64,000 nt of DNA from Minisyncoccota bacterium. GTDB taxonomy: Bacteria; Patescibacteriota; Minisyncoccia; Phycocordibacterales; UBA9973. Below, piece after piece: positions 1-64,000 of the stretch. Below the pieces are notes generated by a model, which did no database searches, had not been told where the DNA came from, and saw only the letters and a program-made list of their open reading frames with translations. The stretch lies in assembly GCA_041663005.1 (NCBI GenBank), contig JBAZRK010000002.1, positions 64,740 to 128,739 of the forward strand. Direction: 5' to 3'. How positions within the stretch are numbered: position 1 is the stretch's first letter; each line of letters opens with the position of its first letter. The position numbers were made by a program, and so were the translations under genes.

Positions 1-554
1 GCAACTCCGAGTCCGGTGTAATCGGGCGTCGGAATGACACAACCATCAACAGCCGGAAATCCGTGCCCGTTCAGCGCAATCACGGGCTCCGTGTCGAAGT
101 TGCCCTCGACGCAGAGTTGTCCGCCGTCCTTGAAGGTAACCTCGAATGGCGGCGGCGTGCGACCATCGATCGAGGGGAGAGGCCCGGACACAGTGAAATT
201 CAGTGTCCCGGAGAACTCTACCTCGTACGCGGTAACCCCCGGAGGCACGGGCCCGCGGAGAATCTGTGAAGACCATCCGCGACCGGCTTCATCTGGGAGC
301 ACGGTTGCTGAAAGTCCCGGAATCGCGGTCCTTCCCGTTTCCGTGACCCCATACCCGATCATGGTAACCCCGACCGGAACCGGGAACCAGGCGATGAAGT
401 CGATCTTGTAGTTCCCGTTGGCTTCGGGCACTACGGGGACGAGGGTCTTGTACGTGGACGGCGTAGTTACGCGCACTGCGCGTCGCTTCGCCTCTCCCCA
501 AGCGGAGAAAGCGAAGATGGAGCAGAAAAAGAAAACTATGGTTTTTCGGAACAT
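1..554 (-). CDS. Secreted hypothetical protein, C-terminus beyond window edge. Reverse-strand ORF starts with ATG at 554-552 and stays open to position 1
   Basis: Hand translation gives MFRKTIVFFFCSIFAFSAWGEA..., an N-terminal signal-peptide-like hydrophobic stretch. A GAAGGAGGA Shine-Dalgarno sits immediately upstream on the minus strand. It is absent from the ORF track because it runs off the edge. The region is GC-rich, unlike the rest of the window. Confidence 0.45.
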   Translation of the reverse strand, partial: MFRKTIVFFFCSIFAFSAWGEAKRRAVRVTTPSTYKTLVPVVPEANGNYKIDFIAWFPVPVGVTMIGYGVTETGRTAIPGLSATVLPDEAGRGWSSQILRGPVPPGVTAYEVEFSGTLNFTVSGPLPSIDGRTPPPFEVTFKDGGQLCVEGNFDTEPVIALNGHGFPAVDGCVIPTPDYTGLGV

Positions 555-748
555 CGTACTATCCTCCTTCAGGGATTTTAAGCGTTGAACTACGAGAGAG
601 CCTGCAGTGCGTTAGTGGTTGCCCTGGAAACCAGGACACAACAGAAGTCTATTTTGGTGTCAGGGAACAGCGGAACTGGTTAAAAGCGGCTGCTTTTAAC
701 CTTTATTTAATGTTAGCACAAAAATAAAAAAGCAAGTGGAAAAGTTAT

Positions 749-762
749 CCCCCACACCTTTC
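749..762. repeat. Left arm of a perfect 14-bp inverted repeat (CCCCCACACCTTTC) flanking the GIY-YIG gene
   Basis: Its exact reverse complement is at 1064-1077. The adjacent GTTATC/GATAAC motifs are also mutually complementary. Confidence 0.6.
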
Positions 763-802
763 AACATATTGCTTCAGATTGTCAAATTTGTATAATTAAA
801 CT

Positions 803-1057
803 ATGTATTATCTATATATTTTAAAAAGTTTGAAGGACAAAAAGTTATACACAGGTTCGACAGACAATCTGAAGCGGAGACTTTCGGAACACAATAATGG
901 CGTAAATCGCTCGACAAAAGCACGCAGGCCTTTCGAACTACGTTATTATGAAGCTTATTCTAGTGAGCAAGACGCCAGAAAGCGAGAATATTCGCTAAAG
1001 AAAGATGGTAAGGCTCTGGCGCAACTGAAGAGAAGGATTTCCGAAAGTCTAAATTAA
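803..1057 (+). CDS. GIY-YIG nuclease superfamily protein (UPF0213/URI-domain small endonuclease)
   Basis: Motifs YILKS..KKLYTGSTDNLKRRLSEHN.G and Y.E.Y..E..A.KRE..LK match the GIY-YIG family. An extended -10 (TGtATAAT) lies upstream. Confidence 0.85.
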   Translation: MYYLYILKSLKDKKLYTGSTDNLKRRLSEHNNGVNRSTKARRPFELRYYEAYSSEQDARKREYSLKKDGKALAQLKRRISESLN

Positions 1058-1063
1058 TAACCC

Positions 1064-1077
1064 GAAAGGTGTGGGGG
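1064..1077. repeat. Right arm of the inverted repeat (GAAAGGTGTGGGGG), which also forms a local hairpin followed by a T-tract (terminator-like)
   Basis: aggtg...cacct stem followed by gcttttttatt. Confidence 0.55.
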
Positions 1078-1118
1078 TTATCCACCTGCTTTTTTATTGT
1101 TGTGTCAAATTTTCTAAG

Positions 1119-3833
1119 CTAATTTTCCTGGTATGTCGGCTTTTTCTTTATTTCTTGGCAAGGAACTGACGTCCCACCATTCGAGCCCGGACAAGTCCAG
1201 GTCCATTTGTCTGTCTCGTCTGCCCTGATCGTAGCGCTATCTCCTGCCCAGGTACAGAGATAATGTTTTTTGTAACACTGTCCGTTAACTTTTGGCGCAG
1301 GATCGCCACCATTACCACCGCCACAATTATTTGTGACCGTGCATTCACGCTGGAGTCCTTCGGCGTCAAGCTCGGCACAAGGAGGATTGTTGCAGACTCG
1401 TTCCTGTACTCCAACCCCACAAACTGTGTTGGTGCAAGGTCCCCATTCCCAGTCCCCAAGTTGCGGATTTACAGTTCCCTCAGCGCATTTACTACCGTCC
1501 CACTGTGTTCCTCCGACACAATTGGAATATACAGTATTTTGGGTAACCGGCGGCTCCCCATTGTTGTAGAGATAAAATGTTCGATAGTTGTAAGGCACGG
1601 TCACGGACTTAGTACCTGATTGGGAGCTTGGGGTGAGGCTGTTGCTGACAGTAATGTCAGTCATACCAGTGGCAGTGATTTTAGTAGGTATAGCTTGAGG
1701 GTTGGTGATACTCCAAGCAAGATTTACGTTACAACTATTGCCATCTTTTGCAATCGTGCAAGAAGTTGGTGAAGGGGTTAAGGTTCCCGACATAGGATTT
1801 ACCGTTGGCGTGCACTTTGCGCCGTCCCAAACGGTACCACTAACGCAAGTCGCTGGAATGTTGACGCCCGAGCCACTAGGTGAAGTAGGTACAAGAGACT
1901 TAGCATTGTTGTATAGGTAAAATGTTCGAGAGCTGTAAGGTACGGTCACAGACTGAGTACCTGATTGCGAGCTTGGGGTGAGGCTGTTGCTGACGGTAAT
2001 ATCCGGCGTCATACCTGATGCCGTAATCTTGGTTGGGGTAGCTTCGGGGCTGTTGATAGTCCAAGAAAGGTTCGTGGTGCAACTATTTGCATTAACGGCA
2101 ATCTCACACCCTGCCCCAGAAAGTGTTCCATACATCCCAGCCACAGGAGCACATTTAGTATTGTCCCAGGTCGTGCCTGAAACACAAGATGCGGTAGCAG
2201 AGTTACTGCCTAGGACTTTATTGTTGTTATATAAATAAAATATTCGAGAGCTGTAAGGCACGGTCACGGACTTAGTACCTGATTGCGAGCTTGGGGTGAG
2301 GCTGTTGCTGACAGTAATGTCAGTCATACCAGTGGCAGTGATTTTGGTAGGGGTAGCTTCGGGGTTAGTAATGCTCCAGGAAAGGTTAGATGTACAGCTG
2401 CTGCCACCAGAGGCGATGGTGCAGTTTGGCACACTGATTGTCCCTGACATAACCGCGGCACATTTAGTACCATCCCACTCGGTATTCGTATCACAGTAAG
2501 CTTTGGCTGTATCTTGATCAAGAAGGGTTCCGTCATTGTAAAGATAAAATGTTCTCTCGCCGTTGGGTGAGCCACCCTCTACACCATATATTGCGGAACT
2601 GTTGTTGCCCGTACCCACAGTAACATTCGTCGGAGTCGTAACAGCAGAGGTGCCAACAGGATTGGTCGTGGTCCAGTTTAGAGAACTAGTGCAAGTATCA
2701 GCATTGAGGGCAATGGTACAGTCTGTGGCAGTAAGGTTGCCCGACATAGGAGATGGCGGAGGTGGTGGAGGTGGCGATGATGTCTTGTCGATGGCACAGT
2801 TAGCAGTAGTGCCTCCATTAGTGCTTTCGCAATCCCACTTATACTGGGTAGTACTGTCTGCGGTATCCTTAAAGTTTCCCACGTTACAAGTGTTGAGGAC
2901 AAGCGGGTCAGAACACTGACCAGGGGGAGTTACTGCAGGAGCCTTTTGCTCTGAACAAGAAACACTTGTCCCCGCATTACTGCAAGTCCAAGTATACGCC
3001 GCAAGTCCGCTCACATTGTTCGAGCTAACCGCGCTCGCCGGAGAACAGTCGTAGTGGGTGGTAGAACAACTAGGAGGAACTGGAATAGCATTAAATTTAA
3101 AGGTAAAGGCGCAATCTTTCGAAACAGCTCCTGTATTATAGACCGTACTATTCGGAAAAGTAGCACTAGTAGGAGAAAATACACCAGCCGTAGCACAATC
3201 TGAAGGATCCCAAGAAACAAGCGAGGAGGTGGAGTAGCCTGAGGTCGGAGTAACTGTTATCTGAGAAGTGCTTCCGCTTTCAACTTTACTTGGCGAAGGA
3301 GTGCTGACTGATCCCCCCGCATTCGCACTCGCGGTAACGTTGTAAGTAATAGGCGCAGCAGCTATTGTAAGTGTACTAGAAGACCTGATTGCTGTTTTAT
3401 CCAGATTGTCTGTCACTTCAACCTTTACTATGTAGTCTTCAGCTGGAATATTCGAAAAAGTCCTACTGCTCCCTGTAAAATCAGTGCCCAAAGCTGCCGA
3501 CCAACAATCTCCCACAGGTCTAGTATTAGTCTGGTATGTTAATGGAATTGTTTGCCCAACCATTGACGCTGGTCCTGCAGTTATTGTGGCCGTTGCTGAC
3601 ATAGCTGCTATTGTTGGATCAGAATAGGTACCTCCTCCTTCACCGCTCTGTGAGCAAGTTGTCCCAGCTTCAACCGACAGTTGCCCACTAGGAATACTTA
3701 CAGTAATACTATCTCCGCTTACGCTGGCGCTTAAGGTAAACACAAGCGACTTGGCTCCGCCAATTGCACTCGCTTTATAAAAAGGAATAATAACTACTAA
3801 TAATAAGGGAAGGAAAACTAGTAATTTTTTCAT
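1119..3833 (-). CDS. Large secreted, cell-surface repeat protein of 904 aa. It has a signal peptide, four roughly 105-aa Cys-containing tandem repeats, a poly-Pro linker and a Cys-rich C-terminal region
   Basis: N-terminus is MKKLLVFLPLLLVVIIPFYKASA. A repeated unit GMTDITVSNSLTPSSQSGTKSVTVPYSSR.FYLYNN occurs four times, with visible nucleotide-level repeats of about 320 nt. There is a PPPPPPPSP linker. The C-terminus contains W.W..C...CG.G...R.C, a thrombospondin-type-1-like motif. Confidence 0.75.
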   Translation of the reverse strand: MKKLLVFLPLLLVVIIPFYKASAIGGAKSLVFTLSASVSGDSITVSIPSGQLSVEAGTTCSQSGEGGGTYSDPTIAAMSATATITAGPASMVGQTIPLTYQTNTRPVGDCWSAALGTDFTGSSRTFSNIPAEDYIVKVEVTDNLDKTAIRSSSTLTIAAAPITYNVTASANAGGSVSTPSPSKVESGSTSQITVTPTSGYSTSSLVSWDPSDCATAGVFSPTSATFPNSTVYNTGAVSKDCAFTFKFNAIPVPPSCSTTHYDCSPASAVSSNNVSGLAAYTWTCSNAGTSVSCSEQKAPAVTPPGQCSDPLVLNTCNVGNFKDTADSTTQYKWDCESTNGGTTANCAIDKTSSPPPPPPPSPMSGNLTATDCTIALNADTCTSSLNWTTTNPVGTSAVTTPTNVTVGTGNNSSAIYGVEGGSPNGERTFYLYNDGTLLDQDTAKAYCDTNTEWDGTKCAAVMSGTISVPNCTIASGGSSCTSNLSWSITNPEATPTKITATGMTDITVSNSLTPSSQSGTKSVTVPYSSRIFYLYNNNKVLGSNSATASCVSGTTWDNTKCAPVAGMYGTLSGAGCEIAVNANSCTTNLSWTINSPEATPTKITASGMTPDITVSNSLTPSSQSGTQSVTVPYSSRTFYLYNNAKSLVPTSPSGSGVNIPATCVSGTVWDGAKCTPTVNPMSGTLTPSPTSCTIAKDGNSCNVNLAWSITNPQAIPTKITATGMTDITVSNSLTPSSQSGTKSVTVPYNYRTFYLYNNGEPPVTQNTVYSNCVGGTQWDGSKCAEGTVNPQLGDWEWGPCTNTVCGVGVQERVCNNPPCAELDAEGLQRECTVTNNCGGGNGGDPAPKVNGQCYKKHYLCTWAGDSATIRADETDKWTWTCPGSNGGTSVPCQEIKKKPTYQEN

Positions 3834-3970
3834 AGGTTTAATTATACTATATAACCCCCTGCCACTATAAGTATCTCCCCTGTGGATATCTTGCCAAGTT
3901 TACGATGCTGTGATAAGCTTCTATTGTATGAGTCCTGTCCGAAACAGGGCTTTTTTTAATAAAAATTAAA

Positions 3971-4013
3971 CCCCGACGTAAAAAGTCGGAGTCCCGACCT
4001 CAAAGCGTCGGGA
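3971..4013. repeat. Copy A of a roughly 45-nt double-hairpin palindromic repeat (intergenic, upstream of nusA)
   Basis: ccccgacg-taaaaa-gtcggagtcccgacc-tcaaa-gcgtcggga. It shares its architecture with copies at 14453, 24231 and 36464. Confidence 0.65.
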
Positions 4014-4028
4014 TAAAAAAGCAAAATT

Positions 4029-5171
4029 ATGTTAGACCTAAAAACATTCAAATCCGCATTGGAACAGCTAGAAGAAGAGAGAAAAATCCCTCAAGCCAAG
4101 ATACTCGAAGCCATAGAGCAAGCTATGGCCGCCGCTTATAAAAAGGACTACGGCAAGAAGGGCCAAATAATTCGCGCTAAGTTCGACCTTGAAACTGGTA
4201 AAACAGACTTTTACCAGGTAAAAATAGTTGTGGACGACAGCATCGCCATAATGGACCACGACGAAGAAATTCCCGAGGACGACGAAAGAGTGCATTTTAA
4301 TTCCGAACACCACATCCTAATAGATGACGCCAAGAAAATTAAAAAAGGCGCCGAAGTTCACGATGAAATAATTTTCCCGTTGGAAGCCAAGGATGACTAC
4401 GGCCGTATTGCCGCCCAGACTGCCAAGCAGGTTATTGTCCAGAAAATCCGCGAAGCTGAACGCTCCTCCATTATTGACGAATATGGCGGTAAAGAAGGTG
4501 AGGTTGTTTCCGGTGTAGTGCAGAAGGTGGAACGAGGCAACGTATATGTGGACTTCAACAGAGCCACAGGTATTTTGCCTGCCGAAGAACAAATCCCGGG
4601 AGAATACTGGGAACGCGGACGCAGAGTGCGCGCCTATCTCTACAGCGTCGAAGATACTCCAAGAGGCATAAATCTCCGTCTCTCTCGTACACATCCGAAA
4701 TTTTTGGAGCGTTTGTTCGCAATGGAAGCTCCTGAAATAGAGAACGGTATAGTAGAAATTAAGTCCGTGGCCCGCGAAGCCGGCGCCCGTTCTAAAATCG
4801 CCGTCTTCTCGAACGACGAACACATCGACGCCGTCGGTTCTTGTGTGGGGCAGAAAGGTACTCGAGTCAACACCATTACCGCTGAACTGTCTGGAGAAAA
4901 AATTGATATAATCACGTGGTCGGAAGATCCGAAACAGTTAGTTTCGAACGCTCTCTCTCCGGCAAAAGTTATTTCCATAGAAACCAATGACGAAGAACAC
5001 AAGGCTTCGGTAGAAGTGGCAGACGACCAGCTCTCACTCGCGATAGGCAAGGGCGGGCAAAATGTGCGCCTAGCAGCCAAGCTCACCGGCTGGAGAATAG
5101 ACATCAAGGGCGCCGGCGGAGAAGTAGCTTCCACCGATGGTGAGAAAGTTGAGGTAAAAGAAGAAGAATAA
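4029..5171 (+). CDS. nusA: Transcription termination/antitermination factor NusA
   Basis: N-terminal NusA domain, S1 domain and two KH domains (LAIGKGGQNVRLAAKLTGWRIDIK). Short Gram-positive-type form without AR domains. Confidence 0.9.
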   Translation: MLDLKTFKSALEQLEEERKIPQAKILEAIEQAMAAAYKKDYGKKGQIIRAKFDLETGKTDFYQVKIVVDDSIAIMDHDEEIPEDDERVHFNSEHHILIDDAKKIKKGAEVHDEIIFPLEAKDDYGRIAAQTAKQVIVQKIREAERSSIIDEYGGKEGEVVSGVVQKVERGNVYVDFNRATGILPAEEQIPGEYWERGRRVRAYLYSVEDTPRGINLRLSRTHPKFLERLFAMEAPEIENGIVEIKSVAREAGARSKIAVFSNDEHIDAVGSCVGQKGTRVNTITAELSGEKIDIITWSEDPKQLVSNALSPAKVISIETNDEEHKASVEVADDQLSLAIGKGGQNVRLAAKLTGWRIDIKGAGGEVASTDGEKVEVKEEE

Positions 5172-5197
5172 AAAATTATAAATAATAAAATAAAAAT

Positions 5198-7210
5198 ATG
5201 AATCCATTTTTATTGTTTGCATTAGTAAGTTCGGTAGTGGCTATCGTTTATGGATTATTTCTAGCAGCGTCAATATTAAAGAAAAGCCCTGGCAATGCGC
5301 GAATGCAAGAAATTGCAAAAGCAATCCAGGACGGAGCAGGTGCTTACTTAAACAAACAATACAAAACTATCGGTATGATAGCCGTAGTTCTATTCTTCGT
5401 TATCGGCTTCATACAAAAACTCGGATGGACTATGGCCTTCGGATTCTTGGTAGGTGCAGTATTCTCAGCACTTGCCGGATACATAGGTATGAACGTCTCG
5501 GTGCGTGCGAACGTGCGAACAACTGAAGCCGCCAGGAGCGGCTTGGGCTCTGCGCTATCGCTCGCTTTCAAGGGCGGGACAGTAACCGGGCTTCTGGTAG
5601 TAGGCCTTGCACTCCTTGGCGTGACTTTATTTTATGCAATCACCAAAGATGTAACCGCGCTCGTCGGACTCGGATTCGGAGCATCGCTTATTTCTGTTTT
5701 CGCAAGATTGGGCGGCGGAATTTTCACTAAAGCCGCAGACGTCGGCGCCGACTTAGTCGGAAAAATTGAAGCCGGCATTCCTGAAGATGACCCAAGAAAT
5801 CCCGGAGTTATCGCTGACAACGTCGGAGACAACGTCGGAGATTGCGCCGGAATGGCAGCAGACCTTTTCGAAACTTACGCCGTCACATCTGTGGCTACTA
5901 TGCTCCTCGGCTCTCTTCTCTTCATCGATTTTGAAAACGCAATTATTTATCCGCTCGTAATAGGTGGTATGGCAATATTCGCTTCTATCATCGGCACTTG
6001 GTTCGTACGACTGGGAAAGACAAAAAATATAATGGGTGCTTTGTATAAAGGCCTCATTGCGTCGGGAGTTATCGCCGCAGCGACTTTCTACCCTGTTACA
6101 AAAATGTTAATGGCCGACAACGGCACATACTCTGTGATGGATTTATTTATTTGTTCTCTCGTGGGACTTTTCGTGACTGGAGCACTTGTAATAATTACCG
6201 AATATTTCACTTCTACGAAATACGCTCCTGTTAAATCTATCGCCCAAGCTTCTGTATCCGGCCACGGCACAAACGTAATTCAAGGTTTGGCAATCTCTAT
6301 GAAGTCTACAGCTTGGCCACTCATTACCATTGTTGTTGGAATTCTAGTGAGCTACAACTACGGAGGTCTATACGGTATCGCTATCGCAGCAATGTCTATG
6401 CTTTCTATGACTGGTATCATCGTGGCTATTGACGCCTACGGACCAATCACTGATAACGCAGGAGGAATAGCAGAAATGGCAGAACTTCCAAAAGAAGTTC
6501 GTGATGTCACTGACCCCCTCGATGCAGTCGGAAATACGACCAAAGCGGTTACCAAAGGTTATGCCATCGGCTCCGCCGGACTCGCCGCTCTCGTACTATT
6601 CGCTTCTTATACTGAAGAAATTATTAAAGCTGGAAAAACTTTATCCTTTGATTTGAGCAACCCTTATGTCATCGTTGGATTATTTATCGGAGGACTTTTG
6701 CCTTATTACTTCGGCGCGCTCTGCATGGAAGCAGTAGGAAAGACTGCGGGTGAAGTCGTAGAAGAAATCCGCCGACAATTCAGAGAAATTAAAGGCATAA
6801 TGGAAGGCACAGGCAAACCAGATTATGCAAAAGCAGTATCCATCATCACTGGCGCCGCCATCAAGCAAATGGTTCTCCCCGCTCTTATTCCCGTGCTTGC
6901 CCCTATTTTAGTAATTATTATTTTCGGAGTAGAAAATGGATTGATAGTTTTGGGCGGACTTTTGATGGGGTCTATTGTCACAGGACTCTTCGTAGCAATA
7001 TCCATGACTTCCGGTGGTGGAGCTTGGGACAATGCCAAGAAATACATAGAATTAGGTAACTTCGGAGGAAAGGGTAGCGAGGCCCACAAAGCAGCCGTTA
7101 CAGGAGATACTGTCGGCGACCCGTACAAAGACGCAGCCGGCCCAGCTATCAATCCAATGATAAAGATTCTCAATATCGTTGCATTACTTTTGGTGGCTTT
7201 CTTGATATAA
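5198..7210 (+). CDS. hppA: Membrane-bound proton-translocating pyrophosphatase (K+-insensitive/V-type H+-PPase)
   Basis: Signature [19 protein letters not shown]...[31 protein letters not shown]. Polytopic membrane protein. Confidence 0.9.
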
Positions 7211-7251
7211 TAAGATAGTAATATCTTATTATTAATAACTTAATAAATTCT

Positions 7252-8100
7252 ATGAAAAAATACATAGCATTGTTTTTGGTTTTGTTTATGGCGCTGGTCT
7301 TCAATACTAAAGTGATCTTTGCTGAAAGTGGCAAGGGCGGCGATGGGTCAGGTGACCGTACGGAGATAGAAAGTGAAGATGGTGAAGAGGTGGAAGATGA
7401 AGAAAAGGTAGAGGACGAAGATTCGTCTGACAACGGCGATAGTGATTTAGAAGAAGATGCTAATGACGACCTAAACGACGACTCTGATGATGATTCTGCA
7501 TTGAAAACTGAACGAGAAAAAGCTCGGGAAGAATTTAAACTAAGAACAGAAACCTTGAAGAAGGAGATGGAATTAAAACGCGAAACTCTTCGCAAGGAAT
7601 TTGAGGTTCGAAGAGAAGAAGCGAAACAAAAAATGGAAGGGCTGAGGGAGCAGTTAAAAAAAGAGAAAGATGCTGCTAAAGCGAAAATTGGAGGAGAGAG
7701 GGTTCTGGGTCGCGAACAAGCATTAGAAAGGTTTGATGGTGCGGTAGAAAGAATGCTCGGTTTGAAAGAAAAGGTGGACGCCGTAATTGCCAGACTTGAG
7801 GCGAAAGAAGTAAACACAGTCAAGGCAAAAGAATTTTCTACAACTGCTGAAACAAAAATTAAAGCCGCTAAAGAAAAGGTCCTAGAAACCACCACACTAC
7901 TTACGACTTCTCTAGACCAATTAACTGCCGAAAACAAAACACAACTTCGCACATTGGCTCAAGAAACTCAAACCCTCCTAACTGACGCTCGCCTAGCCCT
8001 CCGCGACGCGGTAAAATCTTTAAAGGATGAAGTAAAAGCTAAAATTGAAGCCGAAAAGCCAGCGGAAGCTGACGATGATAGCAACGACACAGAAAACTAG
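7252..8100 (+). CDS. Hypothetical secreted acidic coiled-coil protein
   Basis: Signal peptide MKKYIALFLVLFMALVFNTKVIFA. A D/E-rich low-complexity segment is followed by a K/E-rich coiled-coil. Confidence 0.6.
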   Translation: MKKYIALFLVLFMALVFNTKVIFAESGKGGDGSGDRTEIESEDGEEVEDEEKVEDEDSSDNGDSDLEEDANDDLNDDSDDDSALKTEREKAREEFKLRTETLKKEMELKRETLRKEFEVRREEAKQKMEGLREQLKKEKDAAKAKIGGERVLGREQALERFDGAVERMLGLKEKVDAVIARLEAKEVNTVKAKEFSTTAETKIKAAKEKVLETTTLLTTSLDQLTAENKTQLRTLAQETQTLLTDARLALRDAVKSLKDEVKAKIEAEKPAEADDDSNDTEN

Positions 8101-8134
8101 TTGGCAATAAATTATTAATCTAAATTAACATATT

Positions 8135-8371
8135 ATGGACCCAGAAAAAAAATCAAACGGCGCGCTAATAGGAGCAATAGTAATTATTGTTATTCTGCTT
8201 GCCGGCGGAATATATCTCTGGCAGTCAAACGCAAAATCAGCTCTAGAGAATAAAGAGCTGCAGAATGAAAACGTATCGCCTTCCGACCAAGAGGATTTAG
8301 AGTCTCTCGACCAAGAACTCAATACTACAGAATTAGACATTGAGGCCAACGTCGTAGACAGTGTAGAATAA
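8135..8371 (+). CDS. Small single-TM hypothetical protein
   Basis: TM helix ALIGAIVIIVILLAGGIYLW. Followed by a terminator. Confidence 0.5.
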   Translation: MDPEKKSNGALIGAIVIIVILLAGGIYLWQSNAKSALENKELQNENVSPSDQEDLESLDQELNTTELDIEANVVDSVE

Positions 8372-8384
8372 AACTTTTTAAAAA

Positions 8385-8421
8385 ACCCTGCTCCGGCTGA
8401 AGCCGGGGCGAGGTTTTTTAA
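8385..8421 (+). terminator. Rho-independent terminator
   Basis: GC hairpin ctccggct-ga-agccgggg followed by gaggtttttta. Confidence 0.5.
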
Positions 8422-8423
8422 TT

Positions 8424-8452
8424 TTGACAAAAAGTAGCTATAAATATAGTAT
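8424..8452 (+). promoter_or_regulatory. Sigma70-like promoter for trigger factor
   Basis: TTGACA-17 nt-TAGTAT a few nt upstream of the tig ATG. Confidence 0.4.
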
Positions 8453-8458
8453 AGGTTT

Positions 8459-9565
8459 ATGCCAAATATAAACGTAAGGAAATTACCGAAAAGTGTCGTA
8501 GAGATAGAGGGAGAACTTGAGGCCGAGATATTTGAGTCCTATTTCGATAAAGCACTTAAAAAGTTAAGTGAAAATTTGGAAATTCCCGGCTTCCGTAAAG
8601 GCAAAGTGCCTGAGAATATTTTAAAATCGCAGGTTCCCGAAAGCAAGATTCTCGAAGAAATGGCCGAGTTAGCCTTGGGTGAACATTATCCTAAAATTAT
8701 CGAAGATAATAAAATTGACGCGATAAGCCGGCCGGAAGTCGCCATAACCAAACTCGCTCGTAAAAATCCTCTCGGGTTTAAGATTATAACTTCGGTATTG
8801 CCGGAGGTTAAACTGCCTGACTATAAAAAAATTGCCAAAAAAGTGAAGGAAGCGGTGCCCGAAGCGGATAAAAATATCACCGTATCGGAAGAAGACCTGG
8901 AAAATACAATAATGGATATCCGTAAGTCCCGTGCGCCGAAGGTTCATATGGCGGAAGCGGAACCCCACGAACATAAAGAGGGAGAACCTGCCCGATCTGA
9001 AGATCATTCAGGCGGGGAGCACGCTCACCCGGAGCCAAAGCCGGAGGAATTGCCGGAATTCAATGATGAATTCGTGAAAAACCTCGGACCCTTTAAGGAT
9101 GTTGCAGATTTCAAGGAAAAGTTAAAGGAAAACATAAAGCTCGAGAAGGAAAATATGGCTCGTGAAAAAACGAGACTTAGTATTGTTGAAAAAATAGTGG
9201 ACGAAAGTGAAATAGACTTGCCCGAGATCCTTGTAGAAATAGAACTTGATAAAATTCTCTATCGAATGGAATCCGACATTACCACTATGGGCTTAAGGTT
9301 CGAGGATTATCTGAAGCACTTAAACAAAACCGCAGCAGACTTAAGGAAAGACTTCCGTAAAGACGGTGAAAACAAGGCCAAGCTTGCCCTTATCCTAAAC
9401 GAAATAGCTAAAGCAGAAAAAATAGTTGCCGATCCGGAACAAGTAGCAAACGAAGTGAAAAATATTTTGGAACACTACAAGGAAGCCGACCCGGAACGGG
9501 CCCGTGTCCACGCCGAAAACGTTCTAACTAACGAGAAAATCTTCCAGTTTTTGGAGACTCAATAA
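8459..9565 (+). CDS. tig: Trigger factor (short form)
   Basis: N-terminal ribosome-binding signature GFRKGKVP, plus FKBP-like and C-terminal arm regions. Confidence 0.85.
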   Translation: MPNINVRKLPKSVVEIEGELEAEIFESYFDKALKKLSENLEIPGFRKGKVPENILKSQVPESKILEEMAELALGEHYPKIIEDNKIDAISRPEVAITKLARKNPLGFKIITSVLPEVKLPDYKKIAKKVKEAVPEADKNITVSEEDLENTIMDIRKSRAPKVHMAEAEPHEHKEGEPARSEDHSGGEHAHPEPKPEELPEFNDEFVKNLGPFKDVADFKEKLKENIKLEKENMAREKTRLSIVEKIVDESEIDLPEILVEIELDKILYRMESDITTMGLRFEDYLKHLNKTAADLRKDFRKDGENKAKLALILNEIAKAEKIVADPEQVANEVKNILEHYKEADPERARVHAENVLTNEKIFQFLETQ

Positions 9566-9596
9566 TCCCTAGGGGCTTCCCTAGTGATTTATTGCG

Positions 9597-10317
9597 CCCC
9601 GAGGGTTCCCCTCGGGGGTTTGTGCTATAATGGAGTTATGGAAAGAAAAGCAAAATTTGAACTGGGAGAATTTTACCACGTTTATAATCGCGGTGTAGAG
9701 AAAAGGGTTATATTTAAGGGCAATCGCGACTATGATAGATTTCTGGTTTTACTGTACATTGCGAATAGCAACGAGGCCTTGCACATAAACGACTATGGGC
9801 CACTCCGTTCAATCAAGGATATTTTCCAAAAAGATCGCGGTAAACCTTTGGTGGCGATAGGAGCATATTGTCTAATGCCCAACCATTTTCATCTGCTACT
9901 TACTCCCCTGGTAGAAAATGGCATATCTAAGTTCATGCTCAAGCTTCAAACAGGCTACTCAATGTATTTTAATAAAAAGAATGATCGTGTGGGCGCTCTC
10001 TTTCAAGGAGTTTTTAAATCCCAACACATAGATAACGACAGATTTTTAAGATATATTTACGCTTATTTACATTTAAATCAGGCTAAGTTGAAAAATTCAG
10101 AATGGAAAAAACAACCTAAAAAATTTTTAAAAGAGTTAAAGAAATTCATTTCTGAGTACCCCTACTCAAGTTTACAAGAATATATATCTGGCGATTATAA
10201 AATCATAAATCCCAAACCTTTTCCGGTAAGTAGAAAATATATCCGTGATTATCGAAGTATGGTAGACGACTTTAGCGAAGAACCGCTTTCTCCCCGAGGG
10301 GAACCCTCGGGGGCTAA
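9597..10317 (+). mobile_element. IS200/IS605-like or REP-associated (RayT-like) unit. A Y1-transposase gene is bracketed by near-identical REP-like hairpins
   Basis: Hairpin ccccgagggttcccctcggggg at 9597-9619, and its inverted copy ccccgaggggaaccctcggggg at 10296-10317 inside the C-terminal coding end. A TGcTATAAT promoter and GGAG lie before the ATG at 9638. Confidence 0.5.
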
Positions 10318-10324
10318 GAATTAA
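9638..10324 (+). CDS. Y1 (HUH) tyrosine transposase, IS200-like/RayT-like
   Basis: Motifs YHVYNRG, CLMPNHFHLLL (HuH) and YIYAYLHLNQ (catalytic Tyr region), matching the Transposase_17 pattern. The track start 9584 is a GTG lying inside the hairpin, so the ATG at 9638 is preferred. Confidence 0.75.
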   Translation: MERKAKFELGEFYHVYNRGVEKRVIFKGNRDYDRFLVLLYIANSNEALHINDYGPLRSIKDIFQKDRGKPLVAIGAYCLMPNHFHLLLTPLVENGISKFMLKLQTGYSMYFNKKNDRVGALFQGVFKSQHIDNDRFLRYIYAYLHLNQAKLKNSEWKKQPKKFLKELKKFISEYPYSSLQEYISGDYKIINPKPFPVSRKYIRDYRSMVDDFSEEPLSPRGEPSGAKN

Positions 10325-11238
10325 ACCCCTAGCGCGTAGGCTAGGAGCGCCATGCGGACGTACATGCCATTTTTGGCCTGTCGGAAATAGCCAGCGCGGG
10401 GATCTTGGTCCACTTCGGTAGCTACTTCAAAAATTCTGGGCATGACGTGGAGAATGACCGATTTTTCTTTCATCTTTGCAAGCGTACTTTTGTCTATGTA
10501 AAAAGATTTCTTAAGGCGTTCATATTCCGCTTCATCGGTAAATCTTTCCTTGAAAACTCGGGCCATGTATAGCACGTCTATCTGGGGCAATACACTATCC
10601 ACTTTTTCCAATTCTTCGAATTTTATGCCGGCAGCTATGAGCTGGTCTTTGTAAATTTGCGGCAAAGCCAGTTCTTTGGGGCCAATAAAATAAAGCGTAA
10701 TATTTTTAAAAAGGCAGAATATCGGCACAAGCGAATGCACGTTGCGCTGATAGCGTAAGTCGGACATGAAGGCAATCTTGAGTCCGTCAATTTTGCCTAA
10801 TTCCTTTTCCATGGAGTACAGGTCATATAGCGCCTGCGTCGGATGTTCATTGTAGCCGTCGCCAGCGTTTATGACCGGAATGCCCGCGACAGCAGCCGCG
10901 CGTTCCGCCGCGCCGTTCTCCGGGTGACGCAAAACCAAGGCATCCGAATAACCGGCGATAATTTTTATTGTATCTTCCAGAGATTCCCCTTTGGACGCGG
11001 AAGATGTCTTCGGGTCCGCCATACTTATGACTCCTGCACCGAGTTTCTGCGCTCCGGATTCAAAGGAAAGACGAGTTCGGGTACTCGTTTCGAAAAAAAC
11101 CGTAGCGATTATTTTTCCGCTTAGCAGTTTGGGTACTTTCCCTTGCGCATCCAGGTCTTGCAGTTCCCTCGCCCTCGCAAATATTTTCTCAAGCAAACCT
11201 CTGTCCGCAAACTGCGCCCCTGTTAGAACGTGGTTCAT
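10321..11238 (-). CDS. pyrB: Aspartate carbamoyltransferase catalytic subunit
   Basis: STRTR carbamoyl-phosphate-binding motif and the HPTQ motif of ATCase. Confidence 0.9.
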   Translation of the reverse strand: MNHVLTGAQFADRGLLEKIFARARELQDLDAQGKVPKLLSGKIIATVFFETSTRTRLSFESGAQKLGAGVISMADPKTSSASKGESLEDTIKIIAGYSDALVLRHPENGAAERAAAVAGIPVINAGDGYNEHPTQALYDLYSMEKELGKIDGLKIAFMSDLRYQRNVHSLVPIFCLFKNITLYFIGPKELALPQIYKDQLIAAGIKFEELEKVDSVLPQIDVLYMARVFKERFTDEAEYERLKKSFYIDKSTLAKMKEKSVILHVMPRIFEVATEVDQDPRAGYFRQAKNGMYVRMALLAYALGV

Positions 11239-11247
11239 ATTTTTTAT

Positions 11248-14200
11248 TTATAAATATTCCTTATAAGATTTTATTTCCAAGTCTTCGACTTTATAACGGG
11301 CTAGCGCTTTAATAAAAGCTCTAGCGAGGTGCAGGTCGGTAAAGAGAGGCACTTGGTTGTCCACCGTTGCGCGACGAATATGGAAACCGTCAGTGAGCAT
11401 TCGGCCGGATTCTCCTTTGGCATCCGGATCGGCAACTTCCCTCTTGCTTAAATTTACCACAAAAGAAACTTTCTTGCCTTCAATGATACTTAGAGCGTTC
11501 GGCATTCCTTCAGACGCTTTACGTACCATCTGACATTGAATCTTCTGCTTGTCGAGGAATTCAGCAGTAGTGTCGGTTGCAAAAATATTGTAGCCTAGGT
11601 CGCGGAGGAGCCCTGCCGCTTCTAAGAATTTAGCCTTATTGACTTCTCCGCCGAGCGACAGAAGCACATTTTTATTTTTGAAGTCAAACTTATTGGTACT
11701 CATAATGGATTTTATGAGCGCTTCGTCATAGTCCTTGCCGAAACACGCCGCTTCTCCAGTAGAAGCCATCTCAACCCGAAGTACTGGGTCCGCCCCCAAG
11801 AGCCTAGCGAAGGAAAATTGCGGAGATTTGACTACCACGCTTTTTGGATACTCCACTCTTTGAGGCTTGGCAATTCCTAAGAAACTTTCAACCGAAACTT
11901 CCGGCAAATTAATATCCATTGCTTTAGAGAGTAGTGGAAACGTTCGGCTCGCGCGCGCATTCACTTCTATCACATATGGTCTATTGTCTTTAACTAAAAA
12001 TTGTATATTGAAGGGCCCTGTAATATTTAACCCTTTAGCTATTTTCTTAGAAATTTCGCGAATTTGAAATTCAGTAGAAGCATAAACTCGCTGGGTTGGG
12101 TACACAATCGTAGCATCTCCAGAGTGCACTCCTGCGTTCTCGACGTGTTCCGAAATAGCGTATACCATCACCTCTCCTTTCTGCGCCACAGCGTCAAATT
12201 CGAGCTCCTTGGCGTTCTCGACATATTTGGAGATTGTCACCGGGTGCTCCGGGGAAAGAACTGCCGCGTTGTTGATAAAATCATGCATCTGTCTTTTGGA
12301 ATAACACACTCGCATCGCCGCACCAGAAAGTACATAGGACGGACGCACTAAGACTGGAAAGCCCTCGATCTCTGCGAATTTTTCGGCATCTAGCTTGGAT
12401 ACGAAACTCTGCCATTTCGGTTGGAGTATCCCGAGTTTATCTAGAAGCGCCGAGAAGGCGTTCCTGTCTTCGGCTCGGTCAATGTCTTCAGCTTTCGTTC
12501 CTAAAATGTGAAAGCCGGTACCGGAAAGCTTTTTTGCCAGGTTGTTCGGGCGCTGTCCGCCGACAGAAATGATTGTGCCTTCGGGTTTTTCAAACATACA
12601 TATGTCGGCAACTGTTTCGAAAGACAAGTTTTCGAAATACAGACGGTTAGACATATCGTAATCCGTTGAAACTGTTTCTGGGTTGCAGTTGATGATGATG
12701 GATTTCTTGCCATATTTGCCAAGCGCCAGCGCCGTGTAAACCGAGGACCAGTCGAACTCCACTGAAGACCCGATGTGATACGGACCGGAACCTAGAACGA
12801 TAATCGCGTTCTTGCCCAAAGGCGCTACGTCGTGATGCGCACCGTGATAAGTCAGGTATAGGTAATTCGTTTTCGCGGGAACTTCTCCGGCTAAAGTATC
12901 GATAGCGAAAACAAACGGAGTCACTCCTAACTTTATACGAATCTTGCGAATTTCGAGTTCTTTTTTACCGCAAAGTTTCGCTATTTTCTTGTCAGAAAAT
13001 CCATTTTGCTTTAAGGCTAACAAGTTTTCTCGGTTTAATATTTTTGTTTTAAGAAACTTTTTTTCAACGTTGATGATATTTTGGATACGATACAAAAACC
13101 AAGGATCAATACCAGTAATTTTATAAATTTGTTCCACAGTTTTTCCGGTTTTGAGTGCCTCCGCAACGGCAAAGACTCGACGTGGAGTCGGCGTTTCAAG
13201 GAATTTATCTGCCTCGGCCTTATTTTGAAAACCATTATCGGTCACACTTTCTTCTGCTCCGCGCGCCATCCTGACAGCTTTCTCGAAAGCTTCTTCGAAG
13301 GTTCGCCCGATGGCCATTACTTCTCCGACAGATTTCATCGCGCTACCTATTCGCTCCGCTGCGCCTACGAATTTCGACAAATCCCATCGCGGCATTTTCA
13401 CTACGATGTAGTCGAGGGCCGGCTCGAAAAAGCTCTGGGTAACTTTCGTAATTTTATTTTCCACTCCTAGTAAACTATGTCCCAACGCCAATTTCGCCGC
13501 TACGTAGGCTAGAGGATACCCTGTGGCCTTCGATGCCAGGGCGCTTGAGCGTGAGAGGCGGGCGTTAACTTCAATCACGTAGTAATCCGGGTCGTCGGAC
13601 TTGGGGTTCGGGTTTAAGGCATATTGCACATTGCATTCCCCTACAATTTTTAAACTCTCTACTATTTTAATGCTGGCTTCGCGAAGACGATGATATTCTT
13701 CGTTGTTGAGGGTCTGACTCGGCGCCACAACGATGGAGTCCCCGGTGTGAATACCAAGCGGATCGAGGTTCTCCATATTGCAAACGGTGACAATGTTGCC
13801 GAAGCTATCGCGCACAACTTCATACTCAACTTCTTTAAAGTGGTGGAGATATTTTTCAATCAATACTTGCGGAGACACCGCCAGCGCGCCCTTAACTATT
13901 TCTTCAAGCTCAGTGTTGTTATAAGCGACGCCGGATTTCTGTCCCCCGAGGGCGAAAGCTGCACGCACCATTAACGGGAAGCCGATTCTATCTGCAATCT
14001 CTTTCGCTTGAGTAAAGTTAACAGCCGCCCCGGAGGCCGGTACTGGAATATTGATACCTTTCAAATGGTGAGCAAATTTTTCGCGGTCTTCGGTAAGTTC
14101 AATCGAGGAAATAGGGCTACCTAAAATTTCTGCATTGTATTTTTTGAAAACTCCCTTGTGCGAAAGCGCTACCCCGCAGTTAAGCGCTGTCTGTCCGCCA

Positions 14201-14526
14201 AAAGAAAGCATTATGCCGTCGGGGCGTTCCTTTTTAATGACTTGCTCCACGAAAAAAGGCTCCACCGGCAAGAAATAAACTTCGTCGGCAAAATCTTTCG
14301 AGGTTTGATAAGTGGCGATATTCGGGTTTATCAAAACCACTTTAATCTTTTCTTCTTTCAGGGCTTTAATGGCCTGACTACCGGAATAATCAAATTCCCC
14401 TGCCTCGCCGATTTTGAGCGCCCCCGACCCTAGTATGAGAACTTTTTTAAAAGCCGACGCTTTCGGTCGGCTCCCCGACCTTTGGGAGCGTCGGGGTTTA
14501 TTAGGTTTTTTATTTTCTTTTTGCAT
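11248..14526 (-). CDS. carB: Carbamoyl-phosphate synthase large subunit
   Basis: Duplicated ATP-grasp halves, GEFDYSGSQA near the N-terminus and an MGS-like C-terminus. 1092 aa. The N-terminal extension is encoded by palindromic repeat copy B. Confidence 0.95.
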   Translation of the reverse strand: MQKENKKPNKPRRSQRSGSRPKASAFKKVLILGSGALKIGEAGEFDYSGSQAIKALKEEKIKVVLINPNIATYQTSKDFADEVYFLPVEPFFVEQVIKKERPDGIMLSFGGQTALNCGVALSHKGVFKKYNAEILGSPISSIELTEDREKFAHHLKGINIPVPASGAAVNFTQAKEIADRIGFPLMVRAAFALGGQKSGVAYNNTELEEIVKGALAVSPQVLIEKYLHHFKEVEYEVVRDSFGNIVTVCNMENLDPLGIHTGDSIVVAPSQTLNNEEYHRLREASIKIVESLKIVGECNVQYALNPNPKSDDPDYYVIEVNARLSRSSALASKATGYPLAYVAAKLALGHSLLGVENKITKVTQSFFEPALDYIVVKMPRWDLSKFVGAAERIGSAMKSVGEVMAIGRTFEEAFEKAVRMARGAEESVTDNGFQNKAEADKFLETPTPRRVFAVAEALKTGKTVEQIYKITGIDPWFLYRIQNIINVEKKFLKTKILNRENLLALKQNGFSDKKIAKLCGKKELEIRKIRIKLGVTPFVFAIDTLAGEVPAKTNYLYLTYHGAHHDVAPLGKNAIIVLGSGPYHIGSSVEFDWSSVYTALALGKYGKKSIIINCNPETVSTDYDMSNRLYFENLSFETVADICMFEKPEGTIISVGGQRPNNLAKKLSGTGFHILGTKAEDIDRAEDRNAFSALLDKLGILQPKWQSFVSKLDAEKFAEIEGFPVLVRPSYVLSGAAMRVCYSKRQMHDFINNAAVLSPEHPVTISKYVENAKELEFDAVAQKGEVMVYAISEHVENAGVHSGDATIVYPTQRVYASTEFQIREISKKIAKGLNITGPFNIQFLVKDNRPYVIEVNARASRTFPLLSKAMDINLPEVSVESFLGIAKPQRVEYPKSVVVKSPQFSFARLLGADPVLRVEMASTGEAACFGKDYDEALIKSIMSTNKFDFKNKNVLLSLGGEVNKAKFLEAAGLLRDLGYNIFATDTTAEFLDKQKIQCQMVRKASEGMPNALSIIEGKKVSFVVNLSKREVADPDAKGESGRMLTDGFHIRRATVDNQVPLFTDLHLARAFIKALARYKVEDLEIKSYKEYL
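14453..14496. repeat. Copy B of the double-hairpin palindromic repeat (inside the carB 5' end/N-terminal extension, overlapping the carA-carB junction)
   Basis: gccgacgc-tttc-ggtcggctccccgacc-tttgg-gagcgtcgggg. Confidence 0.6.
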
Positions 14527-15571
14527 ATATTTTGGCTTTTTTTAGAAAATAATCGAATATCCAGTCAGTGTCGAGGGGTCCTGGAGAAGATTCTGGGTGA
14601 AACTGTACTGCCATAAAAGGCAGGCTCGTGTGAATTATCCCTTCGTTCGTGCCATCGTTTCCATTTACGAACCACTCCTTGAAACCTTTTGGGATTTTCT
14701 TTACTGCAAAGCCGTGATTCTGGGTTGAGAGATAACATTTGTTGCTGCCCGCGAGCACCACTGGCTGATTTTGGCTTCTGTGTCCGAATTTCATTTTGTA
14801 GGTAGTACCTCCTAGCGCTAGGGCTAGGATTTGATTGCCTAAGCAAATACCAAGTGTAGGGATTTTCTTGGCGATTATTTTTTTCACATTCTGAATGGTG
14901 GTCTGGGCCATCTTTGGGTCCCCTGGGCCGTTCGAAATTACTACCGCCTTGAATGGAAATTCGAGTCTGGTTACGTCTGTGTCGAGAGGTACCACTGCCA
15001 CCCGGAAACCTCTAGCGGTCAGCCTGCGCACGATGTTCCTTTTCGCCCCACAGTCTATGAGAACGATTGTGTTTTTGCCTTTGCCCTCGAAGCTTACTTT
15101 CTTAACGCTAACTTCTTGCGCCAGATTTCTTAAATTGGGATCTTCGAAAGAGATATTTTTTGTGTTCGTTAAAATTTTTCCTAAAATAGCACCCTCGTCT
15201 CTAATTTTCTGCGTTATCGCCCGCGTATCTTTAATTTCAATAAGAGGCACTCCTTCTTTCTTAAACCACTCCGCTAGGGTTGACTTCATTGCGTAGTGTG
15301 ACGGAGTGTCGACATAGCTCGACACAATGAGCCCAGAGACCTGAATCTTGTCGGACTCCCACAATTCCTTCCTCGGCACGCCGTAGTTACCAACGATCGG
15401 GTAAGTCATAACTAAAATCTGCCCCCGAAAAGAGGGGTCCGTCAGCGCTTCAGGGTAACCTACCATCCCCGTGGCAAAGACCACCTCCCCGGCAATCGAT
15501 TTATCTGCCCCGAAACTCTTACCTTCGAAAGTTGTACCGTCTTTGAGAATAAGTTTTGCTTTTTTGTTCAT
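14510..15571 (-). CDS. carA: Carbamoyl-phosphate synthase small subunit (glutamine amidotransferase)
   Basis: Class I GATase motif GICLGNQILALALGG and a CPSase small-chain N-terminal domain. Confidence 0.9.
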   Translation of the reverse strand: MNKKAKLILKDGTTFEGKSFGADKSIAGEVVFATGMVGYPEALTDPSFRGQILVMTYPIVGNYGVPRKELWESDKIQVSGLIVSSYVDTPSHYAMKSTLAEWFKKEGVPLIEIKDTRAITQKIRDEGAILGKILTNTKNISFEDPNLRNLAQEVSVKKVSFEGKGKNTIVLIDCGAKRNIVRRLTARGFRVAVVPLDTDVTRLEFPFKAVVISNGPGDPKMAQTTIQNVKKIIAKKIPTLGICLGNQILALALGGTTYKMKFGHRSQNQPVVLAGSNKCYLSTQNHGFAVKKIPKGFKEWFVNGNDGTNEGIIHTSLPFMAVQFHPESSPGPLDTDWIFDYFLKKAKIYAKRK

Positions 15572-16825
15572 TTATTTTTTATAAACTTCTTGCCCCTTAC
15601 CGAACTTGTTCTGGTATGGGGTACCTTTAATTATAGTCATCACCACGCTCCCTGGAAAGGTCACTCCTTCGAATGGCGACCAGCCACATTTGGTCTTAAG
15701 CATCTTCTTGTCCACGGTAATACTTTTACTCATATCTAAAATGGTAAGCGACCCCGCATATCCTTCTTCGATTTTGCCAATTTTTTCTCCAGTAAACACA
15801 TCCCAAAACTTGCCCGGGTTTTCTGCACACACTCGCGCTACTTCTTCTCCATTAAAATTATGCTCTTTTATTAGCCAAGTTGCGAAGAGGCCATAAGTAT
15901 CTAGGTGCGGCAATCCTGAAACTCCTTTCGTCTTCTCTTCTCGAGTATGGGGTGCGTGATCTGTGGCGAGGTAGTCGATCTGCCCGCTTTTCAAGGCAGC
16001 AATTAATGCTTTTCTGTTTTCTTCGTCCCGTATTGGTGGGTTTACTTGTAAAATTTTATCTGCATTAGAAAAGTATAAATGGTGCGGGGCAACTTCTACG
16101 GTTACATTTACACCGCGCGCTTTTGCCTCAAGTATTTTTTGCAATCCTTCCCGGGTAGATACGTGGCAAATTTTTCCAAAAATTTTGTATTTTTCAATAA
16201 GTTTAAGCGCGAACTCGATACCTGCCCATTCGGCTTCCGGTGGTCTGCGCAACTCGTGAGTTTTCTCTCCCGTTTTTGCCGCTAGGACTTCCGGGTCTTC
16301 GGCATGAAAGCTCACATATTGGCCTGAATAATTTTTTAGGGTTTCTTCGAGCTCAGTCTTGGTTTCGAAAAACAAATCCCCCACCGACTTACCCATAAAA
16401 ACTTTATACGGTACTTTCCGGGAAAGTGGCTCCGTGCCTCGGCCGATCCCTCCGTACAACAGCACTTCCACCGCGCTTTTTTCTGTAAGTTTCGTTTTGG
16501 CTCCATAGCTTATGTCGTCTTTTGGTGGAATGGGATTATTTGGCATTTCAGCAAAAGCCACTACCCCACCGTTTATTGCCGCCTCGCCTGCGGTTTTGAA
16601 ATCTTCTTTGTAATCTTCGGTATGACTTGCGTCTTCTCGCGCATGAACGTGCAAATCTATGAAACCCGGGAAAATTAATTCCTCGCCAAAAATAAAATCG
16701 GCTTCCCCAGTCGGAGAGCCGATTTTATTTATCATTCCGCTTTGGTCAATTTCTATCCGTCCGCGGAAAACTTTGTTGTTTTTTATAATATTTCCTTCTA
16801 GTGTAAGCATATCTTCATTACGCAC
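15572..16825 (-). CDS. pyrC: Dihydroorotase (multifunctional-type amidohydrolase)
   Basis: Metal-binding DLHVHAREDAS and DHAPH motifs. Sits first in the pyrC-carA-carB-pyrB gene string. Confidence 0.85.
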   Translation of the reverse strand: MRNEDMLTLEGNIIKNNKVFRGRIEIDQSGMINKIGSPTGEADFIFGEELIFPGFIDLHVHAREDASHTEDYKEDFKTAGEAAINGGVVAFAEMPNNPIPPKDDISYGAKTKLTEKSAVEVLLYGGIGRGTEPLSRKVPYKVFMGKSVGDLFFETKTELEETLKNYSGQYVSFHAEDPEVLAAKTGEKTHELRRPPEAEWAGIEFALKLIEKYKIFGKICHVSTREGLQKILEAKARGVNVTVEVAPHHLYFSNADKILQVNPPIRDEENRKALIAALKSGQIDYLATDHAPHTREEKTKGVSGLPHLDTYGLFATWLIKEHNFNGEEVARVCAENPGKFWDVFTGEKIGKIEEGYAGSLTILDMSKSITVDKKMLKTKCGWSPFEGVTFPGSVVMTIIKGTPYQNKFGKGQEVYKK

Positions 16826-16885
16826 ATTGCAGAGTATAGTATCACGTCAAAATTTAAATGCAAGCTTATTAACATACTCCGACAC

Positions 16886-16897
16886 TGAAAATTTTCA
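16886..16897. promoter_or_regulatory. Perfect 12-bp palindrome TGAAAATTTTCA in the divergent pyrC/clpP promoter region
   Basis: Seen directly in the sequence. A TGA-N6-TCA core resembles CRP/FNR-family half-site spacing. Confidence 0.3.
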
Positions 16898-16935
16898 CAC
16901 TTGAAAACGGCTTAGAAAAGAGTATAATTCCATTT

Positions 16936-17541
16936 ATGTTAATACCTACAGTAATAGAGAAAAGTCAGTTTGGCGAAAGGGCTTATGATATTTACTCCCG
17001 ACTCTTGCGCGAACGCATTATATTCCTTGGCGGGCCCATAGACGACCACACTGCCAACATCGTAATAGCCCAGCTTCTCTTCCTCGAATCCGAAGACGCT
17101 AAGAAGGACATTTACCTGTATGTTAACTCTCCGGGCGGTTCTGTAACCTCCACAATGGCTATAGTAGACACGATGAACCACGTCCGCCCTGACGTAGCCA
17201 CTTTCTGCGTAGGTCTCGCTGCTTCCGGCGGAGCTATCATTCTGTCCGCGGGGAAAAAGGGTAAGCGATTTATTCTACCCAACGCTGAAGTTATGATTCA
17301 CCAGCCCCTCGGCGGTGTAGAAGGCCAAGCCTCCGATATTGCCATTACCGCGAAGCACATTTTGAAAACGCGCGACAATTTAAACAAACTCTTAGCGAAA
17401 AATACCGGCAAGTCGCTTGCTCAGATTGAGAAAGACGTAGAGCGCGACTTCTTTATGGATGCCGAAGAAGCGAAAAAATACGGCATCATCGACGAAATAG
17501 TCACCAAGTCCAAGAATCCGGCGAAAAAGCAGGCCGAATAA
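16936..17541 (+). CDS. clpP: ATP-dependent Clp protease proteolytic subunit
   Basis: Typical ClpP sequence ([13 protein letters not shown]...MIHQPLGG). Confidence 0.9.
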
Positions 17542-17762
17542 GCTCATCCATTCTCTCCCCTAGACAGGAAGGCACCTTTCTGTTATATTGAATGTGTTCG
17601 AATTTAAATTTTATTTCATTTAATTTAAGTCGTTTTACAGGAATATCCAATATATTATGAAGTTTTCAAGACAAATTATGGGAAGTCAGTTTGAAATCTT
17701 TAATCTAGGGAGGGAAAAATCGCAAATATAGTGGCTCGTTCTTGTAAGCCGGCACAAGGCTT

Positions 17763-19289
17763 ATGAGCATAATAATAATTTTGATAGGAGTCGGGGTACT
17801 CCTTTTGGGCGTTGTGATAGGTTACTACCTGCGCCTTTTAGTAGCACTCGGTAAGCGACGATCCATCGAGCTTGATATCAAGCAGATGATGGTTGGCGCC
17901 AAGGAAGAAGCGCAGAGAATCACGGATGAGGCCAAGAAAAAGTCCGATGAGCTGCTTTCTAATTTAAAAGAAGAAGAGAAAAAGAAAACCGACGAATGGC
18001 GTGACACTGAGAAACGTCTCGTAAAAAAAGACGAATTTTTGGATGCGCGACAAGTAGAAATCAATAAAGAAGCAGAAGACATAAAGTTCAAGGTTGAAGA
18101 AATCAAAAAAGTTCAGGAGAAGATAAATAAAATCGAAGGAGAAAAGATAGCCGAGCTCGAGAGAGTGGCAAAGTTAACGGAAGCAGAAGCCAAGGAAGAA
18201 CTCATTAAGGACGTTGAGAAGAAATACGAAGAGGATTTGGTTGTGCGTCTGCAGAAACTCGAGAACCAGAGCGACGAGAAGCTGGATCGCCGAGCTAAGG
18301 AAATCCTGGCTACTTCTATCCAGCGCCTGGCAGCTTCCACCGCAGCGGAGCTTATGACTACCGTGGTTTCTATCCCTAACAATGAAATCAAGGGTAAGAT
18401 TATCGGTAAAGAAGGCAGGAACATCCGTGCCTTCGAACGCGCCTCCGGCGTTGAGCTCATTGTGGATGATACTCCAGGCTCTATCGTCATATCTTCTTTC
18501 GACCCTATCAGGAGACAGGTGGCCCGCTTTGCCCTTGAGAACTTAATCCTCGACGGACGCATCCAGCCTGCCAAGATTGAAGAGCTAGTAGACAAGGCAA
18601 AAGAAGAAATAAACAAAATCATAAAAGAAAAAGGTGAACAGGCAGTCTACGAGTGCGGAATATTTAACTTCGACCCTCGCATAGTTGCCATCATCGGCCG
18701 TCTATACTTCCGAACCAGCTACGGACAGAACGTGCTCCAGCACTCTACTGAAATGGCTCACATCGCCGGGATGATTGCAGAGGAGTTAGGTGCTGATGTA
18801 CAGATTGCGAAAGCCGGCGCCTTGGTCCACGACATAGGTAAAGCGCTAGACCACGAAGTACAAGGAACTCACGTAGAGATTGGTATGCGCATACTTCAGA
18901 AATTCGGAGCTGACCCTCGCATTGTAACCGCGATGAAGTCGCACCACGAAGATTATCCTTACGAAACTATCGAGTCCATCATAGTCCAGACAGCCGATGC
19001 CATCTCGGGAGGCCGTCCTGGAGCCCGCCGTGACTCTGTAGAGAACTATCTTAAGAGATTGCAGGAGCTTGAAGCTCTGGTAAACACCTTCCCTTCTGTC
19101 GAGAAGTCGTACGCCCTACAGGCTGGGCGTGAAATCCGAATATTCGTTACTCCAGAGAAAATTACCGACGCTGAAGCCAAGCTTATGGCGCGAGATATCG
19201 CAATAAAAATTGAACAAGAATTGAAATATCCAGGTGAAATCAAAGTCACCCTCATCCGCGAAACCAGAATTGTAGAATACGCGAGATAA
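17763..19289 (+). CDS. rny: Ribonuclease Y
   Basis: N-terminal TM and coiled-coil, a KH domain (IGKEGRNIRAFE) and an HD domain (HSTEMAHIAGMIAEELG...VHDIGK). Confidence 0.9.
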   Translation: MSIIIILIGVGVLLLGVVIGYYLRLLVALGKRRSIELDIKQMMVGAKEEAQRITDEAKKKSDELLSNLKEEEKKKTDEWRDTEKRLVKKDEFLDARQVEINKEAEDIKFKVEEIKKVQEKINKIEGEKIAELERVAKLTEAEAKEELIKDVEKKYEEDLVVRLQKLENQSDEKLDRRAKEILATSIQRLAASTAAELMTTVVSIPNNEIKGKIIGKEGRNIRAFERASGVELIVDDTPGSIVISSFDPIRRQVARFALENLILDGRIQPAKIEELVDKAKEEINKIIKEKGEQAVYECGIFNFDPRIVAIIGRLYFRTSYGQNVLQHSTEMAHIAGMIAEELGADVQIAKAGALVHDIGKALDHEVQGTHVEIGMRILQKFGADPRIVTAMKSHHEDYPYETIESIIVQTADAISGGRPGARRDSVENYLKRLQELEALVNTFPSVEKSYALQAGREIRIFVTPEKITDAEAKLMARDIAIKIEQELKYPGEIKVTLIRETRIVEYAR

Positions 19290-19420
19290 AAATCCTTAAC
19301 TTTGAGTTGCTTGCCTTAAAAAACCCTTGATATATAATGTATAGGTAGTAATTATAAGGTTTAAAGGCCGCCGCTAAGCGGGGCGAAGGTCGAGGAAATT
19401 ATTAAATAACTAAACAATAT

Positions 19421-19693
19421 ATGAATAAACAAGCATTAGCAGAATGGGTACATGGAAAGCTGGGCGGCACGAAAGTGCAGGCAGAGGAAGTTGTAGATGG
19501 AATGTTTGACGCTATCATCCAGACCTTGAAAAAGGGTGGTGAAGTATCTATTGCAGGCTTCGGAATCTTTTCCGTTAAGCAACGAGCCGCAAGAATGGCT
19601 CGCAATCCTAAGACTGGCGAGCAAGTTAAGGTTGCTGCGAAGAAAGTTCCTAAATTCCGACCAGCAAAAGGCCTCAAGGACGCTATCAGCTAA
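19421..19693 (+). CDS. hup: DNA-binding protein HU
   Basis: 90 aa. GFGIFSVKQRAARMARNPKTGEQVKVAAKKVPKFRPAKGLKDA is the HU arm signature. Confidence 0.9.
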   Translation: MNKQALAEWVHGKLGGTKVQAEEVVDGMFDAIIQTLKKGGEVSIAGFGIFSVKQRAARMARNPKTGEQVKVAAKKVPKFRPAKGLKDAIS

Positions 19694-19713
19694 ATTTTTA
19701 TCTCGAGATAAAA

Positions 19714-19743
19714 CTAAAAAATCCCCGCTTGGGGATTTTTTGT
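19714..19743. terminator. Bidirectional rho-independent terminator between hup (+) and lexA (-)
   Basis: aaaaaatcccc-gctt-ggggattttttg. The hairpin has A/T tracts on both sides. Confidence 0.6.
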
Positions 19744-19746
19744 TGA

Positions 19747-20313
19747 TTAGTATTTCCTAATGACCGCTTTGACGACAGCGGTAATATTTAAAGAGTGCTC
19801 GGGATATATCGGCTTGTAGTTTTTGTTCGCTGGTTCGAGCCAGGCTTTCTCTCCTTTTTTTCTCAAATATTTCATTGTGAACTCGCCATCGACTTCCGCA
19901 ATGACGATGTCGCCATCTTTAGCAGAACTACACTTCTCGACGAGCACCATATCCCCTTTCTCGATGTGGGCGTCTATCATCGAGTCGCCGTCTACTTCAA
20001 GCATATAGGTAAGCGGTTTGTTTTTTATTAAAAGGTCGTCCAAGTTCACAGTATCGGCAAGTTCTTCTTCCACGGTTGCAGGAAAACCGGCGGTTACAAA
20101 TCCAAGCATCGGGACTTCGCCAAATGTTTGAGAAGGCACGAGCCTGCCCAGGTGGTCCTTGGCAACTATACCTGTCTCTATGAGCTTCTCGACAACTTTG
20201 AAAACGGCGTTCTTGGATTTGAAACCGAAAAGTCGGAGCATCTCGGAGTACGTAGGCATCCGTTTATTTTCGCCGTAAAAAGTTTCTAGTTTTACCTGGT
20301 AGGTGTTCTTCAT
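19747..20313 (-). CDS. lexA: LexA repressor
   Basis: N-terminal winged HTH, S24 peptidase domain (GDSMIDAHIEKGDMVLV) and a catalytic Ser/Lys region. Confidence 0.9.
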   Translation of the reverse strand: MKNTYQVKLETFYGENKRMPTYSEMLRLFGFKSKNAVFKVVEKLIETGIVAKDHLGRLVPSQTFGEVPMLGFVTAGFPATVEEELADTVNLDDLLIKNKPLTYMLEVDGDSMIDAHIEKGDMVLVEKCSSAKDGDIVIAEVDGEFTMKYLRKKGEKAWLEPANKNYKPIYPEHSLNITAVVKAVIRKY

Positions 20314-20514
20314 TTAGAAAGAAAATTGAGCCAACGTTGGAAAAAATTTCCGTAAAAAGTTGCTTCGGCTATGGTAGCGAACCTTCTTGAGCAAGAGCTT
20401 ATGCTCACGAGCTTCCTTGGCATAGTTTCTGCCCTCCATTATTTTGAGGTCAATTCTTTTATTGATTCTTTGAATTTCCCTCTCTAACATTTTTAAATAT
20501 TGCGCCTGACTCAT
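20314..20514 (-). CDS. Small hypothetical protein of 66 aa, first gene of the lexA operon
   Basis: ORF lies immediately upstream of and abutting lexA, and downstream of the SOS-box promoter. Basic and charged, with no recognised motif. Confidence 0.45.
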   Translation of the reverse strand: MSQAQYLKMLEREIQRINKRIDLKIMEGRNYAKEAREHKLLLKKVRYHSRSNFLRKFFPTLAQFSF

Positions 20515-20582
20515 ACTATTTAGACTCTAGGGTATTAGGCTTTCGCCTAGTTGCCTAGCGCCTGGCTACTTATAACATTATT

Positions 20583-20611
20583 AGTATAAGTGAACGAGCG
20601 TTCACTGTCAA
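20583..20611 (-). promoter_or_regulatory. SOS-regulated promoter. On the minus strand it reads TTGACA-17-TATACT, with a LexA (Cheo-type) box TGAACGAGCGTTCA (20591-20604) in the spacer
   Basis: GAAC-N4-GTTC palindrome seen directly. It is positioned between the -35 and -10 elements. Confidence 0.7.
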
Positions 20612-20629
20612 TCAGTCCCCTGTGGATAA

Positions 20630-22201
20630 CTAGCTATTCACCTTTGGCCTATATTGTATTGCTTCTAGGATGTGGTTCGCTTCTACGTTTGGGGAATTTT
20701 CGAGGTCAGCGATAGTGCGAGCAATTTTAAGCACGCGGTGATACGCCCTGGCAGAGAGCCCTAAGCGCTCAGCACTGTCGTCTAGGAGCTCTCGCACTTC
20801 TTTGGTAAGTTTAACCAAATTTCCCAAGTCCTTCACACTCATTTCGCTGTTGGTGGAGAGCTTTTTCCCAGACTGGAGAGACACCGCGCCTTCCCTAAAC
20901 CTATCTTCTTGAATTTTTCTGGCTCTTGCCACTCTTTCTTTGATGCGCTCGCTCCGTTCGCCTGTCCCCTCGCCTCCCAGCTTTTTATAATCCACGTTCC
21001 CGACAGAAACCCATAAATCAATACGGTCGATAATGGGACCCGATAGTTTTCTTTTGTATCTGTCTAAGTCGGACGGTTTACAAATACAGGCTTTTTGTTT
21101 GTTTCCAGAATTTCCGCACGGGCACGGGTTCATCGCCGCGATTAAAATAAAATTTGAAGGGAAAATTGCGGTACCTTTCGCCCGCGAAATGGAAACAATG
21201 TTGTCCTCGAGTGGCTGACGGAGGGATTCAATAACTCTTTTCTCAAATTCAGGAAATTCGTCCAGGAAAAGCACCCCGCGGTGCGCTAGCGTCACTTCTC
21301 CCGGCTTGGGATAAGTTCCGCCACCTATTATCGACACATATGAAGATGTATGGTGTGGCGCCCGGAAGGGCGGTGCGGAAACGAGTGCGCCTTGCGCGAC
21401 ACCCGCGACAGAGTGAATTCCTGTAATTTCTAAAATTTCATCCAGCGCGAGGTCAGGTAGAATTTGTGAAAAGGCCCGAGCAAGCATTGTCTTGCCTGTG
21501 CCCGGCGGTCCGTACATAGCTATGTTGTGGCCGCCCGCAGCGGCAATTTCAAGCCCGCGCTTGGCTCCCTCCTGCCCGCGAATGTCCGAGAAGTCGGCGC
21601 CTTTGATTTCTTTTTTATAATGTATCTTCGTTTGTGGGTGAGCTAGAATTTTTTTCGCCTGCTTGTCTTTTTCTGGCTTTTTAATTTGGTCTAAATGCTC
21701 CACCACTTCAGTCAAACTCCTGGCGGGAAAAATTTTTATCCCTTCTACGAGCGCCGCTTCCTCAGCATTTTCTTCCGGCAAATATATTTCTTCGAAGCCC
21801 ATTCTCTTCGCCTCTTGCGCTAGGGGTAACGCCCCGCGAATGCGCCGCAAGGTGCCGTCGAGGCCAAGCTCACCTAAGAAAATCTTTTTCTCAGAATCAA
21901 ATTTAATATCTCCGGCCGCCTTCATATAAGCAAGCGCTATGGAGAGATCAAAAAACGGCCCCTCCTTTTTAAGGTCGGCCGGCGACAAAGAAACTATTAT
22001 TTTTTGATTACTGGCTTTCGGTGATTTAAATCCGGAATTTTTAATTGCGCCACTCACGCGATCCTTAGATTCATCCACCGCCTTGTCAGGCAAACCAACA
22101 ACAGAAAAAGTATGCAACCCCCGAGAAAGGTCGACTTCAATGGTAACAATAGCTCCTGAGAGAAGATTTACTTGCGCTGAATATACTTTAGCAAAAGACA
22201 T
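20630..22201 (-). CDS. comM: Mg-chelatase-like AAA+ ATPase ComM/YifB family
   Basis: N-terminal Lon-like domain and AAA+ core (GPPGTGKT). 523 aa, typical YifB architecture. Confidence 0.9.
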   Translation of the reverse strand: MSFAKVYSAQVNLLSGAIVTIEVDLSRGLHTFSVVGLPDKAVDESKDRVSGAIKNSGFKSPKASNQKIIVSLSPADLKKEGPFFDLSIALAYMKAAGDIKFDSEKKIFLGELGLDGTLRRIRGALPLAQEAKRMGFEEIYLPEENAEEAALVEGIKIFPARSLTEVVEHLDQIKKPEKDKQAKKILAHPQTKIHYKKEIKGADFSDIRGQEGAKRGLEIAAAGGHNIAMYGPPGTGKTMLARAFSQILPDLALDEILEITGIHSVAGVAQGALVSAPPFRAPHHTSSYVSIIGGGTYPKPGEVTLAHRGVLFLDEFPEFEKRVIESLRQPLEDNIVSISRAKGTAIFPSNFILIAAMNPCPCGNSGNKQKACICKPSDLDRYKRKLSGPIIDRIDLWVSVGNVDYKKLGGEGTGERSERIKERVARARKIQEDRFREGAVSLQSGKKLSTNSEMSVKDLGNLVKLTKEVRELLDDSAERLGLSARAYHRVLKIARTIADLENSPNVEANHILEAIQYRPKVNS

Positions 22202-22222
22202 AAATAATTTAAGTTTTTAAAT

Positions 22223-23167
22223 CTAAGTAATTTTTTCTAGTTCTTCTCTGTTCCTAGGAAAATTTATCCCTTTTTCTTCCAAAACAGCGTACAGGGCGTC
22301 TACCGTTCCTCCGCTAGCCCCAAAAGCTTTACTTAAATCTTCGATATCTTTTAGGTTGAATTTATCTAAAATTCGACGCATAAGTCGGGCTAGCTCTTGC
22401 CCATCGTCCAACATCCAGGTGGGCAATAATTCTGAAAGCTCATTTTCTAAAATAGCTTTGGCTAACAATTCATCTTCTATTTCTTTGCCAAGTTGAGCTG
22501 TTCTTATGACTTCGTCTGCGTTACTAAATATCTCGAGGTTTGCGTTGTATTCCCGAGAAACTTCAAGACCATCTTTCTGCATATTTTGGAAAAGAGTCGA
22601 GTGCCCCGCACCCATAGTCATCAATACTTTCAGTTTCTTTTCTTTAAGTTTGGGATTTCCCCGTAGAAGTTCTGTTAATTTCTTTTCTAGATTGCTTCTT
22701 ATAAAACCCTCCCGCTTGTTTTGTATTTGGCCAATTTTCTCTACTGCTTTTCTGGCAATATTTAAAGCACTTTTAAAGTCCCCTCTCAAAAATGCATTAG
22801 TTGCAAGATACATACCGAGGAAACCCCCCCTTTCTTCTACTTCCCCTTTTTGCACATCTGCCAGAATCACTATCTTGTGGCTATTTTGTAAAACCCTAAG
22901 TTTTTCCCTAAAGCTGGGCGGTACCCGATTCATGTATGCTTCATCATCTGGGGTAATTTCTCCATTAGAAACCCTCTGCAGAAATTCTTGCATGCCCGGT
23001 TTATACTCAGCCCACTCCGGGACATAAACATCACAATCATCTAATAGTAATCTTAGTTTTCTGGAATCGGCAACAAAATAGTGAGATGCAAAATAAATAT
23101 TAAAAGACACATCGGGAAATTTTTCTTTTTTCTTGCTATCTACCCGCTCAATGGGAAAATTATTCAC
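22223..23167 (-). CDS. Hypothetical protein
   Basis: 314-aa ORF with coding-like composition. No recognised motif. Confidence 0.55.
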   Translation of the reverse strand: MNNFPIERVDSKKKEKFPDVSFNIYFASHYFVADSRKLRLLLDDCDVYVPEWAEYKPGMQEFLQRVSNGEITPDDEAYMNRVPPSFREKLRVLQNSHKIVILADVQKGEVEERGGFLGMYLATNAFLRGDFKSALNIARKAVEKIGQIQNKREGFIRSNLEKKLTELLRGNPKLKEKKLKVLMTMGAGHSTLFQNMQKDGLEVSREYNANLEIFSNADEVIRTAQLGKEIEDELLAKAILENELSELLPTWMLDDGQELARLMRRILDKFNLKDIEDLSKAFGASGGTVDALYAVLEEKGINFPRNREELEKIT

Positions 23168-23243
23168 AATATCTAATTGTATCGCAGGAAAATGATAACC
23201 TCAACCATCCCCTAACGACGTTAGAGTACAACCTTTTGGGGCA

Positions 23244-23606
23244 TTACTCTTCTAAATGTTTCTTGCAGGTCCTAGCGGCCGGATTGGCTTCCAGGCGCGC
23301 TGCCTCGATATCTTTTTTGCAAATTTTGCATTTTCCGAATGTGTCCTTATTTACAGCTTTGAGAGCTTTGAGAATATCGCGGAGTCGTGGCTCAAGGGTG
23401 CGCATCATAGAACTCCTGGCTTCGAAATCTTCGAAGCGGTCCGCCATATCATTCTGGTCTGTTTCGGGAAAATCGAGCGCCTCGGGCGTAGTTTCCCAAT
23501 CCCCCGTCTCTGGGTTTAGCTTCCCCATATCTTTCATCTGCTCCAAGAGCTTCTCTTTTTCTTTTTCAAGATTTTCTTTTATTTTTTTCTTATCCATTAT
23601 GCCCAA
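23244..23606 (-). CDS. DksA/TraR-family C4-type zinc-finger protein
   Basis: Coiled-coil N-terminus followed by CKICKKDIEAARLEANPAARTCKKH. Confidence 0.55.
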   Translation of the reverse strand: MGIMDKKKIKENLEKEKEKLLEQMKDMGKLNPETGDWETTPEALDFPETDQNDMADRFEDFEARSSMMRTLEPRLRDILKALKAVNKDTFGKCKICKKDIEAARLEANPAARTCKKHLEE

Positions 23607-23635
23607 ATGATACCATTTTAATTATCCATAGCAAG

Positions 23636-23669
23636 CCCCCACACCTACTTTTTTAAGTAGGTGTGGGGG
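23636..23669. repeat. Perfect 34-bp palindrome (15-bp arms CCCCCACACCTACTT, TTTT loop) flanked by GCAAG/CAAG direct repeats
   Basis: Seen directly. It shares the CCCCCACACCT core with the inverted repeats flanking the GIY-YIG gene. It lies in a divergent promoter region, not a terminator position. Confidence 0.6.
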
Positions 23670-23695
23670 CAAGTATCGTATGATATACTGGTCCT

Positions 23696-24790
23696 ATGTT
23701 TTACAAGCACAACGATACTTATACCGTAGAGAGCGTTACTTCTGGGCACCCGGACAAAATCTGTGACCAGGTCTCGGACGCTATTTTAGATGCCTATTTA
23801 ACCGTAGATTCTAAGGCTCGCGTCGCTGTTGAGACCTTCGGCGGCCACGGCAAGCTCACCATCGGCGGCGAAATCACGTCCACTGGCAAGGTTGACTACG
23901 TGCAGATTGCACGGGACGTTTACAAGAAAATAGGATACGAAGATAACCTAGAAATCTCTGCCCACCTGGTAACACAATCCCCTGACATTGCGATGGGTGT
24001 CGACAGTGGCGGCGCCGGTGACCAAGGCATAATGTACGGCTTTGCCACTGATGAAACTCCGGAATTTTTGCCAAAGGGCGTTGTCCTCGTGCACAAACTT
24101 GCAAAACGTTTAGAAGAAGCGCGAAAATCTGGAGAAATTAAATGGCTACGCCCAGACGGCAAGACTCAAGCAACATATGCAGACGGGAAATTGCATACAG
24201 TATTAGTAAGCACTCAGCATGCCTTAGAAACCCCGACGCCAGAAGGGGTCGGGGTCCCGACCACAAGCGTCGGGATTAAAAAAGAAATCACCGAGAAAGT
24301 TATTTATCCGTTACTTTCTGAAACAGAAAAACAAACTGTGAAAATACTTGTAAACCCCACAGGTCAATTTATCCAAGGCGGATTCGAAGCCGACACAGGA
24401 TTAACGGGTAGAAAAATAATGGTAGACACTTACGGCGGAATAATTCCCCACGGCGGCGGATGTTTCTCAGGAAAGGACGCCACGAAGGTTGACCGCTCTG
24501 GCGCGTATATGGCGCGATTCGTAGCCAAGAACTTGGTTGCTAATGGCTACGGCAAGGACGTTCTCGTCTCCGTAGCGTACGCAATTGGTATGGCAGAGCC
24601 TTTGATGGTTGAAGCCATTAATGAAAAGGGCGAGGACCTTTCAGAAATTGTAAAAAGGAATTTCGATTTCCGCCCGCAGGCCATAATAGAGCGCCTAGGT
24701 TTACGCGCTCCAATTTTCAGCCAGACTGCCGCCTACGGCCACTTCGGTAAAGTTGATTTGCCTTGGGAAAAAATAGAAAAAATTGTGTAA
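23696..24790 (+). CDS. metK: S-adenosylmethionine synthetase
   Basis: GHPDKICDQVSDAILD and GGGAFSGKD-type motifs. Contains an in-frame roughly 15-aa insertion encoded by repeat copy C. Confidence 0.95.
   Translation: MFYKHNDTYTVESVTSGHPDKICDQVSDAILDAYLTVDSKARVAVETFGGHGKLTIGGEITSTGKVDYVQIARDVYKKIGYEDNLEISAHLVTQSPDIAMGVDSGGAGDQGIMYGFATDETPEFLPKGVVLVHKLAKRLEEARKSGEIKWLRPDGKTQATYADGKLHTVLVSTQHALETPTPEGVGVPTTSVGIKKEITEKVIYPLLSETEKQTVKILVNPTGQFIQGGFEADTGLTGRKIMVDTYGGIIPHGGGCFSGKDATKVDRSGAYMARFVAKNLVANGYGKDVLVSVAYAIGMAEPLMVEAINEKGEDLSEIVKRNFDFRPQAIIERLGLRAPIFSQTAAYGHFGKVDLPWEKIEKIV
24231..24275. repeat. Copy C of the double-hairpin palindromic repeat, inside metK and read in frame
   Basis: ccccgacgc-cagaag-gggtcggggtcccgacc-acaa-gcgtcggga encodes TPTPEGVGVPTTSVG between conserved MetK blocks. 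Confidence 0.65.
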
Positions 24791-24798
24791 GCACGTAT

Positions 24799-24832
24799 GT
24801 ACGTAATAGATTACGTAATTCATTACGTAATG
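24799..24832. promoter_or_regulatory. Three tandem ATTACGTAAT-type palindromes spaced 12-13 bp apart, upstream of the EamA transporter gene
   Basis: gtacgtaat / attacgtaat / attacgtaat seen directly. They overlap the probable -10 region (tgatatact). Confidence 0.4.
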
Positions 24833-24845
24833 ATATACTAGCTTT

Positions 24846-25760
24846 ATGACCTGGTTTTTTATTGCCCTAGGTTCGGTATTTCTTTGGAGCATCGTAACTT
24901 ATCTCGATAAGTTTATTATCGAGCGTTTTATAAAAAACAGAGGGGTGGGATCTCTGATTTTATTTTCTGCCTTATTTGCAGGAGTTGTCATCCCAATAAT
25001 AGCTGTGATAAATCCGCGGGTTTTACTTATATCCTCTATGGATATTTGTTTGTTAGGCTTAAGCGGAATTTTAGGGTCTCTGGCAATAATTTTCTATCTG
25101 CATGCTCTGGAATACGAAGATACTTCTTTGGTAATTCCTTTATTTCAGTTAATACCCGTCTTTTCTTACGTTTTAGCCTACATTTTTCTCCGGGAAACCT
25201 TGTCGGGTAAGCAAATAGTCGCAGGCCTTATTGTGGTCATCGGAGCAATAATACTTACTTTGGACATAGAAGAAGACAAGAAAATCAAAGTAAAAATGAA
25301 ACCTTTGCTTCTGATGGGTTTTTCCAGTTTGGCTTTTTCTCTTATGGATGTACTTTATAAGTTCGTATCCGTAGACCAGGACTTTTGGCTAACCCAGTTT
25401 TGGCATTATGTAGGCCTTTTTATCTTTGGCATAATACTGTATTTGTGTGTTAAAAATTACCGTCAAGAGTTTCATAGAGTAATCAAATCTTCTCCCCTGT
25501 CTGTGGTCGGTGCAAATGTAGGGGGAGAAATTTTACAGGTTGCTGCAAATATGATGAATAACTTTGCGCTACTTTTAGCGCCAGTGGTGCTGGTTACCCT
25601 CGTTAGTAGTTATATGCCCTTGATAGTGTTCGTGATGGGGCTGATTTTTACTCTAACAATTCCGAGATTTATTACCGAAAAAGTTTCCAGGAAACATATT
25701 CTACATAAATCCTTAGCAATCAGTATCGTTGTCATAGGCAGTATTTTATTGTATACTTAG
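24846..25760 (+). CDS. EamA/DMT-superfamily transporter
   Basis: About 10 predicted TM helices in two halves, typical of the drug/metabolite transporter fold. Confidence 0.55.
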   Translation: MTWFFIALGSVFLWSIVTYLDKFIIERFIKNRGVGSLILFSALFAGVVIPIIAVINPRVLLISSMDICLLGLSGILGSLAIIFYLHALEYEDTSLVIPLFQLIPVFSYVLAYIFLRETLSGKQIVAGLIVVIGAIILTLDIEEDKKIKVKMKPLLLMGFSSLAFSLMDVLYKFVSVDQDFWLTQFWHYVGLFIFGIILYLCVKNYRQEFHRVIKSSPLSVVGANVGGEILQVAANMMNNFALLLAPVVLVTLVSSYMPLIVFVMGLIFTLTIPRFITEKVSRKHILHKSLAISIVVIGSILLYT

Positions 25761-25780
25761 AAAGTTGTGCCAACGATAAT

Positions 25781-26827
25781 ATGATAAATAAATTTTTTCG
25801 TAAGAAGGTTGAAAATATTGAAGTTAAAGAAAGGAAGCTCGCGGAGTTGGTTGATTTGATGGCAGAAACAGGATTTCAGGGGAAAAAACTTGGTGAAGTT
25901 GCAAAAATTTGGCTGAAAATGATCGAAGACCCGGAAGTAACAATCATTATGGGCTTCGCAGGATCAATGAGCACAACTGGTCAGTCAAATATTATTAACT
26001 GGCTGATTGAAAATAGATACATTGATATTTTAGTGTCTACTGGGGCCAACATCGCCGAAGATATAATTCTGGGAATGGGCTACAGTTATTGGCAGGGTTC
26101 CGCTACTGCAAACGACATGGACCTGCTCAAAAACAACATAAACAGATATTACGATGTTTACGGTGAGGATGCCGAATATTCCGAAATGATAAAGCTCATT
26201 GCGGAATTTTACAAGGAATGTGACTCGTCTAAAAACTTTTCATCTAGATCTCTCTTGAAAGATTTCGGCGATTGGCTGAATAAAAAGGATATAAAGTGCA
26301 TTGTGTCGACGGCTGCTAAAAATGGTGTCCCGATATTTTGTCCAGCCATTGTGGACAGCCCTTATGGTGACGCGGCACTCTTGGCGCAGAGAGAAGGCAA
26401 AAAAATTGTCATAGACCAAGTGCTAGACTTTACAGAATGGATAAAGATGGGTGAAGATTTCAAAAAAAGTGGAGTTATTTACATTGGTGGCGGAGTCCCT
26501 AAAGATTTTATACAAATCTCTGCAGTATCTTCTGCCTTACTTTACGAGGAGAATAAACAAGGAAAGAGGGGTGGCGCTCAATACCGAGAACAAAGTGGAG
26601 AATATTTTTATCCCCATAATTATGCAATTCAAATAACTACTGACTCTCCGCAATGGGGTGGTCTTTCGGGTTGCACATTTGAAGAGGCAAGCAGCTGGGG
26701 CAAGGAAACAGTGGATGGAGACAATGCGATTTGCTACTGCGATGCCACCATCGCGCTGCCCTTAGTAAGCCATTACCTTAAAGACAAAGCTTCAAAAAGG
26801 AAAAATGCCCCTGAGTTCCCTTTTTAA
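25781..26827 (+). CDS. Deoxyhypusine synthase-like protein (DHS/homospermidine synthase family)
   Basis: GFAGSMSTTG...VSTGANIAEDI and NAD-binding motifs characteristic of the DHS fold. Confidence 0.7.
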   Translation: MINKFFRKKVENIEVKERKLAELVDLMAETGFQGKKLGEVAKIWLKMIEDPEVTIIMGFAGSMSTTGQSNIINWLIENRYIDILVSTGANIAEDIILGMGYSYWQGSATANDMDLLKNNINRYYDVYGEDAEYSEMIKLIAEFYKECDSSKNFSSRSLLKDFGDWLNKKDIKCIVSTAAKNGVPIFCPAIVDSPYGDAALLAQREGKKIVIDQVLDFTEWIKMGEDFKKSGVIYIGGGVPKDFIQISAVSSALLYEENKQGKRGGAQYREQSGEYFYPHNYAIQITTDSPQWGGLSGCTFEEASSWGKETVDGDNAICYCDATIALPLVSHYLKDKASKRKNAPEFPF

Positions 26828-26842
26828 AAATCGAAAATATTC

Positions 26843-28603
26843 ATGAATAAAAAAATTGTGTCGCGAGCAAGAATAATAAATTATTTATTTTTAGTAGCAA
26901 TACTTTCCATCTCGGTATTTTTTTACAGAATTCATATCGCCAAAGATTTTTCCCTAGAAAATAACCCTTACACCGAGACTGAAACACCTTATTGTGATGT
27001 TGCCGATTCTACGTTGCTAATTTTTTCCCCCGATGTGCCAAGTTTGTACTATTATTCTCACGGTTTAGCCTTTATTTTATCGTTAGTGGTAGGGTTTTTG
27101 TTACTAAGAGCTCAAAAAGGCTCCAATAGGTCCAGGCTATTTTTGGCAATGATGATTCTGTTTTGCCTTTGGTTAGTGCTGGACTTAATCCAGTGGGCAA
27201 CAGCCGATCCAGTTTTAATGCTTTATCTCTGGGGAGTCGCTGTCGTGCTTGAAGTATTGTTTTTTGGCATAGCTTTGTTCATAGCCAAACAATCTAGCGA
27301 GGCTTCGGAGATACCTTCTTGGATGATACGTTCTGTGTCATTTTTAGCTGGCGCCGTGATGTTATTTATCCCTTCAACCTTCGGCCTAATTGGCGTAGAT
27401 ATGGAAACCTGTGAGGTGATAGAAGGCGTAATGTCAAAATATCTCGTATATATCTATGAATTTTTGTGCCTTCTCTTTATAATTCACCTGGCTTTCAAGA
27501 GTAGGAAGAATGCTCCACCCAAAGAAGGGAGTGGAAACACTTTATTCTTATTAAGTATTGTATTGTTCCTGGTATTGTTTTTTGCGGGCAATTTATATGG
27601 CAGTCTTTCGGAAAATTGGATTCCTTCTCAGTATGGACTTATTGGGATGCCTATTTTTGTCCTCGTCTTGAGTTATTTGATACAAAAATATGATTTTTCC
27701 TCAGCTAAAGTTCTCTTAGCTCAGTTTTTAGTGTTGGCACTTCTCTGTTTTACCGTAGCAACTCTATTCGTACGTAAAATTGAAAATGTAAGAATTGTGG
27801 TTATTTTTACCGCGTTGTTTGTTGTTGTCCTAGGATATTCTCTTATTAAATCAGTAAAAAAAGAAATTGCGCAAAGGGAACAACTAACGAAACTCAATCA
27901 AGACTTGCAGGAATCTATCAAGCAGCGCGAGAGCCTCGTGCACTTGGTAACACATAAGGTTAAGGGCTCCTTCACCCGCACGAAATTTATTTTCGCGGGA
28001 ATACTTGATGGTACCTTCGGAAAGATTACTCCCGAAATTAAAAAAATTGCTGAACAAGGTATGGAGTTCGACCAAGGAGGTCTTGAGACTGTGGACCTGG
28101 TGCTTAATGTTGCCAACCTAGAAAAAGGTATCATTAAGTACGATATGAAAGTCGTAAACTTCCGTGAACTTTTGGAAAAAACTTTATCAGAAAAGCGCGG
28201 TGCTATTGAAGCAAAGGGCTTGAAACTCGAAGCCAATATCGCAGACGGCAAATATGATGTCACCGGGGACGCTATCTGGCTCAAGGAAGTAATCCATAAT
28301 CTTTTAGAAAACTCTACTAAGTACACCCGCCAAGGCGCCATCTCCGTAAACTTGGAAAACAAAGGGGAGAAGCTGCTTCTCACTGTTAAAGACACCGGGG
28401 TGGGTATCAGCGCCGAAGATGAGAAAAACCTGTTCACTGAAGGCGGCCGCGGTAAGGAATCCATCAAAATCAATGTCGATTCTACGGGATACGGACTTTA
28501 CTCTGTTAAGTTAATTATAGACGCACACAAAGGCCGAGTCTGGGAACACTCTGAAGGAATAAATAAAGGCTCTCAATTCTACGTCGAGCTTCCTGTTGTC
28601 TAA
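26843..28603 (+). CDS. Sensor histidine kinase with a polytopic N-terminal membrane domain
   Basis: About 8 TM helices, an HisKA-like H-box (LVHLVTHKVKGSF) and an HATPase_c domain (N, G1, G2 boxes: NLLENSTKYT, DTGVGIS, GYGLYSVKLII). No adjacent response regulator. Confidence 0.8.
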   Translation: MNKKIVSRARIINYLFLVAILSISVFFYRIHIAKDFSLENNPYTETETPYCDVADSTLLIFSPDVPSLYYYSHGLAFILSLVVGFLLLRAQKGSNRSRLFLAMMILFCLWLVLDLIQWATADPVLMLYLWGVAVVLEVLFFGIALFIAKQSSEASEIPSWMIRSVSFLAGAVMLFIPSTFGLIGVDMETCEVIEGVMSKYLVYIYEFLCLLFIIHLAFKSRKNAPPKEGSGNTLFLLSIVLFLVLFFAGNLYGSLSENWIPSQYGLIGMPIFVLVLSYLIQKYDFSSAKVLLAQFLVLALLCFTVATLFVRKIENVRIVVIFTALFVVVLGYSLIKSVKKEIAQREQLTKLNQDLQESIKQRESLVHLVTHKVKGSFTRTKFIFAGILDGTFGKITPEIKKIAEQGMEFDQGGLETVDLVLNVANLEKGIIKYDMKVVNFRELLEKTLSEKRGAIEAKGLKLEANIADGKYDVTGDAIWLKEVIHNLLENSTKYTRQGAISVNLENKGEKLLLTVKDTGVGISAEDEKNLFTEGGRGKESIKINVDSTGYGLYSVKLIIDAHKGRVWEHSEGINKGSQFYVELPVV

Positions 28604-28715
28604 AAAACAAAGAGTTTAACATTTTAAGGGGTTTTGAGGCTGACGAGCCGAAAACTTCAGGATTTTTTAGACTTCAAAAAATCCGTACCTAAAAATATTA
28701 AACTCTTTGTTTCCC

Positions 28716-29588
28716 TTACTCCTTGGTCTGCTTGGAGGCTAAGCGGAGAATAATTTCTCGCGCTGCTTGGCGCGAGTCGGTGATTACCACAGAGTTGTTA
28801 TCAGCATAGACATACATCATAACTAGATTGCCCTCGCTGTCAGTAAGGATGCGAGCATTTTTATTTTCGACTATACCGTCTTCGAAATTTTTAGTTAAAA
28901 GATATTTATTTTCTTCGCTTATACTTCTTCCATATAACTGATAGATGTCCGCAAACATTTTCTCCTCCCAGTTTTTGAGAGGGGTGAATATATCTTCAGC
29001 ACTCCTCGCTTTAAGGAGAATGAAAAAGCCATTACTCTGATCCGCCTCTGAAGCTACCGAATTCTTAACCACGCCCAAAAGAAAATTGTCGCTAACGAAA
29101 ACTTCATTATCTCCTGGTATGAAATTGCTCCCGACTAACGCCACGAATTTTCTTAGCCCTACTACCTGCTTGTCTTGTGTCAAATACATCCCTTCAATCC
29201 CGCCGGGCTTAACCGTAGAATTTTTAACTTGATTCACAATACTATGAACCACGTCAATGCTCTTGAGTCCTGCCGTTTCAATAAAAGAGCTTTTGTCGGT
29301 AAATACTAACGGCACGAATTCAGGCCCGAGCTCGATGGCCTGCGGGCCCCTTCTCGCTATGAAGAACGCGAGAATACCTACGCCTAAAACTAGAAGCAGT
29401 ACACTCACGATAATTAACATCTTGTTTTTCCTAGATTCCGGAGATAGATTCTTCTTTTCGTTCTCACGCTGCTCTTCAGCTGTGATTATTTTCTTGACTA
29501 GACCTTCTCGGTCATTCTCAATAACCTCAGCAATGTCGCTAGAATAAGTTTCTACGATTACTTTTTTATTTTTATTGTCCGACTCCAT
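28716..29588 (-). CDS. Hypothetical membrane-anchored protein
   Basis: ORF with one N-terminal TM helix (MLIIVSVLLLVLGVGILAFFIA). An ATG at 29588 is preferred over the longer track start, which would overlap pnp by about 100 nt. Confidence 0.5.
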   Translation of the reverse strand: MESDNKNKKVIVETYSSDIAEVIENDREGLVKKIITAEEQRENEKKNLSPESRKNKMLIIVSVLLLVLGVGILAFFIARRGPQAIELGPEFVPLVFTDKSSFIETAGLKSIDVVHSIVNQVKNSTVKPGGIEGMYLTQDKQVVGLRKFVALVGSNFIPGDNEVFVSDNFLLGVVKNSVASEADQSNGFFILLKARSAEDIFTPLKNWEEKMFADIYQLYGRSISEENKYLLTKNFEDGIVENKNARILTDSEGNLVMMYVYADNNSVVITDSRQAAREIILRLASKQTKE

Positions 29589-31773
29589 TCTGCTTGAAAA
29601 AGTTTGGGTCTGCTGCTCGGATTGAAAGTCCGATTTTACCTCGCTCAGAATCAATGTTAATAACCTTAACCGGCACAATCATCCCTTCCTTTATTATACT
29701 ACCTACGCGCTCAACGCGGAACGGTGCTATTTCGGATATGTGGACCATCCCGTCAGTGAAATGATTAAGGCGCACGAAAGCTCCGAAATCGGCAATCTTT
29801 ACCACTTCCCCTTTAAGCATCTCTCCCACCTTAAATTCATGAGTCATCTCTTCGATAACGGCCTTCGCCTTGTCGGCTGCACCGGCTTTACCGGTCAAGA
29901 AAATAGTTCCATCGTCTTCAATAGTAATTTCAGCACCGCTTTTTTCCATTATTTCCTTGATAGTCTTTCCGCCGCCACCGATTACCATCCCTATCTTATC
30001 GGGGTTTATTTTAATTATGAGTATTTCCGGTGCATTTGGAGAGATCGTCGCACGTGGCGCAGAAATTTCTTTCTCGATTGTGTCGAGAATAGTAACTCGT
30101 GCAGCTTTCGCTTGAACCATCGCTTCACCTAATATTTTTATCGGCACTCCTTCCACCTTTACGTCTAGCTGGATAGCGGTCACACCTTCGCGAGTACCCG
30201 CAATTTTGAAATCCATATCACCGTGGTGATCTTCTGGCCCTTGGATATCGGTAAGAATTTTATACTTAGAATCATTCTCATACATTAGCCCCATCGCAAT
30301 CCCGGCCACCGGTGCTTTAATAGGCACACCGCCGTCCATAAGCGCGAGAGTCATCGCACAGATAGATGCTTGAGAAGTTGAACCGTTGGAAGCCATAGAC
30401 TCCGACACCACCCGAATCGTGTATGGGAATTTTTCTGCTGAAGGCAGTACCATCGCAAGCGCTTTCTCAGCGAGAGCACCGTGTCCCACTTCTCGACGAT
30501 TAGTAAATCCGGACCTGCCAACTTCGCCCGCAGAGTATGGCGGAAAGTTGTAGTGGTGCATAAATCTTTTTTCTTCGTTTAGTTGTAGTCCGTCCACAGT
30601 ATTGCGCGCATCGGGTCCGCCTAAAGTTAGAACCGAGAGCACGTGAGTGCCTCCGCGATAGAAAATTCCGGAACCATGAAGCTTGCTCGACAGTCCCCCC
30701 GCTTGCGCATACAGTTCGCGCACTTGGTCCATTGCTCTGCCGTCTGCACGTTTGTTGTCTTCGACAGCTTTCTTGTGGAGAATTTCGTTTTCGGTATCGT
30801 CGAAAATATCATCCTCCGTGGCGAAGTCTTCTTGGTCGGGGAATTTTTCTCGGACAAGATTGTTCCAGGTGGTGTGTAGGGCATCTATCTTTTGTTTTCC
30901 TGCGCCCGCGAAAATAGCTTCTTCCATTTTCGGAAGAATTTCCGACTTAAAGAGCGCCAAAGAAGCTTCGCTGATTTTTTCTTTCTCAATGATTCGCTTC
31001 TCTTTGCCAAGCTCAGCTACTATTTTCTTTTGGAAATCTTCGAGTTTGGTTATTTCTTCACTAGCCCGCTTGAGGGCTTCTTCGAGCTCCGCCTCGCCCG
31101 TTTCGCGAGCAGAAGCTTCAATCATATTCACATTGCCACCCTTGCCGCAGACCGTCAGGTCAAACTTATAAATAGCGGCATCGGGCAACCTTAATTCTTG
31201 GGCTGGATTTATTTTCAAAACATCGTCATTATATTTACCTATGCGAACACAACCAACTGGGCCTGCCCAGGGAATTTCAGAAACAGCGAGCGCGAGCGAT
31301 GCCGCGTTGACTGCTAGAATTGTCGGGTCATTCTCGTCCACTGAAAGCACGGTCACAATAACCTGCACCGCGTGGCGCATTGACTGGTCGAAGAGTGGGC
31401 GAAGCGTGCGGTCGATAACTCGGCTCGCAAGTACAGCTGTTTCGGAAGGCTTGCCTTCCCTTCGTACAAAACGCGAACCTAGAATTTTCCCCGCAGCATA
31501 AAATTTCTCCGCATAGTCTACGGTCAAATTAAAAAATCCGAGCCCCTGCTGCTTGTCGCGAGACATACACGCCGTCGCGAGAACTATTGTTTCTCCGTAT
31601 TTTAAAATCACGGAACCTCCGGCTTGTTCCGCCAAGTCGGTAAACATTGCGGTCATTGTCTTACCGCCTATCTCCACGCTATATTCTTTTTTTTGCATAG
31701 TCTTGCCCATAAGGGCGAGTTCCCCTCCAGAATAAAGTACTGTTTCACCGTATCTTTCTCCTCGGTGAGACAC
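29572..31773 (-). CDS. pnp: Polyribonucleotide nucleotidyltransferase (PNPase)
   Basis: Two RNase PH domains, a KH domain and an S1 domain. 733 aa. Confidence 0.95.
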   Translation of the reverse strand: MSHRGERYGETVLYSGGELALMGKTMQKKEYSVEIGGKTMTAMFTDLAEQAGGSVILKYGETIVLATACMSRDKQQGLGFFNLTVDYAEKFYAAGKILGSRFVRREGKPSETAVLASRVIDRTLRPLFDQSMRHAVQVIVTVLSVDENDPTILAVNAASLALAVSEIPWAGPVGCVRIGKYNDDVLKINPAQELRLPDAAIYKFDLTVCGKGGNVNMIEASARETGEAELEEALKRASEEITKLEDFQKKIVAELGKEKRIIEKEKISEASLALFKSEILPKMEEAIFAGAGKQKIDALHTTWNNLVREKFPDQEDFATEDDIFDDTENEILHKKAVEDNKRADGRAMDQVRELYAQAGGLSSKLHGSGIFYRGGTHVLSVLTLGGPDARNTVDGLQLNEEKRFMHHYNFPPYSAGEVGRSGFTNRREVGHGALAEKALAMVLPSAEKFPYTIRVVSESMASNGSTSQASICAMTLALMDGGVPIKAPVAGIAMGLMYENDSKYKILTDIQGPEDHHGDMDFKIAGTREGVTAIQLDVKVEGVPIKILGEAMVQAKAARVTILDTIEKEISAPRATISPNAPEILIIKINPDKIGMVIGGGGKTIKEIMEKSGAEITIEDDGTIFLTGKAGAADKAKAVIEEMTHEFKVGEMLKGEVVKIADFGAFVRLNHFTDGMVHISEIAPFRVERVGSIIKEGMIVPVKVINIDSERGKIGLSIRAADPNFFKQNGVGQ

Positions 31774-31860
31774 TATCTCTATCTGAAGGCGAACAAATAA
31801 GTTAACTGATAAACAAAGCCATAACGGCTCAGATAATGGTTATACTAGCACTTTGAGTTC

Positions 31861-31895
31861 AAAAAGCAAAAGCGCGAGAGGGGTCTCTCGCGCTT
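31861..31895 (-). terminator. Rho-independent terminator after the NYN gene
   Basis: On the minus strand: gcgcgagag-accc-ctctcgcgc followed by ttttgcttttt. Confidence 0.5.
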
Positions 31896-31903
31896 TCTCC
31901 GAA

Positions 31904-32413
31904 CTATCTTATCCCAATCAAATATTTTTTCGGATCTTCGGACAAATCTACGAAATCATCTACCGCTTCGCGAAGTTTGCCTGACGTTGATTTGCCGAAA
32001 GAAACCACCTCCACCTGCACACCTATAGTCTGTAAATACTCCACTAGTGGAATAAAATCTCCGTCACCAGAAACAATGACCACCGAGTCTAAGCGAGGAG
32101 CCATTTTAATAGCGTCGACAGCAAGACCGACGTCCCAGTCGGCCTTCTTGGCACCGCCAGCAAATATTTGCAGGTCTTTTGTTTTCGTTTCAATTCCAAT
32201 TTTTTCTAGTGCTTCAAAAAAATTCTTCTCATCTCCGGCTTCCGTCGTAATGACATAAGCCACCGCGCGCACGAGTTTCCTCCCAGATACGGCTTCTTTT
32301 AAAACCGCCGCGAAGTTAACTCGCGCTTGATAAAGATTACGCGCTGAATGATAGACGTTCTGCGTATCTATAAAAACTCCAACTCTTTGTTCCTTGTGTT
32401 TTATAACTGTCAT
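31904..32413 (-). CDS. NYN-domain (LabA-like, PIN-like) protein
   Basis: VGVFIDTQNV...VIVSGDGDF pattern typical of NYN/LabA nucleases. Confidence 0.65.
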   Translation of the reverse strand: MTVIKHKEQRVGVFIDTQNVYHSARNLYQARVNFAAVLKEAVSGRKLVRAVAYVITTEAGDEKNFFEALEKIGIETKTKDLQIFAGGAKKADWDVGLAVDAIKMAPRLDSVVIVSGDGDFIPLVEYLQTIGVQVEVVSFGKSTSGKLREAVDDFVDLSEDPKKYLIGIR

Positions 32414-32489
32414 TTATGAAAATTATTAAAAATACTAGCTTATTAAAATTATAGCACTAAATTATAAAAGGGCTTTCGCTCTTTTTATG

Positions 32490-32753
32490 TTATGCGAGGT
32501 CCATTTTCTTCACTAGCGCTGCATAGCGAGTTTTGTCCTTGCGTTCGAGATACTTCAAATGAGTTCGTCGGTCCGCCACCATCTTGATGAGGCCTCGGCG
32601 AGAGTGATTATCCTTCTTGTGTTTCTTTAAATGTTTAGCGAGCGCGTCAATCTGCGTAGACAAAACAGCCACCTGCACTTCCGGGGAGCCTGTGTCCTTG
32701 TCGTGAATCTGATTTTTCTTTATAACTGCTTGCTTTTTCTTGGTTGCTAACAT
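32490..32753 (-). CDS. rpsO: 30S ribosomal protein S15
   Basis: DTGSPEVQVAVLSTQI...HKKDNHSRRGLIKMVADRR matches S15. The track start is an upstream TTG, so the internal ATG at 32753 is preferred. Confidence 0.85.
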   Translation of the reverse strand: MLATKKKQAVIKKNQIHDKDTGSPEVQVAVLSTQIDALAKHLKKHKKDNHSRRGLIKMVADRRTHLKYLERKDKTRYAALVKKMDLA

Positions 32754-32796
32754 AAACGCTATAGTAGCATAAAGTAAGGGGTTTTGCAAGCCTGGC

Positions 32797-33523
32797 TTAC
32801 TTTTTACCCTTCTTCTGAGCTTTTACATACTTTAGATACTTGTCGGAAAAAACTGCCACGTGGTAATGCGGAGGATGATGTTCGCGGGTGGCTTCGAGAA
32901 ATCCCGCTTTCTCCATTAGTAAAAGATTCCGCTCTAAGTACTGCCTACTCTTAGCACTTTCTGGAACCTTAAGATCGAGCGCCATACCTGTGGGATGCAC
33001 CGAATTCGGAGAAGCATTTTTGGGTTGCTTGTCGAGTGTACGCAGTAAACTTGTCACCACTAACTTCTCGCCACAAGCATTTAGAAATTGCCTGGAAAAT
33101 CTCTGCAACCAAAGCTTCGTGGCTGGCCGTGCATATGGGAAACTTACCTCCCCGTCTAAAATAAAACTTTCTGCATTTGAAAGGTGCACAAGATAACCCG
33201 CTTTCACATACCGACTGACCATGTATGAGTCGCGCATTTTGTCGAATTTATTGCGCACTGCCTCTTTTACCATTCTTCTGATGGAAGCTCTAGATCCTTT
33301 CAAGCTTGGTTCTCGTGTTTTCGCTTCCGCGTCTTCAGGTAAAATTAAACTCTCTATTGATGCTACCGAGGCCCCCGCTAAACCTGCCCCCATTTTATGT
33401 AAAAATTCTCGACGAGAAATTTCAATATTTTCTTCAAGGTTTGGCTCTTCGGGTGGGGTCGCAGGTGGGACCTTAGGTGCTTTGTTGTTATTGCCAAAAG
33501 GATTTTCTATCATTATTTGATTA
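32797..33523 (-). CDS. Tat-signal peptidase M15A/DUF882 (YcbK/MepK-like murein peptidase)
   Basis: Twin-arginine motif SRREFLHKMGAGLAGAS. DUF882-like block NASPNSVHPTGMALDL. A strong Shine-Dalgarno (GAGGAGG) lies before the ATG at 33523. Confidence 0.55.
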
Positions 33524-33540
33524 TAGTCCTCCTCACAAAT

Positions 33541-33600
33541 AAAAAGAAGAGGCCTCGCAAGAAGTCGTTCTGGGCGAGGCCTTGAACCTCGCGGTTCATT
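33541..33600 (-). promoter_or_regulatory. Leader with mutually exclusive hairpins. A terminator (aggcctcgc...gcgaggcct followed by ttcttttt) competes with an upstream stem (gcgagg...cctcgc), giving a candidate attenuator
   Basis: Seen by folding the minus-strand sequence by eye. It sits between the STAS gene stop and the peptidase Shine-Dalgarno. A further GC palindrome ccgggcggcgtacgccgcccgg lies at 33645-33666. Confidence 0.35.
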
Positions 33601-33671
33601 GATTCTGATTGATTTTTGTTTTAAAGAACAGTGGTCTCCGTTGCCGGGCGGCGTACGCCGCCCGGCAGAGA

Positions 33672-34025
33672 TCACAACGCTCGACAGCTCAACACAGCTT
33701 CGTGTTCATTATCGAACGTATGGAAAACTGAATTAAGCCCGGTCTTTTGAAACAGGTCCACTAAGTTGTGGGGTACGCGAAGGAATCGCAAATCACGTCC
33801 TTTGTGGGTAAGCGTGGTGTAGCAATTAACCAGCATTCCCACACCAGCAGGATCGACCACAAGAATTCCCCCAAAATCAAGAATTATGTGGTGGTTCCGC
33901 TGACCAAACACCATCTGCCCGAGGGTACTTATCGCGTCATTGCTCAGAATGATTTTCCCCTCCATGTGGAAAATAATCACGTTGTGGGTTTCGAGATACC
34001 TCTCGTCTGTTGTGATTTTAAACAT
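33672..34025 (-). CDS. STAS-domain anti-sigma-factor antagonist (SpoIIAA-like)
   Basis: MFKITTDE...ILDFGG....D.AG...L pattern of anti-anti-sigma factors. The track's TTG start at 34055 lies inside a hairpin, so the ATG at 34025 is preferred. Confidence 0.6.
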   Translation of the reverse strand: MFKITTDERYLETHNVIIFHMEGKIILSNDAISTLGQMVFGQRNHHIILDFGGILVVDPAGVGMLVNCYTTLTHKGRDLRFLRVPHNLVDLFQKTGLNSVFHTFDNEHEAVLSCRAL

Positions 34026-34213
34026 TTCCCCTCCCCGTAAGAACGTTAGGGGCAATAAATAAAAGAGCGCCCGCTCTCTTGTTTATTGCCCTGTTTTTGT
34101 GTCTGTGCCCATACTATATTAAAAAACAAAAAAAATAAACTTTTACTAGTGTCGCGAAACCCCGCACTAGAGCAAGCTCAGTACGGGGCAAGTATTTATG
34201 CTAAAATGTCTTT

Positions 34214-35149
34214 ATGGCCTCTCTCAAACTTCTGAAAACCAGATTCCTGGAATACATAGAAATAGAACGCGGGCGGTCGCTTAAAACCGTAGAAAATTAC
34301 GATCATTACCTAGTGCGTTTTTTGGACTTTATTAAAACTGACAATCCGAGCAATATCACCGCAGACAACGTTCGCGAATTCAGACTATGGCTCAATCGCC
34401 AGCCAGCAGGTAATAAAAAGGCTGGGCAGACTCTTAACAAGAAAACACAAAATTACTACCTCATAGCCATCCGCGCTTTCCTGAAATATTTGGCGAGGCA
34501 AGACATCAAGACCCTCTCCCCTGAGAGGATAGAACTCGCCAAGGTTACCGAGCGCTCACTCGACCTCATTACTCACAGCGAGCTTGCGCGCCTATTGGGC
34601 TCCCCTAGTGGTAACGACCTTAAAGATTTGCGCGACAAAGCAATTCTTGAACTCCTCTTCTCTACCGGTCTCCGTGTTTCCGAACTCTGTTCGCTAACTT
34701 CAGATATCAATTTAGAATCCGACCAGCTTTCTGTCCGCGGTAAGGGTGGCAAAGTTCGCGTTATTTTCATTTCTCCTCTGGCTAAACAAAGCGTCGAGAA
34801 ATATCTAGCCGCCAGGAAAGATATGTCGCCTGCACTTTTTGTGCAAGTAAACCCTGCGTCCGGTGCTGGGAAAAATGCAAAGAAGGAAGCCTTCGACGCC
34901 AAGCCACTTACCAAAAGGTCAGTTGAGAGAATAGTGAAACAACACGCCATCAAGGCCGGCATCTCGAAAAAAGTTACTCCGCACGTAATTCGCCATATGT
35001 TCGCCACCGACCTCTTGGGGAACGGCGCCGACATAAGGTCTGTGCAGATGATGCTCGGGCATTCGAGTATTTCCACCACCCAAATTTATACTCACGTCAC
35101 CGACAAGCACTTGCTTGAGGTTCATAAGAAATTTCACAATAAAAGATAA
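34214..35149 (+). CDS. Tyrosine recombinase XerC/XerD family
   Basis: C-terminal catalytic motifs R..HVIRHMFAT.LL..G.D...VQ..LGH.SI.TTQIYTHV. Confidence 0.85.
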   Translation: MASLKLLKTRFLEYIEIERGRSLKTVENYDHYLVRFLDFIKTDNPSNITADNVREFRLWLNRQPAGNKKAGQTLNKKTQNYYLIAIRAFLKYLARQDIKTLSPERIELAKVTERSLDLITHSELARLLGSPSGNDLKDLRDKAILELLFSTGLRVSELCSLTSDINLESDQLSVRGKGGKVRVIFISPLAKQSVEKYLAARKDMSPALFVQVNPASGAGKNAKKEAFDAKPLTKRSVERIVKQHAIKAGISKKVTPHVIRHMFATDLLGNGADIRSVQMMLGHSSISTTQIYTHVTDKHLLEVHKKFHNKR

Positions 35150-35967
35150 TGAAAATAATAAGCTGGAACGTCAACGGAATACGGGCAGTGCACAAGAAAG
35201 GACTTTTTGTACCTTTTGTGAAAAAATACCAACCTGATATTTTATGCCTGCAGGAAACCAAGGCTGAACAACACCAGAGCCAAGTTGACCTCGACGAATA
35301 TGAAGAATATTGGCATTCTGCGGAACGGAAGGGCTACAGCGGTACAGCAATTTTCACCCGGATAGAGGTTAAACCTCTATCTGTGGTTTTTGGTTTGCCG
35401 AAAAGTATCGAAAAAAAATATAATTTGAAAGATAAATATGGTGACCCGAACACCGAGGGCAGAATAATTTGCGCAGAATTTAAAGATTTCTTTGTAGTGA
35501 CTGTTTACACCCCAAACGCTAAGGATGACCTCTCTCGCCTCCCCCTCCGCCACAAGCATTGGGATCCAGCATTTCTGGAATATATGAAAAGTTTAGAAAA
35601 TCCTTCGGCAAGCTCAGGACGTACCGGAAAACCAGTAATTTTTTGCGGAGATTTAAATGTGGCCCACACGCCGGACGACCTCGCTCGTCCGAAAGAAAAT
35701 GTCGGCAACAAAGGCTTCACTGACGAAGAGCGTGAAGGAATTCAAAATATAATTGATGCAGGCTTCGTAGACACTTTCCGAATATTCACTAAAGGCAACG
35801 GGCACTACTCCTGGTGGAGCCACTTTGCCAACGCTCGCGCACGGAACGTCGGCTGGCGCATCGACTATATTTTCGTCTCACAAAAATTAGCAAAGAAGGT
35901 TAAAAAGGCTGAAATTTTACCTGAAGTCCTAGGCTCAGATCATTGCCCCGTCTCTATAGAGCTATAA
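35149..35967 (+). CDS. xth: Exodeoxyribonuclease III (AP endonuclease)
   Basis: MKIISWNVNGIRA, CLQETK, GDLNVAH, SDHCPV motifs. Confidence 0.9.
   Translation: MKIISWNVNGIRAVHKKGLFVPFVKKYQPDILCLQETKAEQHQSQVDLDEYEEYWHSAERKGYSGTAIFTRIEVKPLSVVFGLPKSIEKKYNLKDKYGDPNTEGRIICAEFKDFFVVTVYTPNAKDDLSRLPLRHKHWDPAFLEYMKSLENPSASSGRTGKPVIFCGDLNVAHTPDDLARPKENVGNKGFTDEEREGIQNIIDAGFVDTFRIFTKGNGHYSWWSHFANARARNVGWRIDYIFVSQKLAKKVKKAEILPEVLGSDHCPVSIEL
35361..35381. repeat. 21-nt perfect palindrome GATAGAGGTTAAACCTCTATC inside xth. An identical copy is at 43195-43219
   Basis: Exact 23-nt identity between the two loci, seen directly. Confidence 0.6.
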
Positions 35968-36808
35968 GCTTTGGTTTTACATTCCCGAACCATTTCCGGG
36001 TTAGCGCATCTATGGTCTGAGTTTCGTCGGTGATTAAAATTTTTGCGGTTTTGCCACGAGAAAGCTTTTTTGATATCTCTTCGTGCCTTGTGAGATAATT
36101 TTTTAGTTTTATCGGAACAATTTCATCTTGAGAAATTATTTTCACTTTAGTTCCAACTATTTTCTTTATCTCCTTCTTGTATATAGGATAATGGGTACAA
36201 CCCAAGACTAGCGCATCAATCTTTTTGCCCACAAAGGGCTGTAAATATTTTTTTATAAACGGCAGCGCGCTCGCTTTCTCCCCCGCTTCCGCTAGTGGCA
36301 CGAGCATCGGTGCCGAATTCTGGAATACTTTTGTTTTTTTATTTAACTTTTGAATTTCTTCTGGGAAAGCCCTCGACGCTACCGTGCCCGCCGTCCCAAG
36401 CACACCAACATTTTTAAACTTCGCGGCTTCTTCTGCCGCCGGAATTAAAACTCCAAGAACTTTCCCCGACGCTTTCGGTCGGGGTCCCGACCCCTTACGG
36501 CGTCGGGATTGATTTTTAAAATATTTCTGGAGGGGCTTCAGTGCCCGAGCAGAGGAAGTATTGCAGGCAATTATAACTATCGCGCAATTTTCTTTCTGGA
36601 AAAGATGGTTCACCGCTTCCTTGGTGAATTCGAACACCGCTTGGTGCGAGCGATTACCATAGGGCACCCTCTTGGTATCCCCTAAATACACATAGTCATA
36701 TTGAGGCATTGCTCTCCGTATTGCCTTCGCCACAATAAGCCCGCCCAACCCTGAATCAAAAATTCCTATTTTCTTCCCGTTAGAAATTTTATTATTTTTT
36801 CTTAGCAT
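35954..36808 (-). CDS. murI: Glutamate racemase
   Basis: GIFDSGLGGL, CNT, GCTHYP motifs. Contains an in-frame roughly 16-aa insertion (SRRRKGSGPRPKAS) encoded by repeat copy D. Confidence 0.9.
   Translation of the reverse strand: MLRKNNKISNGKKIGIFDSGLGGLIVAKAIRRAMPQYDYVYLGDTKRVPYGNRSHQAVFEFTKEAVNHLFQKENCAIVIIACNTSSARALKPLQKYFKNQSRRRKGSGPRPKASGKVLGVLIPAAEEAAKFKNVGVLGTAGTVASRAFPEEIQKLNKKTKVFQNSAPMLVPLAEAGEKASALPFIKKYLQPFVGKKIDALVLGCTHYPIYKKEIKKIVGTKVKIISQDEIVPIKLKNYLTRHEEISKKLSRGKTAKILITDETQTIDALTRKWFGNVKPKLIAL
36464..36508. repeat. Copy D of the double-hairpin palindromic repeat, inside murI and read in frame
   Basis: ccccgacgc-tttc-ggtcggggtcccgacc-cctta-cggcgtcggga. Confidence 0.65.
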
Positions 36809-36907
36809 ATAATATTTTATTCTGAATCTCAGTTAGTATGATTTCTAACGGGATTCATAATTACAATATAGCACACCCACAAAACCCACAAGTCGGACTT
36901 GTGGAAA

Positions 36908-37693
36908 TTATTTGCCAGATGCTTGATCGAGCTTCTTCGCCTCCGCCCAAGCGAGCTCATAAATCTTTTTCATCGCATCAGCAATCTCAGAACTCTCGAT
37001 AATAATCCCGAGCTTTTCTCTCCAAGAAGCAATCATAACTTTATCATCATAGATATTTATTTCTGGTGAAAAAATAAAATTCTCTTTCGGTACTAAAGCC
37101 GTTTCTCGCATTTCCTCTTTATCAAATTTTTTCCGCTCACAACCCTCTTCTGTATTCGGTACAATCGCTCGAATGCTTATGCCCGCGCTTGCCCGTCGCT
37201 CATAGTATTTCGGGAAGTAGCCGGGGAGTCCTCGATGCATATCTCCCACGCTGGCATACGCCCGAATGGGCTCGTTCGAAGTGAGGGTATCTTCATAAAC
37301 TTTCTCCATCCCCTCTTCGCCTTCATAAAACATCACCTTCGGTCGATTGCCAAAATTGTGAATTGCTTTGAGCTGGGGAATTAAAATTGTTTCTGCTTCT
37401 CTTAGTTCCTGGTTTTTCTTTTTTATTTGCCCAACCAGGAGAACTTTTAAATTATCGGGCGACTCCGCCACGTATTCTTGTTTCGGTTCCTTGCCGGAGA
37501 GGGTCACCAGCCCCTTGTCGAAGAGTACGCCTAAGATTTCATACACAGTTGTCCTGTGGATATGCGCCGCCCGAGCTATTTTCGAGGCGGTACCCCGCCC
37601 CAAAGCAAGCGTTGCTAGATACACACTGGCCTCTTTGTCGGAAAAACCCATTGCTCGAAGTACCTGCTTGAGCTCAGTTGATTTCTCACTCAT
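36908..37693 (-). CDS. TrmB-family transcriptional regulator
   Basis: N-terminal wHTH (KEASVYLATLALGRGTASKIARAAHIHRTTVYEILGVLFDKGLV) plus a C-terminal TrmB-like domain. Confidence 0.55.
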   Translation of the reverse strand: MSEKSTELKQVLRAMGFSDKEASVYLATLALGRGTASKIARAAHIHRTTVYEILGVLFDKGLVTLSGKEPKQEYVAESPDNLKVLLVGQIKKKNQELREAETILIPQLKAIHNFGNRPKVMFYEGEEGMEKVYEDTLTSNEPIRAYASVGDMHRGLPGYFPKYYERRASAGISIRAIVPNTEEGCERKKFDKEEMRETALVPKENFIFSPEINIYDDKVMIASWREKLGIIIESSEIADAMKKIYELAWAEAKKLDQASGK

Positions 37694-37833
37694 ATTTATA
37701 TTATATATTGAAAATAAATTGTGTCAATATTTTTAGACAAAAATACGTTATTTTTAGAATATATATTATATATACTGCATTATTTGTGACGAAAATTATT
37801 GACAATTTTGCTTTTTATTGTTAAGCTTAGTAT

Positions 37834-39573
37834 ATGAAAAAGATCTGCCAAAACTGTGAAGCAGGTTTTGAAATAGATTCTGAAGATCTGAAATTTTACG
37901 CGCGAATTAGTGTCCCGCCTCCGACTTTCTGCCCACAGTGCCGGTTGGCTCGCAAGCTTATCTGGCGCAACGAGCGCTCGCTCTATAAAAGAAAGTGTGA
38001 CTTGTGTAAGAATGACGTCATCTCGATGTACAAAGCGGATGCCCCCTTCCCCGTCTACTGCCACGACTGCTGGTGGAGCGATGAGTGGAGCCCGCTAGAA
38101 TACGGGCAAGACTACGATTTCAATCTTCCTTTTTTTGAACAATTTAAGAGCTTACTCGAGAAAGTCCCACGCGCAGCTTCGTATGTCACCAAAAATTTGC
38201 AAAACGAGTATGTAAACTACACCACCCACACCAAAAATAGTTACTTGTTGTTCGGTAGCTGGTTTAATGAAAATTGTGGATACGGACAAACAGTTATGGA
38301 GAGCAAGGAATGCTGGGATTGTCTTTTTATGAGGAAGGGCGAACTTTGTTTTTCCTCAATGGATTGTCAGCAGTGTAGTAATCTGCTTTTTAGCCGAAAT
38401 TGCCAGGGCTGTATCGACTCCGCATTTTTATATGACTGCAGAAATTGCCAAAACTGTCTTTTCAGCTGGAACTTGCGAAATAAAAATTATCATGTCTTCA
38501 ATCAACCTGTTTCTAAAGAAGAATTTGCCCGCCTCAAGGAAGAGATGCTCAATTCGGCAGAAGCCTTAGAAAAAAACTGGGCAAATTTCAAAAAAGCTGT
38601 GCAGGAAGAAGCCATTCATAAATATATGACAGGCGAGCATAATCACAATGTCTCGGGTGAATTTATTTCGAACTGCAAAAACGTTCACTCTTCTTTCTTT
38701 ATAGATAAAGGCGAAAATGAAAAGTACGCTGTGCGCGGTGGAGTAGGACAAAAAGATTCAATGGACGTATTCGGAGTACACGCGGGAGAGCTCGCTTATG
38801 AATGCAACAATATCGACTTCTCTTCACGTTGCTTCTTCGGCCTAAATGGGGAAAACAATCTGGATTCTAGATACATCATAGATTGCGACAGCCTAAATAA
38901 TTCTTTTGGTTGTGTTTCACTCCGAAAAAATGAGTATTGTCTGCTAAATAAACAATACAGTAAGGAAGAGTATGAAAAAATTTTACCCCAAGTCGTGGAA
39001 CATATGAAAAATATGCCGTATGTTGATAAAAATAATAAAACTTACGGATATGGTGAATTTTTCCCCGCAGATCTTTGTCCTCACGCTTACAACGAAAGCA
39101 TCGCCCAAGAATGGATACCTCTTTCTGGGGACAAAGCTGTAACACTCGGCTATGGCTGGGATGATTCCCAAGACAAAAATTACGTCCCTACAAAAAGTTG
39201 GAAAGATCTTCCTGGAACCTTGGCGGAAACAAGCGATTCTATAACACAAGAAATTATTTTGTGTCAGGCGTGGGATGAAGACAAGGTAGCTGCCCAAAAT
39301 CACAAGTGCACCAAAGCTTTCAGAATCATCCAAGATGAACTTATTATGTATAAAAAGTGGGGGTTGCCTTTGCCTAGAAAATGCCCCAATACTAGAAATT
39401 TTGAAATGTTGCAGCTTCGCAACAAGCCTAATTTTTTCCATCGTGTATGCATGTGTGAGAATACGAATCACGAACATAGTGGCAAATGCCCGAATGAATT
39501 CGAAACCAGCTACGCTCCGGACCGCAAAGAATTAGTTTATTGTGAAAGTTGCTATAATAAAGAGGTCTACTAA
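37834..39573 (+). CDS. Cysteine-rich protein of 579 aa with zinc-ribbon-like N- and C-terminal modules and internally duplicated Cys-repeat core (paralog 1)
   Basis: C..C...F......L.FY....VP.P.FCP.CR...R...RNER.LYKR.CDLC...PFPVYC..CWW.D.W motif at N-terminus, with a related module at C-terminus. The middle has C..C repeats every 13-15 residues, and NxQYSKEEYEK occurs twice. Confidence 0.7.
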   Translation: MKKICQNCEAGFEIDSEDLKFYARISVPPPTFCPQCRLARKLIWRNERSLYKRKCDLCKNDVISMYKADAPFPVYCHDCWWSDEWSPLEYGQDYDFNLPFFEQFKSLLEKVPRAASYVTKNLQNEYVNYTTHTKNSYLLFGSWFNENCGYGQTVMESKECWDCLFMRKGELCFSSMDCQQCSNLLFSRNCQGCIDSAFLYDCRNCQNCLFSWNLRNKNYHVFNQPVSKEEFARLKEEMLNSAEALEKNWANFKKAVQEEAIHKYMTGEHNHNVSGEFISNCKNVHSSFFIDKGENEKYAVRGGVGQKDSMDVFGVHAGELAYECNNIDFSSRCFFGLNGENNLDSRYIIDCDSLNNSFGCVSLRKNEYCLLNKQYSKEEYEKILPQVVEHMKNMPYVDKNNKTYGYGEFFPADLCPHAYNESIAQEWIPLSGDKAVTLGYGWDDSQDKNYVPTKSWKDLPGTLAETSDSITQEIILCQAWDEDKVAAQNHKCTKAFRIIQDELIMYKKWGLPLPRKCPNTRNFEMLQLRNKPNFFHRVCMCENTNHEHSGKCPNEFETSYAPDRKELVYCESCYNKEVY

Positions 39574-39574
39574 C

Positions 39575-41254
39575 ATGGAAAAGCCCTGTCAAAGCTGCAA
39601 GAAAGAATTTGGGGTTCGCAAAGAGGACCTCGTTTTCTACGAGCAGATAAAGGTTCCGCCGCCCAATTTCTGCCCCGATTGCCGGATGATGCGGCGGCTC
39701 GCATTCCGAAACGAGCGAACTCTATATAAACGCCCTTGCGACTTGTGCAAGCAAGACGGCGTCTCACTCTACCCTGCCGGCACGCCCTTCCCTGTCTATT
39801 GTCAGAAATGCTGGTGGGGAGACGGCTGGGATCCAACAGCTTACGCTATGGACTGGGACAAGTCGCGTCCTTTTTACGACCAATTCCGAGAACTAAAAAA
39901 TAAAATCCCGCGCATCGGCCTTTTGGTTATCGACTGCGTCAACTGCGATTACACTAACAATACAGGTGAGTGTAAAAATTGCTACCTGATTTTTGCGGCG
40001 GAAACGAATGAGGACTGTATGTACGGTAGATTGATACAGCGCTGTAAAAATTCTATGGATTGCGCCTTCCTGTATGATTCCGAGCTTTGCTACGAGTGCG
40101 TAGACACCAGAAAATCATTCAAATGTATGTATAGTGAGCGTTTGCTGGAGTGCGTGGATGTAATGTTCTCTTTCGATATGCGCAATTCGCAAAACTGCAT
40201 CTTCTGCGTAAACGGACGTAACTTAAATTATTGTATTGAGAACGTACAGTATAGTAAGGAAGAATATGAAAAGAAGAAAGCTGAAATTTTATCCTCTTAC
40301 GAGTCCATCGAGGAGGCTAAGAGAAAATATAACGATTTGCGGTCAAAAGCTTTAGTAAAATACGCGGTCGCTACGAAGTGCAACGACGCCACCGGTGACT
40401 ATATGTACAATTGCCACGAAGGCGTAAACATCTTCGACGCATCCAATACCAAAAACTCTTCCTATGTTGCGGACGCAGAAGACGCGCTCGACTGCCAAGA
40501 TTGCAACAACTTATATTTCAAACCAGAACGCCTCTACAACATAATGGGCACACTTCAGAGTACCAACTGCATCGCGGGGGTATACATTATGTATGGCAAT
40601 GAAGTGCATTACTCCGACAGTTGCTACAACTGTGTTAGCTGTTTTGGGTGCGTTGGTTTGAATAAAAAGAATTATCACATCCTGAACAAAGAATATTCCA
40701 AGGAAGAATACCAGAAAATTAAATCCGAAATCGTGGAACAATTAAAAAAAGACGGCCTGTACGGTGACTTCTTTCCTCCGGAACTCTCCCCTTTCGGATA
40801 CAATGAAAGCTTGGCTCAAGAATATTATCCATTGTCGGAAAAAGAAGCCGGAGAAAGAGGATTTAACTGGCAAAAGCAAACTTCCGGCACTTATGGCAAA
40901 GAAACCTTAAAAGAAAACGAAATCCCCGCCACTTTAGGCGAAGCCACAGAAGATATTTTAAACCAAATACTTGTCTGCAAGGATTGCAAAAAGAATTTCC
41001 GTATCACTCGCGGTGAATTGGATTTCTACAAGCGCATGAATCTCCCCCTACCGCACAAAGATTTCGAATGTCGACATCAAGACCGAATGAAAAAGAGAAA
41101 TCCTCGCCAACTCTGGCCACGTAGCTGTATGTGTACGCTCAAAAACCATCAACATAAAGACAAAAACTGCGAAAATATTTTTGAAACAAGCTACTCCCCC
41201 AACCGCCCCGAGACAGTCTATTGCGAACCTTGCTACCAACAAGAAGTTTCTTAG
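39575..41254 (+). CDS. Cysteine-rich protein (paralog 2), tandem duplicate of the upstream gene
   Basis: Same architecture, about 40 percent identical by eye. AAGAGG Shine-Dalgarno lies before the ATG at 39575, directly after the paralog 1 stop. Confidence 0.7.
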   Translation: MEKPCQSCKKEFGVRKEDLVFYEQIKVPPPNFCPDCRMMRRLAFRNERTLYKRPCDLCKQDGVSLYPAGTPFPVYCQKCWWGDGWDPTAYAMDWDKSRPFYDQFRELKNKIPRIGLLVIDCVNCDYTNNTGECKNCYLIFAAETNEDCMYGRLIQRCKNSMDCAFLYDSELCYECVDTRKSFKCMYSERLLECVDVMFSFDMRNSQNCIFCVNGRNLNYCIENVQYSKEEYEKKKAEILSSYESIEEAKRKYNDLRSKALVKYAVATKCNDATGDYMYNCHEGVNIFDASNTKNSSYVADAEDALDCQDCNNLYFKPERLYNIMGTLQSTNCIAGVYIMYGNEVHYSDSCYNCVSCFGCVGLNKKNYHILNKEYSKEEYQKIKSEIVEQLKKDGLYGDFFPPELSPFGYNESLAQEYYPLSEKEAGERGFNWQKQTSGTYGKETLKENEIPATLGEATEDILNQILVCKDCKKNFRITRGELDFYKRMNLPLPHKDFECRHQDRMKKRNPRQLWPRSCMCTLKNHQHKDKNCENIFETSYSPNRPETVYCEPCYQQEVS

Positions 41255-41367
41255 TTCGGACGTCCAACGTCCGAATAATATCGCATTGAAGTTAATGAAC
41301 ATTAACCTTATTTTCAGTTAATAATCGATAACTTTACATTAACCTCCTTTCTTGTTATAAATAAAGG

Positions 41368-42636
41368 GTGATATACAAAAGTAAATTATTCTATACCACT
41401 CGAGAAGTGGCCGAAATTCTAAAAGTTTCTTCCGTCACCATTTTCAAAAGAATTAAGGGTGGCAAAATTAATGCCGAAAAAATCGGCAAGAATTACCTCA
41501 TCCCCCGAAGTGAGCTCGCTCGTTTTGGAATAAAAACCGAAAATAGCTCAATGGAAATCTCAGAAGTACCTGAGGCAAAAACACTGGCTAAAGAAATATC
41601 TGATGATTTGAGAGGCACTACTTTTATACGTGATGGGAAAACAGTAGTCATCAAGCATGAAGATCTTTTCAAAACTCGATTTGACATAGAAGGCCGAGAT
41701 TTAATTGTGGGCTTCAACGAACCTGCTTTCAAAAAATCAAAAGATGATTTGACGCTCGGAGATCTCGATTCCCCTCTGAATGCCAGGCTTATCACGTATT
41801 TTTTGCCAGCAATACAAATCGCTCTTATGCAAAAGAAAAAACCTCGTCTGATTGTAGTAACTGGTATTAATGCTGCTCTAAAATATAATGCACAAAACGA
41901 AGAGCAAAGGAAAATAATGTACCGTAATAATATGCTGAAACTTAAGTTTATCGAAGAAACATTAAATAAATTCTTTCCTAATGCTTTTTCTATTATTGAA
42001 ACTCGTCTGGCATACGATTTTATGAAAATTTCTGAAGATAAACTGGATAAACTGTGGCAAGTTTTCATAAAGCGGTTCCCAGAAAGAATTGCGCCCCTGT
42101 CGGAAAGCCTGAAACTATTCAGCTCGAGCGGTAACACAAATTATTCTAATGAAAATAAACTTCGCGAGTCATTTCGTTACGCAGTACTTCACTTGTTTGC
42201 ATTGGGAGATGTTAATTTGGATTACGATTTCGTTCATAATGAAAAGGGTTATTGTTCCATTGGGGAGCACCAAGAGCTTATTTTCAATATAGTCCGCGAA
42301 GTTGGCTATGAGATTTTAAAGGATGTCGGTGAAGTAGTATTTGAGCGTGAAGTACACTGTTTTAAAAATCCAAAAATTGTAATTGAAGACAAGGGCCACG
42401 TACCGCCACCATATAACGGCTCTTTTAGAAGTAACGGGAACAGAACTTCTATTGATGAGGTAACTTACAAAAATAGCCGTGAATTGTCGTATTATGACAC
42501 CCGCCCCAGGCTCAAGCCACATATGGATTATCTATATAAAATCATTCCTAGGGAAACTTTTGAAAAATACTGGAAGGAATACAAACCTCGCTATTTAGAA
42601 TTAGAAAAAAGATACAACGAGGCTTATGGAATATAA
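41368..42636 (+). CDS. Hypothetical protein with an N-terminal excisionase/MerR-like HTH (HTH_17-type)
   Basis: TTREVAEILKVSSVTIFKRIKGGKINAEKIGKNYLIPRSEL resembles a DNA-binding excisionase-family HTH. The remaining roughly 370 aa are unrecognised. Confidence 0.55.
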   Translation: MIYKSKLFYTTREVAEILKVSSVTIFKRIKGGKINAEKIGKNYLIPRSELARFGIKTENSSMEISEVPEAKTLAKEISDDLRGTTFIRDGKTVVIKHEDLFKTRFDIEGRDLIVGFNEPAFKKSKDDLTLGDLDSPLNARLITYFLPAIQIALMQKKKPRLIVVTGINAALKYNAQNEEQRKIMYRNNMLKLKFIEETLNKFFPNAFSIIETRLAYDFMKISEDKLDKLWQVFIKRFPERIAPLSESLKLFSSSGNTNYSNENKLRESFRYAVLHLFALGDVNLDYDFVHNEKGYCSIGEHQELIFNIVREVGYEILKDVGEVVFEREVHCFKNPKIVIEDKGHVPPPYNGSFRSNGNRTSIDEVTYKNSRELSYYDTRPRLKPHMDYLYKIIPRETFEKYWKEYKPRYLELEKRYNEAYGI

Positions 42637-43201
42637 ACTCCTTCTCGGCACAACGGCGGTAGTAATAGAATTGGCGAGCTATGCCATTTATTTTTTCGGC
42701 ATCTGGAAAGGCAAAACCAAACCACATGCTTTCACTTGGCTGGTGTGGGGAATTTTGAATGTTGTGGCTTTTGCTGCTGTCTTAATATCCGGCGGTGAAG
42801 CTGGGTCTTGGGTTCTTGGAGTAAATGCACTTGCTTGCCTTATTATTTCCGGCATCGGTTTCTACCAAAAACACGTAGTGTACGATACACATGATTGGCT
42901 AGCACTTTTAGGCGCCTTGGTTGGAGTATTCTTGTGGTGGCTAACTTCTAATCCCCTATACGCGGTGATACTAGTATGCCTGTCCGACGGTATCGGATCT
43001 GTGCCTATATTTAGGAAAGCCTACCGCGCGCCCTTCGAAGAAAACGTGCCGGCGTTTGCGGTTGGAATATTATATTACCCTCTGGCAATTTTAGCGCTCG
43101 AGTCACTTTCTCTCACCACTTGGCTTTATCCTGCGTTTGTAATACTGCTTGATGGTGCTCTCGTAATCTTAATTCTCGCCCGCCGAAAACAATCCAGATA
43201 G
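42626..43201 (+). CDS. Hypothetical polytopic membrane protein
   Basis: Five to six predicted TM helices. Its stop codon is embedded in the 43195-43219 palindrome. Confidence 0.5.
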   Translation: MEYKLLLGTTAVVIELASYAIYFFGIWKGKTKPHAFTWLVWGILNVVAFAAVLISGGEAGSWVLGVNALACLIISGIGFYQKHVVYDTHDWLALLGALVGVFLWWLTSNPLYAVILVCLSDGIGSVPIFRKAYRAPFEENVPAFAVGILYYPLAILALESLSLTTWLYPAFVILLDGALVILILARRKQSR

Positions 43202-43219
43202 AGGTTAAACCTCTATCTG
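43195..43219. repeat. Palindrome CAGATAGAGGTTAAACCTCTATCTG, second copy. Acts as a bidirectional terminator-like hairpin between convergent genes
   Basis: Identical core to 35361-35381. Followed by gtgtttttggtg. Confidence 0.6.
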
Positions 43220-43221
43220 GG

Positions 43222-44799
43222 TTACTTCCTAACCCCGTGTTTTTGGTGCAATTTTCCCACTTCAGCTTCTTCAAGTTCTTCTTTTTTCTCTTTGCCGCGC
43301 TCGCCGAGCGTGCGAAGTTCATCATCGCCAAGCATATTTAGAGATTTTACTAGTTCGGATAGGTGCTCCACGGTGTTTTTCTCCGGCGCATCAAGCACCT
43401 CCTCGAGAAGTGCGTGGAGAATCCACCCCATTCGAGGTCCAGGCTTAATGCCTAGCTCTTTTTGCAAGAATCCCCCGTCAATTTTAAGCTGTGAAACAGA
43501 AATGGGGTCGCGGAGAGCTTCTTCCACCATTGCGAAATACTTCCTGAGGCGATAAGGCGCTTCCTTCTTCTTCATTCCCACCCTGTCGCACTCACGGACA
43601 TCCATCAAAAGCCAAATATCATCTTTCCCAACTTTCGCAATTATTCGACGCACGGCGGAGAGAGTAATTTTTTCAGTATCAGAAAAAAACATATGGTTCC
43701 GCACCATCTTTTCCACAAGTTCAATTTCATCTCGCGAAAATTTCAAACGCTCCATAATCTTTTTCGCCATTCGCGCGCCCACAACTTCGTGGCCGTAAAA
43801 TGTGTACATTTTCTTGGCCGAGCCACGAGGCTTCTGCGAATGGTTGACGTTGCTCTGCAGGAAATCCTTCGCAGAAGCATCTGGCGAGGCAACAGACAAA
43901 CGCCTCGTTCGCGGTTTGCCCACGTCGTGGAACAGTGCCGAAAGCCTTATGCCTAAAGGCCAATTCTTGTCTGCCGCATGCTGAGCTGCAAGTAGCAAAT
44001 GATTCCAAACATCATAAATATGTTCCCCGGATTGATCGCAACCTATTCCCTCTTCTAACTCCGGAATTATGTATTTGAGAATTCCTAATTTCTGTAGCAT
44101 CACAATTCCGCTTGCAGGATTTTCCGACATAATTATTTTCACAAACTCGTCGCGAATTCTTTCAGCGGAAATTTTTTTTATTAACTCCGCATTTTTCACA
44201 ATACTTTGCGTTGCTTCTTCGGACACAGAAAAATCGAGTTGGCAAGAGAAGCGAATTGCTCGGAGCATTCTGAGTGCATCTTCAGAAAATCTATCGTCGG
44301 GGTTTCCTACTGCACGAATAGTTTTGTCCTTTATGTCCTTTATGCCGTCGAACAAGTCTACGAGCTGTCCGTTAGAGTTTAAAGCTATCGCATTAATGGT
44401 AAAGTCACGTCTCTTAAGGTCGTCTTCTAGCTTGTCGCTAAATTTTACCTCATCTGGGCGCCTAAAATCGCTGTATTTTGCCTCAATTCTGTAAGGAGTT
44501 ACCTCAATTATATTATAGGTGAGTGTTTCAGGTGAAACATCGGACTTCCCTGTTTCTCGTGAAACGCACACCCCGACTGTGCCAAAACTATTTTCATACA
44601 CTGTTTTCTCAAACAGAGCCATTATTTGCTCTGGCGTCGCGTTCGTAGTTACATCCCAGTCTTTGGGCGTTCTGCCAATCAAAAGGTCTCGAACACACCC
44701 TCCTACCAGGTACGCTTCAAAATCCGCTTTTTCCAGAGCAGTTGTTACATATGAAACATCGGCAGGTACTTTCGATATTAAATTTTTATAGGAGTCCAT
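43222..44799 (-). CDS. cca: CCA-adding enzyme / tRNA nucleotidyltransferase with HD domain
   Basis: Pol-beta NTase motif GGCVRDLLIGRTPKDWDVTT, and an HD domain (HD...DVGK). Confidence 0.85.
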   Translation of the reverse strand: MDSYKNLISKVPADVSYVTTALEKADFEAYLVGGCVRDLLIGRTPKDWDVTTNATPEQIMALFEKTVYENSFGTVGVCVSRETGKSDVSPETLTYNIIEVTPYRIEAKYSDFRRPDEVKFSDKLEDDLKRRDFTINAIALNSNGQLVDLFDGIKDIKDKTIRAVGNPDDRFSEDALRMLRAIRFSCQLDFSVSEEATQSIVKNAELIKKISAERIRDEFVKIIMSENPASGIVMLQKLGILKYIIPELEEGIGCDQSGEHIYDVWNHLLLAAQHAADKNWPLGIRLSALFHDVGKPRTRRLSVASPDASAKDFLQSNVNHSQKPRGSAKKMYTFYGHEVVGARMAKKIMERLKFSRDEIELVEKMVRNHMFFSDTEKITLSAVRRIIAKVGKDDIWLLMDVRECDRVGMKKKEAPYRLRKYFAMVEEALRDPISVSQLKIDGGFLQKELGIKPGPRMGWILHALLEEVLDAPEKNTVEHLSELVKSLNMLGDDELRTLGERGKEKKEELEEAEVGKLHQKHGVRK

Positions 44800-44808
44800 T
44801 TACCTTTG

Positions 44809-44880
44809 TGCACCCGGAGGGATTCGAACCCCCAACGACAGTTCCGAAGACTGTTGTGATATCCATTTCACTACGGGTGC
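44809..44880 (-). tRNA. tRNA-Arg (anticodon TCG)
   Basis: Cloverleaf with acceptor gcacccg/cgggtgc, anticodon loop cTTCGga and T-loop ttcgaat. CCA is not encoded. Confidence 0.7.
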
Positions 44881-45013
44881 AGGATTATTTAATAATACTT
44901 CATTATTTTACACTATTTAAAAAATATTGGCAAATCATGCTTATTTTACAAGGTGAATTGATAATTGCATTAACCCTATATTAATTATATAATACAACAG
45001 TATTTTTTTAACT

Positions 45014-45084
45014 GCGGTCATGGTTTAGTGGTAGAACACGTCCTTGCCAAGGATGAGACGGGAGTTCGATTCTCCCTGGCCGCA
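45014..45084 (+). tRNA. tRNA-Gly (anticodon GCC)
   Basis: Acceptor gcggtca/tggccgc, D-loop with GG, anticodon loop ttGCCaa, T-loop ttcgatt. No encoded CCA. Confidence 0.75.
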
Positions 45085-45322
45085 CTTCGACAGACTCAGC
45101 ACAAGCACCTCAGGTGTCCTTTACTTTCTTCCCATAATATAAGGATTTTGTGGAAAACTGGGGATAACTATGTGAGTAATGGGTATAAAGGACAGTGAAA
45201 AGTGCTGTCTTTGAAGAGGGATTTTAGAGAATTTAGCTTGTTAAATAAGGATATTATAGTAAAAGACATCGAAAATTGCTATTTTGTTTCACGTGAAACG
45301 TGTTTCTTATGAAACAACACTA

Positions 45323-45733
45323 ATGCCTAAGGTTTTTACCTCAAAAAGCCAAAAAACTGGAGAAATCGGTGAAAATATAGCCGTAAAGTTTCTCATGAAA
45401 CAAGGATTTTCCATAATTGAGCGTAATTACACTAAAAAGTGGGGTGAGATAGATATCATAGCAGAACGTACTGGTAAACTGCATTTTGTGGAAGTTAAGT
45501 CAGTGTCAAAGCCTAACCTCGAGGGTGTTACACGGGAAACACTTGATCAGTACCACCCTGAAGACAATATGCATCCGTGGAAACTTAAGCGGTTGTCTCG
45601 GACAATTCAGACATACCTAGTGTCGCAAAAAGTGCCAGACGATACAGAATGGCAGGTGGACTTACTAGTAGTATTTCTAAACCTTACGGACAAGAAAGCC
45701 CGCGTAAAAGTAGTCAGCGATATAATTTTATGA
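45323..45733 (+). CDS. YraN-family (UPF0102) predicted endonuclease
   Basis: GEIGENIAVKFLMKQGFSIIERNY...GEIDIIA pattern of UPF0102. The ATG at 45323 is preferred. Confidence 0.7.
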   Translation: MPKVFTSKSQKTGEIGENIAVKFLMKQGFSIIERNYTKKWGEIDIIAERTGKLHFVEVKSVSKPNLEGVTRETLDQYHPEDNMHPWKLKRLSRTIQTYLVSQKVPDDTEWQVDLLVVFLNLTDKKARVKVVSDIIL

Positions 45734-45789
45734 TATATTCAAATAGCTATAAGTGTAAACGGGCTTGCCCGACAAAGCTTTAGCATCGG

Positions 45790-45860
45790 CGGGCCGTAGT
45801 ATACCGGTAGTACAAGCGCTTTGGGAGCGTTTAGACTGGGTTCGATTCCCAGCGGCCCGA
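45790..45860 (+). tRNA. tRNA-Pro (anticodon TGG)
   Basis: Acceptor cgggccg/cggcccg, anticodon loop ttTGGga, T-arm ctgggttcgattcccag. Confidence 0.7.
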
Positions 45861-45905
45861 CAAGTTGAGGTTTTTGCGGGCTTGCCCGCCGAAGCCTTGG
45901 CGCAG

Positions 45906-45976
45906 GCGGGATTAGTTTAATGGTAAAATAACAGTTTTCCAAACTGTGGTTAGGAGTTCGATTCTCCTATCCCGCA
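45906..45976 (+). tRNA. tRNA-Gly (anticodon TCC)
   Basis: Acceptor gcgggat/atcccgc, anticodon stem acagt/actgt with loop ttTCCaa, T-loop ttcgatt. Confidence 0.65.
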
Positions 45977-46047
45977 CAAAAAATTTCTCTTTTAATTTTG
46001 CCACTTTTTGCAAATAATTTTATTTAATATACTATTAATCCATAATT

Positions 46048-46791
46048 ATGACGTACATATATGCCTTCGGTAGCGTTATAGTGGTGAGCCTGGTCTCAAT
46101 GATCGGAGTTTTCACTTTGTCTATAAAAGAAGCCGCTCTTAAAAAATATATTTTTATTTTTATTTCTCTCGCCGTCGGCGCGCTCCTGGGTGATTCATTT
46201 ATTCACCTGATTCCGGAAGCATTCGAGAGTGGTGTTGGTAATGTGTTGGTAAGCATTTTAATTATCGTCGGAATTCTAATCTTTTTTATTCTGGAAAAAT
46301 TCTTGCACTGGCACCACCACGGTGAAGACGAAAGCGAGGACTCTATTCATCCAGCAGGGAAGCTAATTCTCCTCTCCGATGGCGTCCACAACTTCATCGA
46401 CGGCATCATCATAGGCGTGAGCTTCCTTGTAGGACCCCACGTAGGGATTGCCACGACTATTGCGGTCATATTGCACGAAATACCCCAAGAAATAGGGGAT
46501 TTCGCCGTTTTGCTTCATTCCGGCTATACCAAATCGAGAGCCCTCTGGCTTAACTTCTTGTCCGCTCTTGCGGCAGTGTTCGGCGTTGTTATAGCCTTTC
46601 TTTTAGGTGAGGCTGGAGAAATTTTTACGCTCTGGATTCTGCCAATTGCCGCGGGGGGGTTCATATACGTCGCCGTCGCTGACCTCATCCCGGAGCTCCA
46701 TAAAACAAAAGAAGCAAAACATTCTTTGCTTCAAATTATCGCCGTTGTAGTGGGCGTCTTGTCTATGGTTGCCTTAGTGGCGCTTGAATAA
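46048..46791 (+). CDS. zupT: ZIP-family zinc transporter
   Basis: Eight TM segments with His-rich loop HWHHHGEDE and the HEIPQEIGDFAVLL ZIP signature. Confidence 0.8.
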   Translation: MTYIYAFGSVIVVSLVSMIGVFTLSIKEAALKKYIFIFISLAVGALLGDSFIHLIPEAFESGVGNVLVSILIIVGILIFFILEKFLHWHHHGEDESEDSIHPAGKLILLSDGVHNFIDGIIIGVSFLVGPHVGIATTIAVILHEIPQEIGDFAVLLHSGYTKSRALWLNFLSALAAVFGVVIAFLLGEAGEIFTLWILPIAAGGFIYVAVADLIPELHKTKEAKHSLLQIIAVVVGVLSMVALVALE

Positions 46792-46806
46792 AAAATTTAA
46801 AATATT

Positions 46807-47871
46807 TTAGAAAGGATTTTTCGCACCCTGAACTTCGAAGTGGAGGTGTGGTCCGGTAGAGCGTCCGGTAGAACCCACGGCGCCTATTTGTCCTCCTTGC
46901 TTCACGTGTGCGCCGGTCGTAGTGTCTATCCTCGACATATGTCCGTAGAGAGTTTTTGTGCCGTTGGGATGCTGGATGATAACCATATTTCCATAGCCTC
47001 CGTTATATCCAGTACGAGCAAGCAAAACTGTTCCTTCTGCCGCCGCAAGAATGCGAGTGCCTGTTGGTGCTGCCATATCCACACCACGATTGCCCGGGCC
47101 GTGTAGACCTTGACTGCGACGTTTCATTTCTGGAACTGGATGAATAAAGTAGCCGGTAGCATCCTTTAGCGGAGCATTGGTTAAGTAGCTACCACCGCCG
47201 GAAGATTTCTTTTTAGGGGCTGCGCTTGGCGAACTATCATTCGGCATTTCCGCGTCAGGGATAACAAGTTCATCGCCGATAGCTAGCACTGCACCCTTCT
47301 CTAGGCCGTTGAAGCTTGTGATAGTTTCCATATCAACCTTGTATTTCTTGGCAATATTGGCAAGTGTCTCACCTTTGGCAACGGTGTGCTGAACACCGGA
47401 AACAGGCAGAATAAAAAGGGTGTCGCCCTCTTTTAGCTTTTCACCCTTTTTTAAATCGTTGGCCCATAGAATTGTATTGGAAGAAACATCGAACATTTCG
47501 GCTATCTGGGCAATGGTGTCACCCTTGTGAACCACATACACACTTATGTCGTCTGGGTTCAGCCCTGAACTATCGACATCCACCCCACCGATTGAACTAA
47601 TAGACGATGGACTGACGGACGGAAGCAGGGCGCTGTCGGCAACAATACTGCCGCTTAGGCTACCGCTCACTTCTTGGACCGCCTTGTCTTTGGAATTGCG
47701 AGGGGAATTTGAAGACACCTCTGCTCCGAGGAGAGAGATGGTTTGAGAATTATCTACTGATTGGCCAGACCTAGTATTGGCGTAAGCATCGCTTCCTAAA
47801 AGGGAAGAGAGTAGGCTCGCTCCAGCGACAACGGGCATAAAAAGCGCCCCGGGTAGGAACGAAAAGGCCAA
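46807..47871 (-). CDS. LysM-domain M23 family metallopeptidase
   Basis: Two LysM repeats (YVVHKGDTIAQIA..., HTVAKGETLANIA...) and an M23 core (H.G.D...G, GYGNMVIIQH, TGRSTGPHLHFEV). Confidence 0.85.
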   Translation of the reverse strand: MAFSFLPGALFMPVVAGASLLSSLLGSDAYANTRSGQSVDNSQTISLLGAEVSSNSPRNSKDKAVQEVSGSLSGSIVADSALLPSVSPSSISSIGGVDVDSSGLNPDDISVYVVHKGDTIAQIAEMFDVSSNTILWANDLKKGEKLKEGDTLFILPVSGVQHTVAKGETLANIAKKYKVDMETITSFNGLEKGAVLAIGDELVIPDAEMPNDSSPSAAPKKKSSGGGSYLTNAPLKDATGYFIHPVPEMKRRSQGLHGPGNRGVDMAAPTGTRILAAAEGTVLLARTGYNGGYGNMVIIQHPNGTKTLYGHMSRIDTTTGAHVKQGGQIGAVGSTGRSTGPHLHFEVQGAKNPF

Positions 47872-48289
47872 AATCAGTCTGAATATTTTAAAGCTAGTTT
47901 TTATAAAACAAACTTATTGCCGCGAGAGTGCCTTTTCCAGCCCAAATTATATAAAGAAAACAGGGTTGGAATATACAGGACGACCCAAATAGTACTGTAA
48001 AACAAAGGTTCTCACGATGGTTACCCACATTTCTGTCATTCGGCCGTCGACGTCGTACTTCTAGTTCCGGGGACCCCTTAATATAGAGGTATGTATTTAG
48101 GGTAACTTAAAAGGACACCCCCGTCAATCAATCTGTGGAAAGCAAATTTAATGTCCTTTTAATATTGGGATATCGGACGCTGAGAACTATAACTTGACTA
48201 TACTTATATTTTTGTGGTATAATAATAATTACTATAGGGAGATTTAATTTCTTTAGCTCGGGGTTAGTGTTAAAATACAAACTAAGAAA

Positions 48290-50704
48290 ATGGACAACAG
48301 AGTTCCCAGAAATGTTGTGGATATGGTAGAAATCAACTGCAAAAACTGTGGTTATTCGGCCCATATCGTTGCAGCCCCTAAATGTCCGAATTGCGGCTGG
48401 CCGTTTAGTAAGCCTATCCCCAAAAAAACTCCGCCCGCAGAGAAAAAACCTAAGCCTCAAAAGCTGTTGGGTACTTCCTTGAAGGAAAAGCCTCAGGAAT
48501 CTCGCGCTTCCTTGGAAGAGCGATTAACATACCTAAAAAGACTGGGAAGAAAAAATAAAAGAAATAAGAAAAAAGAGGAAGACCCGAAGAAACAAGAGGA
48601 GATAAAAAGAATCGAAGCAGCCATTGCAAAACTGGATGTGGAAACAGGAGCAGGCGCTCGTGCTGAGGCTGTTGCTCCAACACAAGAAACACAAACCGAA
48701 AACCCGGAACTACCTTCGACACCTGCTCCCGAAACCGCCACGCAAATAGATGAAGCTAGAAAAGAAAGAGAAGAAGCTTTGGCACAACTTAGAAAAACTA
48801 TTGACGATGCGAATCAGATAATTATAGGAAATAAGAATAGGGAACAAGAAATATTGGCGCGCCTTAGAGAAATAGAAACGGGAAGGGCGAGAGCTCCATT
48901 AGTTACAGCAGAAACAGAAAATTTTTCCACTGATTTTATTCAAGATAGAATTCTAAAGTTATTCGCGTCTTTTGAGAAAGTTGAGAAAGTTAAAAAAGTT
49001 GAAGTGAGAGGTGAAGGGAATAGGGTCTCTTTGGATATAATTGTTACTGCGAAAGGAGAAGATATTGGAATAAAGGCAGATGTTGAAAATGCTCGTGGCA
49101 CACTCATAGCTGAAAATTTAAAAATTGAAGCAGGGATACTCACGAGAAATTATTTAAAACTAAAGATTAAACCGAAGCTTGAAAAAATAGAAAGTTTGCT
49201 TAGGGAAGAGGTAGAAAAGCAGACGGGTAAAAAGGTTGCGGGGATAAAGATAGAAAACGGTCAGCTCAACGTAAATTTTGAGGCGCAACCCTTGACGGTG
49301 GAAGGATTGGAAACAAAAGGTGAAAGTGGTGAAGAAAAACAATTGCGGGAAGAGTTAGCGGTAATCGAAAAAGATACGGCTCAGGCAAAAAAGGACTATC
49401 AACGAGCACTTGATGCCCTTGCTGCGACCACCGAGGCTGCGACCCCAGAGACACAACAAGATACAGAAAAGGAAGAAATCGAAAAACAAGAAGAGATTTT
49501 AGAAAAAGCTGTGGAGGAAGTGAAGGATTTGCAAGAACTTTTAAGTGCGCTAAGGTCTGTGGATTTTGTATACAACCGATCAGGCGAAAAATCCAGCACC
49601 GAAGATATGGCTCGCGGAATAGAAAAATGCTTGGAGGTTATAACTGACCCCTCTGCAAAATCCCCGCTTCCGGCAGAAGGAATAGATTATTATCTCTCTC
49701 ATTCAAATGTGACCCGAAGATTTGAGATACGCGATAAAGCAAAAACGTTTCTGCTAGAAATACAGGAGTCCGTATTCGCAGAAAAAGAGAATAAGGCAAA
49801 AGCTGAAGAGCGGGAAAAATCTCTGGCGCAACTCAATGAAACTATCGCTACAATAAATGAAAGGGTAATGCGGAGAAATGAAGACCGGCAGGCAGACGAT
49901 GAGCTGATTGTGCGACTAGAAAAAGAACTCGCAGAGCTCGAGGGTGGAAGTACGGGGCTCCTGCCTTCGGCGGAAGTTGAAAAAAGGGCAAATGAAATTG
50001 ATGGTGAAGTAGAAACCTTGTGGGAGACATTGAACAAAAAAATTGCAGAGTATAACGCTCTGGGAGCTTTTCAGATTTTTGCAAAATTAAGACTGCGTGA
50101 CGAAATAGATAGAATTCGGGAGCAGCAAAGAGAAAAAAGGTGGGCACAGCATCAAGCGTGGAATGAATTTCATGAACGGAGAGGGGTAGAACAAATGGAA
50201 CAGGAAGAAGCCGAAAAAGAAAGGCAAAAAAAAGAAGAGGAAAATGGGCAAGAACGTATACAGAAAATTGAGGAGGATAAAGAAATAAATCCGTTTAAAT
50301 ATTTCGCGCTAGACAAAATGTCCCCTGAGGTGTTCGATATAATTTTTGGAGAGCAAAAAGAAGCCGCAAGCCTAGAAATTTTGAATAAATTTGGTGAGAC
50401 GGGAAAAGAATTACAGTTTTGGCAGTTTAATTCTTTCTCTCCTATGCAGGGATATTTTGTAAAATTCAGCTCAAATGGTTTCTTGACCCAGTTGCAAAAC
50501 CCAAACGAAGTCACGGGAGAAGAAGAAGGAAAAAGTGTTTTATACACAGAAAGTCCAAAGGCAAAATATAAAGTCATCACCCCGGGGTGGAAATTTATAA
50601 AAGATAATCTTAGTTATAAAGAGGCACAAGAATTAATGATGCGATCTGCTCAAGAATACCAAGAAAAACTGCTCGCCGAATTTGAGGCTGAAAACAAACA
50701 ATAA
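48290..50704 (+). CDS. Hypothetical large coiled-coil protein with an N-terminal zinc ribbon
   Basis: CKNCGYS...CPNCGW ribbon followed by a K-rich basic segment and a long E/K-rich coiled-coil. 804 aa. A TGgTATAAT promoter lies upstream. Confidence 0.6.
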   Translation: MDNRVPRNVVDMVEINCKNCGYSAHIVAAPKCPNCGWPFSKPIPKKTPPAEKKPKPQKLLGTSLKEKPQESRASLEERLTYLKRLGRKNKRNKKKEEDPKKQEEIKRIEAAIAKLDVETGAGARAEAVAPTQETQTENPELPSTPAPETATQIDEARKEREEALAQLRKTIDDANQIIIGNKNREQEILARLREIETGRARAPLVTAETENFSTDFIQDRILKLFASFEKVEKVKKVEVRGEGNRVSLDIIVTAKGEDIGIKADVENARGTLIAENLKIEAGILTRNYLKLKIKPKLEKIESLLREEVEKQTGKKVAGIKIENGQLNVNFEAQPLTVEGLETKGESGEEKQLREELAVIEKDTAQAKKDYQRALDALAATTEAATPETQQDTEKEEIEKQEEILEKAVEEVKDLQELLSALRSVDFVYNRSGEKSSTEDMARGIEKCLEVITDPSAKSPLPAEGIDYYLSHSNVTRRFEIRDKAKTFLLEIQESVFAEKENKAKAEEREKSLAQLNETIATINERVMRRNEDRQADDELIVRLEKELAELEGGSTGLLPSAEVEKRANEIDGEVETLWETLNKKIAEYNALGAFQIFAKLRLRDEIDRIREQQREKRWAQHQAWNEFHERRGVEQMEQEEAEKERQKKEEENGQERIQKIEEDKEINPFKYFALDKMSPEVFDIIFGEQKEAASLEILNKFGETGKELQFWQFNSFSPMQGYFVKFSSNGFLTQLQNPNEVTGEEEGKSVLYTESPKAKYKVITPGWKFIKDNLSYKEAQELMMRSAQEYQEKLLAEFEAENKQ

Positions 50705-50708
50705 ATTT

Positions 50709-53030
50709 ATGGATCAAGAACCACCTAAAGATATAAACAAGGAGGAGCGAAAAAGAGAGCTGCAAAAACAACTTGCGGAAGCCAGAGACCGGCAGAGACA
50801 ACGCGATGACGCAGATCGAGATGACAGCAGAGAGCTTCATAAAGCTGAGCAAGAGCGAGCTGCGTTAATGGGTACCGGGAACCCTTCAGGATATCCTGTG
50901 GATAATAATTTTAGCCCCCGAGAAGAAAATGAGTGGTACAAAGATACGCCTACGCGTCAGGGTATGGACTTAGAGGCCCTAGCCCAGAGAATACAAAGTG
51001 AAATCACTGGCCTGCCAGAAGAAGAAAGGCAGCAACGCGCTATTGAGTTGTTGCTGGCTGAAAAGGAAGCCTGGAACGAGGAACAGGGAGGCGCAAAAGA
51101 AGGTCTGCGCAAATTTGATAAATGGTGGGATGGATTAGAAAAAACAAAAGGCGGCGTGGCTCTAAAAGCGCTAATAGGCGGAGCGCTAATAACCGCAACG
51201 ACCGTGGGGCTCGGCGTAGCGCCTGTATCCCTTTTGGGTGTGGGTTTTAGGCTCACGAGTCGTGTAGCTGCTGCAACGGGGTTAAACATGGCCCTCACTT
51301 CCGAGCGTGTGCGCAAATGGCTCACTCCCAAAGAGGACACTGGCAGTCCCAAAACTCTTAAGGAAAAAGTGTTGACTGTGCAAAATTTAAAATACGCGGC
51401 AATGATCGGCGGTGCTGGTCTTATATTTATGATGGGCGGTGCCCAAGTAGCTGTAGTAGGTGCAACCGGTATGGCCCTTCGATTCGGAGTCAACCAGATA
51501 ATCGAAAAGCGAACTAAAGCACTGGAAGAAAAGAGGAAAAATCTTTCTATTCGTGCGGAAAGTTTGCAAGACAATTTCGACATCAATGCTCTAGCAGCAC
51601 ACCTAGAAGTTTTTGAGGAAGAATATGGAAAATTATCGGCCTCTCTCACTCGCAATAAGTGGGCTAAAAATTTAGTAAATGGAGCAATAACCGTCGGGGT
51701 CGGCCTGGGCACTATGGCCGTAGCACATCATGGCGCAGATACTACACATGCACCTAAAGAGGTTCCGGATAAGCCGGCGGCAACTGTCACGCACCCACAC
51801 CAGCCGGAAGTCACCACCAGGCCTACGGCCGAACCCGTAGTGCAACCAAAGGAAGAGGTAGATACGTCCAAAGTCACGGATTGGAAAAAAGTTTATCCTC
51901 CAGGGCAACCAACCCATCCGATTACACCAGAAGTTACATTAAACCCGGATGCGATTATCAAGCCAGGTGATGGCATAGAAAGCGCATTTATAAGACAAAT
52001 TGAACACAATGACGCTCTGGCCACGAAACTCGGCTGGGACGGTGAAAGTGATTTGCATAAATTCGCGCAAGGCGAGGCACATCGCATGGCACGCGACTAC
52101 GGATACATAGACAAAACTACGGGAGAAGAAGTCCGGGTTGAGTCTGCGGGAAAGATAGCATATGAAATAAGAACGGAGGGGGATAAAATTGAAGTGATAG
52201 AGAAAAGTATCAAAGGAGATATTCTAGATACCCACGAGAAAGGCAACGCGTTTGAAAAAGAAACTGATAAATATGAAAAGTTGTGGACTAAACCAGAAGA
52301 AACCGCTAATAACATCCTCAAACCTACAAACACCTACGGAGACATGGCGAAGGATGCTCCTGGAGCCTTGCCAGAATCCGCTGACACCACCCCAGCAGAA
52401 GAAGTAACGTATCAAAAGAGCGAAATTTATAAGGATGACGCGTGGCGAAATAGACAAGCAAGCGAAGAAGAGCTTGAACGCACGCGAAGAGAACTCCTTG
52501 AAAAAATGGGAACGAAAACAGAACAGCCGCACACAGAAACATCTATGAATGGACACACGGAACCATCCCCTGGACCTGAAGCACAAGTGGGCGGGCATCT
52601 ACAACCTAAGGGAGATTATTCTGGAGACCTTGCTCCACGCCAGGTGGAAGCGTTACGTCTTCATTCCGAATTCATACAGAACAATAACACTTATCTTTTA
52701 TCTGATTCCGAATTGTGGGAAACCTATGAAGCTAGTAGGTCAGATTTACGTTTTCTGTTCAGTAGTGAAAATTCCATTGCTTGGCACGAACTCGATGACA
52801 TGAATGCAAGTGCATTATTAACCCAGGTAGACTCTGGCACGGATTCAGCGCAGGATCACTTAGTGAGATATTTACATGTACTCCAGAATTTCACTGAGCC
52901 TAAGCTTGAACCAAGGCGCGGAATCTTAGGCATCGGGGCTGAACACGTTAAAGATTTCATGGCCCGGGCAATGATCCAACTAAAACATAATGGAAACCTG
53001 GAAGTTTTCCAAGAATCCATTAGGAAATAA
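50709..53030 (+). CDS. Hypothetical large charged protein with two central TM segments
   Basis: Charged coiled-coil N-terminus and hydrophobic stretches (ALIGGALITATTVGLGVAPVSLLGVGF, AAMIGGAGLIFMMGGAQVAVVGATGMAL). The ATG at 50709 is preferred. Confidence 0.55.
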   Translation: MDQEPPKDINKEERKRELQKQLAEARDRQRQRDDADRDDSRELHKAEQERAALMGTGNPSGYPVDNNFSPREENEWYKDTPTRQGMDLEALAQRIQSEITGLPEEERQQRAIELLLAEKEAWNEEQGGAKEGLRKFDKWWDGLEKTKGGVALKALIGGALITATTVGLGVAPVSLLGVGFRLTSRVAAATGLNMALTSERVRKWLTPKEDTGSPKTLKEKVLTVQNLKYAAMIGGAGLIFMMGGAQVAVVGATGMALRFGVNQIIEKRTKALEEKRKNLSIRAESLQDNFDINALAAHLEVFEEEYGKLSASLTRNKWAKNLVNGAITVGVGLGTMAVAHHGADTTHAPKEVPDKPAATVTHPHQPEVTTRPTAEPVVQPKEEVDTSKVTDWKKVYPPGQPTHPITPEVTLNPDAIIKPGDGIESAFIRQIEHNDALATKLGWDGESDLHKFAQGEAHRMARDYGYIDKTTGEEVRVESAGKIAYEIRTEGDKIEVIEKSIKGDILDTHEKGNAFEKETDKYEKLWTKPEETANNILKPTNTYGDMAKDAPGALPESADTTPAEEVTYQKSEIYKDDAWRNRQASEEELERTRRELLEKMGTKTEQPHTETSMNGHTEPSPGPEAQVGGHLQPKGDYSGDLAPRQVEALRLHSEFIQNNNTYLLSDSELWETYEASRSDLRFLFSSENSIAWHELDDMNASALLTQVDSGTDSAQDHLVRYLHVLQNFTEPKLEPRRGILGIGAEHVKDFMARAMIQLKHNGNLEVFQESIRK

Positions 53031-53054
53031 CTTTATCATTAATAATCAGCAAAA

Positions 53055-53381
53055 ATGAGTACAAATAAACAAAAAGCGCAGGAGGAGGTTCGCAAGAATA
53101 TAATAAACCTTTTCGAAATAGACAAGCTCCCAGAAGAAAAACGGGAAGAAACGATAGCGAGAATAGGGAAAATAATTTTCCAGACAGTGCTCGTGAGGGT
53201 TCTGCCCTTGCTTGAAGAAAAGGACTTGGCTGAATACAACAAACTTATGACTGATGGTGCCGCCCCTGATGCTGTGCTGGATTTCTTTTTTGAAAAGGTT
53301 CCACTTTTCTTGGAAATCGTGGCAGAAGAAACCGAAAATTTCCGTCGAGAATCCGCAGAAATTTTACGCCGCATAAATTAA
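53055..53381 (+). CDS. Small hypothetical protein
   Basis: 108-aa ORF with coding-like composition. Confidence 0.45.
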   Translation: MSTNKQKAQEEVRKNIINLFEIDKLPEEKREETIARIGKIIFQTVLVRVLPLLEEKDLAEYNKLMTDGAAPDAVLDFFFEKVPLFLEIVAEETENFRRESAEILRRIN

Positions 53382-53406
53382 TATCAGTTTGTGTTATATT
53401 GAGTTA

Positions 53407-55341
53407 GTGAACACAGACGACCACTTGAAGGGACTAAATTCTCCACAGAGAGAAGCGGCGCTACACATTAAAGGGCCGCTTTTAATCGTGGCGGGTGCGG
53501 GCGCGGGGAAGACGAAAACTATAACGCACAGAATACTAAATTTGGTGAAAGAAGGAATTGCGCCGGAGAAAATCTTGGCAGTGACCTTCACCAACAAGGC
53601 GGCGAAAGAAATGCGCGAACGAGTACAGAAACTCCTGCCACAAGGCACACCCTTTATTTCCACGTTTCACTCTCTTGGAGTACACATCATTAAAGAAAAC
53701 GCCCGGCTTCTCGGCCACACGAAGTACTTCACCATTCTCGATGAAGGCGACGCCACAAGCATCATCAAAGATGCGATGAAGGAGCTCGGCCTTGATCCGA
53801 AACAGTACGACCCGAAGAAGATAAAAGGGGTTATCTCGCGCGAAAAGGGAAAATTCGTCCACCCAGAAGAATTCGTCGTTGAAGGCTCGTTCGGACAAAT
53901 TGTCGCTCACGTCTGGCGCTTGTATGAACAGCGAAAAATGAAAGAAAATTCTCTCGACTTTGATGACTTGCTACTGAAGGCGGTGAAACTCCTCAAGGAA
54001 AACGAGCAAGTTAGGAAAAGTTACCAAGAGCGATGGGAATACATACATATCGACGAATACCAAGACACTAACGAAGTGCAATACTTGATGTCGAAGCTTC
54101 TGTGTGGAGATAAGAAAAATATTTGCGCTGTGGGGGATGCCGACCAGAACATCTATTCTTGGCGTGGAGCAAATTTGAAGAACATCTTGAGCTTTGAGAA
54201 GGACTATCCGGATGCGACCATCATTATGCTAGAAGAAAATTATCGCTCGACCCAGAACATCCTCGAGGCCGCCAATGAGATAATAAAGAAAAATAAAATG
54301 CGTCCGGATAGAAATCTCTTTACGAAGAACGAAGCAGGAGGGAAAATAGGCCTCTATGAAGCAATCGACGAAATGGATGAGGCTGATTTCGTGTCCACAA
54401 AAATCCTAGAGATAATGGATAGTTCGGCAGCTGGAGAAATCGCTGTTCTGTACAGAGCCAACTTTCAATCACGAGCCCTTGAAGAAGCGATGCTCCGCTA
54501 CAACATTCCTTATCAGGTCCTCGGGGTGAAATTTTTCGAGAGAAAAGAAATTAAAGACACGCTGGCGTATCTCCGCGCAGCCTTAAACCCTGACAGCTTG
54601 TCAGATATCAAAAGAATAATAAACTTCCCCGCTCGAGGAATAGGGAAGGCGACGCTGGCAAAAATTTTTGCGGGGCAAAAAGATACTTTGCCAATCAAAA
54701 CCTTAATAAAAGTTAATAATTTCTATGAACTCTTGGAGGAAATAAGTGAGAAAATAAAATCAGCAAAGGCAAGCGAAATAATAAAGTATGTGGTGAAAAA
54801 GTCTGGCATCGAGAACGAACTCTTATCAGGCGGAGACGAAGACATTGAGCGCTTAGAGAACATAAAAGAGCTTGCAACCCTTGCGCTAAAGTACGACCCT
54901 CCTTCGCACGAGGCTACGGAAGGGCAAGCAGGACGAGGCATAGAAAAGCTTCTTGAAGATGCTTCACTCGCGAGCGACCAAGACAGTTTGATGATAACTT
55001 CCGAGAAGAAGGTTGAAACAAATGCTGTGAAACTTATGACTGTGCACGCTTCAAAGGGCTTGGAATTCAAATATGTTTTCATCACTGGGCTTGAAGACGG
55101 ACTTTTCCCGCACGAGAGGCGCGACGCAAGGCAGGGAAGCGAAGACTCCGAGGAAGAGAGGAGGCTCTTCTACGTGGCGCTTACTCGCGCGAAAGAAAAA
55201 CTGTTTCTCTCTTTTGCTAATTTCCGAACAATTTTCGGTTCGCGCTCCATAAATACACCGTCAGAATTCCTCGCTGACATCCCTGTCGACCTATTAGAGA
55301 GAGAGGGCGAAAATGGTAAGATAAAAACAATTTATATATGA
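53407..55341 (+). CDS. pcrA: ATP-dependent DNA helicase PcrA/UvrD family
   Basis: LNSPQREAA, a Walker A motif (GAGAGKTKTITHR) and UvrD motifs through motif VI. The start is uncertain (track TTG at 53389, GTG at 53407). Confidence 0.9.
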   Translation: MNTDDHLKGLNSPQREAALHIKGPLLIVAGAGAGKTKTITHRILNLVKEGIAPEKILAVTFTNKAAKEMRERVQKLLPQGTPFISTFHSLGVHIIKENARLLGHTKYFTILDEGDATSIIKDAMKELGLDPKQYDPKKIKGVISREKGKFVHPEEFVVEGSFGQIVAHVWRLYEQRKMKENSLDFDDLLLKAVKLLKENEQVRKSYQERWEYIHIDEYQDTNEVQYLMSKLLCGDKKNICAVGDADQNIYSWRGANLKNILSFEKDYPDATIIMLEENYRSTQNILEAANEIIKKNKMRPDRNLFTKNEAGGKIGLYEAIDEMDEADFVSTKILEIMDSSAAGEIAVLYRANFQSRALEEAMLRYNIPYQVLGVKFFERKEIKDTLAYLRAALNPDSLSDIKRIINFPARGIGKATLAKIFAGQKDTLPIKTLIKVNNFYELLEEISEKIKSAKASEIIKYVVKKSGIENELLSGGDEDIERLENIKELATLALKYDPPSHEATEGQAGRGIEKLLEDASLASDQDSLMITSEKKVETNAVKLMTVHASKGLEFKYVFITGLEDGLFPHERRDARQGSEDSEEERRLFYVALTRAKEKLFLSFANFRTIFGSRSINTPSEFLADIPVDLLEREGENGKIKTIYI

Positions 55342-56165
55342 CCCATTCAAAAAAACATCTGGGGCAAAATTTTCTAAAGTCGGAAGCGGCGCTACGAAAA
55401 ATAGTCGAAGTTGGGGAAGTAGGTAGTAGCGACGTGGTTTTAGAAATAGGCCCGGGCAGGGGAGCGCTGACTGCGAGACTACTTGAGAAAGCGGGTGTGG
55501 TTGTTGCGGTTGAAAAAGATGACGAGCTTATAGAATTTTTGAATGAGAAATTTGAGACAGAAATAAAAAATAAAAAATTAATTTTAATTAATGCAGATGT
55601 TTTAGAATTTAATATAAATGGAGCAATTTTAACTTTTGGGGATGGTCTGGGGATTGTTTCCGAGGACCTGAGCAAAAGTTTAAAATTGCGAAGTTACAAA
55701 ATTATCGCCAATATCCCTTACAACATTACCGGGGCTATTTTGAAAAAATTTTTAACCGAAGAAAAGCAACCTGAGCGGATGATATTGATGCTTCAGCAGG
55801 AAGTGGCGCAGAGAATAGTCGCTCGCGATAACAAAGAAAGCATTTTGTCTATCTCAGTGAAGGCTTATGGTACACCGAAAATGGAAATGAAGGTGCCAGC
55901 ACGATACTTTTCCCCAGCCCCGAAGGTGGATTCGGCGGTTATTTCTATAAAAAACATTTCTCGTGGCGTATTTAGGAAAAGCGGTATACAAGAAGAACTT
56001 TTTTGGCAAATTGTTAAAAAAGGCTTCGCTCATAAGCGTAAAAAGCTATCTTCCAACATAAAAAGCATGTTAAAAAATGCAGATAATTCTGTTCTGGCAA
56101 ATTTAGGCAACAAGAGGGCAGAAGATTTAACCCTCGCCGAGTGGATTCTACTCGCAAAAGCTTGA
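55338..56165 (+). CDS. rsmA: 16S rRNA (adenine1518/1519-N6)-dimethyltransferase
   Basis: HLGQNFL, a SAM motif (VLEIGPGRGALT), NIPYNIT. Confidence 0.9.
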   Translation: MTHSKKHLGQNFLKSEAALRKIVEVGEVGSSDVVLEIGPGRGALTARLLEKAGVVVAVEKDDELIEFLNEKFETEIKNKKLILINADVLEFNINGAILTFGDGLGIVSEDLSKSLKLRSYKIIANIPYNITGAILKKFLTEEKQPERMILMLQQEVAQRIVARDNKESILSISVKAYGTPKMEMKVPARYFSPAPKVDSAVISIKNISRGVFRKSGIQEELFWQIVKKGFAHKRKKLSSNIKSMLKNADNSVLANLGNKRAEDLTLAEWILLAKA

Positions 56166-56242
56166 AAACTCCTCCAGGGGGACGGACAAGTAGTGCCTAG
56201 TTTTCAAATTAGTGATACAATTAAAACATAACTAAATTATTT

Positions 56243-57154
56243 TTGGCAAAATACAAAAGAGTGCTTCTGATTCTAGTCGCAGTAATTTTTCTGATGGCGC
56301 TTTTCTGGATGAAAACCGGAATGCCGTGGAACAATAAAGCAATCTACCAGGGCTCAGATGGCCTTTCGTACGAGAACGCACTTGTGGAAGATTTAATCAA
56401 GCGAGATGGAGATGGAGACGGAGTCTTGGATTGGGAAGAAAGTCTGCTCGGGCTTGATCCGACAAAAAGTGAAACGACTCCCGGCACCCCTGACTTGACC
56501 ACTGCCAACAAACTGCGCGCCGAAAGTTATGCTGGTGCGTCCACGGAAGGGGGTGAACTCGGCGCAGAAGAGAATTTAACCGAAACTGACAAGTTCGCTC
56601 GAGAACTTTTCGCCACAGCCACTGCCCTCGAACAGAGCGGCTCCCTCGACCAGGCCACAGCAGATAAAATGGCAGCCTCCTTGGCAGAACATATCACAAA
56701 TTCTCCACAAGGGAAAGTTTACACACTCACAGATTTAAGGATAACGAATGACAACAGTCTGGTCGCGATAAAAAAATACAATGATTCGCTTAACCTAGCT
56801 TTCAAAGATTACACTGTGGGGTATTCCGCCGCTGAAGTTTTCGAAAAATTTCTAGGAGACGGCACTGATATGGATGTAAGTGTGCTAAACGAACTTGATC
56901 CCATCATAAAGGAATTTAACAGTAAAATAAGTAGTATGGTAAAAATGGAAGTACCTAAATTCATTTCTGTGTATCACCTTAATATGATAAATGAACTCTC
57001 TGGGGTGGCTGGAAACTTGGAAAACATAAAGATGTATGAGAAGGATAGTATCGTGGCGCTAAGCGGTATCACTCAGTATGCCGAGAACACGACGAAACTT
57101 GAAACAGCAGTCACAGAGTTAATGACGGTTTTGCTACAGAAATTGAACAATTAA
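56243..57154 (+). CDS. Hypothetical bitopic membrane protein (N-terminal TM, DGDGDG motif), possibly the first gene of the T4SS-like cluster
   Basis: TM RVLLILVAVIFLMALFWM followed by about 280 aa extracytoplasmic. VirB8-like topology but no sequence evidence. Confidence 0.45.
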   Translation: MAKYKRVLLILVAVIFLMALFWMKTGMPWNNKAIYQGSDGLSYENALVEDLIKRDGDGDGVLDWEESLLGLDPTKSETTPGTPDLTTANKLRAESYAGASTEGGELGAEENLTETDKFARELFATATALEQSGSLDQATADKMAASLAEHITNSPQGKVYTLTDLRITNDNSLVAIKKYNDSLNLAFKDYTVGYSAAEVFEKFLGDGTDMDVSVLNELDPIIKEFNSKISSMVKMEVPKFISVYHLNMINELSGVAGNLENIKMYEKDSIVALSGITQYAENTTKLETAVTELMTVLLQKLNN

Positions 57155-57185
57155 AGCGCGAGAGGTATAATATAAAGAAATTACA

Positions 57186-59381
57186 ATGGCTGGAAATAAA
57201 AAATTCATTAAACTTATCTCCGTTATTTTAATCATCGCGGTTTTTATGCCTTCGGTGGCAATACTTTCGACACCAAAGAGGGCAGAGGCGCAAGCGGCCG
57301 TTGCAGAAGTGGGCCCCTGGGCGTGGATAAGTAAAGCTTTGATGAGTATGGGAATTTCCCAAGAAACAATTACAGCGCTCATTAAAGGAAAGGAGTGGGC
57401 CTGGAAAATCACCGAGGAACTAGCAAAGGCTGCGGCAATGAAAGCCCTGCAGGAAATGACTAAAAGCACCATAACTTGGATTAACCAGGGTTACCACGGA
57501 ACTCCGCTTTTCTTAGAAAATCCACAGTCGTTCTTTCAAGATATTGTTAAATATGAGGTGAAAACAGCAGTAGATGCGTACGGATATAATGAACTTATGT
57601 ATCCTTTCGGTCGTGACTTCGCTTTAAATACCATCAACGCCTACAAAAGCCAAATTGCCGAGAACAATGCTTACACTTTAAGTTCGGTAATAAATGACCC
57701 TATCCTCTTAAAAAACTACCAAACCGACTTCAATGTTGGTGGCTGGACAGGATTCTTAATTAATACTCAATATCCACAAAATAACTATATCGGTTTCCAA
57801 ATGACGGCAACTGAAGACCTCGCCAGAAAGATACAAACTCCGGTTAATAATAAATTGGCCGAAGTGCAAAACACAGTAAGCCAGGGAATGGGCTTTCTGT
57901 CTCCACAGATGTGTCAAACAAATCCTAGCTATAATAATGATTTTTATAATCAGTTTAACGCGCCAAAGTACAACGAATCAAAATTTGATAAGACATACCT
58001 AGAAACTCACCCTTACCCTGAAACAGGAGGAGTTCCAACTCCCGAAGACGAAAATGCTGTGAAAACTTGGGAGCTAAATAGAGATCTGGCTATGGCAGAA
58101 GATAGGGGGGAGTGGGGAAAAACCAATGAATGTCCTCCGAACGGAGACGGCTCAAGTGGCCTGGTCAATACCACCCCGGGCGCAGTTGTGGCCAACCAAA
58201 TTTTCCAGTCTGTGCAAACCCCTACTACACTGAAACAAATGGCAGTTAATTCTGGTACTCAAATTTTGTCTGCTGTTTTCGATCAGTTAATAGGAAAGTT
58301 AGTTGATGCGGGTTTGAATGCTTTGGCAAGTAAGACAAACCCTCCTCCACCCCAAGGAGAGGAGTGGAGTTATAACGGCATAAAATTGGGAGGTTCAGCA
58401 ACCGTAAGTGGCTATAATAATGGGGATGATATTTGGTCTACCCCGGACGAAATTGTTACTGTCGCTGACTTTAAAACAAAAGTAGAGGCGGAAATAAAAA
58501 AGACTGAAACAGAGATAAAATATATGTCGAATAATGTGCCGGACAGCTTCGGCCCTGGAACAATGCAAGTCCTAGCACAACTCTGGCCGAAGGCTCAAAC
58601 CCTCGACATCTGCCAGCCTGGCCCGGACATTAATTGGGGAAATAGATTTGATTCGGAAATGACTATCAACCAAACAAAATTTTCTGGTGACAGCCCTGAA
58701 GCGGCTTCAAATTCAAAGGAGCTTGAATATGCCGCCAGCATATTCAAGGATTGGGTAAGCACACAGACTAAGTATGCCCTACCCTCTTCAGCTAGTTACT
58801 TAGGAGCAATCGATGATTTGCCTGACTTGGACCAACAAGCAACTCAAGTCCAGAACAAATTAGACGAGAAATCAGATGTACTGACTCAATTAAAACTGAT
58901 GAAGACAAAACTCGAAACTATGACCGGTGAACCCGCAGCTGGCTCTGAAGAAGAGCGCACACTTTTGTCTCTCTGGTCCCAACGTAAGGCAATCTTAGGA
59001 CAGATAAGTAACGACATAAGTCTGGGTGAAACTAGTAGCGAGCGAGACATTGTTTTATCTAAGAGCCAAAACCTTGACCAGCTCTTGATACGATGCAAGG
59101 AGGAGCGTGTAGCTAAAGGTTGGGACGCACAAGGGGGCCCAGGAAGCAAGCAGTCGGCGGGTGCTGTAACTGAGCAAGTTTACTTCTGCGAGGCGCCCAT
59201 TGTCGGAGGGTTCTCCCACAAGACATTTATAAATACTGGGACCATTGCTTATCCGCAAATTCCGTTAGTTAATGCCTCAAATGTAGCAAATGGTGGGTCT
59301 TCGGTTGACGTAACTATGAATTGTGGAAATATTTTCAGCGCTAGTATTTTGGATTATAAAGGAAATTTGCCAAGTTTCTAG
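57186..59381 (+). CDS. Large secreted hypothetical protein of 731 aa in the T4SS-like cluster
   Basis: Signal peptide MAGNKKFIKLISVILIIAVFMPSVAILSTPKRAEA, with no further TM segments. Confidence 0.55.
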   Translation: MAGNKKFIKLISVILIIAVFMPSVAILSTPKRAEAQAAVAEVGPWAWISKALMSMGISQETITALIKGKEWAWKITEELAKAAAMKALQEMTKSTITWINQGYHGTPLFLENPQSFFQDIVKYEVKTAVDAYGYNELMYPFGRDFALNTINAYKSQIAENNAYTLSSVINDPILLKNYQTDFNVGGWTGFLINTQYPQNNYIGFQMTATEDLARKIQTPVNNKLAEVQNTVSQGMGFLSPQMCQTNPSYNNDFYNQFNAPKYNESKFDKTYLETHPYPETGGVPTPEDENAVKTWELNRDLAMAEDRGEWGKTNECPPNGDGSSGLVNTTPGAVVANQIFQSVQTPTTLKQMAVNSGTQILSAVFDQLIGKLVDAGLNALASKTNPPPPQGEEWSYNGIKLGGSATVSGYNNGDDIWSTPDEIVTVADFKTKVEAEIKKTETEIKYMSNNVPDSFGPGTMQVLAQLWPKAQTLDICQPGPDINWGNRFDSEMTINQTKFSGDSPEAASNSKELEYAASIFKDWVSTQTKYALPSSASYLGAIDDLPDLDQQATQVQNKLDEKSDVLTQLKLMKTKLETMTGEPAAGSEEERTLLSLWSQRKAILGQISNDISLGETSSERDIVLSKSQNLDQLLIRCKEERVAKGWDAQGGPGSKQSAGAVTEQVYFCEAPIVGGFSHKTFINTGTIAYPQIPLVNASNVANGGSSVDVTMNCGNIFSASILDYKGNLPSF

Positions 59382-59390
59382 AGACCGAGA

Positions 59391-61817
59391 ATGAATATGC
59401 TAGTTAAAAAAATAATTCCGTATTTTCTGATAACTATCATTATCTCTGGGATAGGATTTTTCAGTGGTGCAGAAAAGGCAAGTGCGGCTGATGGGCTGTG
59501 TAGTGTTGACATAACGACGATCAGAGTAAGAATGGTCGGGGGGACAGAAGAGGTAACTGAGACAACCTCACAAATACAAAGAACACTTGCCGATACTGTA
59601 TGTAAGCTAGCAAATCCTGATTTAAGAAAAGTATTAGGCTTAGACGGCGATCAGAGCATCACCAATGTAGAGTGGCAGCCACTCTCAGTTGCCGACAAAA
59701 AAATGTGGTGCATTGTACGCGATACCACGAGAAGTGTCCAAGACGGACAGGTTGTAAAACAACTAAAAGACGTAGAAGAAAGAAACTGTAATTATGAACG
59801 CCTGAAAGGCTTATATCCTGATCTTAAGCCGGAGCCAACTTTCAGGTATACGCCTGCCTCCACTCTATCTCCAGATTTAATAAAGACGGGAGGCGGAGTA
59901 GCCGTAGCGGAAGATATATTTGAGAACATAGTTAAGGGAAAGGCATGTATAGATTTATCTGAAGGCTTTGATATGATGGGGTGTGCTCTGAAATTCACCT
60001 ACTTCGTACTTTATATGCCCATGGCCGGCGTTCTCTGGCTATCGGCAAAATTCTTCGACTATTTAATATTTGTTACGTTGTCAAGCACATTGTTTAGGGA
60101 AGGGTTTGTTAGGGAAGCATGGGCAATTGTTAGAGACCTTTCCAACCTTTTCTTTATCTTGATTCTCTTATATGTGGCTATTGAGATAATTTTAGGTCTG
60201 GCTCACGACGCAAAAAAGGCAATTGTCAGAGTTATCGTTGCGGCGTTGCTTATTAATTTCTCTATGTTTTTCACTGGCATTGCCATAGATTCTTCAAATA
60301 TTTTAGCCTTAGTTTTTTATAATAAACTGCAAACAACATACAAAGATAAGAACGGGGAGCCAGTGGAACGCTCCGGCGACACTCCTGTGGGTGCAGCTAG
60401 AGATGTTTCCGGGAGTCTTGCAGACTCATTTAATCTAACGAAAATGGTTACCCCCAAGATTATCAAGGCAACTTCTGTTCCTCTCCCTGGGGGACTCAAA
60501 TCGTCTGATCCTTCTAGCAGTTTGATGTTGGTAATTCTTCTGGTCGCCATCGCAGTAATGGGGCTTGCGTCGTACGCTTTCCTTGTTGCTGGCTTTTCTT
60601 TCGTGGGTCGTTTGGTAGAACTTTGGGTTCTGATTATTGCCTCTCCGTTCGCTTTTATGTCTTCAACCATACACGAGCTAGAGGGGATTAAGGATTGGGG
60701 ATGGCATAGCTGGCTACATCGCCTGCTCACAGCCTCATTTATGGCCCCGGCATTTATGTTTTTCTTGTATTTTATTTTCAAGTTGAGTGAAGCTGGGGTA
60801 AAAGATATGTTACAACCAACAAAAGATAGCGGCGAGTCGCTGATTTTACTTTTGCTGAGTTTCGTCTTGCCCGCACTTTTAATTATGATTCTTCTCTTGA
60901 AATCTGTGAGTCTTGCGAAGGCTAGTGCCGGTCAAATGGGTGAAACGGTTGCTAAGTGGGGAGAAAAATTAGGAGGGATGGCTGGCGGACTAGCGCTCGG
61001 AGCAGCGACAGGTGGCGCCGGGTTAGCATTAGGAGGTGCAGCAGCGCTGGGAAGAAACACTGCTGGAAGAACGGCAGCTGCCTTGGCAGAAAGTAATAAA
61101 TTTAAAACTTGGGCCGCAGACAGCAAGTTGGGTAAGCGCGCCATGAATCTCACGAGTGGTTTAGCCTCTAGCAGTTTTGATCTCCGGGGGGTTAAACTAG
61201 GAGGTAAGGGTTTATCATCGGTTTCGGGACTTAAGGGCATAGGCAAAGGGCAAGAAGGTGGGTTTGTAAAAGCTAGAGCGGAGGCGGTTAAGAAAGAGGA
61301 AGAATTCGCAAATAAAGTATTAGACACTGGAGATTATGCAAAAGCAGAAATGTCGCGAGGGGGTATGTCGCAAGCTAAGGCAGATAAATTAATTAAAACA
61401 ATGATTGATGGAGGGATGACTGACCTAGGAGATGTAAATAAATATCGAACCGCTCTTATGGGCAACGGTGTACGAAAGGAGAACCTAGGGGAGGTTTCTA
61501 GATACTTGAACACTTCTCGCCGAAACACCTACGCAGACAGACTCGAAAAACGTGCAAAAAATTGGCAGAGCAAAGCCGGCACATGGTTTGCTTCTAAAAA
61601 TATTGCTGCAAACAAAATACGCAAGGACTCACATCAGCAAAAAGAAGAAGAGGAGTTGGCTCATGTAATACATAAAGTGGTGGAAGAAGCGGAAAAAGGC
61701 CACGGCAAGGGACATGGAAAAAAGCATGATGCGGAGGAAGAGACTACGGAACCAGCACATCCAACACCACCTCAAGATGGAGGTGGCTCTGCGCCAACGC
61801 CTCATCCTCATGCATAA
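59391..61817 (+). CDS. TrbL/VirB6-like polytopic membrane protein with a Gly/Ala-rich C-terminal extension
   Basis: Signal/TM at N-terminus, at least 5 central TM helices, a Gly-Ala-rich tract (GGMAGGLALGAATGGAGLALGGAAALG) and a charged tail. The topology resembles type IV secretion VirB6/TrbL proteins. Confidence 0.5.
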   Translation: MNMLVKKIIPYFLITIIISGIGFFSGAEKASAADGLCSVDITTIRVRMVGGTEEVTETTSQIQRTLADTVCKLANPDLRKVLGLDGDQSITNVEWQPLSVADKKMWCIVRDTTRSVQDGQVVKQLKDVEERNCNYERLKGLYPDLKPEPTFRYTPASTLSPDLIKTGGGVAVAEDIFENIVKGKACIDLSEGFDMMGCALKFTYFVLYMPMAGVLWLSAKFFDYLIFVTLSSTLFREGFVREAWAIVRDLSNLFFILILLYVAIEIILGLAHDAKKAIVRVIVAALLINFSMFFTGIAIDSSNILALVFYNKLQTTYKDKNGEPVERSGDTPVGAARDVSGSLADSFNLTKMVTPKIIKATSVPLPGGLKSSDPSSSLMLVILLVAIAVMGLASYAFLVAGFSFVGRLVELWVLIIASPFAFMSSTIHELEGIKDWGWHSWLHRLLTASFMAPAFMFFLYFIFKLSEAGVKDMLQPTKDSGESLILLLLSFVLPALLIMILLLKSVSLAKASAGQMGETVAKWGEKLGGMAGGLALGAATGGAGLALGGAAALGRNTAGRTAAALAESNKFKTWAADSKLGKRAMNLTSGLASSSFDLRGVKLGGKGLSSVSGLKGIGKGQEGGFVKARAEAVKKEEEFANKVLDTGDYAKAEMSRGGMSQAKADKLIKTMIDGGMTDLGDVNKYRTALMGNGVRKENLGEVSRYLNTSRRNTYADRLEKRAKNWQSKAGTWFASKNIAANKIRKDSHQQKEEEELAHVIHKVVEEAEKGHGKGHGKKHDAEEETTEPAHPTPPQDGGGSAPTPHPHA

Positions 61818-61821
61818 AAAT

Positions 61822-62271
61822 ATGACTTCCGAAATAGAACAAATAATTAAAAATCAGTGGAATCAATTACCGGAAGGGGTAAGGTCTATTCTAGCAAACC
61901 CTGAGCTTAGCCTTAAAATTAGAACTCTTGGAAAAAATATCGGGCTGACAGACGAACAATTACCAACACTAGAAACTGAAACTTTTTTGGTTTTGTTGGG
62001 ACTATCTAATCCTAGAAATTTTAAACAGGAACTGCAGCGTCGCTTGGGTTTACCGGGAGAATCCGCTAATGTTGTGTCGGCAGAAATAGTAAGAAATATA
62101 TTAAGTGGATTGGAAATCGAGCTCGAACACATTTTCCGCAGCGTTAATGTAAGCGGGGAAAACGAAAATTCTATGATTGTTTCTGATCAACTACCTGAGA
62201 ATTCTTCTTGGTATGAAAATATTGTTTTTATTTTATCAGGTGGGGATTTTAATGCTTTTGATGAGGTATAA
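61822..62271 (+). CDS. Small hypothetical protein (paralogous domain shared with the next gene)
   Basis: ATG at 61822 immediately after the upstream stop. Shares an L..E....LGL....F...L...LG......A..V motif with the 62289 gene. Confidence 0.45.
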   Translation: MTSEIEQIIKNQWNQLPEGVRSILANPELSLKIRTLGKNIGLTDEQLPTLETETFLVLLGLSNPRNFKQELQRRLGLPGESANVVSAEIVRNILSGLEIELEHIFRSVNVSGENENSMIVSDQLPENSSWYENIVFILSGGDFNAFDEV

Positions 62272-62288
62272 AATGATATAATTAAAAT

Positions 62289-62981
62289 ATGCAAGAAGAA
62301 CGAGATCGGTTACAAGTTAAAATAGATGAAGCTAGAAAGAAATTGCCAGAAATTACTCGGCAGGCTATAGACGCAGTAGACGTTAAAGAAGTAATTTGGG
62401 AAATTCATAAGGAAAATAAGTACGACCTTACACAACTCGGGGACCTGGAACTAGAAACAACACTACTTCTATGTGGTCTTATTGAGCCTGATGATTATCC
62501 TAAGGACATACAAGAAAGGCTTGGAATAAGCGAAAACGAAGCAGGCGACTTAGTAAAATTAATGAATGAAAAAGTTTTCAAAAAAATTCGTAACAAACTC
62601 ATTGAAAACACCAAACAGAAACCCGATTCCCGAGAAAAAGCCCCTGCAGTACCCGCCTCAGAAATAAGCAATCAGGAGCTTAAGAAGGCGGGAATAGAGG
62701 TTATGCCAAGCGCTTCACCTGTGCCAAGCAATGAAGTAAAGCCAGAAACCCGCGAAGAAATTTTAAAAAGGTTGGAACAACCTGAAATTGCAGCCCCTGC
62801 TGGCGGGTCCCATCCAATTCTAGCTGAAAAGCTTTCCGGTCCTATGCAAATTCCATCTTCTGCGACAGTACACTCACTGGACAACCTTACTAAACCAGCG
62901 GCAACACCCGCCGCCACTTCGACGAAAGCTCCCGCTCCTCAAAAATACGACGTGGACCCTTATCGGGAACTCCCAGAATAG
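62289..62981 (+). CDS. Small hypothetical protein with a Pro/Ala-rich C-terminus
   Basis: N-terminal domain paralogous to the preceding ORF. Confidence 0.45.
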   Translation: MQEERDRLQVKIDEARKKLPEITRQAIDAVDVKEVIWEIHKENKYDLTQLGDLELETTLLLCGLIEPDDYPKDIQERLGISENEAGDLVKLMNEKVFKKIRNKLIENTKQKPDSREKAPAVPASEISNQELKKAGIEVMPSASPVPSNEVKPETREEILKRLEQPEIAAPAGGSHPILAEKLSGPMQIPSSATVHSLDNLTKPAATPAATSTKAPAPQKYDVDPYRELPE

Positions 62982-63038
62982 GTTCTGTTTGTTACTAAAA
63001 ATAAAATTTTCAGGTATAATTGAATTAGCTCGCTAGCT

Positions 63039-63488
63039 TTGAGCTACCCAATGCAATTCAAGGTCCCTCAATTTTTAGACATAGAAGATAAAATTTTCGG
63101 CCCTTTCACTTTTCGGCAGTTCGTTTATCTTGCCGGAGGGGCGGGGTTGTGCTTTGTGTTATACAGACTCCTGGGATTACTCTGGAGCTCGCTGCCAATA
63201 TTGTTCGTCGGCGGGTTTGCTGGAGCTCTAACTTTCTACCGTCCGAACAATAAACCGTTTATCAATATGCTTGAAGCGGGAATAAAATATTTATTTCAAA
63301 GCAAGCTGTATATTTGGGAAAGACGGATGGGGCAAGCCGGCCAGGCCCGAGATTCAAAACAAGAAGCACTCACTGCGGCTCAGACATCTAGCGCCACTCA
63401 GGTTGGAGCTCGCCTAACAGGGGAAAAGCTTCGAGACCTTGCTTGGAGCTTGGATGTATTGGATTTAAGTAGGGAAAAGAAAAACTAA
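63039..63488 (+). CDS. PrgI/VirB3-like small membrane protein
   Basis: Short N-terminus then FGPFTFRQFVYLAGGAGLCFVLYRLLG and a second TM segment. Size, topology and position immediately upstream of a VirB4-like gene match PrgI/TcpE/VirB3-type proteins. Confidence 0.5.
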   Translation: MSYPMQFKVPQFLDIEDKIFGPFTFRQFVYLAGGAGLCFVLYRLLGLLWSSLPILFVGGFAGALTFYRPNNKPFINMLEAGIKYLFQSKLYIWERRMGQAGQARDSKQEALTAAQTSSATQVGARLTGEKLRDLAWSLDVLDLSREKKN

Positions 63489-63489
63489 T

Positions 63490-64000
63490 ATGGCACTTAG
63501 CGCAAAAGCAACCCAAGATTTCGTTCCGATAAGAGAAATACGCGATGGCGTTATCATTTTGAAGGACGGCGGGCTACGAGCGATAGTTCTTGCCAATTCC
63601 GTTAACCTGTCTCTCAAATCAGAGGATGAACAAAAGGCAACTATCGCGCAATTTCAAAACTTTCTGAATACCTTAGACTTCTCGGTACAGATATCCGTTC
63701 AATCTCGCCGACTCGACATCCGCCCATATCTGCTGCTTTTAGAAAACAGGATGAAAGTACAAAATGAACCTTTGCTTAAATTGCAGACTAAAGAATACAT
63801 AGAGTTCATTCGCAATTTCACCGAGTCGGTAAGTATAATGACGAAAAGCTTCTTCGTAGTCGTGCCATACACCCCCACAACCCTACAGTCAGATGCGAGC
63901 TTTTTAGATAAATTACTTTCCAGGAAGAACGCTGCTCAGCAACAAGCTGCCCAACAGATAGCGTTTGAGGAAAAGAAGTCCCAGCTTGAAGAAAGGGTGG
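63490..64000 (+). CDS. VirB4/TrbE/CagE-like type IV secretion ATPase, N-terminal fragment (continues past window)
   Basis: ORF open from ATG 63490 to window end: MALSAKATQDFVPIREIRDGVIILKDGGLRAIVLANSVNLSLKSEDEQKATIAQFQNFLNTLDFSVQISVQSRRLDIRPYL. This is the pattern of VirB4 N-terminal domains in Gram-positive-type conjugation systems. Not in the ORF track because no stop lies in the window. Confidence 0.55.
   Translation, partial: MALSAKATQDFVPIREIRDGVIILKDGGLRAIVLANSVNLSLKSEDEQKATIAQFQNFLNTLDFSVQISVQSRRLDIRPYLLLLENRMKVQNEPLLKLQTKEYIEFIRNFTESVSIMTKSFFVVVPYTPTTLQSDASFLDKLLSRKNAAQQQAAQQIAFEEKKSQLEERV

Follow-up and report, generated by a model that had tools for sequence, protein, structure and literature searches.

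How a glutamate racemase gene (murI) came to carry a short GC-rich palindrome inside its reading frame, and what becomes of the protein, is the question raised by a 64,000-nucleotide stretch of DNA (hereafter the window) whose MurI is 100% identical to a protein of a Candidatus Paceibacterota metagenome-assembled genome. The gene (35954-36808, minus strand) encodes 284 aa and is otherwise intact. It was assigned to MurI, with its Asp/Glu racemase fold and two catalytic Cys motifs, by a Pfam match to PF01177 (E 7e-13), PDB matches to MurI down to E 5e-42, sequence alignment, an AlphaFold2 (AF2) model and Foldseek. Both cysteine motifs, ACNT and GCTHYP, are present; C82 and C204 do not vary across the 44 MurI sequences aligned (A1), and the window MurI keeps every invariant catalytic column of that alignment. 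Within the gene, at 36464-36508, lies a segment of 45 nt and 71% GC that reads CCCCGACGCTTTCGGTCGGGG|TCCCGACCCCTTACGGCGTCGGGA on the plus strand and forms two abutting hairpins with 7-bp stems (36464-36484 and 36485-36508). This segment, termed copy D and delimited by sequence, RNA fold and copy alignment, reads, in the murI frame on the minus strand, as ...KYFK-N-Q-SRRRKGSGPRPKASG-KVLGV. The original prediction held that an extra segment of about 16 aa in MurI is exactly copy D; the core indeed encodes S101-G115 (SRRRKGSGPRPKASG), but a codon-by-codon comparison with three relatives (L120, L122 and L123) shows that the net insertion is the core plus CAA (Q100), that is 48 nt (36464-36511, minus strand). 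The residues added to MurI are therefore the 16 from Q100 to G115, QSRRRKGSGPRPKASG, situated between helix 3 and strand 4 (K98-N-Q-S-R-R-R-K-G-S-G-P-R-P-K-A-S-G-K116), and they are strongly basic and rich in Gly, Ser and Pro. The tryptic peptides expected from this region include GSGPRPK and the ASGK-VLGVLIPAAEEAAK junction.

The nearest MurI orthologues in A1 (72-75% identity) do without the insert and read LQKFF-KGKVLGV or LQKEF-KNKKILGV, and alignment to the solved MurI structures 2gzm, 1zuw and 1b73 places a gap of 14-16 residues exactly at the insert, where the helix behind the catalytic ACNT motif gives way to the strand VLGV. The DNA of the site was compared in the same three relatives, of which L120 and L123 are loci with long flanks that keep the gene order TrmB-murI-exoIII-xerC, and L122 is a 1.4-kb contig containing only murI and one adjacent gene. 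In the orthologues the site is uninterrupted, TTT AAA (AAT/GGT) AAA GTT/AAG, with TTT AAA GGT AAA GTT in L122 and TTT AAA AAT AAA AAG in L123, as opposed to TTT AAA AAT CAA (45-nt core) AAA GTT in the window. The in-frame insertion of a palindromic element into murI at 36464-36508, as originally proposed, is thus supported by empty orthologous sites at both the protein and the DNA level. Orthologues that carry the same insert but not the repeat were also looked for, and none was found among 120 MurI; the insert peptide occurs in 0 of the 119 other MurI sequences retrieved.

Motif and fuzzy searches revealed exactly four copies of the element in the 64-kb window. Three of them match the outer-arm pattern, compared with 0.10 expected (0 of 100 shuffles of the window reach three), and the fourth, detected by motif search, has one change in an outer arm. 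Copy A (3971-4013; 43 nt) is intergenic; it comes directly after a terminator-like hairpin, precedes the nusA start by 15 nt, and is kept at the same position in a related genome (L003), where 42 of 43 nt are identical and the flanks contain indels. Copy B (14452-14496, minus strand) interrupts carB (11248-14526) after codon 10, in frame and by exactly 45 nt, in the N-terminal tail of CarB. The gene reads AAA, 45-nt core, TTT, so the insertion consists of exactly the core and has no target-site duplication. The window CarB begins MQKENKKPNK-PRRSQRSGSRPKASA-FKKVLILGSG, and residue 2 of E. coli CarB aligns with its residue 21; the best 120 CarB relatives start M-x(3-12)-KK[IV]L[IV]LGSG, and the insert is found in 0 of these 120. 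Since ATG, GTG and TTG are absent downstream of copy B, the element is necessarily translated if CarB is made. Copy C (24231-24275, plus strand) lies in metK (23696-24790), in the same orientation to the coding strand as copy D but in frame +1, and encodes (T)PTPEGVGVPTTSVG. The net change in metK is +10 aa, with five ancestral codons lost; the nearest metK orthologues are free of the element, and most MetK relatives have 354 aa and read STQHSADVSQEQ-IKKE. The segment LETPTPEGVGV(P/T)TTSVG is common to the window MetK and that of Nomurabacteria RIFOXYD2_FULL_35_12 (A2). Insertion footprints are unequal, with +45 nt in carB, +48 in murI and +30 net in metK. The murI flank is ambiguous for a target-site duplication (three extra nucleotides, CAA vs AAA), and the CAA could have arisen by mutation from a duplicate of the AAA beside it.

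Copy D is identical to the copies in carB, metK and the intergenic site at 33-37 of 45 nt. Copy B, which shares its orientation and frame with copy D (33 of 45 nt identical), yields the related peptide PRRSQRSGSRPKASA, as had been predicted, whereas copy C, with 37 of 45 nt identical, yields a peptide unrelated to that of copy D; the similarity between the carB and murI inserts therefore derives from nucleotide identity. Because the frame varies among the copies, and one of them is not translated at all, their homology is at the DNA level and not at the protein level. The proposal of a common DNA element rather than protein conservation gains further support from the empty sites, the intergenic copy and the absence of the insert from the CarB relatives. 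Taken together, the murI insert is most probably a short non-autonomous GC-rich repeat of the REP/REPIN or RPE type that was inserted in the gene and is translated as a tolerated surface loop.

The stems of the element, each of 7 bp, are NNCCGAC/GTCGGNN in hairpin 1 and NCCCGAC/GTCGGGN in hairpin 2, with variable loops of 5-10 nt. RNA fold z-scores are -4.1 to -5.4 for copy D and -3.9 to -5.4 for the element. A scan of one genome per species (GTDB) with the pattern CCGAC-N4-14-GTCGG-NNN-CCCGAC-N4-14-GTCGGG detected the architecture in at least 119 genome stretches, and covariation was counted, for 128 elements among the matches listed, at the positions that this pattern leaves free. The second base 5' of the first CCGAC and the second base after the first GTCGG form Watson-Crick pairs (CG, TA, AT, GC) in 91.4% of these elements (39% in shuffles), the first base 5' of the first CCGAC and the first after the first GTCGG (CG, TA, GC) in 87.5% (38%), and the base 5' of CCCGAC and the base after GTCGGG (CG, TA, AT) in 92.2% (45%); the observed pairing of these stem-closing positions was reached by 0 of 10000 shuffles. 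A single long nested hairpin was rejected as the main fold, its own pairs beyond the fixed core being Watson-Crick in 33-39% vs 88-92% for the two-hairpin fold. Mispairs at the loop edge are conserved, G.G or G.A in hairpin 1 and C.C or T.C in hairpin 2, and the outer arms CCGACG/CGTCGG pair in 89% of the copies among the matches listed. The mirrored mispairs imply that hairpin 2 is essentially the reverse complement of hairpin 1, making the element an inverted dimer with a 0-nt spacer. The sequence CCCGAC occurs nine times in the window outside the four elements, close to the number estimated from base composition; the repeated unit is thus the full double hairpin alone, and the idea of a DNA-uptake sequence was dropped.

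Among the 119 stretches listed, 93 (~78%) are labelled as Patescibacteria lineages of many classes, including Saccharibacteria, Nomura-, Kaiser-, Doudna-, Berkel-, Wolfe-, Yanofsky-, Taylor-, Adler-, Vogel- and Gottesmanbacteria; eight are unlabelled metagenome-assembled genomes, and 18 come from other groups, including a coherent variant in Chitinophagaceae/Bacteroidota. Some of the GC-rich matches outside Patescibacteria are probably due to chance. Among the matches listed, 54 of 129 copies (~42%) are inside open reading frames (ORFs), as are three of the four in the window, and the other host genes include those for histidyl-tRNA synthetase (hisS), peptidyl-tRNA hydrolase (pth) and, at its C-terminus, ribosomal protein L3 (rplC). 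Three further ideas about the element were rejected: a role as an intrinsic terminator, since no U-run follows the hairpins and the intergenic contexts among the matches listed are co-directional in 34, divergent in 13 and convergent in 10 cases; a phage vector, as the element was found in only 3 of 2.9 million viral contigs; and a recurrent neighbour gene, because clustering of the 813 ORFs from the 119 listed loci returned only housekeeping families.

The double hairpin might instead be a functional nucleic-acid module that is selected even within genes, either as an RNA structure acting on the stability, processing or translation of the mRNA or as a DNA site for some conserved protein of Patescibacteria, with the peptide as a by-product. 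In line with such a role, the core motif and compensatory stem changes are conserved over many Patescibacteria classes among the matches listed, many of the intergenic copies listed lie 8-30 nt from start codons, the loops often resemble GNRA or UUCG tetraloops, and copy A has persisted upstream of nusA while its flanks acquired indels. The metK element, moreover, is identical at 43 of 45 positions between the window and the Nomurabacteria genome, compared with 73.6% identity for the whole metK, a hint that the element itself is under constraint and not purely neutral. Covariation, however, is equally expected if only hairpin-competent copies propagate, and the element is found in unrelated genes at unrelated positions, with no consistent position relative to genes in the contexts counted above. 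It is lacking from the closest orthologues of murI, carB and metK, the metK copy of P0122 already has one broken stem pair, and Rfam returned no family at the gathering threshold and, around copy A, none at E<1. We consider this explanation improbable. As change seems to be slower in orthologous copies than in the genes that hold them, there is nevertheless some room for a functional or long-term persisting role. A broader, rather doubtful proposal sees in the CCGAC double hairpin an ancient replicator that persists vertically throughout Patescibacteria, or a structural module recruited by the host. Selection would keep it hairpin-competent even in essential genes, possibly in association with the widespread RAYT-like Y1 transposase family that is also represented in the window, and alongside three or more other palindrome families it would act as a general source of new loops and termini in Patescibacteria proteins.

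A second alternative is that the hairpin segment is excised from the RNA, by an intron-like process or by hairpin-directed processing and ligation, leaving MurI without the extra residues. The rRNA genes of Patescibacteria are known for insertions, and the element structure is very stable (-28 to -32 kcal/mol). Genic copies, on the other hand, are stop-free in the host frame, and the core length is divisible by three in 32 of the 44 copies in open frames of at least 200 codons (binomial p 1e-7), compared with 15 of 59 copies outside ORFs (Fisher p 3e-6), both among the matches listed; neither property would be required of a segment removed from the mRNA, and the divisible-by-three filter is indirect evidence that genic copies are translated. 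There is also no intron-family match in Rfam, and we know of no bacterial mRNA splicing system that acts on 45-nt hairpins, making excision very unlikely. With an insertion of 48 nt and no stop codon, murI stays open, and the insert peptide is probably made and near-neutral.

The loop could also be an adaptive, lineage-specific feature of MurI selected at the protein level, its likeness to the other copies being convergent or coincidental. Loop length at the insert point does vary among Paceibacterota MurI, and so basic an insert might matter for interactions. Such an origin has hardly any probability left, as it is effectively refuted by the intergenic and frame-shifted copies: it leaves unexplained the nucleotide identity with the carB, metK and intergenic copies, one of them read in another frame, it does not account for a perfect hairpin symmetry that is no product of protein-level selection, and the insert is missing from all the other MurI sequences retrieved. 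Several other Paceibacterota MurI have different GC-rich palindromes at the same loop, and also at other loops, for example CCTCCCCCTAC-GTAGGGGGAGG and GCCCGCCGAAGCTTTAGCGAAGGCGGG, which indicates that the site has repeatedly tolerated insertion. An assembly or binning artefact that wrongly joined a repeat into murI, conceivable in a metagenome-assembled genome because short GC-rich repeats can confuse assemblers, is excluded for practical purposes by the occurrence of the exact 284-aa MurI in several assemblies, on five contigs or more (among them the independent Logan assembly SRR18595301 and a 307-kb contig), by the metK insert in an independent genome and on six contigs, and by the preserved frame in murI, carB and metK alike.

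Insertion of a mobile repeat that the protein tolerates is consistent with the AF2 model of MurI, which was built with A1 and has an overall mean pLDDT of 90.3. In the model, the helix of residues 83-103 extends into the insert and is followed by coil (104-115) and then by strand 116-119; mean pLDDT is 60 for the ten-residue block 101-110 and falls below 50 at residues 109-111. Foldseek comparison with MurI crystal structures gave TM scores of 0.82-0.90, so that the modelled fold is intact and the insert appears as a low-confidence coil. The insert point is presumably on the surface, close to where the chain crosses from the N-terminal to the C-terminal domain, and the model suggests that the insert is a tolerated flexible surface loop.

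A candidate for the mobilising enzyme is encoded in the same window by a RAYT-like Y1 (HUH) tyrosine transposase gene (9638-10324, plus strand), recognised by Pfam, NCBIfam and motifs. The ORF matches Pfam Y1_Tnp (PF01797) with 29.9 bits (cutoff 23), and its only NCBIfam match is REP_Tyr_transpos, the REP-associated tyrosine transposase, with 34.5 bits, below the cutoff of 80; it contains an HFH motif and a candidate catalytic Tyr in RYIYAYLHLN. A tblastn search with an approximate IS200 TnpA query had returned no match and missed this gene, which was later found by Pfam, so that negative result is uninformative. The gene lies between a 21-nt palindrome upstream (9597-9617, CCCCGAGGGTTCCCCTCGGGG) and its inverted copy in the last codons of the ORF (10292-10312, CCCCGAGGGGAACCCTCGGGG), a layout that is REPtron-like. 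The flanking palindromes, CCCCGAGGG...CCCTCGGGG, have only the basal six pairs CCCCGA/TCGGGG in common with the CCGAC element. Among more than 520 metagenome homologues of the transposase, many are flanked by lineage-specific (C/G)GAGG...CCTC(G/C) palindromes and not by the CCGAC type. Flanking hairpins at homologous loci (68 of the 80 retrieved) did not tie the transposase to the element, the palindromes being of a different type, and a transposase homologue is present in only 1 of the 119 listed element loci, which is chance level. Y1-type, hairpin-directed mobilisation of the element remains a plausible inference from the lack of target duplication in carB and from the conserved loop-edge mispairs; such mispairs are reported to matter for RAYT cleavage of REPs (PMC3733652).

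The following course of events would account for the locus. One copy of the repeat would have been inserted in an A-rich stretch of murI, in the connection from helix 3 (after ACNT) to strand 4, and its translation would add 16 basic residues as a flexible surface loop, leaving the racemase fold and the catalytic residues untouched. The same repeat family would have entered carB and metK, and also the 5' region of nusA, spreading through recognition of the single-stranded hairpin by a Y1/HUH transposase acting in trans.

In-frame palindromes that encode protein were first presented as a peculiarity of Rickettsia and later as sporadic cases among REP dimers; both RPEs and intragenic REP dimers are documented (PMC10969869, PMC3733652). 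They are now found also in the Candidate Phyla Radiation, or Patescibacteria, whose very numerous members depend on host cells and have reduced genomes, and where a single 45-nt family has the same core over many classes among the matches listed. Its genic hosts include the essential genes murI, carB, metK, hisS, pth and rplC, and inserts from several further GC-rich palindrome families are found in the same protein loops. The literature covered, with many subscription-journal papers outside its scope, yielded no account of such elements in this group. In annotating Patescibacteria proteins, unusual segments rich in Gly, Pro, Arg and Ser, and extensions at either terminus, are to be read as repeat-derived; such segments should be masked in alignment and phylogeny, and in structure prediction they show as low-confidence loops. 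The element offers a second, independent system in which to ask why small-genome symbionts tolerate selfish DNA inside proteins, and the RAYT-like Y1 transposase is a concrete candidate mobiliser for this class of elements.

Four known systems invite comparison. The GC clusters and double-hairpin elements of fungal mitochondria (for example in Allomyces) are small, GC-rich and mobile, consist of two hairpins, occur in AT-rich genomes and can sit in-frame in protein genes; they differ in being organellar and eukaryotic, and their sequences are unrelated to the element. MITEs derived from DDE insertion sequences, such as Correia, ERIC and RUP (PMC10969869), are likewise non-autonomous and structured and are occasionally fused in-frame to ORFs. 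However, their terminal inverted repeats match a parent insertion sequence and they make target-site duplications, whereas the element made none in carB and no parent insertion sequence was seen.

The likeness is closer to the REP, BIME and REPIN elements that are associated with RAYT transposases (Bertels & Rainey 2011, PMC3116915; Di Nocera et al. 2013, PMC3733652). These share with the element short GC-rich imperfect palindromes in the 20-40-nt range in which the hairpin is maintained, an arrangement as inverted dimers, mispairs at the loop edge (here G.G and C.C), the lack of a target-site duplication (as in carB) and a RAYT-like Y1 gene flanked by inverted palindromes, here in the same window. 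The terminal GTAG of REPs, in contrast, is not a feature of the element, GTAG/CTAC occurring at 10 of 254 flanks among the matches listed, and CGTC is at the stem/loop junction and not at the terminus as in REPs. The dimer spacer of the element is 0 nt, unlike that of REP/REPIN dimers, and the palindromes flanking the RAYT-like gene of the window are not the same as the dispersed element. Classical REPs are extragenic, whereas 42% of the element copies among the matches listed are intragenic, although intragenic REP dimers that encode 20-30 residues have been described in Opitutus terrae, R. conorii and Thauera (PMC3733652).

In its behaviour the element is most like the Rickettsia palindromic elements (RPEs; Ogata et al. 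2000, Science 290:347; Ogata et al. 2002, Genome Res 12:808, PMC186582; reviewed in PMC10969869), which are palindromic repeats found in-frame in unrelated Rickettsia genes and also in non-coding DNA. Both occur in-frame in unrelated housekeeping genes of a host-dependent bacterium with a reduced genome as well as in non-coding DNA, both encode peptides at positions compatible with the fold, and neither has a transposase inside the element. As in RPEs, the same palindrome is present in non-coding DNA and in-frame in several unrelated genes, is absent from the orthologues, and occupies a place that the fold tolerates, either a loop or a terminus. RPEs of the RPE-1 type, on the other hand, are ~100-150 bp long and restricted to Rickettsia, while the element is a 43-45-nt double hairpin with zero spacer and a CCGAC/GTCGG core that is distributed over many Patescibacteria classes. 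Likened by behaviour and not by consensus sequence, it works like an RPE but, with a Candidatus Paceibacterota host, is by taxon not one; the kind of element is already known, but this family and its host group are new.

At least three further GC-rich palindrome families were found to be inserted in-frame in MurI and MetK proteins of other Paceibacterota (alignment A1 of 44 MurI sequences and MetK alignment A2), and several of these inserts occupy the very same MurI loop. The peptides that they encode include PLPNLPLRRGRSKEGV, SGTSPYGRGRKG, LGHSPTGEA, ARRSFSEGG, PARNASHSDAGGE, and LPAGRQG, and MurI homologues carrying such inserts lie at 10001-10867 of L129 and 5938-6807 of L130, two DNA stretches from other genomes. 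The family to which the ARRSFSEGG insert of the L130 MurI belongs, a GCCCGCC-GAAGC(C/T)TT(A/G)GCG-GGCGGG-type palindrome, is also represented by two copies in the window (45768-45793 and 45885-45910), both positioned directly 5' of tRNA genes (45790-45860 and 45906-45976, respectively) and overlapping their first bases.

The double hairpin has a coherent variant, ATGCCGAC..GTCGGCAT-CCCGAC..GTCGGGAC, in four Chitinophagaceae/Bacteroidota genomes (L032, L060, L075, and L105); the family, or else its mechanism, therefore reaches beyond Patescibacteria. In L022, L052, L093, L115, and L118, one hairpin of the element holds an entire CCGAC hairpin in its loop; such nesting suggests hairpin-into-loop insertion or duplication. 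L119, a stretch from another genome, has at 2672-2715 a near-identical variant of the intergenic copy A (3971-4013) that shares its loops and its C.A mismatch and again precedes a start codon by about 20 nt, here that of an unrelated small ORF. In the window itself, copy A is closely preceded by a terminator-like hairpin with a U-run (3933-3957; GTCCTGTCCGAAACAGGGCTTTTTTT); the order is promoter-like region, terminator-like hairpin, copy A, and the nusA ATG. This hairpin is conserved in the related genome L003 and may represent an attenuator of the nusA leader.

A perfect 26-nt GC palindrome (TGCCGGGCGGC-GTAC-GCCGCCCGGCA; 33640-33667) is located at the GTGA stop/start overlap of a STAS-domain ORF (33672-34055) and a DUF5715 ORF (32797-33675). 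An ORF of 904 aa without a Pfam match (1119-3833, minus strand) holds three tandem repeats of about 345 nt each that are 84-91% identical (1559-2423). Two adjoining Cys-rich ORFs of about 575 aa (37834-39573 and 39542-41254), likewise without a Pfam match, have repeated segments in common and look like tandem paralogues; the pair is conserved beside TrmB in the murI relatives L120 and L123.

Between tig and pyrB, the window harbors a RAYT-like Y1/HUH transposase unit (9584-10324), in which a 21-nt palindrome, CCCCGAGGG-TTC/GAA-CCCTCGGGG, flanks the transposase gene as two copies in inverted orientation (9597-9617 and 10292-10312). More than 520 homologues of the transposase were found in metagenomes, many of them with lineage-specific flanking palindromes. 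The RAYT-like gene together with its inverted flanking palindromes is a REPtron-like unit.

Follow-up and report, generated by a model that had tools for sequence, protein, structure and literature searches.

A tandem pair of paralogous genes

Positions 37834 to 41254 of the window (the whole 64 kb stretch of DNA that was analysed) are occupied by two co-directional genes on the + strand. ORF1 (37834..39573) encodes a 579 aa member of the family described here (an 'F' protein), with 34 cysteines, and ORF2 (39575..41254) encodes its 559 aa paralogue. The TAA stop codon of ORF1 covers 39571–39573, a single base follows, and ORF2 starts with an ATG at 39575, with an AAGAGG motif 8–13 nt upstream. 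The one-nucleotide gap and the separate Shine-Dalgarno sequence that had been claimed for ORF2 were thus both found. Of the lengths originally proposed, 579 aa held for ORF1, whereas 570 aa for ORF2 with a 1-nt gap was rejected, because it requires a GTG start at 39542, inside an overlap with ORF1. A length of exactly 559 aa is shared by almost all ORF2 orthologues, which have 60–88% identity to ORF2, and ORF2 is 100% identical to the NCBI entry [quoted passage not shown]. ORF1 and ORF2 share 38% identity across about 590 columns (E 3e-134), which bears out the claim that they are paralogues. They belong to one large family, and the further duplication proposed for the pair is an old event, not a recent one.

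Both proteins have the same order of segments: predicted zinc modules N1 and N2, a first repeat region (R1), a helical hairpin, a second repeat region (R2), an acidic mid domain, and modules C1 and C2. AF2 models were obtained with a pLDDT of 80.8 for ORF1 and 82.3 for ORF2, and a pTM of 0.83 for each. The N- and C-terminal modules are homologous to each other (hhalign probability 99.1%, E 2e-18), so that the related modules predicted at both ends are confirmed, and residues 110–245 of ORF1 (R1) align with residues 255–395 (R2; probability 99.5%, E 3.8e-23). Each protein therefore contains internal duplications, as had been suggested, but the order Zn-R1-R2-mid-Zn is not that of a simple two-fold tandem. 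Neither a signal peptide nor a TM segment was predicted in 209 family proteins, ORF1 and ORF2 included, and the proteins are therefore probably cytoplasmic. They contain 24–45 Cys each and are acidic, with a median net charge of −4 for the whole protein.

Genes surrounding the pair

A divergent TrmB-type regulator had been reported upstream, and an excisionase-type HTH protein and a membrane protein downstream. All three were recovered: a TrmB-family gene (36908..37693, − strand; PF01978, E 8e-15), a gene for a 422 aa protein with an HTH_17 N-terminus (41368..42636, + strand; E 1.5e-9), and a gene for a 191 aa protein with six hydrophobic segments, presumed to span the membrane six times (42626..43201, + strand), which had no Pfam or NCBIfam match over cut-off. 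Homologues of the TrmB gene were present in 3 of 81 other loci, as neighbours in close relatives only, and the gene probably lies outside the system. The suggestion that the downstream genes co-vary with the pair failed for the HTH gene: just 1 of the 81 other loci had a homologue, and the gene seems to have been inserted between ORF2 and the membrane gene. It held in part for the membrane gene, conserved in one lineage: homologues occur in six other loci (L019, L033, L037, L041, L049 and L074), mostly directly after a family gene, and in 9 of 39 loci centred on an ATPase described below. Elsewhere in the window, a ZIP metal transporter gene lies 5 kb downstream of the pair and a PrgI/VirB3-like gene at 63039–63488. 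No CIRCE element was found in the window, nor was any VirD4-like ATPase in its 64 kb.

Terminal modules resembling treble-clef fingers

In ORF1, N1 (37834..37977, + strand, aa 1–48) consists of a CxxC-x24-CxxC treble-clef-type finger followed by an Arg-rich helix, modelled at pLDDT >90, and N2 (37978..38118, + strand, aa 49–95) contains a second four-Cys site (C55/C58/C76/C79). The N1 ligands C5/C8/C33/C36 are kept in 97% of 189 family members, conservation of the terminal Cys ligands in the family being 97–99%, and the N2 cysteines are kept in just 59–82% of paralogues. The C-terminal end (C1 + C2, 39244..39570, + strand, aa 471–579) comprises two fingers. The first, zf_Tbcl-like, carries an insertion and has lost one ligand; the second is zf_Tbcl_2-like and homologous to N2 (hhalign E 1.4e-8). 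In C1, ORF2 has C468/C471/C499, whereas ORF1 has C-x14-C without a fourth Cys; 85% of family members have Cys in the column of its T520.

The threshold of zf_Tbcl (PF13451, cut-off 24 bits) is passed by the homologues P0032 (25.3 bits, aa 4–41) and P0100 (26.1 bits), and matches with E<0.1 were found in 8 of 49 full-length members. ORF2 gave a weak match at aa 465–501 (15.3 bits, E 0.02) and ORF1 none. For zf_Tbcl_2 (PF23477, cut-off 27), matches were found in 14 of the 49, with P0083 (38.7, aa 540–570) and P0095 (31.1) passing at the extreme C-terminus; ORF1 and ORF2 themselves had none, and C2 of ORF1 aligns with the matching homologues. The window proteins would belong to zf_Tbcl by homology to the full-length members that pass the threshold. 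The likeness to the two entries lies in the CxxC...CxxC pattern common to N1/C1 and to the extreme C-terminus of the family. Both entries describe “probable treble clef” domains of ~40 residues, and neither covers the 560–580-aa architecture or its centre.

The four N-terminal Cys pairs originally predicted (C5/C8, C33/C36, C55/C58, C76/C79) are therefore real, but their reading as zinc ribbons gives way to treble clefs, on the strength of the Pfam matches in homologues. Four zinc-binding sites are predicted at the ends of each protein. Fingers of the treble-clef type can have either nucleic acids or proteins as ligands. A structural match to the terminal zinc module of the family was seen in small phage “zinc-ribbon domain proteins”.

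A central Cys/Ser ladder

In ORF1, R1 (38203..38499, + strand, aa 124–222) is made of about eight 12-residue units with Cys or Ser at every third residue, and R2 (38620..38949, + strand, aa 263–372) is the most divergent part between paralogue groups. The hairpin between them (38500..38619, + strand, aa 223–262) starts with the first N.Q.SKEE[FY] linker and has DSSP helices at 228–239 and 242–259. As claimed, the linker NxQYSKEEYEK recurs, each R copy ending in an N.QYSKEEYEK helix, but the first copy in ORF1 is degenerate (NQPVSKEEFAR). Domain mapping placed R1, hairpin and R2 of ORF2 at 39944..40687 (+ strand, aa 124–371), and its mid domain, C1 (CKDC...C499) and C2 at 40751..41251 (+ strand, aa 393–559).

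The C..C pairs of the centre had been described as recurring every 13–15 residues. Instead, 87.5% of 3074 successive Cys-Cys spacings were multiples of 3 (3, 9, 12, 6), with a 12-residue super-period; autocorrelation peaked at lag 12, and at 18 no peak stood above the other multiples of 3. Triplets in R1 and R2 have the composition [N/D]-[C/S]-x, with 35% Cys and 26% Ser at the second position. Cys alternates with Ser at each third position, and its presence at i and at i+3 is uncorrelated (mean phi 0.07). This interchange, together with the phi value, ruled out a chain of zinc ribbons. Because the central Cys are freely exchanged with Ser and unpaired, the centre is unlikely to add to the metal capacity of the four end sites. 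The conserved polar residues of the repeats are K/E, N/D and Tyr ladders at 12-residue spacing, as structural features of a solenoid would be, and the AF2 model of ORF2 has short strands at ~12-residue intervals. From this periodicity and a region modelled at medium confidence (pLDDT 60–72), we infer that R1 and R2 are narrow beta-solenoid rods with a Cys/Ser-ladder core, rather than metal sites.

The mid domain (39019..39243 in ORF1, + strand, aa 396–470) is acidic, with a median net charge of −6, and is modelled in ORF1 at a pLDDT of about 90. It is conserved, with the motifs GEFFP and YNE[TS][IL]AQ[ED][YW] and the invariant residues G407, F410, P411, Y419, N420, E421 and W442. Outside the zinc ligands, very few polar residues are invariant in the family.

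Comparison with known proteins

Searches of Pfam, NCBIfam, PADLOC and PDB sequences, and Foldseek against the PDB, returned no characterised family or enzyme for the whole protein or its centre; PADLOC-DB profiles did not match ORF1 or ORF2 at E≤1. The original prediction of no recognisable family thus stands for the protein as a whole and for its centre, no profile having placed it in a well-characterised family, but not for the ends, given the zf_Tbcl and zf_Tbcl_2 matches in homologues.

Foldseek against the PDB gave no significant structural match to the models. Of the 26 weak matches to the ORF2 model (E 0.17–10), 19 were beta-helix enzymes, dominated by acyltransferases of the GlmU, LpxA and LpxD type, which suggests a solenoid-like local geometry in the model. 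The hexapeptide left-handed beta-helix of such enzymes is an [LIV]-G-x4 repeat with an 18-residue turn; the family differs in having a period of 3/12, not 6/18, TM scores were 0.05–0.10, and no Hexapep Pfam match was found in family members or central segments. Insect antifreeze protein (TmAFP; PF02420) has 12-residue Cys-rich beta-helix repeats and shares with the family the 12-residue super-period and a small Cys or Ser at each third position. However, antifreeze proteins are secreted and carry disulfide bonds; family proteins have no signal peptide, and their Cys are interchangeable with Ser and unpaired. PF02420 (TCTxSxxCxxAx) matched none of 49 full-length members (E≤0.1) and none of 8 central segments (E≤5), and Foldseek returned no antifreeze structure. 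The DnaJ CR domain has four CxxCxGxG motifs, in contrast to the [N/D]-C-x motif of the family centre, where CxxC occupancy is not conserved; neither DnaJ_CXXCXGXG nor Hsp33 Pfam matches were found in family members or central segments.

The only library profile to recognise the centre was phrog_15341, which matched 57 of 84 members (best E 3.4e-9); in ORF2, aa 119–314 align with positions 52–254 of its 276 (E 8e-5). PHROG 15341 is a phage family without annotated function, whose profile aligns to the centre only and is shorter than the 560–580 aa of the family. No related gene was found in GenBank phages (E≤1e-3) or IMG/VR. R1 of ORF2 also aligns with the Campylobacter phage protein CPt10_1641 (pairwise E 7e-8), a pure [D/K/N]-C-x triplet repeat flagged PF02420 by its depositors, but this likeness may be compositional, since the database-level E is about 3.

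A large family, often in arrays

Database relatives numbered 6230 and 5673, with 2183 cluster representatives (50% identity, E≤1e-30), nearly all full-length, and family genes occur at no fewer than 584 places in species-representative genomes. The records are titled as Patescibacteria lineages, the exceptions being MAGs with generic labels and one Burkholderiales-labelled record (L019), and no relatives were found in IMG/VR viral contigs. By the distribution of its sequences, this very large and unnamed family is confined to Parcubacteria (Paceibacterota/Minisyncoccota), which are tiny-celled bacteria.

Two or more copies were present in 51 of 82 loci centred on a family gene, with a maximum of 11 per 21.7 kb; the largest tandem array has 15 copies in 29 kb. 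Adjacent family genes were always co-directional (85 of 85 pairs), with a median gap of 7 nt, and for 97% of arrayed copies the nearest relative was in another genome, not in the same array. Between the ORF1 and ORF2 groups, identity was 0.51–0.61 in N1, N2 and C2, 0.37 in R1 and 0.25 in R2, compared with 0.62–0.69 for R1 and R2 within groups. The solenoid surfaces would thus be kept within an orthologous group and differ between paralogues, giving each paralogue a specificity of its own. A handle common to all paralogues may be formed by the mid domain together with the zinc fingers, whose second knuckle is followed by conserved Arg-rich helices.

Association with soluble VirD4-like ATPases

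The context seen in a single window proved incomplete: elsewhere, the arrays of up to 15 copies are joined by VirD4-like ATPases, CutA and dnaK/dnaJ. A T4CP-like ATPase was present in 28 of the 82 family-centred loci, and 23 of 44 ATPase copies were beside a family gene, all co-directional, with a median gap of 61 nt. The reverse test started from the ATPase, in metagenome loci sampled independently. Family genes were found in 58 of 80 such loci, and in 33 of the 39 that were 12 kb or longer, a neighbourhood signal that could in part be inherited synteny among related Parcubacteria. No ATPase was present within the sequence examined for the arrays L012/L016 and L054.

The neighbouring ATPases match T4SS-DNA_transf, TrwB_AAD_bind and TraG-D_C in Pfam, and TraD and CD1115 in NCBIfam. 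They occur in a long (~700 aa) and a short (~490 aa) form, the latter with a mean column identity of 78%; the two main classes have no TM anchor, being soluble, and are multi-copy. The link occurs in three different layouts. One is a recurrent same-strand layout with family genes between dnaK and dnaJ (GrpE-F-CutA-PaaX(−)-DnaK-ATPase-F-ATPase-DnaJ-F). The ATPase link is general, but the dnaK/dnaJ context belongs to this layout alone. CutA was found in 17, DnaJ in 16 and DnaK in 14 of the 39 ATPase-centred loci.

In type IV secretion systems, a substrate or accessory protein shares its locus with a VirD4-type ATPase; the ATPase docks on a VirB4 channel and recognises the protein by physical contact. 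The likeness to VirD4/TraD/TrwB systems lies in the co-directional neighbourhood, seen in both test directions. The ATPases here differ in being soluble, multi-copy and far from virB4, and no relaxase-type or known accessory domain was found in the family. VirD4-type T4CP homologues were reported from 2,918 Patescibacteria genomes, 5,713 in all, of which just 148 were near virB4, and their exaptation “cannot be ruled out” (PMC12102498).

Possible role of the family

Our best explanation, held tentatively, is that the family proteins are solenoid rods with a common handle, zinc-capped adaptors or clients of orphan VirD4-like ATPases. Judging from gene neighbourhood, they would work with soluble, hexameric VirD4/TraD-like ATPases (“orphan T4CP”), either bringing them a protein or a polyanionic substrate (nucleic acid), or being handled in turn by these enzymes. 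For one lineage, a dnaK-dnaJ transcription unit may be the setting of this partnership. The pair in the window would be an “orphan” pair, the tail of an ATPase layout without the ATPases.

A role in heat shock, proteostasis or metal homeostasis, the proteins, rich in Cys and loaded with zinc, serving as holdases, redox sensors or zinc buffers together with DnaK/DnaJ/GrpE and CutA, has a small chance of being correct. The same-strand layout between dnaK and dnaJ, the CutA, DnaJ and DnaK counts, the 24–45 Cys per protein and the ZIP transporter in the window speak for it, but the chaperone context is confined to one layout, the exchange of central Cys with Ser makes extra metal capacity unlikely, and neither DnaJ CR nor Hsp33 matches nor a CIRCE element were found. 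We regard as unlikely that the proteins are effectors, recruited by VirD4-like ATPases and exported to a host cell via the type IV secretion system of Patescibacteria. Host-facing effectors usually lack the strong conservation of these old paralogues, with a fixed length of 559 aa, 60–88% identity and 97% of copies closer to a relative elsewhere. Export would moreover demand the unfolding of four zinc modules and two solenoids, and the ~490-aa ATPase is soluble and itself highly conserved. The adjoining coupling-protein homologues, the PrgI/VirB3-like gene and the lack of signal peptides and TM segments would fit export, as would the host dependence assumed for Parcubacteria (PMC12102498); against it count the few T4CP genes near virB4 (PMC12102498).

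Homologous N and C modules, a middle predicted to be rod-like and the joint retention of many co-transcribed old paralogues would also be expected if the zinc modules joined successive paralogues at their ends, building a heteropolymeric rod or filament within the cell as a structural element, with the ATPases as assembly factors. This is quite improbable: the compact single-chain AF2 model (pTM 0.83) suggests that the ends pack within the chain, and a fixed assembly would not usually show copy numbers ranging between 1 and at least 15. Diversified tandem paralogues beside ATPases of the FtsK/HerA superfamily, with a centre shared with phrog_15341, recall the sensors of an anti-phage or conflict system. 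There is, however, no PADLOC match and no effector-type domain (nuclease, protease, NADase) in domain searches, the family is absent from viral contigs, and it lies among housekeeping genes with conserved synteny and in old orthologous groups, which makes such a system highly improbable. Fainter still is the prospect of a known class of metal-dependent enzyme overlooked by sequence searches. The highly conserved mid domain, with its invariant Y419-N420-E421 and W442, might be so read; against it are the lack of matches in Pfam, NCBIfam, PDB sequences and Foldseek against the PDB, the 12-spaced ladders expected of a structural solenoid, and the few invariant polar residues beyond the zinc ligands.

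The adaptor or client explanation could extend to a wider and more doubtful proposal. The family and its paired soluble ATPases (~700 and ~490 aa), often with CutA, might form an undescribed, Parcubacteria-specific cytoplasmic machine driven by ATP, in which “orphan” coupling proteins were exapted and the zinc-capped Cys/Ser-ladder solenoids serve as specificity subunits or clients. The solenoid might then be a new fold class, with a 12-residue coil and four small inward-facing residues per turn.

The gene pair and its family

ORF1 (37834..39573, + strand) encodes 579 aa, and ORF2, also on the + strand, ends at 41254 and could start at 39542 or at 39575. The TAA stop codon of ORF1 (39571-39573) is followed by a single base and then by the ATG of ORF2 at 39575, with the sequence AAGAGG upstream of it. 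The original prediction had correctly called the ORF2 gene, but its length of 570 aa requires an upstream GTG overlapping ORF1. From the ATG, the protein is 559 aa long, and exactly this length is found in nearly all ORF2 orthologues. That the two proteins are paralogues was borne out by 38% identity over their whole length (E 3e-134). The flanking genes were also as described, with a divergent TrmB regulator on one side, and genes for a 422-aa HTH_17 protein and a 191-aa protein with six transmembrane (TM) segments on the other. Overall, the initial observation stands, with corrections. One database entry is 100% identical to ORF2 (NCBI ‘hypothetical protein WCT29_02965, Candidatus Paceibacterota bacterium’), and the ENA contig ERZ27249449 k141_1396074 is identical to the window across the 21.7 kb compared.

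The pair belongs to a very large, lineage-restricted family, for which no description was found in full-text literature searches. In a collection of 5.8 billion proteins, 6230 and 5673 relatives of the two proteins were found. There were 2183 cluster representatives at 50% identity (E≤1e-30), nearly all full-length, and at least 584 places in species-representative genomes. The titles name Parcubacteria-type lineages, namely Nomura-, Lipton-, Giovannoni-, Jorgensen-, Staskawicz-, Sungi- and Magasanik-bacteria, Paceibacterota and Minisyncoccia, the remaining titles being only ‘uncultured Candidatus Saccharibacteria’ or generic labels. A single record is labelled Burkholderiales, and its gene layout is that of the other Parcubacteria loci. 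Members are named ‘hypothetical protein’ or ‘zinc-ribbon domain containing protein’ in their sources, and no TM-like segment was detected in 209 of them. A phage or mobile origin was rejected, because no relatives were found in viral contigs (IMG/VR) or GenBank phages, and the flanking genes are housekeeping genes.

Organisation in arrays was analysed on 82 loci, with our own ORF calls and hmmsearch. Two or more copies were present in 51 of them, and one locus had 11 copies in 21.7 kb, while the overlapping loci L012 and L016 (contig JALLOO010000001.1) combine to 15 copies in 29 kb. Every one of the 85 neighbouring family pairs was co-directional, and the median gap within a pair was 7 nt, so that the 1-nt junction of the window corresponds to the family norm. 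A copy's best match within its locus had a median identity of 43%, versus 58% for its best match in another genome, and 97% of copies were closer to a relative elsewhere. Recent tandem duplication or arms-race expansion was rejected on this comparison; judged by their sequences, the array copies are old. When copies were grouped by single linkage, the orthologous groups merged into a continuum, and the approach was abandoned.

Domain anatomy

Slices of a 49-sequence alignment were compared with hhalign. The C-terminal 115 residues are homologous to the N-terminal 95 (probability 99.1%, E 2e-18), the N-terminal module N1 pairing with C1 and N2 with C2. Likewise, the second central repeat R2 (255-395) is homologous to the first, R1 (110-245; probability 99.5%, E 3.8e-23). 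Together, these homologies define the architecture N1-N2-R1-hairpin-R2-mid-C1-C2, where mid is an acidic domain. The recurring ‘N.QYSKEEYEK’ element, noticed from the start, turned out to be the helix that closes each R repeat.

Cysteine columns were counted in 189 full-length family members from related loci. The cysteines of N1 and C2 are kept in 97-99% of them, and those of N2 in just 59-82%; one C1 ligand, absent from ORF1, is present in 85%. The four-Cys site of N2 (window 37978-38118 in ORF1) is thus missing from about 40% of paralogues, whereas N1 and C2 are near-invariant, so that some paralogues probably carry three zinc ions instead of four. After the second knuckle of both N1 and C1, there is a conserved pair of arginines eight residues apart.

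In homologues, N1 scores above the Pfam threshold of zf_Tbcl (PF13451), and the extreme C-terminus above that of zf_Tbcl_2 (PF23477). The ends therefore belong to zinc-finger domains of unknown function that are already on record as ‘probable treble clef’; the window's own two proteins fall below threshold for both. The claim that the proteins belong to no known family is thus correct for the centre and for the protein as a whole, and incorrect for the end modules.

Within the ORF1 and ORF2 orthologous groups, conservation of R1 and R2 equals that of the zinc modules (0.62-0.69 identity). Between the two groups, R1 (0.37) and R2 (0.25) diverge most, and identity of N1, N2 and C2 is 0.51-0.61. 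Such a pattern would be expected if a common handle were joined to a paralogue-specific body.

The central repeats

No match to R1, R2 or mid was found in Pfam, NCBIfam, PADLOC or PDB sequences. When both proteins were compared with Pfam, NCBIfam, PHROGs and PADLOC, no profile matched the whole protein or its centre above cut-off, except PHROG 15341 (function unknown), which recognises the centre and matched 57 of 84 members, with a best E of 3.4e-9. Searching PDB sequences with ORF1 or the 49-sequence profile gave nothing but a LIM-like match to C2 that was not significant (E 0.33).

The repeats follow a strict three-residue register. In R1 and R2 of the 189 proteins, 87.5% of 3074 successive Cys-Cys spacings are multiples of three (1119 at 3, 777 at 9, 233 at 12 and 226 at 6), and BLOSUM autocorrelation peaks at each multiple of 3, with its maximum at 12. 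The repeated triplet is [N/D]-[Cys 35%, Ser 26%, Leu/Val]-x, and ladders of K/E, N/D and Tyr recur with a spacing of 12 residues. The presence of Cys at position i is uncorrelated with that at i+3 (mean phi 0.07), so the central ‘C..C pairs’ are not obligate metal sites. Since, in addition, Cys and Ser alternate and occupancy ranges from 12 to 90%, zinc ribbons and Fe-S sites were rejected for the central CxxC. We take these cysteines to be interchangeable small residues in a fixed register, at core positions.

From the periodicity, we infer that R1 and R2 form a narrow beta-solenoid with 12 residues per turn. AF2 models of the two proteins were confident overall (pLDDT 80.8 and 82.3, pTM 0.83), the pLDDT exceeding 85 in the termini and in the mid domain and falling to 60-72 in the repeats, and displayed short strands every ~12 residues. 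Foldseek returned nothing at E<0.1 when both models were searched against PDB, and only small zinc-finger proteins against BFVD. Among the 26 weak Foldseek matches to the ORF2 model, 19 were beta-helix acyltransferases; these fit a solenoid-like geometry for the model, without establishing a fold match. The centre, with its strict register and unmatched in Pfam and PDB, may be a new kind of beta-solenoid.

The putative solenoid would resemble the beetle antifreeze protein. Consistent with this likeness, the only phage match to the family, a weak one, is Campylobacter phage CPt10_1641, which consists almost entirely of [D/K/N]-C-x triplets and was marked by its depositors as carrying the insect antifreeze repeat of Pfam; the family itself does not match that Pfam repeat model. 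CPt10_1641 resembles an idealised form of the repeat at the centre of the family proteins. The phage protein (L085:1411-1836) has 141 aa and about 30 Cys, and its gene lies between helicase-domain and metallophosphoesterase genes, with a radical-SAM gene nearby.

Gene-neighbourhood link to VirD4-like ATPases

When non-family ORFs were clustered, one neighbour dominated: a P-loop ATPase about 490 or about 700 aa long, with Pfam matches to T4SS-DNA_transf, DUF87/HerA, TrwB_AAD_bind and TraG-D_C, and NCBIfam matches below cut-offs to TraD, VirD4-like CD1115 and CedD. It was found in 28 of the 82 family-centred loci, and 23 of its 44 copies directly adjoin a family gene, all co-directionally, with a median gap of 61 nt. 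Its two main classes have no TM segment, and a third class (about 450 aa) has one. The reverse test started from the ~490-aa ATPase, around which 80 metagenome loci were collected; family genes were present in 58 of them. Of the 39 loci that span 12 kb or more, 33 had family genes (mean 1.9 family genes). At about two such ATPase genes per ~1-Mb genome, a rough estimate, chance adjacency would be rare. No such T4CP-like ATPase is encoded in the 64-kb window.

The ~490-aa soluble ATPase is itself highly conserved across Parcubacteria lineages. An alignment of L058:6787-8268 with 17 others has 78% mean column identity and more than 200 invariant columns, far above what is usual for conjugative coupling proteins.

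Three layouts recur, in which F denotes a family gene: GrpE-F-CutA-PaaX-like(-)-DnaK-ATPase700-F(n)-ATPase490-DnaJ-(F)-membrane protein (layout I), ATPase460(TM)-x-ATPase490-F(n) (layout II) and ATPase500-(F)-CutA-x-x-ATPase750-x-F (layout III). Of 39 long ATPase-centred loci, 17 contained CutA, 16 DnaJ, 14 DnaK and nine the small six-TM membrane protein. In the Nomurabacteria-type loci with layout I (L041, L074, L037, L080, L126-L163), dnaK and dnaJ are on the same strand, and between them lie one to three family genes together with two genes for VirD4-like ATPases; the PaaX-like regulator is divergent from dnaK, and grpE-F-CutA lies upstream. The window, with the pair and then the membrane gene, corresponds to the tail of layout I. 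A CIRCE heat-shock operator was searched for in the window and is absent.

Possible function

According to a 2025 survey (PMC12102498), just 148 of the 5,713 homologues of VirD4-type coupling proteins in 2,918 Patescibacteria genomes are located near virB4. It left open the role of those away from secretion systems, and stated that exaptation ‘cannot be ruled out’. The reciprocal link gives these orphan ATPases a candidate partner family, and makes their role directly testable.

The domain map, array organisation and neighbourhood link could be read jointly as follows. The repeats would be Cys/Ser-ladder solenoid rods, the Arg-bearing zinc modules and the acidic mid domain would form a common docking or substrate-binding handle, the solenoids would confer paralogue specificity, and the proteins would serve as adaptors or clients of the orphan ATPases. 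We regard this combined reading as possible, and as somewhat doubtful. Alternatively, the proteins could be effectors of a type IV secretion system (T4SS), could act in proteostasis or metal handling alongside DnaK, DnaJ and CutA, could assemble into a heteropolymeric rod, could belong to a defence system, or could be cryptic enzymes.

Parcubacteria genomes measure ~1 Mb, yet some keep up to 15 or more copies of the 1.7-kb family gene per array. Because such small genomes retain many old, conserved copies, an important lineage-specific function is implied, for which no family description was found. With a family not found described, a possibly new solenoid type and a concrete candidate partner for the orphan coupling-protein ATPases of Patescibacteria, this wider context is of more interest than the window alone.

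Genes surrounding the pair

Homologues of the TrmB regulator were found in three other loci. Downstream, the 422-aa HTH_17/excisionase-type protein (41368-42636, +) has its N-terminal domain recognised at E 1.5e-9 and a weak MADS mad1 match, and its ~360 residues past this domain match nothing in Pfam or NCBIfam. The six-TM protein that follows (~190 aa, 42626-43201, +) matches no Pfam or NCBIfam family; it also occurs in L019, L033, L037, L041 and L074, its gene lying repeatedly right behind a family gene or dnaJ in Nomurabacteria-type loci. The proposal that the pair forms a system with the downstream HTH and membrane genes was mostly wrong, and an operon with the HTH_17 gene was rejected, since a homologue of the latter occurs in only one of 81 other loci. 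As the membrane gene directly follows the family gene in other genomes, the HTH_17 gene may be an insertion between ORF2 and the membrane gene.

Further downstream, the gene of the CCA-adding enzyme (43222-44799, −) adjoins four tRNA genes, Arg-TCG, Gly-GCC, Pro-TGG and Gly-TCC (44808-45977). A gene for a ZIP-family metal transporter (46048-46791, +), which the source contig's precomputed annotation assigns to PF02535, lies 5 kb past the pair, and the nearest syntenic loci, L003 and L005, have homologues too; ORF1 and ORF2 are each predicted to need at least four zinc ions. Two large overlapping ORFs of 804 and 782 aa (48290-53030, +) have no Pfam match. The 804-aa ORF, a further uncharacterised protein headed by a zinc ribbon, starts with two CxxC pairs (...INCKNCGYSAHIVAAPKCPNCGW...). 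Another two ORFs (731 and 808 aa; 57186-61817, +), with hydrophobic N-termini and no Pfam match, may encode surface proteins. Finally, a PrgI/VirB3-like gene (PF12666, E 2.2e-9), followed by an ORF running off the window (63039-64000, +), is probably where a T4SS locus of the Patescibacteria type starts, some 22 kb away from the pair.

Follow-up and report, generated by a model that had tools for sequence, protein, structure and literature searches.

The gene cluster at the end of the 64,000-nt window (the whole stretch of DNA analysed) is a genuine type IV secretion system (T4SS) locus of Patescibacteria, and an ordinary member of a known, recently described system of the ultrasmall episymbiotic CPR/Patescibacteria bacteria. 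It is very probable (about 0.85) that the region represents the upstream two-thirds of a T4SS that is chromosomal, lies near the replication origin and belongs to the Patescibacteria clade, a clade derived from the MPF-FATA conjugation machinery of monoderm bacteria with loss of its link to DNA processing.

The original prediction of a T4SS-like cluster with VirB6-, PrgI/VirB3- and VirB4-like proteins was borne out by profile matches, contig extension and synteny. A public contig (L001; position x on it is x+53489 in window coordinates) matches the last 10.5 kb of the window without difference over 10,511 nt, and the extension revealed a VirB4 ATPase gene and a pilin gene downstream. In all, 11 co-directional genes (g1 to g11) are located between ksgA/uvrD on one side and jag/yidC/rnpA/dnaA/dnaN on the other; beyond g11, jag-yidC-yidD-rnpA are encoded on the minus strand and are followed by dnaA and dnaN. 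The unit comprises a VirB6-equivalent channel protein (g3), a PrgI/VirB3 membrane hairpin (g6), a split VirB4 (g7 and g8) and a VirB2-like pilin fusion (g10); the other six proteins (g1, g2, g4, g5, g9 and g11), of the envelope or the cytoplasm, are lineage-specific. The plus-strand ORFs predicted for the cluster were all confirmed by the ORF list and a TM scan.

The same genes were found in the same, colinear order in 80 of 81 related Paceibacteria loci and, because this order is so consistently repeated, the cluster is far beyond chance. Median identities in these loci were 85% for VirB4, 71% for TrsD and 58% for PrgI, as against 79% for DnaA and 69% for DnaN, a comparison biased by the selection of the loci through VirB4 similarity. 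The motor genes are under strong purifying selection.

Components homologous to known T4SS proteins

The ORF at the window edge, g7 (plus strand, 63490..64000 in the window, ending at the equivalent of 64128), had been taken as the beginning of a VirB4 gene. It does resemble the N-terminal domain of VirB4, but ends after 212 aa, and the ATPase is encoded by the next gene, g8 (64133-65977, 614 aa, beyond the window on L001), which has both the profile matches and the Walker motifs. The original prediction had named a lack of Walker A/B motifs in the downstream ORF as evidence against it; taken literally this applies to g7, whose complete 212 aa contain no Walker motifs, but not in spirit, as g8 is the VirB4 ATPase. 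g7 is a separate TrsD-like protein with homology to the VirB4 N-terminal domain: it matches TrsD (E=4e-6), positions 102–280 of the NCBIfam model VirB4_plasma (E=1e-11) and positions 2–166 of conju_CD1110, and its precomputed Pfam label is PF26593 (TraC-like). With g8 matching positions 292–893 of VirB4_plasma and positions 183–733 of conju_CD1110 (365 bits, cut-off 325), the two proteins jointly tile the full-length VirB4 profiles. The g8 protein shares 28–35% identity with VirB4 of monoderm plasmids over 87–96% of its length and aligns with pCF10 PrgJ at 99.7% in hhalign; its Walker A (AxxGxGKS) and Walker B (hhDE) motifs are invariant in 79 orthologues.

Directly upstream of the VirB4 genes, g6 (63051..63488, plus strand, 145 aa) was confirmed as the PrgI/VirB3-type two-TM protein that had been predicted with 149 aa, its score against Pfam PrgI (38.2 bits, E=2.2e-9) exceeding the gathering score of 27; the match to TcpE was weaker (E=0.007). 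Two hydrophobic segments lie at residues 29–62. The start is most likely ATG 63051 (MQFKVPQF...) rather than TTG 63039, which would give the 149 aa: the ATG is used by 73 of 77 orthologues, and the conserved N-terminus is MQFKVPQFLDIEDKIFGPFTFRQF. Automated gene calls on public contigs shorten g6 to 53–73 aa. The predicted overlap of its stop codon with the next start was not upheld, TAA 63486-63488 and ATG 63490 being one base apart.

The polytopic membrane protein g3 (59391..61817, plus strand, 808 aa) is considered a VirB6 equivalent of the 'extended' type. Its N-terminal signal/TM segment is followed by a Cys-containing extracellular N-domain of about 200 aa, about 6 TM segments within residues 253–502 (TM scan), a stretch rich in Gly and Ala, and finally about 250 aa of charged tail. 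Its NCBIfam matches are to Mycoplasma/Firmicute conjugation membrane proteins: neither the Mbov_0396 ICE transmembrane protein (E=8e-8) nor the MMCAP2_0566 conjugal transfer protein (E=4e-7) is hit at a score that reaches the curated cut-off; among 40 orthologues, 10 match MMCAP2_0566, 5 match Mbov_0396 and 2 match the CD3337/EF1877 mobilome membrane protein. The profile search gave no Pfam TrbL match, and the comparison with pCF10 PrgH was not significant. Of the proposed VirB6/TrbL-like identity, the VirB6-like part is thus retained as a putative assignment, suggested by these sub-threshold matches, the topology and the gene position, whereas the TrbL part found no Pfam counterpart. Relatives of g3 number 11,412 cluster representatives at E<=1e-3.

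The VirB2-like pilin g10 (67000-68001 on L001, co-directional, 333 aa) is fused to a lysozyme-like domain. It scores 40.6 bits against Pfam T4SS_pilin (gathering 26.6), a model matched by all 40 of 40 orthologues, and also matches the Mycoplasma ICE pilin-like family (E=2e-7) and, weakly, SLT_3. Among orthologues, one C-terminal cell-wall enzyme domain is exchanged for another, which is possibly a new observation.

Lineage-specific proteins

The accessory proteins were originally described as having no recognisable homologs. This is right for Pfam and PDB, in which g1, g2, g4 and g5 found no match, but not for Paceibacteria, where the searches found dozens to hundreds of relatives of each, including 35–74 positional orthologues among the related loci. 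The first, g1 (56243..57154, plus strand, 303 aa), is a bitopic membrane protein with one N-terminal TM (residues 7–25) and an extracellular thrombospondin-type-3-like motif, DxDxDG (residues 54–66, RDGDGDGVLDWEE). Its C-terminal part is modelled as a four-helix bundle, and g1 is a lineage-specific accessory protein with 112 database homologues; no VirB8-like protein was identified in the cluster. The second, g2 (57186..59381, plus strand, 731 aa, 374 database homologues), is a secreted or surface protein with an N-terminal hydrophobic signal-like segment and a C-terminal half consisting of an elongated helical bundle and a small beta domain; a VirB5-like pilus-tip role is a weak lead. Past the window edge, L001 encodes, co-directionally, the secreted beta-rich protein g9 (66032/66077-66997, 306–321 aa) and the bitopic protein g11 (68009-69343, 444 aa).

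Two small soluble proteins, g4 (61822..62271, plus strand, 149 aa, no TM) and g5 (62289..62981, plus strand, 230 aa, soluble by the TM scan), are paralogues as predicted. BLASTP did not detect the relationship, but hhalign aligned them over 105 columns (probability 99.3%, E=2e-20), and both match one single-copy ORF in 21 related loci, many relatives having one copy only. The domain common to both is N-terminal and about 105 aa long; g5 has in addition a C-terminal extension that is rich in Pro and Ala and closes with a conserved DPYRE motif. The g4 ORF can be extended upstream to 61714 (185 aa), overlapping g3, but the start is most likely 61822, as called on the public contig. g5 is present in 60 related loci (about 31% identity) and has no counterpart in pCF10, the C. 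perfringens cluster or the Pontibacillus cluster.

Possible function

By analogy with other T4SSs, g6 would hold the VirB4 assembly of g7 and g8 at the membrane next to g3, ATP hydrolysis would power either g10 pilin extraction and polymerisation or channel opening across the single membrane and wall, and the hydrolase domain of g10 together with the surface proteins g1, g2, g9 and g11 may serve passage through peptidoglycan and host-cell contact. The T4SS would most likely be used as an essential host-interaction conduit of the episymbiont (effector export or macromolecule exchange) rather than for conjugation, a view drawn from Saccharibacteria, another class than Paceibacteria. In the cultivated Saccharibacterium Southlakia epibionticum, T4SS genes including those for TrsD, PrgI, VirB6 and pilins are essential for epibiotic growth, independently of ComEC (PMC10633639, PMC12857230), and tubular structures, possibly T4SS pili, have been seen at a parasite-host interface (bioRxiv 10.64898/2026.06.21.733656). 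The originally proposed role other than plasmid conjugation in a small-genome episymbiont is probably correct, given the fixed chromosomal context and the lack of a nearby relaxase or VirD4.

Neither of these two was found by tblastn in the window plus L001 (together 74 kb, from a contig at least 226 kb long), nor within 10 kb of virB4 in 80 related loci; Pfam scans of the larger window ORFs gave no relaxase, VirD4 or integrase. VirD4 homologues are far from virB4 in many Patescibacteria (PMC12102498). This lack would also fit nucleic-acid import, in which an inward-working T4SS, like H. pylori ComB or archaeal Ced, feeds a bacterium unable to make its own nucleotides. Import agrees with the grouping of T4SS genes with comF/recG/radA in the ABY1 class (PMC12102498) and with a 2026 preprint tying Minisyncoccota parasitism to host RNA uptake and VirB4 to macromolecule transfer; g8 also weakly matches the archaeal DNA-import protein CedB (E=1.8e-8), but only in the P-loop region, the common ATPase core. 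However, natural transformation of S. epibionticum needs ComEC and type IV pili. A comEC deletion mutant is viable, whereas the T4SS is essential (PMC12857230); the essential role of the T4SS is therefore not DNA uptake for transformation. Profile searches recognised no DNA-binding or nuclease component among the cluster proteins, and since genes for carbamoyl-phosphate synthase and a dihydroorotase-like enzyme are also present in the window, nucleotide auxotrophy of this organism is not established. We therefore regard import as unlikely.

That the cluster serves a conjugative element (ICE or integrated plasmid) as its transfer module, moving DNA between cells, is far less probable still, although all parts that can be recognised have homologues among the conjugation proteins of monoderms (VirB4 of the CD1110 family, PrgI, TrsD, Mbov_0395/0396/0397). 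In 80 of 81 loci, from different species, the cluster occupies a fixed chromosomal site with ksgA on one side and the rnpA-dnaA origin region on the other; no integrase, relaxase or VirD4 occurs in the 74 kb or in the regions flanking the 80 related loci; GC content (0.42–0.45, the same as in the remaining window) is unremarkable; identity tracks that of DnaA and DnaN, which fits vertical inheritance; and relaxases are present in only 103 of 3,035 Patescibacteria genomes, seldom near virB4 (PMC12102498). That an ancient conjugative element has left an inactive relic here, retained by chance, can practically be dismissed: the VirB4 split could be read as disruption in an isolated genome, but separate g7 and g8 ORFs are found in 79 of 79 loci with median identities of 71% and 85% and invariant catalytic motifs, all 11 of 11 ORFs are intact despite strong genome reduction, and the listed essential proteins of S. 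epibionticum include TrsD (PMC10633639, PMC12857230).

Comparison with known systems

Three groups of monoderm systems are worth noting: 1) The Pontibacillus megaplasmid cluster (NZ_CP062975), which is related to the transfer genes under 2), contains two pilin-like genes, a 779-aa membrane protein (weak hhalign match to g3, E=2e-4) and a VirB3-like gene; its TrsD-like gene is separate from that of the 621-aa VirB4 ATPase, a large peptidoglycan endopeptidase is also encoded, and no relaxase is nearby. The split VirB4 and the VirB2-like pilin are therefore not unique to Patescibacteria among monoderms, but in Pontibacillus no hydrolase is fused to the pilins. 2) The Mycoplasma ICE trio Mbov_0395 (pilin-like), Mbov_0396 (TM protein) and Mbov_0397 (VirB4) corresponds to g10, g3 and g7+g8, but model matches are below the curated cut-offs and Mycoplasma VirB4 is one 894-residue protein. 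Neither 1) nor 2) has counterparts of g1, g2, g4, g5, g9 and g11. 3) The MPF-FATA systems (pCF10 Prg/Pcf, pGO1/pSK41 Trs/Tra, and C. perfringens and C. difficile CD1110-type elements) share a homologous VirB4 ATPase (28–35% identity, passing the CD1110-family cut-off), the position of PrgI/VirB3 immediately before VirB4, a TrsD-like protein (found in pGO1), a cluster-encoded peptidoglycan hydrolase and the absence of outer-membrane core components. In contrast to these, the locus lacks a relaxase, VirD4 and a PrgB-type adhesin, possesses a VirB2-like pilin, and is inherited vertically on the chromosome; no match to pCF10 PrgH, PrgL, PrgD, PrgK, PrgE, PrgF, PrgG or PrgM was found.

Among known systems, the locus belongs with the Patescibacteria-clade T4SS, whose architecture and context were analysed across 3,035 genomes (Quinonero-Coronel et al. 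2025, Microb Genom, PMC12102498). Shared features are a TrsD homologue beside virB4, the presence of PrgI/VirB3, of a protein resembling VirB6 and of a VirB2-like pilin (PF18895), a cluster that lacks both relaxase and coupling protein, no recognisable VirB8, and a chromosomal position beside dnaA, dnaN, rnpA and ksgA, as reported for Paceibacteria (PMC12102498). The S. epibionticum locus (SEML1_0006-0019; Wang et al. 2023, Cell, PMC10633639; reviewed in PMC12857230) has a 6-gene pilin array, whereas here a single pilin gene is fused to a lysozyme-like domain. g1, g2, g4, g5, g9 and g11 are not named in the text of PMC12102498 or PMC10633639. There is no essential difference between the locus and the Patescibacteria-clade T4SS, and to call the apparatus poorly described, as was done originally, is outdated: loci of this type had already been described in 2023–2025, with TrsD, the pilin and the ksgA/dnaA context (PMC12102498, PMC10633639, PMC12857230).

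An eleven-gene cluster beside the replication-origin genes

All the ORFs listed in the original prediction for positions 56243–64000 (+ strand), including the one leaving the window, were found by an ORF scan of the window. The first protein, g1 (303 aa), has a single N-terminal transmembrane segment (TM) and the motif RDGDGDGVLDWEE, the second, g2 (731 aa), has a signal-like N-terminus, and the third, g3 (808 aa), has a signal/TM segment followed by six hydrophobic segments at residues 253–502, a Gly/Ala-rich tract and a charged tail. The ORFs of g4, the first of two small proteins, and g6, the PrgI-like protein, were retained with revised starts. The likeliest start of g4 is 61822, which is the gene call of the public contig and gives 149 aa, rather than 61714, from which a 185-aa version would overlap the preceding gene. 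For g6, the likeliest start is the ATG at 63051, with the MQFKVPQF start seen in 73 of 77 orthologues. Public automated calls of this PrgI/VirB3 gene (window 63039–63488) give just 53–73 aa, the conserved protein being about 145 aa. Since these calls truncate the gene, an exact-sequence look-up of the TTG-start PrgI gave no match, and annotation-based VirB3 counts in these genomes may therefore be underestimates. The stop of g6 and the ATG of g7, thought to overlap, are separated by a 1-base gap.

The ORF cut by the window edge, g7, was expected to be the start of a long VirB4 and has a full length of only 212 aa; a Candidatus Paceibacterota MAG encodes a protein of this length with 100% identity to the truncated sequence. 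A 226-kb ENA contig (L001) encoding this protein overlaps the window by 10,511 bases without a mismatch (position x of L001 corresponds to x+53489 of the window). Extension of the contig, as had been proposed, supplied the remaining cluster genes downstream of g7: g8 (L001 10644–12488), encoding a 614-aa ATPase, after a 4-nt gap; g9, encoding a secreted protein of 306–321 aa; g10 (L001 13511–14512, equivalent to window 67000–68001), encoding a 333-aa protein with a T4SS_pilin domain; and g11, encoding a 444-aa bitopic protein. Past g11 lie, on the opposite strand, jag (R3H), yidC, yidD and rnpA, followed by dnaA (L001 17929–19272) and dnaN. The unit is composed of 11 co-directional, tightly spaced genes, with ksgA on one side and the replication-origin gene block on the other. 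A promoter and terminator scan gave results no better than those of shuffled sequences.

A scan of one genome per species detected at least 590 relatives of g8, the best 80 of which were all from Paceibacteria/Nomurabacteria-type MAGs (75–95% identity). Some of these MAGs carry the depositor label Saccharibacteria. In 80 of the 81 loci, the 17-gene stretch from ksgA to dnaN is colinear with that of L001, so that gene order, named beforehand as a check, is kept. The median identity to this locus was 85% for the VirB4 ATPase (g8), compared with 79% for DnaA, 69% for DnaN and 64% for YidC, a comparison somewhat biased by the choice of loci on VirB4 similarity, which makes up part of the gap between VirB4 and DnaA. 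The values for the other cluster proteins were 71% (TrsD, g7), 58% (PrgI, g6), 46% (g11), 44% (pilin, g10), 36% (g9) and about 30% (g1 to g5). Constraint on the motor is thus no weaker than that on the replication initiator, and the exposed components are fast-evolving.

The remainder of the window contains housekeeping genes (nusA, H+-pyrophosphatase, carB, RNase Y, PNPase, CCA-adding enzyme, uvrD/pcrA and ksgA), and GC content is uniform along it. The H+-pyrophosphatase is encoded at 5198–7210, a full-length carbamoyl-phosphate synthase large subunit at 11248–14526, and an amidohydrolase (dihydroorotase-like) at 15572–16825. The last two might be components of a pyrimidine pathway, which would be a surprising trait in a lineage whose members are generally described as incapable of nucleotide synthesis. 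Three consecutive ORFs at 37834–42636 (+) encode two proteins (579 and 570 aa) lacking any Pfam match and one of 422 aa with an N-terminal HTH_17 (excisionase-type) domain. No RNA genes other than four tRNA genes at 44808–45977 (Arg-TCG, Gly-GCC, Pro-TGG and Gly-TCC) were detected in the window. Directly upstream of uvrD/pcrA, two ORFs of 804 and 782 aa (48290–50704 and 50682–53030, + strand) encode charged, coiled-coil-like proteins with no Pfam match, the 782-aa one having a central hydrophobic Gly/Ala-rich stretch.

A VirB4 motor divided between two genes, and its probable membrane partners

By itself, g8 scored 365.4 bits (cut-off 325) against the NCBIfam model NF045971 (VirB4-like, CD1110 family), and it matched the Pfam domains P-loop_TraG (E=4e-25) and AAA_10. 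Its Walker A (AKSGSGKS, residues 266–273) and Walker B (VVDE, residues 474–477) motifs have key residues (AxxGxGKS and hhDE) that are invariant in 79 orthologues. It aligned with residues 225–773 of pCF10 PrgJ (hhalign, 99.7%) and shares 28–35% identity, over about 90% of its length, with VirB4 proteins of Bacillota and Actinomycetota plasmids. With identities of 75–95% to the 80 Paceibacteria/Nomurabacteria homologues and at most 35% to plasmid VirB4, g8 very likely belongs to the Patescibacteria VirB4 clade.

The N-terminal VirB4 domain is absent from the g8 polypeptide and is present as the separate 212-aa g7, which also matches the TrsD/TraD family. In NF045971, g7 covers positions 2–166 and g8 positions 183–733; in the Mycoplasma VirB4 model, the two cover 102–280 and 292–893, respectively. 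Since they tile the same models, g7 and g8 together represent one VirB4, divided between the N-domain and the rest. The two were separate ORFs in all 79 related loci, and the split is therefore of ancestral origin rather than the product of a frameshift. This division is the TrsD arrangement, as in pGO1 and in Patescibacteria type IV secretion systems (T4SSs). Thus, the VirB4 identity put forward in the original prediction holds and the single long ORF does not, the split being the main correction to that interpretation.

The product of g6 scored 38.2 bits against Pfam PrgI (gathering score 27) and is predicted to form a two-TM hairpin (TM at residues 29–62), by which it is assigned to the PrgI/VirB3 family. 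Three genes upstream of g6, g3 has the N-terminal signal/TM plus six TM noted earlier. No match to Pfam TrbL was detected in any of 40 g3 orthologues, and hhalign found no significant similarity between g3 and PrgH of pCF10. Matches of g3 and its orthologues to the conjugation membrane proteins Mbov_0396, MMCAP2_0566 and CD3337/EF1877 scored under the curated cut-offs throughout, with E values between 1e-4 and 6e-9. From these sub-threshold matches, its topology and its position, g3 is best read as the equivalent of VirB6 in its "extended" form, in which the hydrophilic domains are large. Searching a library of 1.84 billion proteins gave only the size of the g3 family (11,412 cluster representatives at E≤1e-3) and no distant annotated relatives.

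The pilin-enzyme fusion and the lineage-specific proteins

The Pfam T4SS_pilin domain (PF18895) was detected in g10 at 40.6 bits (cut-off 26.6), along with similarity to a pilin-like family from Mycoplasma ICEs (E=2e-7) and a match to TrbC (E=0.016), the latter also being matched by 11 of 40 orthologues. Hydrophobic segments at residues 4–22, 96–114 and 132–150 correspond to a signal peptide and two VirB2-type pilin helices; with these and the pilin model, g10 conforms in sequence to a VirB2-like pilin. Its C-terminal domain (about 175 aa) is Cys-rich, contains an ES...GLFQVN motif and weakly matches the lysozyme-like SLT_3 (E=0.003, 18.4 bits vs. 27). T4SS_pilin was present in all 40 g10 orthologues scanned, whereas the C-terminal domain is not conserved. 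The C-termini of the 40 positional orthologues can be grouped into no fewer than 11 clusters of unrelated sequence, with the types NlpC/P60 (12 loci), VanY (8), YkuD (5), SLT_3-like (4, this locus included), Peptidase_M15_4 (3) and SLT_2 (2), and at least 4 clusters have no Pfam match. Enzyme domains have therefore been swapped in g10 among otherwise colinear orthologues. No mention of pilin-enzyme fusions was found in the text of the 2025 survey of Patescibacteria T4SSs (PMC12102498) or in a literature search. The Pfam accessions of T4SS_pilin and SLT_3 (PF18896) are adjacent, and our guess is that the lysozyme version of the pilin may have been known to the curators.

It is conceivable, if rather doubtful, that the system builds a VirB2-type pilus in which each subunit carries a covalent, species-exchanged wall enzyme, with a VirB5-like g2 at the tip, and that this filament breaches the wall as the episymbiont reaches its host. 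We can only conjecture that the g10 fusion polymerises, that the host wall is the target of its enzymes and that g2 serves as the tip protein. If such a filament is formed, the enzyme module might, again by conjecture, be matched to the peptidoglycan chemistry of the host or of the bacterium itself. A protein with LysM and Peptidase_M23 domains is encoded 8 kb upstream of the cluster (window 46807–47871, − strand); these domains were noted in VirB1 candidates by the same survey (PMC12102498), and there is no evidence here that this protein belongs to the system.

The proteins g1, g2, g4, g5, g9 and g11 showed no significant Pfam, NCBIfam or PDB-sequence match and no counterpart in the pCF10, Clostridium perfringens or Pontibacillus clusters. 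Profiles of g1, g2, g3, g9, g11 and g4/g5 yielded only noise against PDB sequences. When every cluster family was compared by hhalign with pCF10 PrgD/E/F/G/H/K/L/M and with the C. perfringens and Pontibacillus neighbours, VirB4, TrsD and the pilin were matched, VirB3 and the membrane protein were matched weakly, and no others were matched. The predicted structure of g1 is a four-helix bundle, a fold on which its assignment as VirB8 or VirB5 was rejected. In a search for a VirB8-like bitopic protein of the NTF2 fold (PrgL/TcpC/TraM), g1, g9 and g11 had no significant hhalign match to PrgL or PrgD. Foldseek found no PDB match for g2. Weak matches to PD40 beta-propeller repeats were seen in 3 of 40 g11 orthologues, and g9, from weak matches only, looks like a secreted beta-sandwich protein.

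The two small proteins, g4 and g5, are paralogues, as had been proposed: their N-terminal domains, of about 105 residues, were aligned by hhalign with a probability of 99.3% (E=2e-20). BLASTP found nothing, and profile comparison was needed to detect the relationship. In 21 related loci both match one and the same ORF, and these loci therefore appear to be single-copy. Having neither a signal peptide nor a TM, g4 and g5 are presumably cytoplasmic.

Function and comparison with known systems

Patescibacteria, which live attached to other microbes, account for much of bacterial diversity, and theirs was the first T4SS found to be essential to its own carrier bacterium. The core of the original prediction, a T4SS-like locus in an episymbiont, was essentially right, and we put the probability that the cluster encodes a T4SS of the described Patescibacteria type at about 95%. 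The term "poorly described" does not apply, as the system has been treated previously (PMC12102498, PMC10633639 and PMC12857230).

A non-conjugative role in host interaction, through export or exchange of macromolecules, is the most probable function, somewhat more likely than not. By analogy with studied T4SSs, the PrgI hairpin (g6) would tether the assembly of TrsD and the VirB4 ATPase to the membrane beside the VirB6-like protein, and ATP hydrolysis would power pilin extraction and polymerisation and/or substrate passage. The hydrolase linked to the pilin may open the wall, and the anchored or secreted, fast-evolving g1, g2, g9 and g11 may form the extracellular part and contact the host. 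In Southlakia epibionticum, the T4SS genes, which include unusual pilins and lack coupling and relaxase proteins, are essential for epibiotic growth, as determined by Tn-seq (Wang et al. 2023, PMC10633639). Tubular structures reported at a parasite-host interface may be T4SS pili (2026 preprint, bioRxiv 10.64898/2026.06.21.733656).

The main functional rival, import of nucleic acids, is improbable in our estimation. A 2025 review speculates on a pilus-like conduit for signals or uptake, and stresses that essentiality is independent of ComEC (PMC12857230). As for conjugation, tblastn with two VirD4 and two relaxase queries gave no match in the 74 kb of window plus L001, including the region beyond the window edge where such genes were to be looked for, or within 10 kb of virB4 in the 80 loci, and Pfam scans of the larger window ORFs detected no coupling protein, relaxase or integrase. 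A mobile element is argued against by the fixed origin-side chromosomal position, the vertical divergence pattern and the ordinary base composition.

Nothing in the locus is categorically new; it is a clean, complete Paceibacteria example offering testable details, namely the obligatory split VirB4, the paralogue pair, presumably cytoplasmic, and the pilin fused to interchangeable peptidoglycan enzymes. Beyond the lead provided by the pilin-enzyme fusion, the locus alone raises no new question.

This locus is the system of Quinonero-Coronel et al. (2025, PMC12102498), who found VirB4 in 2,417 of the 3,035 Patescibacteria genomes surveyed and placed nearly all in a single clade within MPF-FATA. 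In that survey, no associated component is more abundant than TrsD, PrgI/VirB3, VirB6 and VirB2-like pilins occur near virB4, VirB8 and VirB1 can seldom be recognised, hardly any relaxases are present, VirD4 is mostly located elsewhere, and the neighbours in Paceibacteria are dnaA, dnaN, rnpA and ksgA. Likewise, g7, g6 and g10 lie at most three genes from g8, and in the 74 kb seen the locus is chromosomal, has no relaxase and is near the same four genes. Outside Patescibacteria, the closest relatives are carried by Bacillota and Actinomycetota megaplasmids and by haloarchaea, and a separate TrsD-like gene beside VirB4 is common to these replicons. For example, the Pontibacillus sp. megaplasmid NZ_CP062975 (350336–361354) encodes two Mbov_0395-type pilin-like proteins, a 779-aa membrane protein, a VirB3-like protein, a separate TrsD-like protein, a 621-aa VirB4 ATPase and a 1,050-aa peptidoglycan endopeptidase, with no relaxase nearby and with flagellar genes adjoining. 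This cluster, with its split VirB4 and its pilins, bears on the question raised in the survey (PMC12102498) of whether the Patescibacteria pilin was co-opted from diderm systems.
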